Part shown: piece after piece, positions 1 through 34,274 of the stretch
How positions within the stretch are numbered: the first letter of the stretch is position 1
Layout of the letters: each line of letters opens with the position of its first letter
Source of the DNA: a virus
Taxonomy: Duplodnaviria; Heunggongvirae; Uroviricota; Caudoviricetes
Virus record (IMG/VR): IMGVR_UViG_2740892426_000003
Reading direction: 5' to 3' (one strand)
Length of the DNA stretch: 34,274 nt
Position numbers and translations under genes: made by a program
Notes under the pieces: model-generated
Seen by the model: only the letters and a program-made list of their open reading frames with translations
The model's database searches: none
Told to the model about the DNA's origin: nothing

Positions 1-1200
1 ATGCTGACCGATACCAAGCTGAAAAACCTCAAAGCGCGGGAAAAACTTTATAAAGTTGCAGACCGTGATGGGCTGTATGTAACCGTATCTCCCAAGGGAT
101 TGGTGACGTTTCGCTATGACTATCGAATCAATGGTCGTCGTGAAACGTTAACGATTGGTCGCTATGGTGACGGTATTTCTCTGGCGCAGGCGCGCGAAAA
201 ATTAGTGGAAGCTAAAAAACGCGTAAATGCAGGAATATCGCCCGCTGGAGAGAAGCGTGACGGTAAAACAAAGCGAAAAGAAGAAAAGACACTCCACGAT
301 TTTACCGTCAGCTACATGAAACACACCCGGCTGGCGGACAGCACAAGGGCGATGAAGCAAAGCATTATCGACAGAGACATCACCCCAGTATGGGGGCGCA
401 AGCTGCTGTCAGAGATAACCCCCTCTCTCCTACGTGAGTATTGCGATAAGATAAAAGCGCGTGGTGCGCCAGCGACGGCGATTCAGGTTCGCAATATCGT
501 TAGTGCGGTATTTAAGTTCGCCGCGCTTCACGGCGACTATTACCCCAATCCTGCCGAAGAGGTTTTACCGGCTTCAATTGCGACATTCGAAGCGCGCGAC
601 AGGGCGCTCAAGCCAGAGGAGATAGGCTGGTTTTTCAATCAGCTTGAACAAACGGGTACATTACCCACCATCAAGCTGGCCATTAAATTGGTTTTATTAA
701 CGATGGTGCGTAAAAGTGAACTGCTGAACGCGCCGTGGGGTGAGGTTAATTTTAATGCCTGCCTTTGGACGATTGACGCCAGCCGGATGAAGGGATCACG
801 GGATCATAATGTTTATCTGTCCCGGCAGGCACAGGACATTCTGATTGCCCTGAAAATGTGCGCAGGAAGCAGTGATTGGGTTTTGCCTTCATGCAATCAG
901 TCGTCGCATAAGACCATGTCGGCGGCGACCTTAAACCGGGTCATTAATCTTACGGTTAAGCAGGCGCAGGAACGGGGGATCAGGCTGGCGTCGTTTTCCG
1001 TTCACGATATGCGCCGAACGGCCTCGACGTTATTGCATGAGGCGGGGTTTAATTCCGACTGGATAGAAAAATGCCTCGCGCACGAGGAAAGAAGCGTCAG
1101 AGCCGTTTATAACAAAGCGGAATACGCAGAGCAGCGCCGTGATATGTTGCAGCAGTGGGCGGATATGGTTGATGGGTGGATCAAGCAATACCGCCCGTAA
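1..1200 (+). CDS. int: P4-type tyrosine integrase (site-specific recombinase)
   Basis: 399-aa ORF beginning at window position 1. N-terminus (TDTKLKNLK...DGLYVTVSPKG...) is typical of P4-family integrases; C-terminal catalytic region has HDMRRT (H-x-x-R) and a downstream Tyr (RAVYNKAEY). Family assignment from recalled sequence patterns. Confidence 0.9.
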   Translation: MLTDTKLKNLKAREKLYKVADRDGLYVTVSPKGLVTFRYDYRINGRRETLTIGRYGDGISLAQAREKLVEAKKRVNAGISPAGEKRDGKTKRKEEKTLHDFTVSYMKHTRLADSTRAMKQSIIDRDITPVWGRKLLSEITPSLLREYCDKIKARGAPATAIQVRNIVSAVFKFAALHGDYYPNPAEEVLPASIATFEARDRALKPEEIGWFFNQLEQTGTLPTIKLAIKLVLLTMVRKSELLNAPWGEVNFNACLWTIDASRMKGSRDHNVYLSRQAQDILIALKMCAGSSDWVLPSCNQSSHKTMSAATLNRVINLTVKQAQERGIRLASFSVHDMRRTASTLLHEAGFNSDWIEKCLAHEERSVRAVYNKAEYAEQRRDMLQQWADMVDGWIKQYRP

Positions 1201-1203
1201 GTA

Positions 1204-1470
1204 CTATGCGGGGATCTTGGTACCAGAGCGCTTTGGTGCTTTGGCCAGATTCTTCTGTACCGCACTATCAATATGGTAATGGTTACTTTCCTGCCGAGTC
1301 TTGAGCCAGCGTTCCACTTCCTCTTTGTCCCACGCGACGGCGCGCTTCGTTAGCGCAAAACGTTTGGGAAACAGGCCTTTTTGCTCCAACGCATAAATCG
1401 TACTTTCAGAGAGTGGCACCATCTGTAAAAGCACGTTTTTTCTAATGGCAATTTTCATTGTTTTCCCCAT
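1204..1470 (-). CDS. alpA: AlpA/Vis-family phage transcriptional regulator/excisionase-like protein
   Basis: 88-aa ORF convergent with int; core LSESTIYALEQKGLFPKR...VAWDKEEVERWL matches the AlpA HTH signature (STIYR...G.FP.P...G.R.V.W...EV..W). True start may be an internal Met (MKIAIRK). Confidence 0.75.
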   Translation of the reverse strand: MGKTMKIAIRKNVLLQMVPLSESTIYALEQKGLFPKRFALTKRAVAWDKEEVERWLKTRQESNHYHIDSAVQKNLAKAPKRSGTKIPA

Positions 1471-1819
1471 GCCGTTCGGCGTTCAGGTGTTGCCACTGCG
1501 CTGCAATCCGCTTCATCACCGCATTCCCCTCCGGGATCACCTCCTGCGGCTCTTTCATCAACATTATCCGCCCCCGGATAACGATCAGCGCCTGTTCCAG
1601 CAGGTCATAGTCCAGATAACAGAGGTCGGGAATATCCAATTGCCACACGTAGCCATTCCATGCAGAAAGCAGTACCTGCGCAGCCGCGCGTCCGCCGGTG
1701 GTTTCTGTGAGAGCAACGTCGACAAGGGTATTGACAGCAAGGCGGTATTCCTCTGGCGCTACGCAAAGTCTTTGTCGTTGGGTTTCTTGCGTTGCCAGAG
1801 CCTTAAATATTTCGTTCAT
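1442..1819 (-). CDS. hypothetical protein (between primase and alpA)
   Basis: 125-aa ORF co-oriented with primase and alpA and overlapping the alpA start; no recognisable motif. Confidence 0.5.
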   Translation of the reverse strand: MNEIFKALATQETQRQRLCVAPEEYRLAVNTLVDVALTETTGGRAAAQVLLSAWNGYVWQLDIPDLCYLDYDLLEQALIVIRGRIMLMKEPQEVIPEGNAVMKRIAAQWQHLNAERHGENNENCH

Positions 1820-1828
1820 AACATTTCC

Positions 1829-4483
1829 TTATCGTTGAAAAACCCAACACTTCACTGTCGCCGGGCGGCGCGATGCGGCTGGGTAACGGCGGTTAAATTC
1901 AGCGTTGATGCCGCTGTTAACCGTTCTGACTTCAATAAACTTGTGGGTACGGCTGGTTTTCAGTACCCGCTTTAAATCGCTGACTGGTGGGATCTGCTGG
2001 CGACGTTCGGTGGCCAGTTGAATAAAGTGGTTAAGGTTGACGGCGATAAGCTGTTCATCGCGCGAGTGGTTAAGCTGCGGTTCGTCGTCGCCATCGAGGA
2101 AGTCGAAAATATCCCAGAACTCCTGTACCAGAGGATGGTCGGCGCTGATAGCCTGCTGGCGTTCCAGACTGAGCTGGATAAACATTTCTCTGGTGGCCTG
2201 TAGCTGTTCCTCCGTGACCGGAATAACCAGCGCCAGCGCGTCGAGCAGCGCCATAAGCTGGGCGTGGTTTTTAATGATGCGGATATGGCGAATATCGGGG
2301 TGGGCGTGAAGCTGCTGCTCGTATAGCGGGATCTGCCGGTTGACGCACTCCAGCACGGCCTGTTCCGCCAGCGCTGCCTTCAGCATAAAGCCGGAAAGCA
2401 GCTCCACCGGCAGGCGTTCGAGCTGCTCGGCAGCGACCTTGGTCTGAGTATTCTGGCCGCTGCGGTCGGTGTACAGGTGAATAATACGTTCCAGCACCGG
2501 GTTAGAGGCGCTGACGTCGGCGTTTTGCGCAATTACAATCGCGCCCCGGAACGGCGGTTCATAGGTCTCGTTACCGCTGTTACGCAGACCGCGAGAACGT
2601 ACCGACCGCCCGTTGTAGGCGGTTTTCAGCTCTTCCCAATCAAAGCCGCGCTGTTTTGCACCCTCCTGATTACGGTCACCCTCGATCAGCACTACCGGCA
2701 TATTCGCCACCTGCGCAAAGTTGCGCGCGCGGGCGGCCAGCGTTGATTTAGACGGATCGAAACCTTCATAGTCGCGTCGACCCAACAGTTTCCAGAGGAA
2801 CTCTATCAGCGTGGTTTTACCGCTGCCGGGTTCGCCGACGATTTCCAGAAACGGAAAGCTCTTGTGCTTGTCGCGGATCTGTTCTGCAAACATCGTCCCA
2901 AACCAGAACGCCAGCGCCACAAAGCCCTTTGCGCCAAACGCCTGCCAGAGTAACTGGGGCCACTGGCTGTCCATCTGTTTTAAATTGTCGTTCAGCGTCA
3001 GGCTGACCGACTGGTTCAGGCTTTTAAGGCTGAGTTTGCCCATGTCGAAGAAGTCTTCTTCGTTGAGCGCGTACAGCCGACCATCGCGAACGGCCAGATC
3101 GTTGAACACGTAAGCGCGGTATTCTTTGCTATAGCCGATAAAATCGGTGGTCTGGACGGTTTTGATTTTGGGAAGTTGCTTGAGCAGCAGCTTATCTAAC
3201 TGCTGACTAGTGCCAGTAAAGATGCCGCCCTGTGCGATATGCAGCAGGCGCTTTTTGAATTCTGAGCCGCTGGAAAGTTGGGAGCCGGTGAAGGTGTTTT
3301 TTATCGGCGGCGTGTCGTCCGGGAAGTTAATGCGAAAGTAATACCAGCTTTCGTCGGTGATGGTGTTGGCCTGATAGTAGAGGGCGGTCGGGTAGCAGTT
3401 GGCGATCTCCACCACGGCGGACGACTCTTTCAGCGCCTTCTGTTTCAGCTCTTCTTCGCTCAGGTCGTCATTGGAGAATGAGATACTTTCATGCACCCGC
3501 ATATAGCGGTCAATATCCAGCTTGAACCAGAACAGGCGGCTGTCAAACTCGAAGTGGAACTCTTTACGCTCTGTCTGTTCGTGCATCAGCAGGGCTTTGG
3601 CGGCGGGAGAGGTGGCGATCAGCAGAGAGCCGTAGTAGCGGTATTTCTTCACTAGCTCTGGGTTAAGCCGGTCGCGTTGGTGCAAATCGTTCCAGTCCAG
3701 CTTGCTGCGGGAATGCGGCGTCTGTGCGGCGGCTGCGCTCCAGCCTTCGTCCCGGCTGCGCTTTACCCATCGCCGGGTATAGCTCATGCCCGCCTTGTCG
3801 TTATCCAGCGCCCATACCAGTAAAGGGCGCTTTTTATCCACGAACAGCGCGGCCAGTTGGTTTAACGCCTGCGCCGGATAGTTGTTGCAGGTCATCAGGG
3901 AAACGGCGGCGATGCCGTGGTGGTGCAGGGCGATAGCGTCAAAAATGCCCTCAACCAGCCAGATCTCCTGCTGCCCTTCCAGCTTCAGCGTTGGCAATTG
4001 CCACCATAGCCCGCTGTAAGCGCCGTGAAAATTGGCTTTGCGATCGCCGAAACGCTGCGGGCGGTCAACGATCCGCTCCCACCACACGCCGTCAGCCAGC
4101 GGGAAACGCACGGTGGCCGAGCCGATATCGCGCCGTGCGTCGTAGTAGTTCTCTTGAGCGTAACAGTCACGGATCAGCGAAAGATCAAAGCCGCGCATCT
4201 CGCGCAGGTAGGCATCGGCGGCGGCCTGTGGGTTTTCCGGGGTTGGGGGATATCTGTCTGACCAGCTTTCAAACAGTTCCGGGTACACCTCTTTGATATG
4301 GATTTCGGCATTGCATTTATTCAGACGACCGCAGCGCAGTACCCACGGGCTGATGGCGTTGGTGTATAGCTCCTTTTTCTGGCAGTCCGGGCAGACGCCC
4401 TGCCGCAGCCAGTCGCCCTGTTCTTTAAAGGAAAAGTCGGCCAGCAGTCGCCGCGTAATTTCCTGATGAAGTTGTGGTTGCAT
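1829..4483 (-). CDS. P4 alpha-like DNA primase-helicase (zinc-binding primase N-terminus, Toprim, D5/SF3-like NTPase)
   Basis: 884-aa ORF; N-terminal Cys cluster (CPDC...C..C), Toprim-like LVEGIFDAIALHHHG, Walker A GEPGSGKTT and Walker B-like VVLIEGD. Architecture as in satellite P4 alpha and PICI pri-rep proteins. Confidence 0.85.
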   Translation of the reverse strand: MQPQLHQEITRRLLADFSFKEQGDWLRQGVCPDCQKKELYTNAISPWVLRCGRLNKCNAEIHIKEVYPELFESWSDRYPPTPENPQAAADAYLREMRGFDLSLIRDCYAQENYYDARRDIGSATVRFPLADGVWWERIVDRPQRFGDRKANFHGAYSGLWWQLPTLKLEGQQEIWLVEGIFDAIALHHHGIAAVSLMTCNNYPAQALNQLAALFVDKKRPLLVWALDNDKAGMSYTRRWVKRSRDEGWSAAAAQTPHSRSKLDWNDLHQRDRLNPELVKKYRYYGSLLIATSPAAKALLMHEQTERKEFHFEFDSRLFWFKLDIDRYMRVHESISFSNDDLSEEELKQKALKESSAVVEIANCYPTALYYQANTITDESWYYFRINFPDDTPPIKNTFTGSQLSSGSEFKKRLLHIAQGGIFTGTSQQLDKLLLKQLPKIKTVQTTDFIGYSKEYRAYVFNDLAVRDGRLYALNEEDFFDMGKLSLKSLNQSVSLTLNDNLKQMDSQWPQLLWQAFGAKGFVALAFWFGTMFAEQIRDKHKSFPFLEIVGEPGSGKTTLIEFLWKLLGRRDYEGFDPSKSTLAARARNFAQVANMPVVLIEGDRNQEGAKQRGFDWEELKTAYNGRSVRSRGLRNSGNETYEPPFRGAIVIAQNADVSASNPVLERIIHLYTDRSGQNTQTKVAAEQLERLPVELLSGFMLKAALAEQAVLECVNRQIPLYEQQLHAHPDIRHIRIIKNHAQLMALLDALALVIPVTEEQLQATREMFIQLSLERQQAISADHPLVQEFWDIFDFLDGDDEPQLNHSRDEQLIAVNLNHFIQLATERRQQIPPVSDLKRVLKTSRTHKFIEVRTVNSGINAEFNRRYPAASRRPATVKCWVFQR

Positions 4484-4571
4484 TGCCAGTACCTTTATTC
4501 AGGTAATACTTACCCGTCGCACAGACACGTTGTTTATGCGTTGTGGTTGTGAGTCTTTTATTTACTGAGTG

Positions 4572-4802
4572 TTACGCGATTTTCTGCTTTTGCAGAAATT
4601 GCCCGCGTGTGGATAGCGGGATGTGTATCTTAGGATTCGGGCAACCGCTCGGTACCACTGTTCCCATCACGGTTTCCATTGCGATAAATGAAAACGAACA
4701 GTTAACGTTTTTGCACTGGTAATAGAGCTTACGTACCAGCGGTGACATATATTCGCTGCTGCGAATTATCGCCTTACCGTCGCAGTGTGGGCATTTCATC
4801 AT
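4572..4802 (-). CDS. ogr: Ogr/Delta-family zinc-finger late transcription activator
   Basis: MMKCPHCDGKAIIRSSEYMSPLVRKLYYQCKNVNCSFSF has the CxxC...CxxxxC zinc-finger of P2 Ogr. Start set at the ATG-ATG pair preceded by AAGGAGA; the ORF-track start at 4820 is probably an upstream overextension. Confidence 0.85.
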   Translation of the reverse strand: MMKCPHCDGKAIIRSSEYMSPLVRKLYYQCKNVNCSFSFIAMETVMGTVVPSGCPNPKIHIPLSTRGQFLQKQKIA

Positions 4803-4838
4803 GTCCTGTCTCCTTACCACTTTTAACTAACTGAAACA

Positions 4839-5045
4839 CTAACGCTTTTCGTTAACGGACTGACGAAATAGTGTGATGCCGTTCAAAAAAATGATTCTTG
4901 CCATGCTGGACATCGAACGGTTCTGATCCAGCGCTAATGCTTCCAGTTCCGCGATTTCAGCGGGGAGCAGGCGCATTGCCACCGGTTTGTTCGACATCAC
5001 CCCGCGAGGCGCTCTTGAGCGTAAGACGTTCTCATTTGTTTTCAT
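4839..5045 (-). CDS. small ribbon-helix-helix (CopG/Arc-like) DNA-binding protein, first gene of the leftward ogr-primase transcription unit
   Basis: 68-aa ORF 18 nt upstream of ogr. VAMRLLPAEIAELEALA...RSMSSMARIIF looks like an RHH beta-strand plus helices. Divergent from the HTH gene across an 80-bp control region. Start may be internal. Confidence 0.5.
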   Translation of the reverse strand: MKTNENVLRSRAPRGVMSNKPVAMRLLPAEIAELEALALDQNRSMSSMARIIFLNGITLFRQSVNEKR

Positions 5046-5125
5046 GGTGGTATATTGTGGTTATTAACATTACACAATCTATAATTCCCTCAATTGAGTG
5101 AATTGTCAATGGTAATTATATCCAA

Positions 5126-5461
5126 ATGAAAGAATTTGGCATCCGTTTGAAGGAAGAACGTATCCGACTTGGACTTGATCAAGACGGCTTTGGACAACTT
5201 GGGGGCGTGAAGAAAAACGCACAAAGCAACTATGAGAATGGGTTGCGCAAGCCGGACAGTGACTATCTTGCTGGCATAGCGGCAGCGGGAGTTGATGTTC
5301 TGTATGTTCTAACAGGCAACCGCACGCCTGTGGTTACGTTGTCCAGTAAAGAGAGTGTGTTGGTGGAAAACTATCGTTCTGCTACGCCAGAACACCAGTC
5401 CACCCTTGACACGGTTAGCGCTGCGCTTGCGCAACCGATGAATTGTCGAAAAGTACAATGA
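5126..5461 (+). CDS. XRE-family helix-turn-helix transcriptional regulator (possible prophage repressor)
   Basis: 111-aa ORF; N-terminal GIRLKEERIRLGLDQDGFGQLGGVKKNAQSNYENGLRKPDSDYLAGIAAAGVDVLYVLTG is a Cro/C1-type HTH. First gene of a three-gene plus-strand operon. Confidence 0.75.
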   Translation: MKEFGIRLKEERIRLGLDQDGFGQLGGVKKNAQSNYENGLRKPDSDYLAGIAAAGVDVLYVLTGNRTPVVTLSSKESVLVENYRSATPEHQSTLDTVSAALAQPMNCRKVQ

Positions 5462-5491
5462 TTTATTAAATTCAGCTTATTAGGAGTAATT

Positions 5492-6580
5492 ATGGCAAAT
5501 GTCGGCTTTTCTTTTGAGGGGGTGATGATTGAAAGAATTATTGCTCATCGAATCTTCCCAAGGTCTCCCGATAAGCAAATGGTTCCACCTAAGTTAAGTA
5601 ATCAGTTAATAACGTTAGAACAAGATGCTTTGGATGCACTACAGGTTCGTATAACAGAAGCCTTAGGTAATAAATCTCATGGCATTGAAATGTCTATCAC
5701 TGATACCGGTGATGATAGTTTTTTTGCACTGACAACGTCTGTACTACATGTTGAAGGCGAATCATTTATTAACGTATCTAAGCGATTGGCGCATAAGTTA
5801 ACAGAAGCTCAATATAGTGCGGGGAAGGTTTCCGGTGGTGTGTTAGTAATCATTACGGGAAAAATTGGTGAACAAGCCTGCCCATTCTTTGCTGTACTGC
5901 GTGCTGAAATGCAAAACGGATTTCGGACCAATGATACCCCAGAGAAAATAGCGATGGAGTATATTGCTGACTTATTACTTACACCAACTCAGCGGCTTTA
6001 TAAAATAGGAGTGTTGATTGAGTGTGAGTCAGGCCATGAATTGATTGATGGTCGTTGTGATACGCAATATTATCGTTCATTTTTATTTGATCACTTGATG
6101 ACATCGACGGAAACTAAAAATGCTGCGGGGTATTTTTACAGTGTTTTTCTTGGAATGGGGATCGAAAAATCCTCCAAGAAATTGACGCAGGATTTTTTTG
6201 AACATACTCGAAATTTCATTAATCAGGCTCCAGTTGATGAGGAAACTAAGTTTGATTTACACGAGTCATTACGTTCTGAACTGAGAAGTCAGAAAGCAAC
6301 TTTGAGTACCGCTTCGTTTGCTACGGAACATCTTCCTCAAGAATTACAGACGAGCTATCAGTCATTTATGGCTCAAAAAGGTTTTCCGCAGAATGCAGTG
6401 TCTAAAGATACTGATTATATTAAGAAAAAGCTTCGTCGTAGAAGTAAATTAGTGTTTACAAGCGATGTATGGATATCCATACCACCAGATCAAGTAAAAG
6501 AACTGGTACAGATTGAACAAACAGATGATGATGAGTCAACTACACTTAAAGTCAAAGGGCGGTTGAAAAGTCAAGAATGA
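5492..6580 (+). CDS. NA37/YejK (NdpA)-like nucleoid-associated-protein-family protein; candidate DNA-binding sensor or antitoxin component
   Basis: 362-aa ORF with RBS TAGGAG upstream. By-eye similarity to E. coli YejK recalled from memory: I..H.I near the N-terminus, a GG-hydrophobic stretch (SGGVLVIITG), FLGMG...DFF, and C-terminal F..KG...TL.VKG. Very AT-rich relative to flanking phage genes. Stop overlaps the next start (ATGA). Confidence 0.55.
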   Translation: MANVGFSFEGVMIERIIAHRIFPRSPDKQMVPPKLSNQLITLEQDALDALQVRITEALGNKSHGIEMSITDTGDDSFFALTTSVLHVEGESFINVSKRLAHKLTEAQYSAGKVSGGVLVIITGKIGEQACPFFAVLRAEMQNGFRTNDTPEKIAMEYIADLLLTPTQRLYKIGVLIECESGHELIDGRCDTQYYRSFLFDHLMTSTETKNAAGYFYSVFLGMGIEKSSKKLTQDFFEHTRNFINQAPVDEETKFDLHESLRSELRSQKATLSTASFATEHLPQELQTSYQSFMAQKGFPQNAVSKDTDYIKKKLRRRSKLVFTSDVWISIPPDQVKELVQIEQTDDDESTTLKVKGRLKSQE

Positions 6581-7578
6581 TGAGTATAGAGGATTTTAGA
6601 CGTTATCTGGTTGAAAACCATGCTGCTTATGAAGCATGGGGTAAACATATTGCGTCTGAAATCAATGCGGCTTTGATTGAACAACTTGGTGAAGGGGCCG
6701 CCCAGCTCTTCATCAAGGTACCACCCACTCCGAGAGTTAAAGGTATCGAGTCCGCATTAGGGAAGGTTGGTCGTAAAGGTTATAACAACCCTGTTCAGCA
6801 GATGACGGATCTCGTTGGCGTTCGTTTTGTCGTTTTACTTTCTGAAGATATTGAGACAATCTGTAAAATCATTCAGAATAATGAACAATGGATAGCTGTT
6901 GTTTCTAAAGATTATCAGGATGAAATAGAGGTAAACCCTAAACTATTTGATTATCAATCAAAGCATTTTGAAATAAGGCCAAAGATAAATAGCGTTATAT
7001 CGGGAGTTAATATTACAACTGATATGTGCTGTGAAGTACAAATTAGAACATTATTGCAGCATGCGTATGCAGAATTAGTTCATGATAGCGTTTATAAACC
7101 TGTTGGCCCCGTACCGAAAAAAGCGGAGCGCCAAATTGCGCGTAGTATGGCTTTGATGGAAACAACAGATGAATTATTTTGTAATACAATGCGGCTTTTA
7201 TGTGATACTAATAAACCAAGAAATGATTTTTTAAAGGAGTTAAAAGATTTTTATATAAATAAAATTGGGAGGCAGTATTTAAATCAGGAAGATAAAATAA
7301 ATTATTGTTTTTTAGATGAGTATAGGTCGTTTATACAAGAAGATCTTTTGACTAATCTAATCGACCTTCTTGATAAGAAAAAATATATATCATATAAAAT
7401 CCAACAAAGGGCTACTGCCAATCTTTTTTTTGCGCAGCCAGTGGTCATTTTTACTTACTGGCTGGCAATAAATGAAGACAGTAATAAATTACAGCAAGAA
7501 TGGCCGTTACCTGGATATTTGAACGAATTGAGAATGATTTTAAGTGATGTTGGTGTAAGTAGCGGTATTGGATATTAA
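6577..7578 (+). CDS. RelA/SpoT-homologue nucleotidyltransferase (small-alarmone-synthetase/toxSAS-like) with ~150-aa C-terminal extension
   Basis: 333-aa ORF. Synthetase-domain motifs are visible: PRVKGIESALGKVGRKG, TDLVGVRFVV, and CEVQIRTLLQHAYAE (the E-[IV]-Q-I-R-T...H...AE signature). C-terminal third is K/N-rich, AT-rich and unassigned. Translationally coupled to the upstream gene. Confidence 0.8.
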   Translation: MMSIEDFRRYLVENHAAYEAWGKHIASEINAALIEQLGEGAAQLFIKVPPTPRVKGIESALGKVGRKGYNNPVQQMTDLVGVRFVVLLSEDIETICKIIQNNEQWIAVVSKDYQDEIEVNPKLFDYQSKHFEIRPKINSVISGVNITTDMCCEVQIRTLLQHAYAELVHDSVYKPVGPVPKKAERQIARSMALMETTDELFCNTMRLLCDTNKPRNDFLKELKDFYINKIGRQYLNQEDKINYCFLDEYRSFIQEDLLTNLIDLLDKKKYISYKIQQRATANLFFAQPVVIFTYWLAINEDSNKLQQEWPLPGYLNELRMILSDVGVSSGIGY

Positions 7579-8681
7579 TCTTCCAGCCCCAACTCACACT
7601 CCACCGCCGTCCCATACCCACTGCTGTTATCCAACGTATGCACACACCGCGTAATCACCCACGCGGTGCCGTCAATCTCCGCCTTAAACCCCTTAACCTG
7701 CAGTGGTAATTCCGGGAACAAATCGGGCCGTCCACGCGCAAGATTCAGGCTGAACGTTGCCGCGCCGCGCTGTAATTGCTCCCACGCGCTTTTTGCCGCC
7801 CGGTAGGCGTTATTTTTGTTGGCATAGGTGTGGCGCAACACCTTGATATTTCCCTCTTCGCCTACCATCACGTTATCGGCGTTGAATGAGGCGTCTGATG
7901 GGGGAGATTCCGTTGGTTGCGTTTGCGGACGATTTTTCCGTGTCTTGCGCTTCACGTCAGTGGACTGCTTTTTAGCCTGCCGCGTATCCAGCCAGTAGGC
8001 CGTAACGCCGGTATAGGCTTCCCTGTCCGCGATGCTGAACCGGTGACTGTCGCCGTCCTCGCGGGTAATGGTTGCGACCGGCAGCGGCTTTCCGCTGGCG
8101 CTTTTACCGGAACCTGTCGGCATCAGTAACAGAGCATCATTTTTCACGCAGGCGATAGCGCCGTGCATTTGCGCCAGCCGGGTCAGGAAGGAGGCATCGG
8201 ATTCGTTAGTCTGGTCAACGTGCTCAATGGCGATCCCAGCCAGCTCGCCGCTGACGGTTGATTCCAGCTTATGGCGCGCCGCCACGGTTTGCACAATCGC
8301 GCCCAGCGTCACATCATGGTAGCTCTGTTCCCGTTTAACGTTCAGCGAATCGCGGAAATCGGCGCTGCGGGCGCGGAGGCTGAGTACGTCCGGTGCGCCG
8401 CTGTGCTCCAGTTCGTCCACGGTGAAGACATTCTGGTGCATCACGCCGTCACCCTTCCAGCCCAGAGAAACCGTTAGCTTTTCGCCCTTTGCCGGAAACG
8501 CCAGCAGGCCGTCGCTGTCGTCCAGTTCGAGCTGCAGTTCGTCGGCCTCAAAGCCCCGGTTGTCGGTGATACGCAGGCTGATTAAGCGGTTGTCCAGATT
8601 CCGCGTAATGTCCTTACCATTCAGCACCACGCTGTACTCCGGCTGCGGTTGGGCGTTTAAGAGTGCGTTTAACATCGTCAT
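7575..8681 (-). CDS. D: tail protein D (late control gene D, P2 gpD-like)
   Basis: 368-aa ORF at the 3' end of the E-T-U-D tail operon; gene order and length as in P2. Confidence 0.85.
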   Translation of the reverse strand: MTMLNALLNAQPQPEYSVVLNGKDITRNLDNRLISLRITDNRGFEADELQLELDDSDGLLAFPAKGEKLTVSLGWKGDGVMHQNVFTVDELEHSGAPDVLSLRARSADFRDSLNVKREQSYHDVTLGAIVQTVAARHKLESTVSGELAGIAIEHVDQTNESDASFLTRLAQMHGAIACVKNDALLLMPTGSGKSASGKPLPVATITREDGDSHRFSIADREAYTGVTAYWLDTRQAKKQSTDVKRKTRKNRPQTQPTESPPSDASFNADNVMVGEEGNIKVLRHTYANKNNAYRAAKSAWEQLQRGAATFSLNLARGRPDLFPELPLQVKGFKAEIDGTAWVITRCVHTLDNSSGYGTAVECELGLED

Positions 8682-9106
8682 AGTCCGTCTACCATCGTGA
8701 TGATGTCGCCCAGCAAGCCACCCAGCTTCGGCGGATCGACACGTTTTAACGCCAGCGTAAACTCAATGCGCCGGGCCGCACCGTCGCGAAAAAAGACGCT
8801 CCGGGTGACGTTCAGACTCTCAATCACAAACCAGCCATGCAGCGAGCCGGTGCCTTCAATCAGCGGCCACGCCATCCCCTGATCGGCCATCTTACGCAGG
8901 AAAAACAGGGTAAATCGCCCGCCGGTCAGTTCCGGCAACAGCACGCCGTTTAGCGTAATGGTTTCGTCACCCACGCCGATAAACTGGCTGGCCGGACGTA
9001 GCCCCACGCGGGAACTGGCAGGATGCCGCCACGCTACGGCGTGCTGCATATCCTGATAGGGCAGGGTTTTCAGGCTGAAGACGAACAGCCCCAGTACCAT
9101 CATCAT
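8678..9106 (-). CDS. U: tail protein U (P2 gpU-like)
   Basis: Start set at the internal ATG-ATG-ATG (MMMVLGLFVFSLKT...) preceded by TAAGGAG and overlapping the T stop; the ORF-track start at 9214 would run into gene T. Confidence 0.85.
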   Translation of the reverse strand: MMMVLGLFVFSLKTLPYQDMQHAVAWRHPASSRVGLRPASQFIGVGDETITLNGVLLPELTGGRFTLFFLRKMADQGMAWPLIEGTGSLHGWFVIESLNVTRSVFFRDGAARRIEFTLALKRVDPPKLGGLLGDIITMVDGL

Positions 9107-9116
9107 CTCATTCTCC

Positions 9117-11963
9117 TTAGTCGATATCGCGCAGGCTGCTGCGGGTTCTGGCGGCATTCTGCCGTTCGCGCTTGTCCAGTTCCTGCGCCACCAGTTTCGC
9201 CAGTTGTTGTTCATTCATGCCGGGAGCGGCGTGGATGTGAATAGTGACTGGCCCGCCGCTGGCTGCCGGTGCAGAAAGGGATGCTGGCGCGAGCGGGGCG
9301 CGATTATCCGGCAGGGCGGCGATAGGGGGCATGGCGACAGCGGCGGCGCTGAGCGTCAGCCCGGCACCGGCGGCGATTAACTGCTTCGAGAGTTGCCCTA
9401 CGCTGGCCAGCGCCGTTTGCGTGTTGTCCTCAATCCCGACCGCCAGCCCGTCCACGGTATAGCGGCCCATTTCGGCGAACACCCGCGACGGTGAATGAAT
9501 ACCGAGCTTGTCCTTAAACCAGTTGGAAATATTGCTGCCCAGATCCAGCACGCCCTGTTTAATCGCTTCCCATTTGGCAAAGATCCCCTGTTTCAGCCCT
9601 TCCATGATATTGCCGCCGATCTCGGTAAAGCGGGTGGACAGGTTACTGAAACTGTTCAGAACGTTATCCCAGACTGTGGTAAACACCGTGGACAGGTTCC
9701 AGTTGGTGAAAAAAGCAATGATGGCATTCAGGGCAGTGCTGACGGTGGTTTTAATTCTCTCCCAGATACCGGTGGCGGTAGTGGTAATGCCCGTCCATAT
9801 TTGTCCCAGAAATGCCACCACGCTGTTCCACGCCTCAACGGTCGTCGCTTTGATAGTATCCCAGTGCTGGTAAATCAGACCGGGCAGCGTCCAGTTCAGC
9901 AGGATATTCACCAGTCCGTCCCAGCAGCCGAAGAGAAACGTTTTAATCCCTTCCCAGACGGCGCTGGTTGTGGCTTTTACGCTGTTCCACGCATCGCTGC
10001 ATACCTGCTTAAAACTATTCCAGAGCGCGGCGAACTTCGGCCCCAGCCAGTCCCAGTTACTCCAGATCCAGATGGCGGCACCGGCGATCAGCGCAATCAC
10101 CACCAGAATCGGGTTAGCCATCATTGCGCGACCCAGCCAAATTACCGCTTTTCCCGCGCCTTTAAAGGCATTCGCCAGCAGCCCCAGCGCGCTGCTGCCC
10201 TTAATACCGAGCACCGACAGGCTGAGTTTTAGCGCCGCCATCGGGCCGAGGATACCGGCAAGCGTCAGGGATATGCCTCCGAGCGCCACGGCGAACGCGC
10301 CGATCGCCATGCCGATTTTCACCAGCGTGGCGGTTAGCTGCGGGTTGGCCTTTACCCACTGGCCGAGACGTTCCGCCATTCGTCCCAGCCATTCGGTAAG
10401 CTGTTTTAAATCCGGTGCAACGGTTTCACCAATGGCGGCCAGCGAGTTGGTAAAGGTACCGGAGGCCGCTTCCCATAAGTTTTTCAGGGTGCCTAGCTGT
10501 TCATTAACTCGCTGCTGCAGCGACGCCTGCGCGCTCATTTTCCCCTGAACGTCGTTATATCCGGCTGAGCCTTTCTCAATCAACAGGGAGATAACCTGCA
10601 GCGTCTCGGCATCGTCGCCGTAGAGGGATTTGATAATGCCGAGGCGGGTTTCCGTATTCAGGTCTTTCAGCTTATCCAGTTGCTTAAACATGTTATCCAG
10701 CCCGCCAAATTCCCCTTTGCCGTCGCTGAAACTAAGCTGAATATTCTGGCCCATTTTTGCCAGTTCATTGTTTACCTCTTTAATGTTGTCGGTATCCATG
10801 GATTTCTGGAATACCTTGCGGAAGGCGTTCCCGGCTGCGTCGCCGCGCATCCCGGCCTGATCGGCCATTACCAGCAACGGAGCCAGTGACTTAGCGCCCT
10901 CCAGCCCCTTGACTTTGATGATATCCATCGCGGCGGACATTTTGGCGAAGCCGTTGAGCATATTGTTGGCGTCCACGCCGAGGTAGTAGCTTTTCTGGAT
11001 CACGTCCATCAGCGACATCATGTCTTTTTCTGATGTACGGGTCGCATCCTGCATTTTGGCGGCAAACTCGGCAGCGGCTTCGGAAGGCATCTGGAGCTGC
11101 ACACCCAGATAAGCGGTCGCCTCACCCAGTCCGCCGAGAATGGACTGCGCCGACATCCCCTGCCTGCGTAACATAGTCATCATGTTCTGGAAGTCGGCAG
11201 TGGTGCCGGGGAGCCTGTCGCCCAGCGTCACGGCCAACTGGTTGATGGCTTCAAATTCGGGCAGGACGCCACTGGCGCCCATCATGGAAACCTTGAGCTG
11301 CGTTGAGGCGTTTTCCAGTTCGGCATAGGCTTTTACCGGAACCGCCAGTGTCATTCCGGTCGCGGTGCCGGTTGCCATCATGCCAGCGCCAAAGCCCGCC
11401 AGCTTGTTGCGGGCATCGATAGTTCCCGCGTAGCTGGATTTGGCGGAGTTCATCTTTTTCTGCTGCTGATTTAGGCGATTGAGTAACCGTTCTTGTTCTT
11501 TTAATTTTGTGTTATAGCGTTCAGTCTCCGTTTTTATTCTGACGGTAGCCTTTTCCCCCGCCTGCGTAGAAATACCCAGTCGATAGAGTTCCGCCCGTAA
11601 TTTGCCCATCTGAGTTATTTCTTGCTGTTGCTTATGTTCGAGCTGGCTGACTGTTCGCCACTGTCGTTCCAGCGCCTTTGTCTGCTTTTGTGTGGGGTTA
11701 TCCATTGCAGACATTTCGCGCGTCATCATCTGGGCTTTGAGACGAGCTTGATCCAGCTCTGTACCAAGCTGTTTAGTTGAACTCTTTAAACTATTAAATG
11801 TGGCTAATTGACCACTGGCCTGATTCAGTGCTTTGAGCTGGTTCCGTGTTTCTTTTAACGCACGGGCGGTTTCACCGCTGCCCTGCGTGACGGCTTTTAG
11901 CGGGCGGGTGATTTTATCTACGGCGCTGAGTAGTACCTGTAAACGAAGGTTTTGTGTGCTCAT
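9117..11963 (-). CDS. T: tail tape measure protein (P2 gpT-like)
   Basis: 948-aa ORF immediately downstream of E/E', with coiled-coil N-terminal half and hydrophobic central segments; start overlaps the E' stop (ATGA). Confidence 0.9.
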   Translation of the reverse strand: MSTQNLRLQVLLSAVDKITRPLKAVTQGSGETARALKETRNQLKALNQASGQLATFNSLKSSTKQLGTELDQARLKAQMMTREMSAMDNPTQKQTKALERQWRTVSQLEHKQQQEITQMGKLRAELYRLGISTQAGEKATVRIKTETERYNTKLKEQERLLNRLNQQQKKMNSAKSSYAGTIDARNKLAGFGAGMMATGTATGMTLAVPVKAYAELENASTQLKVSMMGASGVLPEFEAINQLAVTLGDRLPGTTADFQNMMTMLRRQGMSAQSILGGLGEATAYLGVQLQMPSEAAAEFAAKMQDATRTSEKDMMSLMDVIQKSYYLGVDANNMLNGFAKMSAAMDIIKVKGLEGAKSLAPLLVMADQAGMRGDAAGNAFRKVFQKSMDTDNIKEVNNELAKMGQNIQLSFSDGKGEFGGLDNMFKQLDKLKDLNTETRLGIIKSLYGDDAETLQVISLLIEKGSAGYNDVQGKMSAQASLQQRVNEQLGTLKNLWEAASGTFTNSLAAIGETVAPDLKQLTEWLGRMAERLGQWVKANPQLTATLVKIGMAIGAFAVALGGISLTLAGILGPMAALKLSLSVLGIKGSSALGLLANAFKGAGKAVIWLGRAMMANPILVVIALIAGAAIWIWSNWDWLGPKFAALWNSFKQVCSDAWNSVKATTSAVWEGIKTFLFGCWDGLVNILLNWTLPGLIYQHWDTIKATTVEAWNSVVAFLGQIWTGITTTATGIWERIKTTVSTALNAIIAFFTNWNLSTVFTTVWDNVLNSFSNLSTRFTEIGGNIMEGLKQGIFAKWEAIKQGVLDLGSNISNWFKDKLGIHSPSRVFAEMGRYTVDGLAVGIEDNTQTALASVGQLSKQLIAAGAGLTLSAAAVAMPPIAALPDNRAPLAPASLSAPAASGGPVTIHIHAAPGMNEQQLAKLVAQELDKRERQNAARTRSSLRDID

Positions 11964-12381
11964 GATTCAACACCGCTGCGCTGGCGGGCCTGCTCCCGCC
12001 AGTAAAGGGTTTCGCCAAGGGTTAATGCGTCCATCGCGGATAGCGGCCAATGGAAGATGACGGCTATGTCGCTTTGAGCCTCTTCTATGCGTCCGGGGTA
12101 TCCGCTGCTTCCGGCGAGGTCTGCGGCAAAAAACCGACAAGCGCCGTACCGAAAGCCGTCAGGTCGATAAAATCCAGTTGCGCCACCTCATGCTTATTCA
12201 GCGGCGGTGCGGTGATGCGCGGCAGAACGTTGGTGAGTGCATCTACGTTAAGGCTTAACAGCTCCACCAGACTGACACCGCGCAGGTCGCCGCCCAGCGG
12301 TTTACGGATCTGGAACTCGACAAATTCGGTTTCACCGCGTTTCAGGGGAGTATTCAGGGTAACGGTTTTACGTTCGCTCAT
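11960..12381 (-). CDS. tail assembly chaperone E+E' fusion made by programmed -1 ribosomal frameshift
   Basis: Slippery T-TTT-TTG (G-F-L codons) at about 12127-12133. The -1 frame is open from there to a TGA overlapping the T start codon, adding about 55 residues. This is the conserved tail-chaperone frameshift arrangement. Confidence 0.7.
12085..12381 (-). CDS. E: tail assembly chaperone E (P2 gpE-like)
   Basis: 98-aa ORF between tail tube and tape measure; contains an in-frame slippery heptamer near its 3' end. Confidence 0.85.
   Translation of the reverse strand: MSERKTVTLNTPLKRGETEFVEFQIRKPLGGDLRGVSLVELLSLNVDALTNVLPRITAPPLNKHEVAQLDFIDLTAFGTALVGFLPQTSPEAADTPDA
12127..12133 (-). other. 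programmed -1 frameshift slippery heptamer TTTTTTG
   Basis: Heptamer is in the X-XXY-YYZ register of gene E; the downstream -1 frame is stop-free until the T start. Confidence 0.7.
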
Positions 12382-12390
12382 GGTTCATCC

Positions 12391-12906
12391 TTACAGGCCA
12401 ATGGCGCGACGTGCGCCAGCCAGACGGTCTTTGCCGTCGATATTTTCAATAAAGTTCACGGTGTCGATTTCGACGATGATTTCACCGTTGACGCTCTCTT
12501 TGTAATAGGTACAAAGGGTGCTGATTTTGGTCGCGGAGTTCTCGCCCTGCTTGTATTCACCGCGATCCAGCTCTTTGTGGCGACCTCGCACCACGATTTC
12601 CACCGCGTCGTACTCTTCGCTGTCTTCACGCTGGATAGCGCCGGAGAATCGCAGCATCACGCCGCTGATCTTCGTCCAGCCGATCTGCCGCAGCGCCAGC
12701 AGCTCATAGCCGCCGATTGACCATTCCACGCTGAGCGCCTCGTCATCCAGTCCCAGATCGACATGCGCCGCGCCGTTCATCCCGCCGCCGCGATAGGCTT
12801 CCAGCTTGCGCGTCAGCTTTGCCGGGGTGAAGGACTCCACCTGTGCCAGATAGATATCGCCCTCGTTAAACAGGTTGAGGTATTTCAGTTTGCTGGGTAG
12901 TGCCAT
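12391..12906 (-). CDS. FII: tail tube protein FII
   Basis: 171-aa ORF between sheath and E, P2 order and size. Confidence 0.9.
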   Translation of the reverse strand: MALPSKLKYLNLFNEGDIYLAQVESFTPAKLTRKLEAYRGGGMNGAAHVDLGLDDEALSVEWSIGGYELLALRQIGWTKISGVMLRFSGAIQREDSEEYDAVEIVVRGRHKELDRGEYKQGENSATKISTLCTYYKESVNGEIIVEIDTVNFIENIDGKDRLAGARRAIGL

Positions 12907-12920
12907 GGTGCGTTCTCCTG

Positions 12921-14099
12921 TTACACGGTGGTGGCGATGGATTCAGCCAGATTGACCAGATAGCGGTCAGTAATGCGCTGGCGGAACATCAGGTTTTCCA
13001 GCGGCGGCACCGGGGTGTAGTCGTAGTCGATATACGCTTTACCCGCTTTCAGGATGTCCGGCGTGTTGGCGGCGGGATCGAACCATGCGGAACCATCGAC
13101 GATGTAGCCGTTGCCTTTCAGTTCGCGGAATTTGGCGTTCACGCCTTCGATAATGTCGCGGAACAGAGAAGCGTGTTGCGGTTTATCTACCGCCCAGAAG
13201 TGGGCGTCGGCGATGGTATCCGCCAGCACCTGCGCGGTGCGGGTATAGTTCTCAAAGGCAAACAGCGGATCGGTGCTACAGGTGCGCGATCCCCAGAAGC
13301 GATAGCCGCTGTTGCAAATCAGCGTGGTGACGTCGTGGCTGTTGAGGTAATCGGAATCGGTGGCGGTGGACTGCAGATCCCAGAATACGCTGCGGGAAAT
13401 GCCGGTCACGCCGTTGACGTCAACGTTGGATAGCGTTTTATGCCAGCCGGTTTCTTCATCAATTTTCGCGCGCAGGCCCACGGCGCGGGCGGTGGCGTAC
13501 AGGGTACGTTCGGCGGCAGCCTGTGTATCAAAGCCGACAAAATCTGGCCAGATAATCATCGCCTCTCGCGCACCGAGCTGATCGCGATACAGCACCGCCT
13601 CTTCTTTGGTCTGCGCGCCAAACGCCGACAGATAGCTGAAGGCGCGAAGCTGTTGTGAAATGCTGACCAGTTCGGTGGCGACGGGCAGGGAATCGAGTCC
13701 CGGTACCGCCAGAATGCGCGGTTTTATTTTCAGTTTGGTTTGCGAGTCCAGTAGCGCCTTCATGCCGGTGTATTTCCCGGCTGGCGTGCTGCCGCCGATG
13801 ATATTGGCGGTGGTTTCGGCAGCGGAGTCGCCGTCGGCTACGCGCACGGCGACCACCACCGGCTGCGTCTGGTCGGCGATGGCATCCAGCGAGTGCACCA
13901 GCGTACCGCTATCACCGGCTTTACCCAGCGCAGATCGCACGTCGGTTAACAGTACCGGGGTATCAAGGGGAAAGGTTTTTTCATCGGCGTCTGATCCGGT
14001 GCAGACGATGCCGATCACGGCGGTGGAGATGGTACGGATCGGGCGTACGCCTTCATTGATTTCAATAACGCGCGCGCCGTGGTGGTAGTCGGTTGCCAT
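12921..14099 (-). CDS. FI: contractile tail sheath protein FI
   Basis: Start set at MATDYHHGARVIEINEG (matches the recalled P2 FI N-terminus; preceded by GGAG). The longer ORF-track start (14186) would overlap the late-promoter dyad. Confidence 0.9.
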   Translation of the reverse strand: MATDYHHGARVIEINEGVRPIRTISTAVIGIVCTGSDADEKTFPLDTPVLLTDVRSALGKAGDSGTLVHSLDAIADQTQPVVVAVRVADGDSAAETTANIIGGSTPAGKYTGMKALLDSQTKLKIKPRILAVPGLDSLPVATELVSISQQLRAFSYLSAFGAQTKEEAVLYRDQLGAREAMIIWPDFVGFDTQAAAERTLYATARAVGLRAKIDEETGWHKTLSNVDVNGVTGISRSVFWDLQSTATDSDYLNSHDVTTLICNSGYRFWGSRTCSTDPLFAFENYTRTAQVLADTIADAHFWAVDKPQHASLFRDIIEGVNAKFRELKGNGYIVDGSAWFDPAANTPDILKAGKAYIDYDYTPVPPLENLMFRQRITDRYLVNLAESIATTV

Positions 14100-14169
14100 A
14101 AGGCGGGTCTCCATCAGGTCAATAAATGACGATGGTGGCACAGAGCGAAAAGGGCGGTGACGGCTTCCA

Positions 14170-14192
14170 CTTGTAACCACTGGCACTACAAG
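14170..14192 (-). promoter_or_regulatory. late-promoter activator site (CTTGTA-N11-TACAAG dyad) upstream of FI
   Basis: Dyad centred about 80 bp upstream of the FI start, just downstream of dam. Confidence 0.6.
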
Positions 14193-14204
14193 CAGAAGCA
14201 GTTT

Positions 14205-14963
14205 TTAATTCAGGATAATCAATTCTGATGTGGTGCTGGCTGGCTTTCCACCTACAGTATAGCGAATCCCTACCGTTGAAAATGTCAGGCCGTGGAAGAT
14301 ATCGCGCATTTCCGGGATGTCATTAACCGAGATAATCATCCGGCCCTGCATGGTGCGCGCCAGCTCTGCCATACGCTGGTACTGCTCAAGGCCAAATGGT
14401 ACGCCGTAGCCTTCGGTTTTCCAGTATGGCGGGTCGCAGTAGAACAGGGTATGCGGGCGGTCATAGCGGCGAATACAGTCGACCCAGTCCAGATTTTCAA
14501 TACAGACGCGCGCCAGCCGCAGATGGGCGGCGGATAAATCCTCTTCCATACGCAGCAGGTTCAGGCGCGGCGGTGAGGTGGTGGCGGTACCGAACGTGCG
14601 GCTTTCCACCTTACCGCCGAATGCCAGCTTTTGCAGATAGTAGAAGCGCGCCGCGCGCTGGATGTCGGTCAGCGTTTCTTCCGGGGTGATCTGGAGCCAG
14701 CGGTACATTTCGCGACTGACCAGCGACCATTTAAACTGGCGGACAAACTCTTCTAAATGGTGCTGGAGTACGCGGTAGAGGTTGGTAACGTCACCATTGA
14801 TATCGTTCAGCACCTCGGCCTGAGCGGGCTGTTTCATAAAGAACAACGCCGCCGCCCCGCAGAACGGTTCAACGTAGCAGCGGTGTTTGGGAAACAGCGG
14901 CAGAATGTGTTTTGCCAGCCTGCGCTTACCGCCGATCCACGGAATAATGGGTAACGTATTCAT
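14205..14963 (-). CDS. dam: Dam-family N6-adenine DNA methyltransferase (orphan, inside the late tail-fibre operon)
   Basis: 252-aa ORF with SAM-binding FCGAAALF and catalytic DPPY (YCDPPYW). Sits between G and FI, the position of Z/fun in P2. Confidence 0.85.
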   Translation of the reverse strand: MNTLPIIPWIGGKRRLAKHILPLFPKHRCYVEPFCGAAALFFMKQPAQAEVLNDINGDVTNLYRVLQHHLEEFVRQFKWSLVSREMYRWLQITPEETLTDIQRAARFYYLQKLAFGGKVESRTFGTATTSPPRLNLLRMEEDLSAAHLRLARVCIENLDWVDCIRRYDRPHTLFYCDPPYWKTEGYGVPFGLEQYQRMAELARTMQGRMIISVNDIPEMRDIFHGLTFSTVGIRYTVGGKPASTTSELIILN

Positions 14964-15427
14964 ATTGTCAATTTTCCAGATCGACTGCAGACCAGCGCAT
15001 ACAGCAGATTAGGTGAATAACGCCAGCTATCACGCAGATGCAGAAATTCGGCGCAGAACTCGCTGCAAAACAGGCGCTCCTGCTTGCCCTGACTGAGTAA
15101 CACAAAACCAATGGCACCCAGCCAGTCGTAACCTTTATCGTCGTGCTGACGAAAAAAGGTCTCCAGTGTCAGCGGATCGGCGTTGATCGGGAGTAAATCC
15201 CATTTCTCAATCGGCAGCGGCATTCTCTTGCTGCGCACGCCTTTATCCCGTACCGATGATGAGTAACAGATAAACAGGCCATCCGGCAGGCGTTCGACCA
15301 GTTCACAGTGAGAGTAAGGGCCGCGCGTGACCTGTCGCGTCAACCAGTCGGAGAGCCGTGCAAGGCTGAAAAAGCGTTCAGCCCGGCCACGGTAGAACGC
15401 CGCGTAAACCTGACTCATGGTTGCCAC
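14960..15427 (-). CDS. hypothetical 155-aa protein with conserved His/Cys motifs (possible permuted papain-like hydrolase), cargo at the G-FI locus
   Basis: Overlaps the G stop and dam start, so co-transcribed with the tail-fibre operon. YSHCELV and LFCSEFCAEF motifs; no firm family assignment. Confidence 0.6.
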   Translation of the reverse strand: MATMSQVYAAFYRGRAERFFSLARLSDWLTRQVTRGPYSHCELVERLPDGLFICYSSSVRDKGVRSKRMPLPIEKWDLLPINADPLTLETFFRQHDDKGYDWLGAIGFVLLSQGKQERLFCSEFCAEFLHLRDSWRYSPNLLYALVCSRSGKLTI

Positions 15428-16122
15428 CCTGACGAGTAGTCGTAATCCATAACCGCCTGTACCTCCGTCAATGCTTCAACGGTGGCAATATGCTGCTGGG
15501 CAGCGGCGAACAGGCGCATATCGTGCGCCATTGTTTCGGTTTCAAACCGGGCGGCGATTTCGTTGGTCAGTTCAATCAGGCCGTGATTTTTGGTCTGCCA
15601 CATTAAGCCCGTCGGTATTTGTTTTGCCATGCCCATTTTGGTGAGCGAGAGCTGCTGGATGCGGCTGTTAGCGTCGCTATGGAAATGGTGATCGTCGATG
15701 ATGATGTAGTCAGCGGTGATCCGATCGCGATACTGCTTTATTTCCGCCACCTTTGCCTGTCGGGCTTTTTCGATATCGGGCCGCCAGCGTTTGCCGTCCC
15801 AACGGACAAAGGTGTTATCAGGCTTCAGCAGAGTGACGTTATCCGGCAATGGCCCCAGATGATGAAGCTGTACCTCACTGCCCGCATCGGTATCAAACGC
15901 GGTTTTACCGCGATGATCTTCTACCGCAAGCCATGTTTCTCCGTTGAATGTCAGGGCAAAGCCGCTCTGGCATTCGGGCGGTTCGATAGTGGTACAGCAT
16001 TCCGGTAAGCCGGTGTTGGGGGCGATATAGGTGTCGCTGACGCCGATAAATTCCTGAGTATCTGCCGCGTAGTTAAAGATGAGCAGGGTTTGCGGTTCGT
16101 CGGAAAATGCGAATGTGCTCAT
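15415..16122 (-). CDS. G: tail fibre assembly protein (P2 gpG-like)
   Basis: 235-aa ORF immediately downstream of the tail fibre gene. Confidence 0.8.
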
Positions 16123-18002
16123 GCCAGCCTCACGATATAGTTGAAAGCGATATTTTTAACGGTGTTTTCGGCGTTCCCGGCGGCGTTCACCGTAATAGTG
16201 TGGCTGTGGGAACCCAAGGCGATAGTGTGGTTATGCGCGCCGATAGTCAGCGAATGAGTATGAGCGCCGATGGCTACTGTGTGAGTATGGACACCGTCTG
16301 TACTGGTTCTGAATTTGTAGTTATCCCAGTCTGTGTCTGCAGACCCCTGATTATTACGGGTACTGTCGAAGTAACCGTGACGCCCACCGCTGGCTTCACC
16401 CCATCCGCTGTCGTGGTTGTGAGCACCGGCTGACGCTGTTGATTTTGTCCCGTAGTCAAACGCGCTGGTATTTTTAGTACCCAAATCAGTGGAACTGGCG
16501 GTTTTAGTGCCTAAATCCGTGTTAGCGGCGCTGGCGGTGTGACCATGAGATTTAACGCCATCCTGTTCCTGAGACAGTATCGTGCGTCCGCTGGCGGGCT
16601 TCCCCTTGATTGTCCAGCCGCGCATATCCGGGATTACACCGGAGGGGTAAGCGATTGCCAGTTTAGGGTAGGCGGTTTTATTGAAGGACTGACCGACCAT
16701 CAGTGCATAGCCGCTAGGGATGGCATCGGATGGCCATGGAATGGGAGCGCCTGCTGGGTAGAGTTCTTCTGGTAAGTTTCTGCTATTAAAATCTCGCCGC
16801 CAGCCGGGAGAGTATTGTGCTCCGTGATCGATATAGATAAATTGCGCGTTGGCTATGCCTTTGGTCGATGTAGAGGGGGTAGTAATGCGGATTGTTTTTG
16901 CCGACTCAATACCCATGACCTCAATGACAGCGCCAGCCAGTTGAATATCGCCACAGCCTGTATCAGAAATGACTTTATTCGAGGCATAACTCCATGAACC
17001 TTTACACATCCAATAGGGGGTACTGAAAGCTCCCTGAACACTCAGCCAGCTTAGAAATTCAGTCGTAGTCCATGAGGCATCATTTCCACCAATAGACAGA
17101 CTGCCGCTGAAGGCACGGCAGCGGCTATTGGCATTATCCATTACTATTTTGACAGCCTTCGGTGTTGCGGCCATCGCCTCACTAACGTTATTGGTTTCGC
17201 TGTTAAGCTGGATTATCCCTTTGCGCATGGTGGTCGCATCCAGTGCGGTATATTTTCCATTAGCCAGATCGTAGGCCGCTTTCACGGCTTTAGGCGTGGC
17301 GGCCAGCGTTTCGCTGATACTGTCGATGGAGCTACTAAGCTGGACAATCCCTTTACGTGAGGTGGTGGCATCCAGTGCGGTATATTTTCCATTAGCCAGA
17401 TCGTAGGCTGCTTTCACGGCTTTGGGCGTGGCGGCCAGTGTTTCGCTGATGCTGTTGGTCGCACTGCTTAATTGAGTAAAACCTTTGGCAGTTAACGTGG
17501 CGTCAGGATGGTTACGGGACTGCGCGTGGCGAGTCAGGCTTTCATCCACATACTGCCTCGTTGCCAACACTACGGCAGGGTCGATTTTCAGTTCCACGTT
17601 TTCCGTATGGGAGACAATCAACACCATGCGGATAATCTGCGTGCGACCCGAACCTTCGATTAGCTGCGGCTTGTAGGTTGGCGGGCAGTTGCCGACGGCA
17701 ATCAGCCGGTCGTGCTCGTCGTACAGGCCAATTTCTCTGATCCACCATCCGCCTACGTCCTCCGGCAGCACCTGTTCGGCAATAATCTGGTTGGAGTTGT
17801 TAGGGTCAATACTGAGCGTATTCAGCGGTGCACGTCGACGTTCGTTGACTAGCCGGGTTTGACCGGTCTCCGGCGTTGGCAGGTTACCGTTTCCGTCGCC
17901 CACGGCCATTTGCGTCAGATGAAGAGGTGAACCCTGTGTGGTGGCGGTCGCCAGCGCGGATTCGCCAGTAGTGGTTAATAGCGTGAAATAGGTAGCGCTC
18001 AT
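16119..18002 (-). CDS. H: tail fibre protein (P2 gpH-like) with internal tandem repeats and His-x-His-rich C-terminal tip
   Basis: 627-aa ORF; three tandem ~39-aa repeats ([30 protein letters not shown]) and a C-terminal run of HxH motifs ([31 protein letters not shown]). Confidence 0.85.
17127..17486 (-). repeat. three tandem ~117-bp repeats inside the tail fibre gene
   Basis: Near-identical nucleotide repeats visible directly in the sequence (catccagtgcggtatattttccattagccagatcgtaggc...ggcgtggcggccag...gtttcgctgat twice, plus a diverged third copy). Coordinates approximate. Confidence 0.7.
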
Positions 18003-18613
18003 GGGGCGATCCTTAGCGTATCAATCAGATGCAGCGCAGCCCCGCGGTAGTCACGGCCCACGCTGTATACATGTTCGGGAATAAAGGGATAAACGGTGAG
18101 CGTATCGCCGGTATAGTTCGTCGCGCTGAACCAGACGTATCCGTTGCTTTGCAGGCTGATCGCCAGTCCGATTAAGTGGCGTGAACAGGGTTTTGCATCA
18201 TCGATCAGGCGCTCCAGCTCTACATACATCTGCTCGGTGATGCCCTGTTCGCGCACGCCGACTTCCAGCGCGAAGGTGCCGGGAATACCTTCCGGGCGCA
18301 GTTGCCACCATTCGGTTACCCGGATAAGGAAACCGAGCGGTTCCACCGCACGCTGCAGTGCGCCGATGGTGCCTTTGTGCTGATGGATGTAGAAAGAAGC
18401 AGCAATCACCTGCCGCTTGGTATCGGCTGGCCAGTTTTCATCCCAGCGGTCAACGGAAAACGCCCATGCCAGATAAGGCAACAGCGCGGCGGGGCAGCTA
18501 TCCGGTTGCCACAAGCTACGCAGCGGGACTGGCATTTGTTCAGTCAGACTGCCGGTTTGCGCCAGATTCTGCTCCAGCGAGCTGGCATTGTTGGGGAGCA
18601 GGGAGCTATTCAT
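17999..18613 (-). CDS. I: baseplate assembly protein I
   Basis: Start set at [15 protein letters not shown] (preceded by GGGGGAAG), overlapping the J stop; C-terminal region resembles P2 gpI. Confidence 0.85.
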
Positions 18614-19517
18614 CGCTTCCCCCGATGGCAATTTGCCATCCGGTGCAGTAGCTGGCCTGCGTTTTGTTGATAATGACATCAACGGCAGGGGAGAGCAGTT
18701 CTACGCGCTGAACGCCGGTGACATGCAGTGCGGCGTAAATCGCGCTGCGGCGAATATCGCGCCCGATTCGATGCTGGTCATTGACGTAGCTTTGTAGCCG
18801 CTGCTCGGCGGCCTGCCGAATGGGTTCCTGCTCCGGGCCGGGATAGCAATAAAGTACGGCATCAATCTGATACGGGATCACTTCGGCGGACTGAATGGTT
18901 GGGCGATCGCCTACCGGACGAATATCAATATCGTTCAGGGCGGAATCGACTATCGCCAGCAGTTCTGCGCTGGCCAGCCCGTTGCCTTCGCGGGAGAGTA
19001 CCGACACGGTGACGTAACAGGGATGTGGACTGATGGCGGAAACGTCAGCAATGCGCCCATCTGCGCTGCGGGCGTGATATTCGTAGGCGGCGGTCGGGCC
19101 TGCGACGGACAGACCTTCAAACGCCTGCTGTGCGCGCATTCGTAAATCGCTGTCGGATTCATGAACCGGATCAACGGGCGGTATCGCCGTACTGTCTCCG
19201 GGAGAGATTTGCAGGCGAAAAACCTTAAAGTTAGCGACCAGATTATCCAGATCGCGCCCGGCGGCATGGGCCAGCATATTAGCAACGGCGGCTTCATTGA
19301 TGCGTACCCGCAGCGCCATCTCTAAGTAAGTATTTTCCTGCAACAGCTTGACGAAGGGTTCTGATTCATAGCCCAGCGTGCGGGTAACTTCTGCTTGCTG
19401 TTCGGCTGGATACAGGCTGATAAAGCGCTGCTTGCGGGCGGTGAACAGGGTTTCAAAATCGAGTGTTTCCACCACATCAGGGATGGGTAACTGGCTTAAA
19501 TCGGTCAGCGCGCTCAT
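18606..19517 (-). CDS. J: baseplate protein J
   Basis: Start set at MSALTDLSQLPIPDVVE (recalled P2 gpJ N-terminus), overlapping the W stop; ends ...GGSDE as in P2 gpJ. Confidence 0.9.
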   Translation of the reverse strand: MSALTDLSQLPIPDVVETLDFETLFTARKQRFISLYPAEQQAEVTRTLGYESEPFVKLLQENTYLEMALRVRINEAAVANMLAHAAGRDLDNLVANFKVFRLQISPGDSTAIPPVDPVHESDSDLRMRAQQAFEGLSVAGPTAAYEYHARSADGRIADVSAISPHPCYVTVSVLSREGNGLASAELLAIVDSALNDIDIRPVGDRPTIQSAEVIPYQIDAVLYCYPGPEQEPIRQAAEQRLQSYVNDQHRIGRDIRRSAIYAALHVTGVQRVELLSPAVDVIINKTQASYCTGWQIAIGGSDE

Positions 19518-19864
19518 GGACGTCTCCTGTCGATCGGAATGGAGAATGCCCACGGCTGCCCGGGGATATCGGTACGTTCGGCTTCAATAGTGACGCTGAG
19601 ATCGGCATTTTCCGCAGCAAAGTCCACGCCGATAATCTCGAGGCGGGGTTCCCAGCGCGTCAGCGCCATAACCACCGCCGACATCACCCGCAGCCGGGTG
19701 CCGCCATCGTTGGGCTGGTCGATCAGGTTGCCGATCAGTGAGCCATAATCGCGACGCATCACGCGCGTACCTACCGGCGTGGCCAGAATATCTTTTACGG
19801 ATTGCTTAATGTGCAACTCATCGCTTAATGCTCTGCCGGTTTCGGCGTTCATACCGAGGTACAT
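19514..19864 (-). CDS. W: baseplate protein W (gp25-like wedge subunit)
   Basis: 116-aa ORF between V and J. Confidence 0.85.
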   Translation of the reverse strand: MYLGMNAETGRALSDELHIKQSVKDILATPVGTRVMRRDYGSLIGNLIDQPNDGGTRLRVMSAVVMALTRWEPRLEIIGVDFAAENADLSVTIEAERTDIPGQPWAFSIPIDRRRP

Positions 19865-20463
19865 TACTGCGGCCCTCCGGTATTGCTACCGCCGCGCTCT
19901 ACGCCTGTGTGCGTGTGGGTATGGACGGTGACGCCGTTGGAGGTAAAACTGCCGCTGCTGTGGGTGTAAGTGCCTTTAAGCGTGCCGCCTTTTTTAACCG
20001 ACAGCGTGGCGGTTTCCAGATGCTGGGTGCAGACGACGAGCGGTGTATCCAGCGTGACGCGGGTGTTGGCTTCGACCAGTGCGGTCTTGATGCCGGTGGC
20101 TTTTAACGCGCTGGAGCGCGGATCATATTCAATCACCGCACCATCGGGGTAAACGCTATGGTGAACCTGTTCATCCAGCAGCGGGGCGGGGTTGGCGTCA
20201 GAGTAAATGGCAGGAAGCGCCACGGCGGTGGTTAACTCACCGCTTAAACAGAGCAGTAACACCTGTTCGCCTGTTGATGGTCGCCACCACGTCCGGGCAT
20301 CACCGGCGCGCAGCGTCAGCCACGGTATCCAGTTGGTGGTCAGTTCACCAGTGTGAATGCGTACTCGATCGCCCTTCACCTCTTCAACGGTGCCGGTACG
20401 GATCAGGTTTTCAATGCGCCGGTGCAGCTCGGCGAGGTTGGCTGGGTGGTTTGCGTCGCTCAT
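19864..20463 (-). CDS. V: baseplate spike/hub protein V
   Basis: 199-aa ORF; C-terminal HTHTHTG metal-binding repeat typical of spike tips; first gene of the V-W-J-I-H-G operon. Confidence 0.85.
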   Translation of the reverse strand: MSDANHPANLAELHRRIENLIRTGTVEEVKGDRVRIHTGELTTNWIPWLTLRAGDARTWWRPSTGEQVLLLCLSGELTTAVALPAIYSDANPAPLLDEQVHHSVYPDGAVIEYDPRSSALKATGIKTALVEANTRVTLDTPLVVCTQHLETATLSVKKGGTLKGTYTHSSGSFTSNGVTVHTHTHTGVERGGSNTGGPQ

Positions 20464-20507
20464 GCCGGAATCATTGGGATTCGCGGGCGAAGAGGGAAGG
20501 GCTAAGG

Positions 20508-20530
20508 CTTGTAGGATAATGGGCTACAAG
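20508..20530 (-). promoter_or_regulatory. late-promoter activator site (CTTGTA-N11-TACAAG dyad) upstream of V
   Basis: Perfect hexamer inverted repeat with 11-bp spacer; same element found upstream of FI, X and in the O/P divergent region. Confidence 0.6.
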
Positions 20531-20533
20531 TAA

Positions 20534-20555
20534 AACGCCCCTGAGTAGGGGCGTT
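20534..20555 (-). terminator. rho-independent terminator downstream of hicB
   Basis: 8-bp GC-rich stem (ACGCCCCT/AGGGGCGT) with 4-nt loop, followed on the minus strand by UUUUAC. Confidence 0.6.
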
Positions 20556-20569
20556 GAACGAAAAAGAGC

Positions 20570-20905
20570 TTAACCGTGCGCAGCCTTCATCAGTGTATCG
20601 TTAATCCACTGGTTAACGCTTTTACCGGAGACTTCTGCCGCAACGTTAATGGCAGAGTGAATTTCAGGTGGAATACGCAGGCTGATTTTTCCGCTGGCCG
20701 GACGCAACGGCTCCCGGCCCCGTTCCTCGCAGTAAGCCAGATAGTCGTCTACCGCCTCTTCAAACGCTTTACGCAGATCGGCAACATTATCGGCATGAAA
20801 GCCAATGACATCCCGAATGCCTGCAACGTGACCAACAATGCATTGATCTTCATCGCTGTATTCAATTTTTGCGGCATAGCCTCTATATGTCATGGTATTC
20901 ATCAT
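20570..20905 (-). CDS. hicB: HicB-family antitoxin (RNase-H-like N-domain + C-terminal RHH)
   Basis: 111-aa ORF; YRGYAAKIEYSDEDQCIVGHVAGI...DLRKAFEEAVDDYLAYCEERGREPLRP is a HicB pattern; C-terminal ISLRIPPEIHSAINVAA is RHH-like. Confidence 0.8.
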   Translation of the reverse strand: MMNTMTYRGYAAKIEYSDEDQCIVGHVAGIRDVIGFHADNVADLRKAFEEAVDDYLAYCEERGREPLRPASGKISLRIPPEIHSAINVAAEVSGKSVNQWINDTLMKAAHG

Positions 20906-21165
20906 GGTGTTACCCCTACAGCTTCAAGGAATGTTCTGGCATCGCGAACCTGATAGGCTTTCGCTTCTTTTTCCGGGTGTGGACGATGAAATGAAGCCAC
21001 AACCTGATTAATTTCAAACCTGACGCGGGAACCGTTTCCTTCCGTAGCAATAGCCCCCAAAGCAATAAATAAGGCTTCTATTTTTCGCCATTCCAGCGTG
21101 ACAGGTGTTGGCGTAGAAAAAACAGCTTGTAAGGTTTTTTTATGTTTGGCGCTTAACGTATTCAT
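20902..21165 (-). CDS. hicA: HicA-family toxin (putative mRNA interferase)
   Basis: 87-aa ORF overlapping the hicB start; GNGSRVRFE...FHRPHPEKEAKAYQVRDARTFLEAVG resembles HicA/YcfA, with Arg where the usual GSH histidine sits. Confidence 0.65.
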   Translation of the reverse strand: MNTLSAKHKKTLQAVFSTPTPVTLEWRKIEALFIALGAIATEGNGSRVRFEINQVVASFHRPHPEKEAKAYQVRDARTFLEAVGVTP

Positions 21166-21213
21166 ACAGGGTATTTTCCATAAGTTATTTTATTCTTCCG
21201 CCAAGATATAATG

Positions 21214-21236
21214 ATGATATCATTTTTTGATATCAT
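21214..21236 (-). promoter_or_regulatory. tandem palindromic operator-like sites (TGATATCA x2) in the hicAB promoter region
   Basis: Two copies of the palindrome TGATATCA, 13 bp centre to centre, between the S stop and the hicA start. Confidence 0.5.
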
Positions 21237-21237
21237 T

Positions 21238-21684
21238 TCAAGTCAGGAAGTGAACGATTAGCGCCTCTATTTTTCGCACATCCTCCGCCGAAAACCCCAG
21301 CAACTGCCTTTGTGCGTAATCCACCTCCAACCCGTAGCGATTTACCCGATCGCGCAGGCCATACTGATGAACGGCAGCCATATGTCGAACGCTGCTGAGA
21401 AACGAAATGGTTGCTCCCTGCCCATCGCCTTTCCCTTTCATATAGCGTGCGGTACGCAGCTTACGGAACATCTGGCGGCGGATCTTTCCTTTTTTACTGC
21501 GTAGCTGGAGCTTACGGGGGGCGAACGGTGAGCCGTCCGGGTTTTTCTGCGCGGTTATTCGCTGGCTTTGCGACTGGCGCAGGCTGCGGGCGATTTCCCG
21601 TGCCAGTTGGGTTCGGCTTGCCGGGGAGAGCTTTGCGAGCAGGCCATCGGCCCAGCGGTGGAGTTGTTGCAGGTCGTCGCTCAT
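21238..21684 (-). CDS. S: tail completion protein S
   Basis: 148-aa ORF downstream of R, P2 order. Confidence 0.85.
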   Translation of the reverse strand: MSDDLQQLHRWADGLLAKLSPASRTQLAREIARSLRQSQSQRITAQKNPDGSPFAPRKLQLRSKKGKIRRQMFRKLRTARYMKGKGDGQGATISFLSSVRHMAAVHQYGLRDRVNRYGLEVDYAQRQLLGFSAEDVRKIEALIVHFLT

Positions 21685-22142
21685 CAGGTGCTCACAATCG
21701 TTTCACCGCGACAGGCGATTTCCCAGCCGTTGTAACCGCTTTCTGGCTGCTGGTCGTTACAGTGCTTTGCTTCCAGACTACCGTCGCGCTGGCGAACAAT
21801 GACGCGCTCGGTCAGCGCCAGTTTGATGCTGATATCGTAGCTCTGATGGTCGATGGCTTCGGCCTCAAACTGAAACGCCTGCTCGCGCAGGTCGCTATTG
21901 GCGAAGGCTTCCTGCTGGTGAAGCGACATCCAGCCGACCAGCGGCACCATCAGTGTATCGGGATCGGCGGCGTAGTCGGTGATCAACAGTTCCAGCGTGT
22001 ACTGGTATTCAAAACTGGTGCTGCGCCCTGCGGTGGCGACGATCCGGCCCTTATTGATAAAGACCCGCAGCGTGTCCGGGTTCTGCTGTAGATGCGGGAC
22101 GCTGGCGGCCAGCAGTTCACGGATGAGCTGCGCTTTGTGCAT
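21684..22142 (-). CDS. R: tail completion protein R
   Basis: 152-aa ORF following the lysis cassette, P2 order. Confidence 0.8.
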   Translation of the reverse strand: MHKAQLIRELLAASVPHLQQNPDTLRVFINKGRIVATAGRSTSFEYQYTLELLITDYAADPDTLMVPLVGWMSLHQQEAFANSDLREQAFQFEAEAIDHQSYDISIKLALTERVIVRQRDGSLEAKHCNDQQPESGYNGWEIACRGETIVST

Positions 22143-22392
22143 CGATACGCTCCTGACAGCTAATCGTCATATCCACCTGCGCAGCGCACTGGTGCCACGC
22201 GTTTTCAGTTTCCAGCAGTGCGCGGCTTAAATCCTCATTACTCTGCGGTTGCAGCGCCGGAAGCTGGCAGGGCGTCAGTTTCGGGCAATTGACGGTAAGC
22301 CGCACTGCCGGTAATGGTGGTGTGCTGGTGCAGGCGGATAATATCAGCGAGCAAAGCAGTATCAGCCCATTCACGAAGCTGTTGATTTTCAC
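22117..22392 (-). CDS. lysC: LysC-like o-spanin lipoprotein (Rz1-like), overlapping the lysB 3' end in another frame
   Basis: 91-aa ORF with signal peptide and lipobox (LILSAC), Pro-rich mature region; overlapping arrangement as in P2 lysB/lysC. Confidence 0.6.
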   Translation of the reverse strand: MKINSFVNGLILLCSLILSACTSTPPLPAVRLTVNCPKLTPCQLPALQPQSNEDLSRALLETENAWHQCAAQVDMTISCQERIDAQSAAHP

Positions 22393-22687
22393 GTTTCAGT
22401 TTCTCCAGTTGTTGATTGTGCTGCCGTAGCTGGTCATGGGCGTCGGCGGTTTGCTGTTGCAGCGTCAGGTATGCCTGCTGGTCGGCGTCGGCCTGTTGCT
22501 GGAGTTCGTCCAGTTCCTGCACTTTTGTCATCAGGGATTCGGTCAGGCTGGCAATCTGAGTGTCGGCCAGCCTGATGTGCTGCTGCTGTTCAATAAGCTG
22601 TTCCTGCTGCGTCATACGCTGCCAGTTCGTCCAGAGCAGCATCACGCCGAGCAACAGCAGCGGCGCGGCTTTTATCCAGCCCATCAT
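22238..22687 (-). CDS. lysB: LysB-like i-spanin (Rz-like)
   Basis: 149-aa ORF with N-terminal TM segment (AAPLLLLGVMLLW) and Q/E-rich coiled-coil periplasmic domain, downstream of the endolysin. Confidence 0.7.
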   Translation of the reverse strand: MMGWIKAAPLLLLGVMLLWTNWQRMTQQEQLIEQQQHIRLADTQIASLTESLMTKVQELDELQQQADADQQAYLTLQQQTADAHDQLRQHNQQLEKLKRENQQLREWADTALLADIIRLHQHTTITGSAAYRQLPETDALPASGAATAE

Positions 22688-23274
22688 GCTGCCGCCTTAC
22701 TGAATTTTTCGAAGGCGATCGCCAGCTTCGTATCGTACTGGTTGCGTTTGTACTGTGGCCCGTTGTAGCGGCGGGCGAACTCTGGCCAGTTCTGTACCTT
22801 CATCGCGTCGTGGATCTTCGAATTGGCCTCAACGAAGCGCACGAAGGCGTCAAGCTGCATCTGCTCGCTGTCGTTCATCTGCTTTTCAAAGTCGGCGGCA
22901 GAGGCGTAGCCCAGCGCTTTCCAGTGAAAGCCCATAATCTGGAACAGTCCCCAGCTTGCGCTCTCAATGGCGGCGGTGCTGTGGATCTGTTTCGCCAGAT
23001 TCAGACGGTAGTGCTCACGGCTTCCGCCCTGATAGCCGCCTGTGCTCTTGTTCACCAGATCCGGGTCATTCTGCGCCAGCCGGTCGGCGTCCAGTCCGTG
23101 GCTTTTTAACTGGCGGTACATGATGTGGCGTTCAAACAAAAGAGCCGGGTGGCCATCGGGCAGGAAGCCGTGAGATCGGGCTTCAACCTCCTGCACCGCC
23201 TGTAATGCCGCCAGCGGGATACCCAGATACAACGCGGCGGCCTGCTGCTGATCATGGGTGAGTGTACGAGTCAT
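22684..23274 (-). CDS. endolysin (predicted muramidase)
   Basis: 196-aa soluble ORF between the holin/LysA-like genes and the spanins; catalytic family not assigned by eye. Confidence 0.7.
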   Translation of the reverse strand: MTRTLTHDQQQAAALYLGIPLAALQAVQEVEARSHGFLPDGHPALLFERHIMYRQLKSHGLDADRLAQNDPDLVNKSTGGYQGGSREHYRLNLAKQIHSTAAIESASWGLFQIMGFHWKALGYASAADFEKQMNDSEQMQLDAFVRFVEANSKIHDAMKVQNWPEFARRYNGPQYKRNQYDTKLAIAFEKFSKAAA

Positions 23275-23566
23275 GGCGTGGCTCCTTCGGGTGATGACGT
23301 AAGGGGTTAATCAGACTGGCGACGTTGCCGCGTGCAGCGCTCAGGCAAATCAGCAGCACGATGTTGATGGCGGTTTCGGCGATAAACACGTAGCGGTACA
23401 GGCTGAAACAAATCAGTACCGCCACCGATGCGGTGCAGCACATCAGCAGCCACGCCAGCCAGCTATACAGCGGGCGATAGGTAGTACCGTGAATGCGGCG
23501 ATAGAGGAACAGGCGGACGGTAATCAGCAGGCAAATAATGGCGTTAAGGCTCAGGATTAGTTTCAT
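23252..23566 (-). CDS. LysA-like small membrane protein (putative antiholin/lysis regulator)
   Basis: 104-aa ORF with three hydrophobic segments, between holin and endolysin. Confidence 0.55.
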   Translation of the reverse strand: MKLILSLNAIICLLITVRLFLYRRIHGTTYRPLYSWLAWLLMCCTASVAVLICFSLYRYVFIAETAINIVLLICLSAARGNVASLINPLRHHPKEPRHDSYTHP

Positions 23567-23952
23567 TTGCGTCCCCTTAAAAAGTCGAGCAGTTGACCGG
23601 GGTTATCCAGTTGTCGGATGGCCCATAGCAGCGCCTTGACGGTAAGCGCCGATGAGAGCAGCGCCCCGATACCGGGGGAGACTTTTTCCATCAGATGCTG
23701 CGGCAGATATCCGGCGACCAGCGCGGTAAACAGGTCGGCGGTCAGCAGGCCGATCACAAACGCCACGCAGAAGAAAATGATGCGCAGGAACAGGCCGATC
23801 TCTTTTTGCGAAATCACCAGCAGCAGCGCGCCACACAATGCGCCGAGCACTACCGGAGCCTGTAGCGTCGGGAACAGCGTGGCAATGGAGAATGCGCTTA
23901 CGGAAGCGGCGACGACGGTGCCGGTTACGGGTTCGTTCATAGTCAGTCCCAC
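23563..23952 (-). CDS. holin
   Basis: 129-aa ORF with multiple TM segments and charged C-terminus, immediately after X. Confidence 0.7.
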   Translation of the reverse strand: MGLTMNEPVTGTVVAASVSAFSIATLFPTLQAPVVLGALCGALLLVISQKEIGLFLRIIFFCVAFVIGLLTADLFTALVAGYLPQHLMEKVSPGIGALLSSALTVKALLWAIRQLDNPGQLLDFLRGRK

Positions 23953-24146
23953 AGGTTGATTCGTTGACGTGCGGTGGCGGGAGCCTGTTCCGGTACGTTA
24001 ACCGCCGTACCGTGTGGCAGGCGCAGCGGCAGTTCGCACAGGCGCGGGTTGTTCTGGTAAAGCTGTTCGACAATCCCGGCAGTGCGCCCGAAGATGCGCC
24101 AGCAGAGCTGATCGAGCGTTTCGTTTTGCAGGCTATAGACAATCAT
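23943..24146 (-). CDS. X: tail protein X
   Basis: 67-aa ORF at the X position with a LysM-like pattern (ETLDQLCWRIFG...). Confidence 0.8.
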   Translation of the reverse strand: MIVYSLQNETLDQLCWRIFGRTAGIVEQLYQNNPRLCELPLRLPHGTAVNVPEQAPATARQRINLWD

Positions 24147-24218
24147 GGTGTTTCCCGCGCGGCGTCAGGTGATGCGGGGATGGTGGCACAGGGGCGGGAA
24201 GTGAAGGGAAGGCTTCCG

Positions 24219-24241
24219 CTTGTAACTGAGGGCAGTACAAG
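24219..24241 (-). promoter_or_regulatory. late-promoter activator site (CTTGTA-N11-TACAAG dyad, extended to a 13-bp inverted repeat) upstream of X
   Basis: GCTTCCGCTTGTA...TACAAGCGGAAGC, centred about 84 bp upstream of the X start. Confidence 0.6.
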
Positions 24242-24260
24242 CGGAAGCGATTGGCGAGGG

Positions 24261-24581
24261 CTATGCCTCGTCGCTGTCGGTATTGATGATTTTCAGTTCA
24301 GCGGACTTCTGGAGCTGGATCAGCGCCGGAAGCAGAAGCGCGGTAGCCGACAGGCCATGCCCTAGCTGGCACAGGCTTTCAGCGGAGAATTCCAGCACGT
24401 TGCTGTCGGCAAAGGAGACGAAGGTTTTACCCAGAAAATGCAGGCCGTGACATAGTCCGGCGTAGCACTCTTCGCTGCTGTTGGCCAGTAGCAGAGTATC
24501 GTCGGCGTTCAGGTGTGAAATATCCATCTTGCGGATCGCGTCCGCCAGTTCAGAGGACAGAATATTGGTTTCAGGCACCAT
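24261..24581 (-). CDS. hypothetical protein (106 aa)
   Basis: ORF in GC-rich backbone-like DNA; overlaps the upstream 68-aa ORF by 11 nt; no motif recognised. Confidence 0.4.
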   Translation of the reverse strand: MVPETNILSSELADAIRKMDISHLNADDTLLLANSSEECYAGLCHGLHFLGKTFVSFADSNVLEFSAESLCQLGHGLSATALLLPALIQLQKSAELKIINTDSDEA

Positions 24582-24777
24582 GGCGCACCTCCAGCGGTTT
24601 GCAGGAGACGAACACCAGCGGGAAACCCGCCAGCAGGTCGCGAGCCTCGATTTCAGTTGTTGCCAGTACAGACACCAGACGCAGGGGCTGGATCTCGCGC
24701 AGCAGGCGGTTGGAACGGGCGTTCAGGAAGGTGTAGAGCTTTGAATGTGCGCGTATGTTACTATTAGCGGTAGCCAT
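24571..24777 (-). CDS. hypothetical protein (68 aa)
   Basis: Small ORF upstream of and overlapping the 106-aa ORF; the pair could be one frameshifted gene. Confidence 0.35.
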   Translation of the reverse strand: MATANSNIRAHSKLYTFLNARSNRLLREIQPLRLVSVLATTEIEARDLLAGFPLVFVSCKPLEVRHGA

Positions 24778-24866
24778 AGCATTAGCCTCTTTAATGTTGT
24801 GGTCAGAGGCCCGTCGGTGTTGGTAGCACCTGCGGGCTTCGTTCGTTTAAGGGTTGCAAAACATCA

Positions 24867-24918
24867 CGTAATTGCGATGTAATTACAACTACATCATTCT
24901 AAGGATTTTGTAATTACA
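24867..24918 (+). promoter_or_regulatory. operator-like palindromes (2 x TGTAATTACA plus a CGTAATTGCG half-match) upstream of the RHH gene
   Basis: Perfect 10-bp palindromes at about 24878-24887 and 24909-24918, 31 bp centre to centre; the second abuts the ATG. Confidence 0.55.
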
Positions 24919-25089
24919 ATGTCAAGTGAAAAGGCTAAAACAGATCAGTACCAACTTCGTCTTGCTCATGAATTTAGAAAGCAGCTTGAAGAACAGGCTC
25001 GTAAAGATGGAGATACCTCTCTCGCAACATGGATAAAACGCGTTTTGCGTAAGGAACTTCAGTCACGAGGTATTGAACCCAAAGGATAA
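24919..25089 (+). CDS. Arc/MetJ-type ribbon-helix-helix DNA-binding protein (56 aa; below the ORF-track size cutoff)
   Basis: Hand translation MSSEKAKTDQYQLRLAHEFRKQLEEQARKDGDTSLATWIKRVLRKELQSRGIEPKG; the strand-then-two-helices pattern resembles Arc repressor. Confidence 0.65.
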   Translation: MSSEKAKTDQYQLRLAHEFRKQLEEQARKDGDTSLATWIKRVLRKELQSRGIEPKG

Positions 25090-25190
25090 TTACGGAGATA
25101 TCAAGCAGCGCTAAGAAGTTAGGATTATTTGTTCAGCCCAGATTAGTCGATATGCACTGATTAACTTAAACATTGTGTGTAGGAGGTGTT

Positions 25191-25844
25191 GTGGATATTG
25201 AATTTTTTCTTAAAGAGCGCACAAGATTCGTTACTTATTTCTATGAAACGGCTGCTGCACCATTTGTTAACATCATGAATGATATTGAGAATGAAGTGGA
25301 ACCTTATATTCAGCCGTATGGTGAGAGTGATGAACCAGCTTTTTTAGATGAATGGTTAGATGCAAAGTCGGGATTAGAAACCTGTGGGCACCATGCATTA
25401 TCGATGCTTTCGTCTTCTCTTCAGTTGTACCTGAAGGCGTGGGTAGATCGCTTAGGATATCATAGCGTGAAATCTGATATAAATTTCAAGAAGGGTTGGT
25501 TTAATGGCTATCGTGAAATTTTCAACAAAATTGAGTTGGAAATGGCAAAATGTCCTGCAAATTTGGAAATAATTGAACAAATTCCCTTGGTGAGAAATCG
25601 TGTCCAGCATCCTGAGGAACTTACCTCAATTAATATTTCTCACTCAAAAAATGACTTGGAAAAATATCCTCGCCCATACTTTATTCAGGAGTGTGAGCTA
25701 CTTTTGGCTTCCGAACAGGAAGAAAAATCGTGGTTATTCCCACCTACAATATCCCCGACTAAAGAGAAAATATTCGAAGCTATCAGAAATGTTGAAATGC
25801 TGTGCTCTTGGTTAGAGTCTGAGTATTGGTCGGCTCTTGACTAA
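25191..25844 (+). CDS. hypothetical 217-aa protein, AT-rich orphan cargo (candidate effector or toxin partner of the upstream RHH)
   Basis: Start set at GTG 4 nt after a consensus AGGAGG (ORF track begins at TTG 25173). Markedly AT-rich versus the flanking head and lysis genes; no motif recognised. Confidence 0.65.
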   Translation: MDIEFFLKERTRFVTYFYETAAAPFVNIMNDIENEVEPYIQPYGESDEPAFLDEWLDAKSGLETCGHHALSMLSSSLQLYLKAWVDRLGYHSVKSDINFKKGWFNGYREIFNKIELEMAKCPANLEIIEQIPLVRNRVQHPEELTSINISHSKNDLEKYPRPYFIQECELLLASEQEEKSWLFPPTISPTKEKIFEAIRNVEMLCSWLESEYWSALD

Positions 25845-25879
25845 ATGTAGAATAGAGTAAGTCAGCGTCAAATGAAAAC

Positions 25880-25897
25880 AGCCCGACGAATCGGGCT
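25880..25897. terminator. hairpin terminator between convergent cargo genes
   Basis: 7-bp stem AGCCCGA/TCGGGCT with CGAA loop; T-rich on the minus-strand side, A/T-rich on both sides. Confidence 0.45.
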
Positions 25898-25933
25898 ATT
25901 ATGGCTATCAGGCAAACACTACCTTCAAACTCA

Positions 25934-26170
25934 TTATGCCGCCTCAATACCCGCTCTGGTTAACATATAGTGGCCCCAGTGGGTTTTCTTCAGATAACCG
26001 GCCAGTTCCATCTGTGTCACAATAAATTCAGCGTTAACTATTTCTATATCTGCGTAGTCGGCCAGATCGCGCAGCGGCCATGTGCTGCGAACGCCGACGC
26101 TAACTATGGTATCTCTGATGCGGCGAGCGGTATCGGTCATTGGGCGGGTTCTGGCTGCCTGAATAGTCAT
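25934..26170 (-). CDS. hypothetical small protein, possible winged-helix DNA-binding protein
   Basis: Start set at ATG (MTIQAARTRP...) preceded by GGGGA; immediately downstream of L. Confidence 0.45.
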   Translation of the reverse strand: MTIQAARTRPMTDTARRIRDTIVSVGVRSTWPLRDLADYADIEIVNAEFIVTQMELAGYLKKTHWGHYMLTRAGIEAA

Positions 26171-26285
26171 GGTATTTTCCCCTGTAAGTTCTTTCGTTGG
26201 GTCAGACACTAACTCTGGTGGGGAAGGGGCATCCAGCGTTCAGATGAGGCGATACGGTGATGCGCATCGCATATCCGTACTCTTT

Positions 26286-26753
26286 TTATACCAGAACAAA
26301 CGTGCTACGCGGCTTGCCCAGAATATCCCGCACTGCGAAGCGGGCATCGCGCGCCAGATCGTCGGCGGTGCTTTCCTTTTGTTCCACCAGTTTGCTGCCG
26401 TGGGCGGTGGCATCAAAGTTACGGTAGCGTTCCAGCAGGTTTGCGTGCGTCAGGCTGTACACCGCGTGGCGGTAGCGGTGCAGGTTAACGCTTGCGCCGT
26501 CCAGTCGTTCGGTCGTGGTTTCCGCAATGCAAGTTGTGCCACGGTTTTCCTGTTCCAGCCGCCATTCCCGCAGGTCGTCGTTTACGCTGGCCAGCGCAAT
26601 CAGCAGCGCCTCGCGCAGCCGTTCGTTGGTGACGGTGCTGTCCAGCCGTTGGGTCGCACGCAGATGTTGCGTATCAATATCGGGAAAGAAAGGGTGGTTG
26701 CTGATAACCAGCCCCGGCAGACTGGCGGCGGGGGCAACCTGAATAAAGCTCAT
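26286..26753 (-). CDS. L: head completion/stabilisation protein L
   Basis: Start set at MSFIQVAP (preceded by AGGGAG); FFPDID...ERYR pattern resembles recalled P2 gpL. Confidence 0.85.
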   Translation of the reverse strand: MSFIQVAPAASLPGLVISNHPFFPDIDTQHLRATQRLDSTVTNERLREALLIALASVNDDLREWRLEQENRGTTCIAETTTERLDGASVNLHRYRHAVYSLTHANLLERYRNFDATAHGSKLVEQKESTADDLARDARFAVRDILGKPRSTFVLV

Positions 26754-26838
26754 TATATTCTCCCTGTTCGGCGGTGGACGGCGGGCGTTGCAGTGGTATA
26801 ACCACGCGCGGCCAGCCGTGCCGCCGGTCGTGAGGGTC

Positions 26839-27492
26839 TCACTCGGTAGGCTGACTGTTGCGAATTTGTCGCTCCAGTTGCTCAATCAGTTTTTTCACGC
26901 CGACGTTCTCATCCAGTTGTAGCGCGCGCTGGAACTGCGCCAGCGCCTCCTGCGGCTGGCTTTCGCTGTGTGCCAGCCCCAATGCCTTGTGCAGGCGGGC
27001 GCGAACCTGATCCGGCATGTCTTGGGAGGCTAACAGTCCGGCAAAGGCCAGCAGGCTGTCCAGCGCCACAAAGGTACCGGCGGCAAGCTGTTTCAGAGCG
27101 GTGTCGGCAACCTCTTCAGCCACCATGCAGGCGGTCTGCCGTTGGTACTGATCCGGCGTTACCCAGCTGTGTTTCAGGGCGTGTTCCGCCATGGGGTAGG
27201 CAGCGGGAAAGTCGCCGGTATCCAGCGTCCAGAGCAGCACCGTCATAAACACATCGTCCTGATGCTTGCTGTCAGCGGCCAGAACGCCGCTTACCCACGG
27301 CTGGTAATCGGGCAGCAGTTCACCCTTAACCTCGATTTTACGTTCAATGGACTGGATCGCTTTCAGGCGGCGTTTATCGGTTGCCAGCTTTGCCAGCATC
27401 AGTTCATAGCCGCTGGCGTAGGTCTGGTTTTCCTGTTGATTTGCGGCCTGCGCCTGATGGCGCAACAGGTGGCGGCGGGCAGGCGTCATCAT
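26839..27492 (-). CDS. M: terminase endonuclease (small) subunit M
   Basis: 217-aa ORF; LKAIQSIERK...ELLP...QDDVFMTVLLWTLDTGD...GVKKLIEQLER aligns by eye with recalled P2 gpM. Confidence 0.85.
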   Translation of the reverse strand: MMTPARRHLLRHQAQAANQQENQTYASGYELMLAKLATDKRRLKAIQSIERKIEVKGELLPDYQPWVSGVLAADSKHQDDVFMTVLLWTLDTGDFPAAYPMAEHALKHSWVTPDQYQRQTACMVAEEVADTALKQLAAGTFVALDSLLAFAGLLASQDMPDQVRARLHKALGLAHSESQPQEALAQFQRALQLDENVGVKKLIEQLERQIRNSQPTE

Positions 27493-28508
27493 GCGTCTTT
27501 ATCCTCAAACTTAATGTTTTCAAACAGGCAGCCGCAGCCGAAGTCTTCCACCACAAATGCATCGTTGGAGGACTCGAAGTTCTCTACCCGGTCACGTTTG
27601 GGGTTATCAATAATGGCGCGGCGGCGGGTGCCTTTCTGGACATAGATAGACAGGTTGCTGAAGGCGGTGACCAGAATGGTGTTGCGCGGGAAACCCGGCA
27701 CGCGCACGGCAGGGCGTCCGCCGATGGTTTTCTGGCTGACCAGAATCTGCCCCGCCAGTTTTTCGCTGTTTTCATTGTGCTGGTTGAGGATCGGGAAGTA
27801 TTTGTCGTGCAGGACGCCACGGCCACAAATGGCGACCAGATCTGCGCCGTCGACGTGCCATTCGTCAATCAGGTTTTCTTCGCCGTCATTGACCATGGCG
27901 TCCAGATTCTCATAGTCGCCGCCTTTGCCAATGATGATTTTGCCGGAACCTTCCACACCTTCGTTCATGACGCGTTCCGGGGCGTGGTCGCGGTACTGTT
28001 GCAGCCAGCCCTTGTTAACGTCCTGTAGAAGGGGGTAACGCTGGAAGTCGGTCTGGGCGGCAACGAGGATACCGTTGAAGCCAATCAGGATGCGGTCTAA
28101 TCCCTGTCGCCGGGTGATGCTGTCGCGCACGCGGATCTGAAAATCCGGGTGCACGGCCCATGCGTCCAGTTTGGCGTATTTCAGCGCGGTGTCGTAGTTG
28201 GTTTTTTCGCAGCGGTAACGATTAGTCGTCATCGACGTGGGGTCGATGGGTTCACGCTCACGCTGGCTGGTATCGGTGCGACTGGCCGTGGGGCGATCAA
28301 TGCCGATACCGACTTTTTCACCTTCCTGATCCACCACTTCATGGACGTTGATTTTGGTCAGGAACTCCACGGACGCCTGAATTTTAGTTTCCAGCGTCTG
28401 CTGTACGGAAGGTTCTACCGTGAATTCGACGGCGGCGCTCTGGACACCGGACAGCCCGGCGACGGTTTCAACGTAAGCGTTGTATTTTAAGCGGGTTTCG
28501 TTACGCAT
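27489..28508 (-). CDS. N: major capsid protein N
   Basis: 339-aa ORF; MRNETRLKYNAY...LSIYVQKGTRRRAIIDNPKRDRVENFESSN resembles recalled P2 gpN throughout. Confidence 0.9.
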   Translation of the reverse strand: MRNETRLKYNAYVETVAGLSGVQSAAVEFTVEPSVQQTLETKIQASVEFLTKINVHEVVDQEGEKVGIGIDRPTASRTDTSQREREPIDPTSMTTNRYRCEKTNYDTALKYAKLDAWAVHPDFQIRVRDSITRRQGLDRILIGFNGILVAAQTDFQRYPLLQDVNKGWLQQYRDHAPERVMNEGVEGSGKIIIGKGGDYENLDAMVNDGEENLIDEWHVDGADLVAICGRGVLHDKYFPILNQHNENSEKLAGQILVSQKTIGGRPAVRVPGFPRNTILVTAFSNLSIYVQKGTRRRAIIDNPKRDRVENFESSNDAFVVEDFGCGCLFENIKFEDKDA

Positions 28509-28518
28509 CGGGGGTTCC

Positions 28519-29346
28519 TTAACAGTCGGTTTTCAGGTCGGTGTTGCCACCGGTGGCAGGCTGGCGCGATGGTGTGGCCGGTTGCTTTGCAAGCTGAGTT
28601 TTCAGCGTGGAATAATCGGCCTGTAGCTGCTGATGCTGCGTTTGCAGTTCAGACAGCTCAGCGCGAATTTGGTCGACCTGTTCGCTACAGAACGTCGCTA
28701 CTTCCTCCACCGCCAGATGCACGTCGTCCCGTTGCTGGTCGTCGTGGTTCTGCTTTTTACTTAACAGCGCCTTGATGCGGGTAAACAGCGATTCGCCGCT
28801 GCTTTCCTCCACTTCTTCAAACTCCAGTTCAATCTCTTCTGCCACGCTGAAAATGTTCTTCGGCGAGCGCTTACGCGCCGCCAGCGGGTTGCTCTGCGCG
28901 CTGGCGCAGAAGGAGAGCATTTCGGTGCCGAGACTGGCCGGATCGTCGGTGACTGCCAGCCCGACCAGATAGGCTTTGCCTGTATCGGCAAATTTCGGAT
29001 CGACTTCCACCGAGGTATAAACCTTCTGCCCTTTGCGGTTCATTTCGACCAATGAATCCGTTGGGGCCAGACGTGCCAGCAGCGCCAGTTTGCCTTTCAG
29101 GGGGCCGTCTTCGGCGATCTCTTCTTTCTTCACCATCGCCACGTCGCCGTAGCGCTGGAACGGGCCGTCCGGCAGGATGCCTTTCAGGTGCTCCAGATTA
29201 ATGCGCGCGCCGTACACTTTTGGGCTGTATGTATCGGCCATTTGCTCGATCCACTGGCGTTCAATAGTGCGCTTGTCGCAGGTTGCGCCTTCTACGGCGA
29301 TACGCACCCATTTAGAGAGCAGTTTTTTCTTTGGCTTTTTGTCCAT
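28519..29346 (-). CDS. O: capsid scaffolding protein O
   Basis: 275-aa ORF upstream of N, first gene of the O-N-M-L operon, divergent from P. Confidence 0.85.
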   Translation of the reverse strand: MDKKPKKKLLSKWVRIAVEGATCDKRTIERQWIEQMADTYSPKVYGARINLEHLKGILPDGPFQRYGDVAMVKKEEIAEDGPLKGKLALLARLAPTDSLVEMNRKGQKVYTSVEVDPKFADTGKAYLVGLAVTDDPASLGTEMLSFCASAQSNPLAARKRSPKNIFSVAEEIELEFEEVEESSGESLFTRIKALLSKKQNHDDQQRDDVHLAVEEVATFCSEQVDQIRAELSELQTQHQQLQADYSTLKTQLAKQPATPSRQPATGGNTDLKTDC

Positions 29347-29418
29347 AACGTTCAGTCCCGGCGTTGGCTAAATAAGCGAATGGTCGGGTAGTCCTCCGCT
29401 ATCAGGCAACGGGCTTCG

Positions 29419-29441
29419 CTTGTAATCATCCGGGTTACAAG
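29419..29441. promoter_or_regulatory. late-promoter activator site (CTTGTA-N11-TACAAG dyad) in the O/P divergent region
   Basis: Same dyad as upstream of FI, V and X, centred 72-84 bp from the O and P starts. Confidence 0.55.
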
Positions 29442-29501
29442 CGGCATTGCTACGCGCAGGCAGCGGCTTGTTTACGCTGACGGCAGAAACGAGAGGACGT
29501 T

Positions 29502-31286
29502 ATGCCGCCAGACATCGAAAAACATCTGCTTGCCCTTCAGGATGAAGATCCACGCCGCAAAGCCCGCTATCTGTACTGGCAGGGTTTTCGCATCGCGCGG
29601 ATCGCCGAACTGTTGGGGGTGAAAGTTACCACGCTGCATAGCTGGAAGCGGCGCGACGGCTGGGATGAATCCGCCCCGCTGGAGCGGGTGACGGCGGTGA
29701 CCGAGGCGCGTCTGATCCAGCTCACGGTGAAGGAAAATAAAGAGGGGAAGGATTTTAAGGAGATCGATTTGCTCTGGCGGCAGATGGAGCGCGGGGCAAG
29801 GGTTGAACGCTATCAGCAGGGAGGCAATGAGGTCGACCTGAATCCTGCTCTTGCGAAGCGTAACGCCGGGCCGCGCAGACAGCCGGAAACCAACCATATC
29901 AGCGAGGAGCAGGCGGAGAAGCTGAAACAGCTATTTCTGGACGGGCTGTATCCGCACCAGAAACACTGGTACCGCGCCGGACTGGAACACCGTATCCGCG
30001 ATATCAACAAGTCGCGCCAGATTGGGGCGACGATGTTCTTTGGGCGGGAAGGGTTTATGGATGCGGTGGAAAGTGGGCGCAACCAGATCTTTCTCTCTGC
30101 TTCCAAAGCGCAGGCGCACCAGTTCCGCCAGTACATTGTCGATTTTGCTCGTGAGGCGGATGTTGAGCTGAAAGGCGAAGTCATTCACCTGCCGCATAAT
30201 GATAGCCGGATGTATTTTCTCGGCACTAATGCCCGCACCGCCCAGACCTATCATGGCAACCTGTATCTGGATGAATACTTCTGGATACACCGCTTTCTGG
30301 AACTGCGCCGTAACGCGGCGGGGATGGCCAGCCAGAAGCGCTGGCGGCAAACCTACTTCTCCACGCCGTCCAGCATCACCCATGAAGCCTATAAGTTCTG
30401 GACAGGGCAACTGTTCAACAAGGGCAGGCCGAAGAGCGAACAGATTCGACTGGATATCAGCCATCGGGCGCTGTCGGCAGGGCGGTTGTGTGAAGACGGC
30501 CAGTGGCGGCAAATCGTCACCGTTGAGGATGCCATCAATCAGGGTTATGACCTGTTCGACCTTGAGCAACTCAGGCTGGAGAACTCGCCGGAAGAGTTCG
30601 CCAACCTGTTTATGTGCCAGTTTATTGACGATACCGCATCGGTATTCCCGCTCAGCATGTTGCAGGGTTGCATGGTCGATAGCTGGGAAGTCTGGGACGA
30701 CTACAAGCCGTTTGCCCTGCGTCCGCTCGGCGAACGCTCGGTATGGGTGGGCTACGATCCGGCGTTAAGCGGCGACAGCGCCGGATGCGTGGTGGTCGCG
30801 CCGCCGGTCATTGAGGGCGGCAAGTTTCGGGTAATTGAAAAGCACCAGTGGCACGGGATGGACTTCGCGGCGCAGGCGGAGAATATCCGCAAAATTACCG
30901 AGCGCTATAACGTGACGTACATCGGCATTGACGTGACCGGTATCGGCCACGGCGTGCATCAACTGGTGAAACAGTTCTTCCCGGCAGTGCAGGCATTCTC
31001 TTATTCCCCGGAAGTGAAACAGCGTCTGGTGCTGAAAACGCTGGACGTTGTCCGTAAACACCGACTGGAGTTTGACGCTGGATGGACGGATCTGGCGCAG
31101 GCATTTATGGCGATCCGCAAAACCCTGACCCCGTCCGGGCGTCAGGTGACCTTCGAGGCCAGCCGTTCGGAAGAAGTCTCCCACGCGGATCTGGCATGGG
31201 CGTGCATGCACGCCATTATCAATGAACCACTGGAAAGCTCTGGCGGCGCGAACAGCGGGCGGGGCTTAATTAAGGTGTATGGATGA
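29502..31286 (+). CDS. P: terminase large (ATPase) subunit P
   Basis: 594-aa ORF divergent from O; size and position as P2 gpP; stop overlaps the Q start (ATGA). Confidence 0.9.
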   Translation: MPPDIEKHLLALQDEDPRRKARYLYWQGFRIARIAELLGVKVTTLHSWKRRDGWDESAPLERVTAVTEARLIQLTVKENKEGKDFKEIDLLWRQMERGARVERYQQGGNEVDLNPALAKRNAGPRRQPETNHISEEQAEKLKQLFLDGLYPHQKHWYRAGLEHRIRDINKSRQIGATMFFGREGFMDAVESGRNQIFLSASKAQAHQFRQYIVDFAREADVELKGEVIHLPHNDSRMYFLGTNARTAQTYHGNLYLDEYFWIHRFLELRRNAAGMASQKRWRQTYFSTPSSITHEAYKFWTGQLFNKGRPKSEQIRLDISHRALSAGRLCEDGQWRQIVTVEDAINQGYDLFDLEQLRLENSPEEFANLFMCQFIDDTASVFPLSMLQGCMVDSWEVWDDYKPFALRPLGERSVWVGYDPALSGDSAGCVVVAPPVIEGGKFRVIEKHQWHGMDFAAQAENIRKITERYNVTYIGIDVTGIGHGVHQLVKQFFPAVQAFSYSPEVKQRLVLKTLDVVRKHRLEFDAGWTDLAQAFMAIRKTLTPSGRQVTFEASRSEEVSHADLAWACMHAIINEPLESSGGANSGRGLIKVYG

Positions 31287-32263
31287 ATAACGCAATGGCT
31301 TTCACCTTCGGTGAACCCGAAGCCCTGCTGGACAGGCGGGAAATACTGAACTATCTGGAGTGCGTAGACTTTGGCAAATGGTATGCGCCGCCGGTGGATT
31401 TTAATTCGCTGGCGCTGTCGTTCCGCGCTTCGGCGCATCATACCAGCCCGATCTGCGTGAAGCGCAATGTGCTGGTTGGTACCTTCATACCTCATCCGTT
31501 GTTGACCCGGCAGGCGTTCAGCCGCCTTGCGCTGGACTATCTGGTGTTCGGTAATGCCTATCTGGAGCGGCAGGATAACCGGCTGGGCCAGCCGTTAACG
31601 CTGGTGCCTGCGCTGGCGAAGTATGTCCGGCGCGGCAAGGCGCTGGACAGCTATTTCTTTGTTCAGCCCGGTAAAGTGGATCATGAGTTTGCGTCGGGCA
31701 GTATCGGCCACCTGCTGGAGCCGGATATCAATCAGGAAATCTACGGCCTGCCTGAATACCTCTCTGCGCTGAACGCGGCATGGCTGGATAACTCCGCCAC
31801 GCTGTTTCGCCGTCGCTACTACAAGAACGGCAGTCATGCCGGTTTCATCCTCTACCTGAGCGACCCTGCCCATAACGAGGCGGATATTGGGGCGTTACAG
31901 GAGGCGCTGGCGAACAGCCGTGGCCCCGGCAACTTCCGCAATCTGCTGATGTATCTGCCGAACGGCAAACCGGACAGCGTAAAGGTGATCCCGATTGGCG
32001 AGGTGGCGGCGAAAGATAACTTCTCCGATATCAAGAGCGTCAGCCGTGACGACCAGTTAGCCGCGCACCGGGTACCGCCCGCGCTCATGGGCGTGGTACC
32101 GAGTAACGCCGGTGGCTTCGGCGACGCTATCAAAGCGGCGAAGGTATTCAACTGCAATGAGATCGAGCCGCTGCAGGAACGCTTTAAAGAACTGAACGAC
32201 TGGCTGGGGCTGGAGGTTATTCGCTTCAAAAAGTACCGCCTTGCCGACGACGATTCAGAGTAA
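31283..32263 (+). CDS. Q: portal protein Q
   Basis: 326-aa ORF; AFTFGEPEALLDRREILNYLECV...LLEPDINQEIYGLPEYLSALNAAWL...ELNDWLG matches recalled P2 gpQ. Confidence 0.9.
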   Translation: MNNAMAFTFGEPEALLDRREILNYLECVDFGKWYAPPVDFNSLALSFRASAHHTSPICVKRNVLVGTFIPHPLLTRQAFSRLALDYLVFGNAYLERQDNRLGQPLTLVPALAKYVRRGKALDSYFFVQPGKVDHEFASGSIGHLLEPDINQEIYGLPEYLSALNAAWLDNSATLFRRRYYKNGSHAGFILYLSDPAHNEADIGALQEALANSRGPGNFRNLLMYLPNGKPDSVKVIPIGEVAAKDNFSDIKSVSRDDQLAAHRVPPALMGVVPSNAGGFGDAIKAAKVFNCNEIEPLQERFKELNDWLGLEVIRFKKYRLADDDSE

Positions 32264-32308
32264 CCCCAACAACGACCAGCTCCCCATCAGCGCCACCACG
32301 CGCCATTC

Positions 32309-32332
32309 AGCCCGCTTCCTGCGGGTTTTTTT
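32309..32332 (+). terminator. rho-independent terminator after the P-Q operon
   Basis: Stem CCCGC/GCGGG with TTCCT loop followed by a run of 7 T, about 45 nt after the Q stop. Confidence 0.5.
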
Positions 32333-32582
32333 ACGCCTTCTCACCGCCAGAATCCCCAGCCAGCACCGCCAGCGCGCGGTTGTGACCCCGCCACGCCTGC
32401 GCAGTAAATAGATCGCTTTTTTTGCACTGGTGCGTAAGCGTCGGAGCGGGCCATAACGGGAGGGCGTGGTCGGGTTGCAGGTGCAGCAGAATCATGCGGA
32501 TTTATGCGCCCTGTGTATGCGGCAGAGACGATCGGGAGGACAATGCCACGATCCTTTTGGTATTTTTGGATCGCCTGTCGGG

Positions 32583-32864
32583 AAAAGGTAACCTCAGTAA
32601 TTGGCAGTAAAAATAATGCTTATTTTATTGTTTATAAAAGAGAAATTTAGTTACCCCTAAAAGGTAATCTGAGGTAACCCAAAAGGTAACCTGTTTTATA
32701 TTTTCATATAAATCATAACGTTACCAATTAGAAGAGATCACTATTATAAAAGGTAACCTGATTACTCTTTGGTTACCAAAAGATTACCTTTCTCTGTTTT
32801 TGAAAAATCCTTTTTATTCATTAAGTTATTTTGATTTTTCGTTGCAGGTTACTAAGGTTACCTT
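32583..32864. repeat. iteron array: about 6 full and 3-4 partial copies of AAAGGTAACCT (both orientations) in AT-rich DNA
   Basis: Direct copies at about 32583, 32659 (AAAGGTAATCT), 32681 and 32748; inverted copies at about 32780 and 32854; partial cores at about 32671, 32719, 32770 and 32845. Some spacings are about 22 bp. Confidence 0.7.
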
Positions 32865-33135
32865 TTTCCGAAGCCCCCACGGACTTTGGTATATATAGAG
32901 AGGTTAAAAAGCAGTCATTATGTTTGCCAGCTATTTACTTCCCATTCTTCCACTGGCCAGCATGTTAATATGCCCGGTAGTGATAACTCGTTGCCGTTGG
33001 GTTACTTTCTTCTGTGGACGGTAAAATTGACGGTAAATTGGGTAGCGTGTCTCAATTTAGACTATTAAAATCAAGTAATTAAAGTGATTGTATATAATCG
33101 AGTGGGAATGATTTGACTCTGCACTATGAATGAAC

Positions 33136-33165
33136 AAAACCCTCTGTTACTACAGAGGGTTTTTT
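33136..33165 (-). terminator. hairpin terminator (potentially bidirectional) downstream of the exported coiled-coil protein gene
   Basis: 8-bp stem ACCCTCTG/CAGAGGGT with 6-nt loop, flanked by an A-run upstream and T-run downstream. Confidence 0.55.
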
Positions 33166-33203
33166 ATACTCACGAATCATAGGATTGAAGTTACTAACAT
33201 CGA

Positions 33204-33743
33204 TTAATTAAACCAGCTATCTGATTTATTCTCTTCTGCTTTGCCCACGCTTTTCATCAGATCGCGACCGCCTTCAGTCATATTCCTGTTTGCGTCAGCT
33301 TCAGATTGCACCACATCGGTTTGCGCAGCTTTGTGCTTCAGTTCCTGATCGATAAATTCGTTTTCTCGCTTAACGCGGGCTTCTTCTTTCGCCAGCGCCA
33401 GTTTTTGCTTCTGAATCTCTAAGCTGCGTAGCTCATCTTCATAACTTTGATCGCGTTTTTTGTCCGCAGTGGCTTCGGCGTCCAGTTTATCCTGACGAGC
33501 TTTCTTATTCGCCGCTGCCGTTGCCGCTCTTTTATTAGCCGCGGCCTGGGCGTTTGCGCGACGTTGCTTCTCTTGCTGGATTTCCCTGTTGCGCTCCGCG
33601 ACCCATTCGTCATGCTGCCTTTGCTCTTCATTTTTACCTTGCTGTTCCGCTTCTGCGACAGCCGAGAGTTGATCCTGCAATGATGAGGCGATAGCCGGAT
33701 AGCTTAAGGAGGCTAAGATGGCGCAAAGAAAAACTTTCTTCAT
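33204..33743 (-). CDS. exported (signal-peptide) charged coiled-coil protein, function unknown
   Basis: 179-aa ORF with N-terminal signal peptide and highly charged K/E/A/Q-rich helical region; unclear whether phage cargo or host. Confidence 0.6.
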   Translation of the reverse strand: MKKVFLCAILASLSYPAIASSLQDQLSAVAEAEQQGKNEEQRQHDEWVAERNREIQQEKQRRANAQAAANKRAATAAANKKARQDKLDAEATADKKRDQSYEDELRSLEIQKQKLALAKEEARVKRENEFIDQELKHKAAQTDVVQSEADANRNMTEGGRDLMKSVGKAEENKSDSWFN

Positions 33744-33758
33744 GACTCCTCCTGATCA

Positions 33759-34274
33759 TTAGCTCTTTTCAGGACATTTCGTATTTGGCTGAATACGCGT
33801 TTCGTTATACGTCGTGGTAATAACAACGGCTAAACCTGTCGTAAACTGGCACTCTTTACCCACCTGGGTGGAGGTATACACTTTGGTGCCTTCCTTATAC
33901 GTTAGAGAAACACCTTCCACTAAGGTTTTATCATTCACCATAGAACCCGCTGCCGCGCCAACAGCTCCGCCGCCAACTGCACCTGCCGTCGTTCCGGAAT
34001 TGCTGCCAGACCCCACGTTGTGGCCGATTACACCGCCAGCGACTGCACCAATAAGCGCGCCGAAGGCTTGTGCATTTCGTTTATTTTGGGCGTTGTCTAC
34101 GGCAACTTTTGCGGGAAGAATGGAAATAATATTAACGGTTTTAGTTTCTTGTTTGGTATTCAGTTGATCGGTTTGATAAACATCGGCGGCATGATCATCA
34201 GCATTTGACTGGCATCCTGCCAGAGTGAATGACGCTAACATTGCCACAGGCAGAAGACATTTTTTAAATTTCAT
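33759..34274 (-). CDS. glycine-zipper lipoprotein (predicted outer-membrane lipoprotein)
   Basis: 171-aa ORF starting at the last codon of the window; lipobox LAGC and a Gly-zipper segment (GALIGAVAGGVIGHNVG...GAVGGGAVGAAAG). Confidence 0.7.
   Translation of the reverse strand: MKFKKCLLPVAMLASFTLAGCQSNADDHAADVYQTDQLNTKQETKTVNIISILPAKVAVDNAQNKRNAQAFGALIGAVAGGVIGHNVGSGSNSGTTAGAVGGGAVGAAAGSMVNDKTLVEGVSLTYKEGTKVYTSTQVGKECQFTTGLAVVITTTYNETRIQPNTKCPEKS

Follow-up and report, generated by a model that had tools for sequence, protein, structure and literature searches.

Two small genes lie between the tail completion gene S and the baseplate spike gene V in the stretch of viral DNA analysed here (IMG/VR record IMGVR_UViG_2740892426_000003, 34,274 nucleotides, hereafter the window). 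The locus raises the question of whether such a pair belongs to the phage or is cargo, and what a hicA gene could do there when its product lacks the histidine on which characterised HicA toxins depend. We consider it likely, at a probability of about 0.75, that the pair was acquired horizontally and forms a self-contained type II toxin-antitoxin (TA) cassette of Gerdes class 4, seated in the S/V slot (the orf30 position of P2) of an E. coli P2-like prophage. That the cassette is hicAB and that it is a moron can be said with high confidence.

A hicAB cassette with predicted signals of its own

All genes of the S-hicA-hicB-V region are on the minus strand. R (21684-22142), which has a Pfam match to P2 GpR, is followed by S (21238-21684; Pfam Phage_tail_S, 2.8e-37), the upstream backbone boundary, while V (19864-20463; Pfam Phage_spike, Phage_base_V and Apex) opens the late operon that follows. 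A preliminary description of this DNA had placed a hicA-hicB pair between S and V, and there we find hicA (20902-21165, 87 aa) and hicB (20570-20905, 111 aa). Profile comparison bears out the naming, with HicA matching PF07927 over residues 26-75 (E = 4.7e-8, 33.5 bits, cutoff 27) and HicB matching PF05534 (E = 2.7e-18); identical E. coli proteins are already named HicA family toxin and HicB family antitoxin in RefSeq. The hicA stop and the hicB start overlap by 4 nt (ATGA or TGATG), as would be expected of translationally coupled genes. Judged from the sequence and from comparison with relatives, the cassette begins at the stop codon of S and reaches as far as the V late-promoter dyad; its GC content, 0.41-0.50, is below the 0.57-0.62 of the flanks. 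Exactly this HicA sequence is recorded on 591 contigs, with the order S-hicA-hicB-V in all nine contexts listed. A 125-aa open reading frame antisense to hicB (20576-20953, plus strand) is likely a shadow of the conserved gene opposite.

The class of the module is set by HicB, which lies directly downstream of hicA and matches PF05534, as a class 4 HicB does; its comparison with Pfam UPF0150 stayed below cutoff. The C-terminal residues 73-110 match TacA1 at 24.1 bits (cutoff 21) and, weakly, Arc, and a phmmer search with HicB returned the Arc repressor as its best PDB sequence. The AlphaFold2 (AF2) model is of moderate confidence (pLDDT 70.9). Its N-terminal part, where a HicB would be expected to have a partial RNase H-like fold, is built of four strands and a long helix; beyond a linker and ribbon modelled with low confidence come two helices (residues 80-92 and 97-110), which follow the KISLRI segment. 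The best Foldseek matches are the HicB-like 2yzt and the putative HicB3 6u0i_B, at weak E-values of 0.14-0.53. HicB thus has a C-terminal ribbon-helix-helix (RHH) domain, unlike the HicB of E. coli K-12, which has a helix-turn-helix (HTH) domain, and by sequence the pair agrees with Gerdes class 4, the hicAB group whose HicB is of the RHH type (PMC10865869). The closest precedent in layout is Y. pestis HicA3-HicB3 (PDB 4P78), also of class 4 and also toxin-first, whose HicB3 has the arrangement predicted for this HicB, binding HicA through its N-terminal domain and ending in an RHH domain. The Y. pestis genes are 174 bp apart, in contrast to the overlapping genes here.

A sigma-70-like promoter on the minus strand (21214-21241; 10 of 12 consensus positions plus a TG extension in the promoter scan) precedes hicA and, like the terminator described below, is predicted purely as a match to consensus. 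Its -35 hexamer TTGAAA (21241-21236) overlaps the S stop codon TGA (21240-21238) and is separated by a 16-nt spacer from the extended -10 element TGnTATCAT (21222-21214); homologous cassettes have the same promoter layout. The two upstream palindromes of the preliminary description are both present within this promoter as copies of TGATATCA, and we predict them to be operators. The first (21228-21235) lies directly downstream of the -35 hexamer and the second (21215-21222) over the TG extension and -10 hexamer, with 13 bp from centre to centre. These are the only two copies of TGATATCA in the window, where 0.27 are expected; two or more occurred in 4 of 100 shuffled sequences, and the 21-nt dual site in none of 100. 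The best support for the palindromes as a HicB operator is that the dual motif is conserved upstream of hicA across phyla. Under a strict pattern, G[AC]TA[TG]CA-N6-G[AC]TATCA with its 13-bp period, 29 of 80 distant loci have it ahead of hicA, as against 0 of 1527 control segments from those loci. The second motif copy itself supplies the TATCAT -10 hexamer, and other loci carry variants of the motif. Y. pestis HicB3 provides a parallel, as it has one upstream promoter and binds two inverted-repeat operators, the main one over the -10 (PMC11594946). An operator over the -10 is thus common to the Y. pestis locus and, as predicted, to this cassette, the repeats being of 15 bp in Y. pestis and 8-bp palindromes 13 bp apart here. 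We therefore regard it as quite likely that the cassette is autoregulated through its palindromes.

Downstream of hicB, the hairpin terminator of the preliminary description was recovered by scan and RNA folding at 20534-20555 on the minus strand, as a 9-bp stem with six GC pairs (-17.3 kcal/mol, z = -3.98) followed by a short U-tract (UUUUAC). In an alignment of four related prophages, this hairpin is not shared with the sister cargos. Directly after it comes the V late-promoter activator dyad (20509-20529), intact as had been claimed, of the form TTGT-N13-ACAA (extended, CTTGTAG-N9-CTACAAG). Its centre lies 56 nt before the ATG of V, and on this downstream side the dyad marks the backbone boundary. 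The window holds four TTGT-N13-ACAA dyads (14171, 20509, 24220 and 29420) where 0.33 are expected, a count reached in 0 of 100 shuffles. Three precede the sheath gene, V and the X-lysis-R-S block, and the fourth separates the divergent genes for capsid and terminase; P2-type late promoters are expected at these positions. The annotated PV activator site of P2, read straight from the P2 sequence, is TTGT-N11-ACAA rather than N13, at the same distance to the V start, so that the two sites are analogous, not identical.

The dyad at 24220-24240, which has the same TTGT-N13-ACAA pattern, stands upstream of the operon running from X through the holin and lysis genes to R and S. Scanning of 20300-21500 found no terminator between S and hicA, so late transcripts from this dyad could run into hicAB; such read-through probably crosses both genes and ends at the cassette terminator, which then would also end the upstream X-to-S transcript. 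Together with the co-orientation of hicAB and the late operon, and with a terminator placed where that operon must end, the arrangement is what one would expect if hicAB served the late programme of the phage itself, for instance in tuning host RNA or timing lysis. We think this very improbable, as the predicted sigma-70 promoter and operators belong to the cassette and recur in homologous cassettes without S/V neighbours, and as most close relatives either lack hicAB or carry unrelated cargo, while about half of the distant junctions are empty (see below).

An arginine at the catalytic position of HicA

[quoted passage not shown] The best of these, 6g26_E from B. pseudomallei HicAB (6G26, 4C26), is matched with a probability of 1.0, and 6hpb_A from E. 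coli K-12 HicAB (6HPB) with a TM-score of 0.74 normalised to the target. The GS and PHP motifs of the B. pseudomallei and E. coli K-12 toxins align with this HicA at an identity of 14-20%; the differences are the N-terminal helix 6-16 and an arginine for His24/His23. At the level of sequence the distance is large. Searches of PDB sequences with HicA alone and with a profile of its clade gave only chance matches to CBP/p300, and Y. pestis HicA3 has no detectable sequence similarity to this HicA in the PDB search. NCBIfam has no match for HicA, and when the clade profile was compared with E. coli HicA by hhalign the probability was 1.8%. The kinship to the solved HicAs is shown through Pfam, MAFFT alignment and comparison of folds.

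In the MAFFT alignment, for which the B. pseudomallei and Y. pestis reference sequences were verified against the PDB, Arg47 falls on the catalytic histidine of both toxins, His24 in B. pseudomallei HicA and His28 in Y. pestis HicA3, while RPHP falls on VPHP/LPYP of the reference HicAs. The canonical histidine of the GSH motif, with which beta2 begins, is therefore absent, in agreement with the preliminary description, which had remarked on an arginine there. Every characterised HicA depends on this histidine (PMC11594946, PMC12297915), and none of those reviewed in PMC11594946 is a member of the clade with GSR.

An arginine at such a position could mark a decayed toxin, an explanation we reject because Arg47 is near-invariant in a large clade with members in many phyla. 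Arginine is found in 199 of 201 clade sequences and histidine in 0 of 201, and the motifs GSRVRF and FHRPHPxKEAKxYQV are invariant across 20 diverse homologues. When 1.84 billion representatives were searched with the profile and with no filter applied, 1,933 matched at E<=1e-3; among the best 150 of these, position 47 was R in 124, A in 10, S in 6, and K and G in 2 each.

A different explanation, which we hold to be improbable, is that HicA has no catalytic function and acts by binding RNA or as a regulator, or else is a toxin that has been disabled, and that the pair is a regulator duo. It would account for Arg47 at the catalytic His24/His28 position, for the fact that this histidine is essential in every characterised HicA (PMC11594946, PMC12297915), and for the tolerance of alanine or serine at position 47 in the wider clade. 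It would leave less well explained the near-invariance of GSRVRF and FHRPHPxKEAKxYQV, the strict coupling to HicB in 80 of the 80 best genome loci, and the conservation of predicted autorepressing operators, which are typical where a harmful product is restrained. The model also offers a second place for the catalytic histidine. Strands 47-52 and 55-60 form a hairpin, and from the strand register residues 47 and 60 are cross-strand neighbours, so that position 47 has His60 as its partner on the other strand of the beta2-beta3 hairpin, with His63 nearby. In the set made up of the 150 best representatives and the window protein, 144 of 151 sequences retain His60 and 141 of 151 retain His63. We rely on this HMM-based set, since the invariance of both residues in the 80 genome loci is partly by construction, FHRPHPxKE having been the bait of that scan.

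His60 is thus the best candidate for a catalytic residue in the modelled structure, and HicA may represent a distinct clade with its catalytic histidine on a neighbouring strand. We predict, with reasonable though not high assurance, that HicA is a functional toxin. More speculatively, and with the proposal as a whole less likely than not, the GSR-type HicAs (84-87 aa) might be a mechanistically distinct branch, whose catalytic histidine is no longer the one that opens beta2 but His60 at the end of beta3, or which targets RNA in some other way. In this proposal the module and its dual operator would be highly conserved across phyla, usually with a leaderless mRNA, and would serve here in abortive-infection defence from S/V, a tail-gene hotspot to which accounts of P2 defence have drawn little attention.

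Variable cargo at the S/V junction

The preliminary description had treated R, S and V as contiguous in P2, which does not hold, as P2 carries orf30 between S and V. The two cargos occupy the same slot, from the end of S to the PV activator-binding site, and both are of low GC; orf30 differs in being a single 261-aa membrane-type reading frame of unknown function, nonessential and on the opposite strand, where the window has a co-oriented two-gene TA cassette. The orf30 region is, with the TO and Z regions, one of the usual sites of foreign genes in P2-like phages (PMC3091744), and a further example of cargo at the orf30 position has been described (PMC6823313). Accounts of defence hotspots in P2 stress gpA-gpQ, Z/fun and the region downstream of gpL, with 'within the tail genes' mentioned in passing (PMC9122126, PMC9519451, PMC13586616).

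Searches of a phage collection with DNA, in near and distant modes, gave no match, nor did a search of a plasmid collection; it is a lineage without deposited phage genomes and is known only as prophages. A megablast search with R-S-hicAB-V against 5,426 complete E. coli genomes returned four related prophages, of which one has the identical cassette between S and V, two have AbiTii (301 aa; Pfam 2.2e-39, PADLOC 1e-42) and one has PD-Lambda-3_A (151 aa; PADLOC 1.3e-38). When the four are aligned, homology is lost about 12 codons before the S stop and returns exactly at the V dyad, and the last ~12 codons of S vary between prophages with different cargo. The five close viral contigs found with the S protein are similarly diverse, carrying the same hicAB, a hicAB diverged by ~13%, AbiTii, a Gp49/HigB-like toxin with its antidote, and a RelE-like toxin with an HTH partner. 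The claim that the pair is a moron is upheld by these comparisons, as hicAB is present in only one of the four E. coli prophages and two of the five close viral contigs. In sum, among close relatives gathered without HicA as bait, three of nine have hicAB and six of nine have other cargo, on which ground we reject hicAB as a backbone feature of the lineage.

The exchange of cargo extends beyond the close relatives. Remoter contigs from the S search have an aerolysin-family toxin with IS remnants, small unknown reading frames or, in one case, an empty junction. A scan with V gave 62 distant P2-like contigs with both S and V, 30 of them with empty junctions (<=175 bp) and 32 with 0.4-3.9 kb of cargo. 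The distant cargo comprises 50 reading frames in 42 clusters, with a GC content nearly always below that of the flanks, and includes AAA_15/AAA_21 ATPases (AriA/PtuA models), DUF4435, DUF4238, HEPN, ParE and Gp49 with its antidote, as well as the EcoO109I restriction enzyme with a C5 methylase. With its own predicted promoter and terminator, its deviant GC content and its absence or replacement in relatives, hicAB is, on the evidence of sequence, cargo.

The module itself is found well outside phages. Scanning genomes with a profile, one per species, gave at least 590 relatives, of which the best 80 share 57-76% HicA identity and extend from Enterobacterales and Pseudomonas to Chloroflexi, Poribacteria, Armatimonadetes and Deferribacteres. 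In all 80 of these best loci a cognate HicB lies directly downstream of hicA, and in none of the 80 does hicAB have an S or V homologue beside it. The closest of them is an Enterobacter copy which is chromosomal and adjoins dusA, this being the one context examined in detail. Since none of the 80 loci adjoins S or V and the context examined is chromosomal, the hicAB module moves independently of the phage, and its distribution indicates that the prophage lineage has captured an independently mobile unit.

What the cassette may do for the prophage

In the mechanism that we propose, a HicB tetramer with two RHH dimers would bind both palindromes and so repress its own promoter, which would give low, constitutive expression in the lysogen independently of the late activator. 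HicA would be masked by the N-terminal domain of HicB, and once labile HicB is no longer replenished, free HicA, a toxin of the RNase type with a dsRBD fold, would arrest translation. During lytic growth hicAB would probably be read from the X-to-S late operon as well.

As to what the lysogen would gain, our tentative preference, at somewhat below an even chance, is protection against other phages by abortive infection. We favour defence by this route because the slot holds AbiTii and PD-Lambda-3 in sister prophages and many defence families in wider relatives, and a role of HicA in defence has been proposed elsewhere on contextual grounds (PMC10865869). Such a reading from slot-mates is one of guilt by association. 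HicAB is outside the established defence systems, and PADLOC gave no match for either HicA or HicB. Retention of the prophage is nearly as likely, and is compatible with abortive infection.

Retention would be the whole of the matter if the pair were a purely selfish addiction module, kept because a cell that lost the prophage or the cassette would be killed or arrested, and if the S-V junction, lying between two late operons, merely tolerated insertions, with no anti-phage benefit. The classical TA architecture with its predicted autoregulation would suit a module of this kind, as would its free-standing occurrence in other genomes (chromosomal in the copy examined) and the absence of a PADLOC match, and hicAB loci of prophage islands have been credited with a possible part in maintenance (PMC12297915). 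We nevertheless find it doubtful that this is all, as the slot is enriched in defence genes, with AbiTii and PD-Lambda-3_A in close relatives and further families in distant P2-like phages, which suggests selection for defence cargo. TA modules in chromosomes, moreover, often provide little stabilisation.

Other prophage-borne hicAB modules leave room for both protection and retention. Those of N. gonorrhoeae NgoPhi3, P. aeruginosa PA1 and mycobacteriophage Adephagia (gp90/gp91) have been described (PMC11594946, PMC12297915), and prophage maintenance or anti-phage defence has been proposed as the role of prophage-borne hicAB (PMC12297915, PMC11594946). Their HicAs keep the catalytic histidine (His24, His31), in contrast to Arg47 here, and none of the three has been reported in a P2-type S/V slot.

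As a feature of a prophage the cassette is ordinary, since morons are often TA cassettes, the variability of the S/V (orf30) slot is documented and RefSeq names both proteins. Its wider interest is limited to the variant active site of the toxin clade and to the defence-rich slot. HicA is an accessible E. coli member of a large, conserved clade without the histidine deemed essential in all HicAs studied. At the same junction related phages carry AbiTii, PD-Lambda-3, HigBA/RelE-type modules, PARIS/Septu-like ATPases, restriction-modification genes and DUF4238, which from sequence comparison suggests that the S/V slot is a further defence and TA hotspot of P2-like phages, beyond gpA-gpQ and Z/fun.

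Cargo of the S/V slot and its exchange

The slot between tail genes S and V, which in the window holds hicA and hicB on the minus strand, carries cargo in the sister prophages as well (L002:2225-3130, L003:2171-2626 and loci L015, L017 and L018). Among the occupants found in close relatives are AbiTii (PADLOC defence-system model, 1e-42), a PD-Lambda-3_A homologue (PADLOC, 1.3e-38) and two toxin pairs, one joining a Gp49/HigB-like toxin to its antidote and the other a RelE-like toxin to an HTH partner. Among 62 P2-like contigs of more distant relationship, 30 lack cargo in the slot; the cargo of the remaining 32 is highly diverse, of low GC and rich in defence genes. The main papers on P2 defence hotspots make no special mention of this slot.

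Two P2-like contigs that are more distant from the window (L022 and L023) hold in their S-V gap of about 2.8-3.4 kb an aerolysin-family pore-forming toxin (Pfam, 7e-68), accompanied by transposase remnants. This cargo is a virulence-type moron and not a defence gene.

Alignment of the S-V region from sister prophages reveals that the last ~12 codons of S (window ~21238-21275) vary with the type of cargo between prophages, which places the upstream recombination breakpoint of cargo exchange within the 3' end of S; the C-terminus of S moves along with the cassette.

Late promoters and other accessory regions

Dyads of the form TTGTA[AG]-N9-[CT]TACAA occur four times in the window (14171-14191, 20509-20529, 24220-24240 and 29420-29440) against 0.33 expected, and mark the phage's late promoters. 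From TTGT to ACAA the spacing is N13 here as opposed to N11 at the P2 promoter of V, implying a late activator whose half-site spacing differs slightly.

A plus-strand accessory cluster of three genes (5126-7578), close to the prophage's replication end, encodes a 111-aa HTH protein, a 362-aa nucleoid-associated protein of the NA37/NdpA type and a 333-aa protein with a RelA_SpoT domain (PADLOC PDC-S33, 1e-13), and is a possible alarmone-synthetase-type toxin or defence candidate. On the minus strand at 14205-15427, where P2 has Z/fun, the interval between the tail-fibre assembly genes and the late promoter of the sheath gene holds a D12-class N6-adenine DNA methyltransferase (PADLOC MTase_II, 1e-114), along with an ORF of 155 aa that matches no family. 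Another variable region (24581-26209) separates L, the capsid-completion gene, from tail gene X and corresponds to the hotspot that PMC13586616 places 'downstream of GpL'. Its content in the window is a 223-aa ORF that runs on the opposite strand and matches nothing in Pfam or PADLOC; some sister prophages have a Fic-domain protein at this site (L005:1331-1893). One sister prophage has an IS200/IS605-family element, comprising TnpB/OrfB_IS605 and a Y1 transposase, inserted in its lysB region (L012:2883-4543).

Promoter layout and conservation of the hicAB clade

In 16 of 23 loci with a strict dual operator (paired palindrome-type motifs of 13-bp period upstream of hicA), a TATCAT -10 element, itself preceded at 17 nt by a good -35, ends 6-8 nt upstream of the hicA ATG (L029, L032, L034, L040, L043, L046 and others). 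For most members of the clade the transcript is thus probably a leaderless mRNA. Members of the enterobacterial subgroup, the window included, instead have a leader of 45-48 nt without a good Shine-Dalgarno sequence.

Across the genome-contig loci (L026-L105), which span Enterobacterales, Pseudomonas, Chloroflexi, Poribacteria, Armatimonadetes and others, HicA and HicB retain 57-76% and 42-88% identity, respectively, an unusual degree of conservation for a toxin-antitoxin module. The operator DNA of these loci is likewise conserved and, taken with the proteins, points to either strong constraint or frequent recent transfer.

Follow-up and report, generated by a model that had tools for sequence, protein, structure and literature searches.

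Organization of the L-X interval

Within the window, by which we mean the whole 34,274-nt stretch of viral DNA that was analysed, taken from an uncommon P2-like E. coli prophage, the ORF listing places five ORFs in the approximately 2.1 kb between L and X, as the preliminary description had claimed. Both flanking genes are matched in Pfam: X, the tail protein gene which forms the left backbone flank, at 23943..24146 on the minus strand (Phage_tail_X, 2.3e-17), and L, the head completion protein gene which forms the right backbone flank, at 26286..26753 on the same strand (Phage_GPL, 5.5e-45; annotated at 155 aa in relatives). From left to right, the ORFs between them encode a 106-aa protein (24261..24581, minus strand; phrog_19484, PHROG 3e-59), a 68-aa Icd-like protein (24571..24777, minus strand; phrog_20855, PHROG 1.5e-45), a 56-aa protein with matches to RHH-like profiles (24919..25089, plus strand), a 217-aa protein which we assign below to the HEPN superfamily (25191..25844, plus strand, GTG start; phrog_28203) and a 78-91-aa protein (25934..26170/26209, minus strand), the gene for which comes after L and is kept in the lineage.

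GC content is 0.38-0.42 over positions 24800-25850 compared with 0.55-0.62 in the flanks, and the central plus-strand pair, made up of the RHH gene and the 217-aa gene, has approximately 39% GC against approximately 58% in the backbone; the strong AT-richness previously ascribed to this pair is upheld. The Shine-Dalgarno sequence AGGAGG attributed to the 217-aa gene is likewise present, at 25181..25186 on the plus strand, 4 nt 5' of the GTG. The pair had also been described as convergent with its neighbours, which is correct for the right neighbour only; from the left neighbour it is divergent. A gap of 101 nt separates the two genes of the pair, and there is no translational coupling between them.

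Between the convergent transcripts, terminator scan and folding identify a GC-rich hairpin, AGCCCGA-cgaa-TCGGGCT, at 25877..25900 (stem-loop 25880-25897), a copy of which, 82% conserved, follows the first cargo gene in E. coli L725. The hairpin terminator that had been noted after the 217-aa gene is therefore present as a hairpin, but the terminator is called on the minus strand, where there is a U-tail (GUUUUCAUUU), with an A-tract on the other side. The minus strand has the better U-tail, for which reason we rejected the hairpin as a dedicated plus-strand terminator; judged by its sequence, it is likely to be bidirectional.

Upstream of X, at 24219..24241, lies the dyad CTTGTA-N11-TACAAG, a candidate late-activator site. 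Perfect copies of this dyad occur exactly four times in the window (at 14170, 20508, 24219 and 29419), each positioned 56-84 bp before the gene that opens a late block (sheath, V, X and O/P, respectively), and shuffled sequence yields a mean of 0.74 matches with up to two mismatches allowed. This pattern suggests that the dyad is the binding site of the late activator. The copy upstream of X, which is retained in all E. coli relatives, would supply X with its own late promoter, and the L-X junction would thus be an operon boundary.

A variable centre between conserved outer genes

Only approximately 1.1 kb (24813/24849-25932), comprising the RHH gene, the 217-aa gene and the hairpin, is variable among related prophages. 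Three E. coli relatives have flanks that are 91-96% identical at the nucleotide level, yet their centre differs completely, and holds as cargo either Phd/Doc or a 177-aa protein with RelE/HTH. This agrees with the earlier expectation of accessory cargo that differs among related prophages at the L-X junction. The 106-aa, 68-aa and 78-aa ORFs, by contrast, are kept in the E. coli relatives at 86-100% aa identity, so that of the 2.1-kb cargo island originally proposed the centre stands as variable cargo and the outer three ORFs do not. The 2.1-kb stretch is a composite, not a single cargo unit.

The 78-aa protein is 95% identical in relatives and gives faint winged-helix hints (weak Mrr_N and WHD matches; phrog_331 at 1.3e-6). 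Its gene was considered as a partner of the HEPN gene and dropped, as it is kept in relatives that have no HEPN gene.

Might the whole 2.1 kb be ordinary backbone of the P2-like lineage, with no accessory role? The conservation of the outer three ORFs, together with that of the dyad before X, in all E. coli relatives is what such a reading predicts; a centre that is wholly different between relatives and of deviant GC content is not, and the 217-aa gene occurs in none of the 5,426 complete E. coli genomes and in no INPHARED phage. We therefore regard this reading as extremely improbable for the stretch as a whole: it is refuted for the centre and valid for the outer ORFs only. Neither the island nor the 217-aa and 106-aa proteins found a counterpart in INPHARED phages by megablast and tblastn. 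Nucleotide homology across the centre is a mosaic, in which the sources matched by the RHH block (24756-25092) are not those matched by the HEPN ORF (25189-25836). The variable centre is probably a horizontally acquired, AT-rich cargo gene, which occupies a slot behind the gene for a small RHH regulator.

The RHH gene and its candidate operators

The 56-aa protein is matched by PHROG 228 (Arc-like repressor, 3.5e-6) and, below the respective cut-offs, by the NCBIfam YlcI/YnfO model (YlcI_YnfO_N; 18.8 bits against 30, E = 1.3e-3) and by Pfam Arc (14.3 bits against 20.4, E = 0.038). The orthologue in the relative 24A16 is named as YlcI/YnfO family by PGAP, and comparison of the RHH profile with PDB sequences gave no match. 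We take the protein to be RHH-like (Arc-like, YlcI/YnfO-like) and a putative regulator of the platform described below. A strand-helix-(G-D-T turn)-helix pattern can be picked out in it by eye.

The palindromic operators that had been proposed at the RHH gene are real palindromes: two copies of TGTAATTACA(A), spaced by 31 bp, lie at 24878-24888 and 24908-24919, and exact GTAATTAC has no other copies in 34 kb. These are our candidate operators O1 (TGTAATTACAA, 24878..24888) and O2 (TTGTAATTACAA, 24908..24919, abutting the RHH start codon); a sequence scan adds a degenerate third copy, GTAATTGC, at 24868-24875. Both O1 and O2 are invariant in six loci, and are unchanged in five Pectobacterium/Erwinia loci in which the RHH protein is 84-86% identical. 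The exact TGTAATTACA sites overlap a candidate -10 and the start codon, a placement that would suit operators of the autoregulatory type.

Two divergent promoters may be read around these sites. The first (TTGCAA, 18 nt, TGTAAT; 24854..24883, plus strand) has its -10 inside O1 and a TTGCA that is invariant in alignment A5; it was read from the sequence and not called by the promoter scan, and would be the promoter of the RHH-cargo transcript. The second, a sigma-70-like promoter facing the 68/106-aa operon (TTGACA, 18 nt, TAGAAT; 24896..24925, minus strand), was called by the promoter scan with 11/12 matches; O2 falls within its spacer, and O1 near +1. This promoter could conceivably drive that operon, but the Pectobacterium loci do not retain its -10.

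In E. coli relatives, unrelated cargo comes after homologous RHH genes (42-57% aa identity). In Pectobacterium/Erwinia islands, RHH copies that are 84-86% identical have the same operators and no downstream cargo. With other cargo or none behind RHH homologues, and HEPN homologues that lack an RHH gene, the idea of a self-regulated module formed by the RHH and 217-aa genes is not sustained: the RHH gene is not a dedicated regulator or antitoxin of the 217-aa gene, and is part of a portable platform.

A candidate antisense RNA and the Icd-like operon

To the left of the RHH gene, opposite the start codon and Shine-Dalgarno sequence of the 68-aa gene, is a candidate cis-antisense sRNA of approximately 80 nt (24772..24850, plus strand), for which the motif TGnTACTAT at 24756..24764 on the same strand, recognised by eye and invariant in alignments A3 and A5, is a candidate extended -10. 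The RNA folds into two hairpins, the first with the loop CCUCU (anti-SD) and the second terminator-like and followed by UUCGUUCGUUU, with a minimum free energy of -39.1 kcal/mol (z = -5.46). In an alignment of 29 sequences, pairing extends to 97.6% of cells, with compensatory changes at five pairs (e.g. AU8/CG8/UA7/GU6); the covariation score is 0.193 compared with 0.092 in shuffles, and was reached by none of 500. The many G.U pairs of the fold fit the plus strand only. An exact-pattern scan of IMG/VR with the hairpin of this RNA returned 32 DNA stretches.

The 68-aa protein scores just under the cut-off of the NCBIfam model phage_ICD_like (24.1 bits against 25, E = 2.8e-5), and the end of its gene is overlapped by the start of the 106-aa gene by 11 nt. 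The 106-aa protein is 86-98% identical in E. coli relatives; only 27 homologues were found, all hypothetical, and its AF2 model, a helical hairpin (pLDDT 70, pTM 0.41), is uninformative. In having a short structured RNA opposite the ribosome-binding site and start codon of a small ORF, this left arm resembles the type I toxin-antitoxin system SymR/SymE; it differs in that the RNA scores 33.8 bits with Rfam SymR (RF01809; gathering score 61, E = 5e-4) and the 68-aa protein has no SymE match. In P1 icd-ant, the icd leader ORF overlaps the next gene. The left arm shares with P1 c4-icd-ant an Icd-like leader ORF of this kind, and is unlike it in having no Rfam C4 match; the Rfam scan of the window gave nothing at any gathering threshold. 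We found nothing in the literature on Icd-like genes with antisense RNA.

Taken together, these features would make up a portable platform, with the antisense sRNA, the Icd-like 68-aa gene and the 106-aa gene on one side, and on the other the RHH gene with, behind it, a slot for cargo. Behind homologous RHH genes, this slot is occupied by Thoeris ThsB/ThsA (3e-125 and 8e-201), AbiTii (3.8e-45), Phd/Doc or RelE/HTH.

Fold and conserved motif of the 217-aa protein

Structure prediction, proposed in the preliminary description as a check on the 217-aa protein, gives a model with the HEPN fold, the structural criterion of that superfamily (Anantharaman 2013). No recognisable motif had been reported in this protein; we found an Rx4H motif of the RNxxxH form, R135-N-R-V-Q-H140 (25593..25610, plus strand), at the end of helix 125-139. 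Among 106 representatives of the family, with a mean column identity of 26%, R135 is the sole invariant column, and N136, H140 and E54 are each at least 90% conserved. In the prediction, helices 2 and 3 are separated by an insert, and E54 is placed in helix 2, at the start of helix 52-87; the motif, this insert and the helix-2 acidic positions are those given for HEPN proteins by Anantharaman 2013 (PMC3710099). In the HEPN superfamily the acidic residue of helix 2 is near the motif in space, and E54 is a candidate for that residue; the RNase activity that defines HEPN proteins needs no metal and relies on the R and H residues. HEPN proteins do not typically have an insert such as the 50-residue one seen here between helices 3 and 4.

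Sequence matches to known families are weak. The most frequent sub-threshold Pfam match of the family is HEPN_RiboL-PSP (PF18735), found in 6/43 and 7/106 members (best E = 8.9e-4); in the relative P0036 it spans residues 78-161, and two scored relatives reach 14.1 and 12.7 bits against a gathering threshold of 28.4. The 217-aa protein itself has no PF18735 match, the matches of its family to PF18735 and PF18731 are all sub-threshold, and no curated HEPN model reaches its threshold (best 14 bits against 28.4). Searches of the protein against Pfam, NCBIfam, PADLOC and PDB sequences returned nothing significant, so that the check with defence finders which had been suggested came back negative for PADLOC models. 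Neither the protein nor the family profiles A1 and A4 matched a HEPN chain among PDB sequences at E <= 10, the profiles giving only noise (coronavirus nsp3; 'addiction module antidote', E = 0.12), and Foldseek of the model against PDB and BFVD gave no match at E <= 0.001. A Pfam HAD match (E = 0.02) was dismissed as spurious, and has no connection with HAD+TM of Rousset 2022, a system of two genes.

In the relative P0152 the family domain is joined to a bona fide HEPN domain of AbiU2 (5.9e-18), and in other relatives it is fused to PIN-like or GIY-YIG-like segments. Alignment of the family profile with the AbiU2 domain of P0152 by hhalign was not significant (probability 0.12). The sole local alignment sets R135-N136 on the R-H of AbiU2 RHEHLAH.

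We consider it fairly probable that the 217-aa protein belongs to a previously unannotated family in the HEPN superfamily. From its motif and gene context, it is likely to be a solo anti-phage suicide nuclease (RNase), encoded by a single gene. The suggestion of toxin- or abortive-infection-like cargo is supported by the predicted HEPN fold and the conserved RNxxxH.

Genomic contexts of the HEPN family

The family has 607 representatives at the 50%-identity level, in Proteobacteria, Thermodesulfovibrionia and plasmids. Homologues lie near Gabija, PDDEXK and integrase genes in Pectobacterium, near SIR2, SocA, DpnII and Fic in Aeromonas, and near BrxR, DUF4917 and SIR2+DUF87 on a marine contig; further homologues are found in an unrelated Vibrio prophage and on plasmids, and the Pseudomonas and Methylomonas contexts contain no known defence genes. 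Whether in defence islands, in other prophages or on plasmids, HEPN homologues are solitary genes. The family has the attributes by which solo HEPN proteins are recognised, namely no conserved partner or inhibitor gene and a location on prophages or mobile islands. We found no named defence system in the literature that matches it.

These contexts bear on whether the RHH and 217-aa proteins form a type II toxin-antitoxin addiction pair, in which the RHH protein would bind and neutralise the HEPN toxin, autoregulate, and stabilise the prophage with no sensing of phage. The order of a small RHH gene and a larger toxin-like gene on one strand, with palindromic operators, is that of many RHH-antitoxin operons; HEPN toxins are known in toxin-antitoxin systems such as HepT/MntA, and other variants of the slot hold the toxin-antitoxin pairs already named. 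But the unrelated cargo behind homologous RHH genes in relatives brings its own antitoxin, the closely similar Pectobacterium/Erwinia RHH copies have no gene to neutralise downstream, and seven other HEPN-homologue contexts show no conserved neighbour, no adjacent RHH gene and no conserved small partner, that is, no conserved pair. The mosaic homology of the two genes and the uncoupled gap between them also count against a pair, which we judge improbable.

A second alternative keeps the HEPN-like fold and gives up the defence RNase: the protein would be a HEPN with a role in regulation or ligand binding (MtlR and the substrate-binding subunits of nucleotidyltransferases are examples), a counter-defence factor or a satellite-competition factor. 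Some HEPN families are indeed non-catalytic, but these typically lose Rx4-6H (PMC3710099), which as Rx4H is the best-conserved feature here. The lack of any PADLOC or curated-family match, and the contexts without defence genes, would fit this alternative, as would the report, in the accessible part of a preprint, that a few anti-defence genes are carried by P2-like phages too (bioRxiv 10.64898/2026.02.27.708500). Set against this are the fusions to AbiU2 and nuclease-like domains, the four contexts that are defence islands, and a slot that elsewhere holds Thoeris or AbiT. On this evidence we think a role other than that of a defence RNase unlikely.

Relation to known hotspots and systems

A defence hotspot downstream of GpL is already known from the 2026 preprint, the accessible part of which places there 16% of the defence systems of P2-like phages (bioRxiv 10.64898/2026.02.27.708500). 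The present locus has the character of such a hotspot, as its cargo, bounded by L and the core late gene that comes next, differs among close relatives. It agrees with the P2-like hotspot of that preprint, as far as its accessible part goes, and with the P2/P4 hotspots of Rousset et al. 2022 (PMC9122126) in position (L to the next late gene) and in that close prophages have different cargo, much of it defence or toxin-antitoxin. The RHH/antisense-RNA platform, the late-promoter dyad before X and the HEPN family are not described in the accessible part of the preprint. By the same source, that work relies on DefenseFinder and PADLOC models, and would have missed the 217-aa gene because PADLOC has no model for it.

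A precedent is HepS (STM14_3211) of the Salmonella prophage Gifsy-1, a 'HEPN solo' abortive-infection protein with an R-N-x3-H site, which is prophage-encoded (Sargen et al., Nature 2026, PMC13043305). HepS-like proteins are marked by activation on phage infection, by cleavage of RNA and by protection that is confined to low MOI. The 217-aa protein is like HepS in having RNxxxH, in being prophage-borne and in the absence of a conserved partner, a comparison made by description; it would be a new family-level addition to the solo HEPN abortive-infection proteins, which are an already known kind. The Ribo L-PSP-HEPN clade (PF18735) is described as a distant relative of the abortive-infection proteins AbiD and AbiF of lactococci (PMC3710099). 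Our family resembles this clade in that it is the commonest weak Pfam match, over the motif-bearing segment, and differs in scoring below gathering and in having no L-PSP fusion and no ParB neighbour. HepT/MntA (type VII) and the HEPN toxins SO_3166, 7ae2 and 8xdj are also among the closest known systems; unlike HepT/MntA, the 217-aa gene has no MNT nucleotidyltransferase antitoxin gene adjacent, here or in the homologue contexts, and its product is approximately 80 residues longer than HEPN toxins of the HepT/MntA type.

Proposed mechanism and implications

The explanation we favour, with moderate confidence, is that of an acquired HEPN cargo gene, repressed by the RHH protein, whose product is a phage-triggered abortive RNase. 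The 217-aa and RHH genes would share a transcript, started at a promoter under repression by the RHH protein through the two TGTAATTACA operators, and this repression would give low, steady expression in the lysogen. The 217-aa protein would stay inactive, as an oligomer, up to the point at which superinfection by a phage provides the trigger; the composite R135/N136/H140 site would then cleave RNA (tRNA, mRNA or rRNA), and the cell would be arrested and the infection aborted, as in HepS, AbiD/F, AbiU2 and RnlA-type systems.

A more ambitious reading joins these elements, and we offer it tentatively, as somewhat doubtful in its entirety. The 217-aa protein would found a new and widespread family of single-gene HEPN anti-phage nucleases, which sense by the conserved acidic/proline loop 36-51 and the 141-190 insert; its gene would be borne on an undescribed portable platform, with an sRNA-controlled Icd-like/106-aa operon back-to-back with an RHH-gated slot, which moves between P2-like hotspots and integrase-bearing islands and loads Thoeris, AbiT, toxin-antitoxin pairs or HEPN.

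For P2-like phages, the locus suggests how cargo is tolerated in the late region: the slot would sit where two operons meet, flanked by a terminator and, on its other side, by the separate late-promoter dyad before X, and would be served by a reusable regulator (the RHH protein with allele-specific operators) and an adjoining operon under antisense-RNA control. The invariant sRNA hairpin may be a practical tag for locating more cargo slots. If the 217-aa protein is protective against phages, its family, which comprises hundreds of clusters in distant bacteria and has no PADLOC, Pfam or NCBIfam model, is one that current defence finders miss. It would then be, with HepS, the second independent prophage-borne HEPN protein that senses and kills alone, and would help in asking how solo HEPN RNases stay silent and what triggers them.

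Position and layout of the island

The window is a P2-like prophage with its late genes on the minus strand. It is integrated beside yfgI/yfgH of E. coli, with a host flank at most 99.7% identical to E. coli chromosomes, and two further records carry the identical sequence: a 197-kb contig from JGI metagenome 3300029064 and IMG/VR contig UViG_2531839446_000022. Among 5,426 complete genomes of E. coli, only four match the island flanks; the prophage lineage is rare.

ORF calls and Pfam matches of both flanks bear out the preliminary description that five ORFs part L (Phage_GPL, 5.5e-45) from X (Phage_tail_X, 2.3e-17), both on the minus strand, at 24147-26285. ORFs of 106, 68 and 78 aa (the last 91 aa if an upstream GTG is the start) lie on the minus strand, and ORFs of 56 and 217 aa on the plus strand. 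This plus-strand pair is AT-rich, as had been described: GC content is 0.38-0.42 across 24800-25850, down from 0.55-0.62. The consensus AGGAGG is likewise present, 4 nt ahead of the GTG start of the 217-aa gene, and the homologues start at the same residue (MDIE...). The pair was also called convergent with its neighbours; it is divergent from the left one, although the rest of that layout was accurate. The GC-rich hairpin 3' of the 217-aa gene (25877-25900) exists, but as a terminator it suits the minus strand better, and it appears to act in both directions.

In three E. coli relatives, 23900-24812/24848 and 25931/25933-26900 are 91-96% identical to the window in nucleotide sequence, and the stretch between these flanks is wholly different. 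The 106-, 68- and 78-aa proteins are 86-100% identical in these relatives and thus form lineage backbone, so that the proposed cargo island of about 2.1 kb shrinks to its centre. That the whole L-X stretch is backbone, as its outer ORFs are, is highly improbable, this reading being refuted for the centre. The variable centre is always opened by a homologous ribbon-helix-helix (RHH) gene, the 56-aa ORF of the window, whose products are 42-57% identical with a conserved C-terminal WIKRxxRKELQxRGIExK. As the preliminary description anticipated, related prophages carry different cargo here: a Phd-like gene and a Doc toxin in GMF054 and 24A16, a 177-aa hypothetical protein with RelE/HTH in L725 and CEC15, and the 217-aa gene in the window. 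A 2026 preprint surveying 1,511 P2-like prophages places 16% of the systems that it found in P2-like phages in a defence hotspot "downstream of GpL" (10.64898/2026.02.27.708500), so the hotspot as such is already known.

Candidate late promoters and operon boundaries

In P2, an Ogr site with partial dyad symmetry lies near -55 of late promoters, and X is read from PO. We found exactly four perfect CTTGTA-N11-TACAAG dyads in the window, each upstream of a late gene block: the sheath gene (14170-14192), V (20508-20530), X (24219-24241) and the O/P intergenic region (29419-29441). Shuffled sequences gave a mean of 0.74 matches at two or fewer mismatches, and at both X and O the ATG lies 84 bp from the dyad centre. 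These motifs suggest that in this lineage X is served by a late promoter of its own and that X and the lysis genes make up a late unit separate from O-N-M-L, unlike in P2. The L/78-aa transcript appears to end at the 25877-25900 hairpin. Together these features would make the L-X junction an operon boundary, where insertion of an antisense-oriented cassette would leave transcription of X, the lysis genes, R and S intact.

A HicB (Pfam 2.7e-18)/HicA toxin-antitoxin pair lies between S and V (20570-21165, minus strand), just upstream of the V dyad; this site is a second cargo slot at an equivalent operon-boundary position. Beside gpD (5126-7578, plus strand) are an HTH gene, a 362-aa NA37 nucleoid-associated-like gene and a gene for a 333-aa RelA/SpoT-domain protein (Pfam 1.7e-18; PADLOC candidate PDC-S33, 1e-13), which may be a third, alarmone-synthetase-like, defence-type cargo.

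The RHH gene and a portable platform

The 56-aa protein is RHH-like and matches the PHROG Arc-like repressor (3.5e-6); its Pfam Arc and NCBIfam YlcI/YnfO matches are sub-threshold. Two exact palindromes, TGTAATTACA, precede the gene at 24878-24888 (O1) and 24908-24919 (O2), 31 bp apart, and exact GTAATTAC has no further copies in the 34-kb window. An RHH gene with palindromic operators had been proposed; an RHH-like gene and the palindromes are both present, the palindromes being candidate operators. By eye, TTGCAA-18 nt-TGTAAT is a candidate plus-strand promoter with its -10 inside O1.

A divergent pairing of the 106-aa gene with an RHH gene, the 68-aa gene being present or absent, recurs in Leminorella, Kosakonia, Erwinia, Pectobacterium, Symbiopectobacterium and other genomes; of 34 motif instances from IMG/VR, 27 show it. 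In Pectobacterium/Erwinia the RHH protein is 84-86% identical to that of the window, the promoter region is invariant (both TGTAATTACA sites and a degenerate third included), and a convergent P4-type integrase follows directly with no cargo between. The slot after the RHH gene holds Thoeris in Kosakonia sacchari (ThsB 3e-125, ThsA 8e-201), AbiTii in K. arachidis (3.8e-45) and, on IMG/VR contigs, many small two-gene sets that by eye look like toxin-antitoxin pairs. Window positions 24756-25092 match the Pectobacterium/Erwinia RHH block at ~79% nucleotide identity, and 25189-25836, the 217-aa ORF alone, matches Aeromonas and Pectobacterium HEPN genes at 75-78%; judged by these matches, homology along this stretch is mosaic. 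At the equivalent place between the genes, other RHH alleles carry inverted repeats of their own. By its distribution the RHH gene belongs to a portable platform and not to the cargo, and recurrence with other or no cargo, mosaic homology and allele-specific repeats are most simply read as a slot regulator that would repress its own promoter and whatever lies downstream. The self-regulated accessory module first suggested is thus kept for the accessory cargo and for candidate RHH autoregulation; a dedicated RHH gene is not, as it recurs with other cargo or none.

In three Pectobacterium and Symbiopectobacterium loci (L029, L030, L027) the platform stands beside a P4-type integrase (426-427 aa) with its slot empty; the regulator/sRNA module is therefore common to P2-like phages and integrase-bearing islands or satellites. 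Two IMG/VR contigs carry tandem sRNA/68-aa/RHH platforms 1.2-1.3 kb apart (L038 at 6169 and 7475; L054 at 2542 and 3759), which suggests that slots can be duplicated or stacked. Downstream of RHH in Leminorella grimontii (L017, ~3415-4581) the listed ORFs contain recurrent peptide artefacts, YPRWRGEL / SPLARGT / FIPAGAGN, which we take to be translated type I-E-like CRISPR repeats; a CRISPR array may abut or occupy this slot. A P2-like contig with X and L flanks (L041, UViG_3300013182_000039) encodes a 305-aa slot protein (486-1403 from the motif) that by eye looks like an Rpn/YhgA-type PD-(D/E)XK recombination-promoting nuclease.

A candidate antisense RNA in the left arm

Over the first codons, SD and leader of the 68-aa gene, 88 bp are 80-83% identical even where the 106-aa protein is only ~42% identical. 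When folded, the plus strand at 24772-24850 gives two hairpins (-39.1 kcal/mol, z -5.46). Hairpin 1 is invariant, and its loop CCUCU complements the SD of the 68-aa gene. Hairpin 2, which is followed by UUCGUUCGUUU, covaries: in a set of 29 sequences pairing holds in 97.6% of cells, and five pairs are doubly changed (e.g. AU8/CG8/UA7/GU6), with a covariation score of 0.193 against 0.092 in shuffles (reached by none of 500). Pairing collapses to 35-52% in slid registers, and the frequent G.U pairs fit the plus strand only. An invariant TGnTACTAT (24756-24764) could plausibly serve as an extended -10. We propose 24772-24850 as a candidate antisense sRNA of ~80 nt covering the SD and start codon of the 68-aa gene. 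More than 40 loci, drawn from IMG/VR and from several genera of enterobacteria, have the two-hairpin element beside 68/106-aa genes.

The 68-aa protein is Icd-like (NCBIfam 24.1 against a cut-off of 25), and its gene overlaps the 106-aa start by 11 nt. The left arm resembles SymR/SymE and P1 c4-icd-ant but, by the tests applied, belongs to neither: the match of 24772-24850 to Rfam SymR, an antisense antitoxin, is sub-threshold (E 5e-4; 33.8 bits, with a threshold of 61), the 68-aa protein matches no SymE, and Rfam C4 gave no hit.

The 217-aa protein is a probable HEPN protein

The 217-aa protein had been called an orphan, but it has 226 close homologues, all hypothetical (48-79% identity among the matches listed), in Marinobacter, Aeromonas, Pectobacterium, Vibrio, Pseudomonas, Methylomonas, Raoultella and Thermodesulfovibrionia, and 607 family representatives at 50%-cluster level (434 with E <= 1e-10). 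It has no match in Pfam, NCBIfam, PADLOC or PDB sequences, the suggested defence-system search (PADLOC 2.0) included, and is phrog_28203 in PHROGs, of unknown function there. The family has no model in Pfam 2025, NCBIfam 20 or PADLOC 2.0 and no PHROGs annotation, and a literature search found no publication naming it.

Structure prediction, also suggested earlier, gave a confident all-alpha model (AlphaFold2, 43-sequence alignment; pLDDT 87.6, pTM 0.86) with helices at 3-33, 52-87, 103-113, 125-139 and 191-216. Across 106 cluster representatives (26% mean column identity) R135 is the sole invariant residue, and N136, H140 and E54 are each at least 90% conserved. Contrary to the statement that no motif is recognisable, R135-N-R-V-Q-H140, at the end of helix 125-139, is the best-conserved feature of the family. 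Besides the motif, traits described for the HEPN superfamily include a polar N/D/H after the R, a helix 2-3 insert and, in helix 2, a conserved acidic residue (PMC3710099); all four are found in the 217-aa protein too, with E54, at the start of helix 52-87, as the candidate acidic residue. The commonest weak Pfam match is HEPN_RiboL-PSP (6/43 and 7/106 members, best E 8.9e-4), a clade distantly related to AbiD/AbiF (PMC3710099); it spans residues 78-161 of the relative P0036 at 14 bits against a threshold of 28.4, which falls short of placing the protein in a named HEPN family. In another relative, P0152 (463 aa), the new domain (1-219) is joined to a bona fide C-terminal AbiU2 HEPN domain (5.9e-18); by its domain matches this is a natural fusion, a tandem-HEPN protein. 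P0154 has a PIN-like segment (PIN_10/DUF5615) at its N terminus, and the tail of P0194 is weakly GIY-YIG-like. We consider it very likely that the 217-aa protein belongs to the HEPN superfamily.

Residues 36-51 (window 25296-25343) form an acidic/proline loop of very high conservation, EPYIPPYSEDxEPPF, in which P38, E48 and P49 are each conserved in at least 90%. A 50-residue insert (141-190) separates helices 3 and 4, with F164 at least 90% conserved in the 106 representatives and with D155 and P162 unchanged throughout the closer 43-sequence alignment. To our knowledge neither has a counterpart in other HEPN families; both may be sensor or RNA-binding elements.

Genomic company and proposed function

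We examined seven other contexts of 217-aa homologues. These comprise a Pectobacterium island (integrase, PDDEXK_4, Gabija-like OLD/UvrD genes), an Aeromonas island (DpnII/MboI, SocA_Panacea, SIR2_2, Fic), a marine contig (BrxR, DUF4917, SIR2_2+DUF87), a Raoultella element (integrase fragment, PIN_8, UmuDC), a Vibrio prophage unrelated to that of the window, and a Pseudomonas variable region and a Methylomonas islet, both without known defence genes. Neighbouring ORFs on both sides show no similarity among the seven loci nor to the RHH protein: the 217-aa protein stands alone, in defence company. Distant homologues (31-38% identity) are on eight plasmids; the gene was found in none of the complete E. 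coli genomes (distant-DNA mode included) or INPHARED phages.

The 217-aa protein is, on balance, probably a defence RNase. RHH-limited transcription would keep its expression low in the lysogen, and the protein would be held inactive, probably as an oligomer because HEPN sites are composite. A superinfecting phage would supply the trigger, whereupon the R135/N136/H140 site would cleave RNA and the infected cell arrest. A HEPN protein of non-defence or non-catalytic role is unlikely, given the conservation of the motif and the genomic company of the homologues. Less likely still is that the adjacent RHH and HEPN genes are a toxin-antitoxin pair, as their pairing is not conserved.

The closest precedent for a defence RNase of this kind is HepS of Gifsy-1, a solo HEPN protein without a partner gene (R100-N101-H105) that rests as a tetramer, is opened by a tail-tip peptide and cuts tRNA anticodon loops (PMC13043305). 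Both the hotspot and the class of prophage-borne solo HEPN abortive-infection proteins are already known; what is less expected at this locus is the RHH/antisense-RNA platform, which merits a separate look.

Follow-up and report, generated by a model that had tools for sequence, protein, structure and literature searches.

Phage P2 replicates by a rolling-circle mode, which is started by gpA at a nick site located inside gene A. A large branch of the P2-like phages has gpA replaced by a fused primase-helicase, and no origin for this branch was reported in the literature searched. Initiators with a helicase of their own are described for the SaPIs, whose Rep proteins are self-loading helicase-initiators that bind penta- or hexanucleotide iterons through a C-terminal winged helix. 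The SaPI ori consists of 6–12 such iterons placed around an AT-rich center, with at least two per side in opposite directions, and in SaPI5 the primase and Rep are fused into one protein (PMC9371898). Phage P4 likewise possesses a fused Toprim primase-helicase, alpha, and needs two clusters of short iterons in both orientations, ori and crr, of which crr is located directly beside attP. Among the P2-like phages, the record of phiCTX (NC_003278) annotates a “region3; containing R3 repeats” at 35100–35390 together with two IHF sites, between attP and cosR. The record assigns no function to this region, and no statement on the phiCTX origin or on the function of the R3 repeats was found in the literature searched.

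The DNA analyzed here (the window) is a 34,274-nucleotide stretch of the IMG/VR record IMGVR_UViG_2740892426_000003, which contains a P2-like prophage that uses the 3′ end of guaA as its integration site. Its features are collected in Table 1. A first-pass annotation, made from the letters of the DNA, had pointed to a repeat array near the right end of this stretch and had read it as either a replication origin or a cluster of integrase arm-type sites. It had also placed the array between cos and the int-alpA-primase module of the circular phage form, which agrees with the locations obtained for cos and the att core (attR); the array lies between the two, on the non-portal side of cos and 186 bp away from it. 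The att core repeat, for which the same annotation had proposed a search at both prophage ends, was found as the duplicated guaA end, and attL was read in the same prophage of E. coli strain CEC15. Almost all E. coli genomes match the window only from approximately 33064–33084 onward. This prophage type is rare, since it was detected in 4 of 5426 complete E. coli genomes at 95–99% identity. The guaA site itself is an integration hotspot: in other E. coli strains it is occupied by an arsenic-resistance island that includes a recombinase, and a 111-bp segment of Stx phage TL-2011b (41244–41356), which is probably its attP, is 91% identical to the guaA-yfgI spacer (window 33090–33200).

Table 1. 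Positions of the array, its component sites, and the surrounding prophage and host features in the window.
Feature	Position	Strand	Basis or remark
P4/epsilon15-type integrase (int)	1–1200
Arm-motif copies within the int 5′ end	258–267; 301–310	+; −	Intragenic
AlpA	1204–1470
DUF7673	1442–1819
Zn-finger and Toprim primase fused to AAA+ helicase, with predicted C-terminal winged helix, 884 aa	1829–4483	−	Pfam Toprim_2; proposed initiator
Ogr, Cox-like RHH protein, HTH repressor			Also in the left-end gene set of the prophage
Terminase	29502–31286		Right end
Portal	31283–32263		Right end
cos cohesive-end sequence GGCGTGGCGGGGTCACAAC	32379–32397	−	Alignment to the P2 cos region; outside the array
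Whole iteron array	32578–32871	.	Motif counts, shuffles, in-register alignment with four other phages and 116 unique IMG/VR arrays
Outer doublet, cos side: AAAGGTAACC TCA GTAAT, preceded by GGGAA; cores 32588, 32597	32584–32601	+	Inverted repeat, alignment
AT-rich spacer, 80–82% AT; candidate unwinding segment	32600–32645	.
Inner block 1: inverted site with core 32650–32654 (−), then direct cores 32664, 32674, 32686 (+)	32646–32692	+
Central AT-rich segment, 70–78% AT; lone − site at 32720–32724	32693–32748	.
One-mismatch IHF-like site AATCATAACGTTA	32711–32723		Within the central segment
Inner block 2, mirror of block 1: core 32753 (+), then 32761, 32772, 32783 (−)	32749–32791	−	Inverted repeat, alignment
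AT-rich spacer, up to 85% AT; candidate unwinding segment	32795–32840	.	First conserved IHF position of relatives
Outer doublet, att side: AAAGGTAACC TTA GTAAC on −, then TTTTTCCGA on +; cores 32848, 32857 (−)	32845–32865	−	Inverted repeat, alignment
Two candidate integrase arm-type sites, GGACGGTAAA and TGACGGTAAA, 12 bp apart	33016–33037	+	Left of core; direct repeat
Perfect IHF consensus	33069–33081	+	Beside att core
att core, duplicated guaA 3′ end GAGTGGGAATGA	33100–33111	+	Prophage right boundary; as in epsilon15
Host genes yfgI and yfgH	33204–34274

The repeat cluster itself was confirmed by motif counting and by shuffles. Over approximately 294 bp it contains 13 GTAAY-core sites, comprising four exact copies of AAAGGTAACCT (32584+, 32682+, 32749+, and 32855−), two copies with one mismatch (32660+ and 32781−), and seven partial sites. 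The count of at least six full 11-mers given in the first-pass annotation thus holds at up to one mismatch but is slightly overstated, because only four copies are exact. When up to one mismatch was allowed, AAAGGTAACCT was matched six times within 32584–32865 and once elsewhere in the 34-kb window, for which the whole-window expectation is 0.28. Dinucleotide-preserving shuffles of the same AT-rich 331 bp contained 1.9 GTAAY cores on average and at most 9, and none of 2000 reached the observed 13. The array is hence statistically real. It is also under constraint; compared with the same prophage in CEC15, it differs at 4 of 293 positions (1.4%) with no core affected, while the flanking non-coding DNA exhibits 3.9–7.9% differences.

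Both orientations are represented, with six cores on the plus strand and seven on the minus strand, as had been claimed together with the partial cores. The 22-bp spacing that had been noted for some copies is real (32660 to 32682), but another site is located in between at 32674, so that the true spacing of the direct sites in the inner block at 32646–32692 is 10–12 bp. The sites are arranged as a dyad centered near 32725, in which an outer doublet is followed by an inverted site plus a triplet and by an AT-rich center, and then by the mirror image of this order. At the nucleotide level the palindrome score of the array was 61, which is not above the shuffles (mean 53, maximum 64), indicating that the symmetry resides in the site orientation only. 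The AT-rich stretch reported among the repeats was verified as spacers reaching 80–85% AT, and the region was verified as non-coding, since no ORF of at least 60 aa lies inside the array. No Rfam family or promoter-like site was detected in 32264–33204, and no good DnaA box was found.

By its core sites, its in-register layout, its position, and its partner gene, the window array is a member of the same family as the phiCTX region3 and an orthologue of its R3 repeats. The sequence of region3 is an array of AAAGGTAAT sites, which shares with the window the GGTAAY core, a span of approximately 291–295 bp, the site order and orientation, the outer inverted doublets (GGAAAAAGGTAAY ... TTACCTTTTCC), and the place between attP and cos at approximately 170–190 bp from cos. 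The partner primase-helicase is also the same, which is orf37 in phiCTX with 49% identity. In contrast, the two phages differ in their host (E. coli for the window) as well as in the integrase and att site, which are an epsilon15/P4-type int and guaA in the window. The preferred core is GGTAAC(C) in the window and GGTAAT in phiCTX, and the IHF consensus sites are weaker in the window. An in-register alignment over approximately 295 bp was obtained for the arrays of the window, phiCTX, Ralstonia RSY1, Stenotrophomonas Smp131, and Halomonas 4908 (vB_HboP_4908), which share the outer doublets GGAAAAAGGTAAYnnnnGGTAAY ... RTTACCnnnnRTTACCTTTTCC and the two inner blocks. The repeats are therefore kept at the same position in related phages. 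The number of GGTAAY-core sites is 13 for the window (32588–32861), 12–14 for phiCTX, and 8–11 for RSY1, Smp131, and Halomonas 4908.

A search pattern derived from one block, GGTAAYN6GTAAYN6GTAAYCNNRTTAC, matched the window and more than 120 IMG/VR viral contigs among the matches listed, and a P2-type portal was located nearby in most of the 80 loci checked. BLAST of the array against phage and E. coli collections returned only the same prophage (the four genomes mentioned above) besides matches to cos and the host flank, which shows that BLAST does not detect such arrays. The array is conserved and widespread. Phages that carry arrays of this motif have Escherichia, Pseudomonas, Ralstonia, Stenotrophomonas, and Halomonas as their annotated hosts, and 116 unique IMG/VR arrays (among the matches listed) share a mean identity of 51%, with the GTAA cores and two IHF consensus sites as the conserved columns. 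A cos-like motif was found 370–432 nt from the start of the block in 101 of 121 loci (among the matches listed), which corresponds to an array-cos separation of 165–225 bp. The record of vB_BpuM-ZY1 contains genes only and has no att-cos interval, and certain contigs that encode the protein end at int; these were uninformative.

The protein encoded at 1829–4483 is 45–58% identical to the primase-helicases of phiCTX, RSY1, Smp131, and Halomonas 4908. When all ORFs of the window were compared with 11 genomes using tblastn, the primase-helicase was the only one present in all four complete array-bearing genomes and in none of the four array-less P2-like genomes (P2, RSA1, phiE12-2, and ST79); this sample comprises few complete genomes (5 versus 4), which are not independent in phylogenetic terms. 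The array and this gene are co-inherited in these genomes. The pair RSY1 and RSA1 is particularly close, with identities of 99.2% for terS (gpM), 96.5% for terL, and 96.1% for the portal, and their DNA remains homologous until shortly before the replication gene. RSY1 carries the primase family of the window and the array, whereas RSA1 carries a primase that is not detectably related and has no such array. Just 3′ of its own primase, RSA1 contains eight copies of CCGTGGAAA (L091, 35038–35420). A distant relative, phi3, encodes a primase-helicase that is 33% identical to the window protein. [quoted passage not shown] The iteron clusters of RSA1 and phi3 are candidate origins as well. The phi3 core resembles the type-1 iteron of P4, TGTTCACC.

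One locus, L130, was considered as a case of a gpA phage with an array, but this was rejected. A tRNA-like att site is located 290 bp past its array, ahead of the gpA gene, with an Rfam tRNA score of 24.9 bits that does not reach the family threshold (29), and host mutS follows the gpA/integrase block, so that this block is best read as a separate neighboring element. This 6.5-kb block (3600–10086) is situated beside a phiCTX-like prophage. Its genes code for a short replication protein of the GPA family (581 aa), an integrase, and an HTH protein, and it may represent a satellite-like element of small size.

A structural model was obtained for residues 500–884 of the window protein (pLDDT 82, pTM 0.73). 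The best PDB matches found by Foldseek were SCCmec Cch (5dgk, E = 1e-8), SaPIbov1 Rep (8tch), and DNA-bound PriRep1 (7pds), so that the C-terminal half matches the SaPI Rep/PriRep/Cch proteins by fold. The last 100 residues of the model (approximately 784–884) exhibited the helix-strand pattern of a winged helix, which is the domain by which the SaPI Reps bind their iterons. A sequence-profile search of the primase-helicase family against solved structures gave no significant helicase match and detected the Toprim domain only. Within the predicted winged helix, six proteins that accompany GGTAAY arrays have in common the segment K-[T/E]-S-[R/K]-x-x-K-F as well as a V-N pair, and both are altered in phi3 and in the E. 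coli phage ESSI2_ev239, whose arrays have another core. The altered residues could possibly be specificity determinants for the iteron core. The ESSI2_ev239 array retains the frame GGAAAAA-site-site ... site-site-GTTTTCC over approximately 280 bp with an AT-rich center. Its primase-helicase is 52% identical to that of the window, and a region-by-region identity comparison revealed no divergent block in it, so that the specificity argument depends on a few residues compared between six and two related sequences. The ESSI2_ev239 record (L086, NC_049392) carries the Nextera adapter CTGTCTCTTATACACATCT... and poly-A at its end (29131–29203), and its start (1–306) seems to lie inside a gene; both ends resemble artefacts of assembly, and part of the genome is probably missing.

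The layout of the window array can be compared with those of the known initiator systems. As in a SaPI ori, short iterons flank an AT-rich center in opposite orientation, and their number is 13 instead of 6–12. The window array is longer, abuts cos, and belongs to a family with conserved IHF sites; it is also part of a full P2-like phage of Gram-negative hosts, whereas the SaPIs are satellites. A further difference is the position relative to the initiator gene. The SaPI ori is located directly 3′ of rep, an arrangement that is present in phi3 and absent in the window, where int and attP separate the array from the primase-helicase gene; in the prophage the two are 28 kb apart at opposite ends. 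With respect to P4, to which the first-pass annotation had suggested a comparison, the likeness extends to architecture but not to sequence. Both proteins are fused Toprim primase-helicases with an EGYATA-type motif (EGIFDAIA in the window), and the cis sites of both are short iteron clusters in both orientations. However, alpha aligns with the window protein over the Toprim domain only (hhalign probability 78%), the P4 iteron differs from the window motif, the layouts differ, and the window has one GGTAAY cluster instead of ori and crr. The array thus resembles, by analogy, an ori of the SaPI Rep/Cch/P4 alpha kind in architecture and is not a member of it by sequence; the function proposed for it would be alike.

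Taken together, the array is probably the cis-acting replication origin of this P2-like prophage, or at least the region where its initiator is loaded, as judged from the DNA sequence and the protein model. The origin for the primase-helicase was the best supported of the functions suggested at the outset, by the gene co-inheritance, the conserved layout, and the fold matches, all of which are comparative and structural inference. We infer the binding of the protein to the sites, the melting, and the origin activity from these observations. Upon excision and circularization, approximately 2.3 kb would lie between the array and the 3′ terminus of the primase-helicase gene. The C-terminal winged-helix domain would bind the GGTAAY hexamers, and the mirror-image site sets flanking the AT-rich center would position two oppositely oriented hexamers of the protein, which is probably assisted by IHF bending. 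The AT-rich DNA would then melt to allow self-loading of the helicase, and its own Toprim domain could prime bidirectional theta replication.

Several observations count against this assignment. The array is not adjacent to its presumed gene in the manner of a SaPI ori, and the nearly fixed distance between it and cos in 101 of 121 loci could point to a role linked to cos. The ESSI2_ev239 array has the core CRTCACA despite the lack of a specially divergent region in its protein. Two further loci, L076 and L060, encode proteins that are 99% identical, yet their arrays contain different mixes of the iteron variants GGTAATAT and GCGATAT. These variants occupy homologous positions and are point changes of one family, G-Y-R-ATAT, so that they neither support nor refute binding. 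Lastly, the IHF sites conserved in the relatives are weak in the window; the central position, which is strongly conserved in the profile of 116 arrays and annotated in phiCTX, is represented at best by a site with one mismatch (32711–32723).

The other function that had been suggested at the outset, namely a cluster of integrase arm-type sites, did not stand. Such sites, or else binding sites for the AlpA excisionase, would make the array an extended P arm of attP. The array is indeed located on the P-arm side of the att core in AT-rich DNA, arm sites of the lambda type are also short repeated protein-binding sites in both orientations accompanied by IHF sites, and GGTAA is common to both motifs (AAAGGTAAC versus GACGGTAAA). 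However, a motif with a different sequence, TGACGGTAAA, was found on both arms, and its repeats are the likely arm-type sites as judged from sequence. At attL of the same prophage in CEC15, TGACGGTA(A/T)A occurs three times between the guaA stop and the int start and twice inside the int 5′ end, while the AAAGGTAACCT/AAAGGTAACC motif is absent from this P′ arm. The epsilon15 record annotates integrase binding sites as GTGACGGTAT in equivalent places, including the inside of the int 5′ end, and the N-terminus of the epsilon15 integrase, which is the arm-binding domain, is very similar to that of the window integrase. The distance from the array to the att core is 235–520 bp, and in Smp131 the array is 2.3 kb from attP with three genes in between. 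The same array also stands beside unrelated integrases and att sites. With tblastn (E = 1e-4, at least 40% of the length), the window int had no match in phiCTX, Smp131, or Halomonas 4908 and a match of 25% in RSY1, all of which keep GGTAAY, and the attachment site is guaA here but a tRNA gene or tRNA 3′ fragment in phiCTX, RSY1, Smp131, and the loci L076 and L130. An arm-site or AlpA role is accordingly highly improbable. A role in packaging is distinctly unlikely for other reasons. Here the array would be an accessory site for packaging or cos function, comparable to lambda cosB with IHF, to which the small terminase subunit or a different packaging factor would bind. The lambda cosB also combines short repeated sites and IHF in AT-rich DNA beside cos; the array always abuts the cos region at the near-constant distance described above, and no insertion was seen between the two, while morons are found between cos and the portal and between the array and attP. 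This constancy can be accounted for if the gap is taken up by functional cos DNA and tolerates no insertion. Unlike cosB, the array does not track the terminase. RSA1 has a small terminase subunit 99.2% identical to that of RSY1 and a homologous cos-proximal 200 bp, and the array is present in RSY1 only, on which ground a cosB-like terminase-binding region was rejected. The array is also missing from P2, where the old gene and cosR are separated by only approximately 195 bp, and from the Burkholderia gpA phages phiE12-2 and ST79, and no cos motif was detected close to the phi3 analogue.

It would be unlikely, but less so than a packaging role, that the array is a platform for another DNA-binding protein, for instance a host nucleoid protein or a small phage protein. 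Such a platform would have a function apart from initiation, possibly as a crr-like enhancer or a silencer, or in the protection or circularization of the DNA end. The primase-helicase is a putative partner of the array, and the ESSI2_ev239 and L076/L060 observations are not fully explained by the model built on it. The array is moreover located at the genome end opposite the portal gene, which in P2 is the end packaged last and injected first. Against such a platform, no other phage gene is common to all array-bearing genomes and missing from the array-less ones; some array-bearing phages lack the repressor, Cox-like, or DUF7673 genes, and a host factor would not explain the loss of the array upon replication-module swap. 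There is finally a slim chance, comparable to that of a packaging role, that the array is a dual element of origin and genome end, in which initiation by the primase-helicase, at the end away from the portal gene, would be coupled to cos cleavage, circularization, or packaging. The constant 165–225 bp that separate array and cos in more than 100 phages would then express this coupling instead of a gap that happens to be filled. Such an element has not been described for any P2-like phage.

If the array is the replication origin, a function would be given to the phiCTX R3 repeats, and the primase-helicase branch of the P2-like phages would possess a compact two-part replicon composed of the array and one gene. 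The self-loading initiators of the SaPI Rep/Cch type would then extend to tailed phages of Gram-negative hosts. The annotation of this prophage is improved by the positions assigned to cos, the att core, the prophage boundary, and the likely integrase arm sites. Three other parts of the window were noted. Between the repressor and gpD (5492–7578), an NA37-type nucleoid-associated protein and a RelA/SpoT-domain protein are encoded as cargo unrelated to phage growth, and the two may constitute a module of anti-phage defence or of alarmone type. Three to four GTAATTACAA-type repeats (24860–24925), which look like an operator, occupy a non-coding gap between late genes and closely precede a small ORF whose start is near 24920. 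Stretches with 60–65% identity to the ORF at 14205–14963 (−) occur in locus L130 and in the genome of Halomonas phage 4908; in each of these, the portal gene has a DNA adenine methylase gene as its neighbor (of the D12 class by Pfam at L130).
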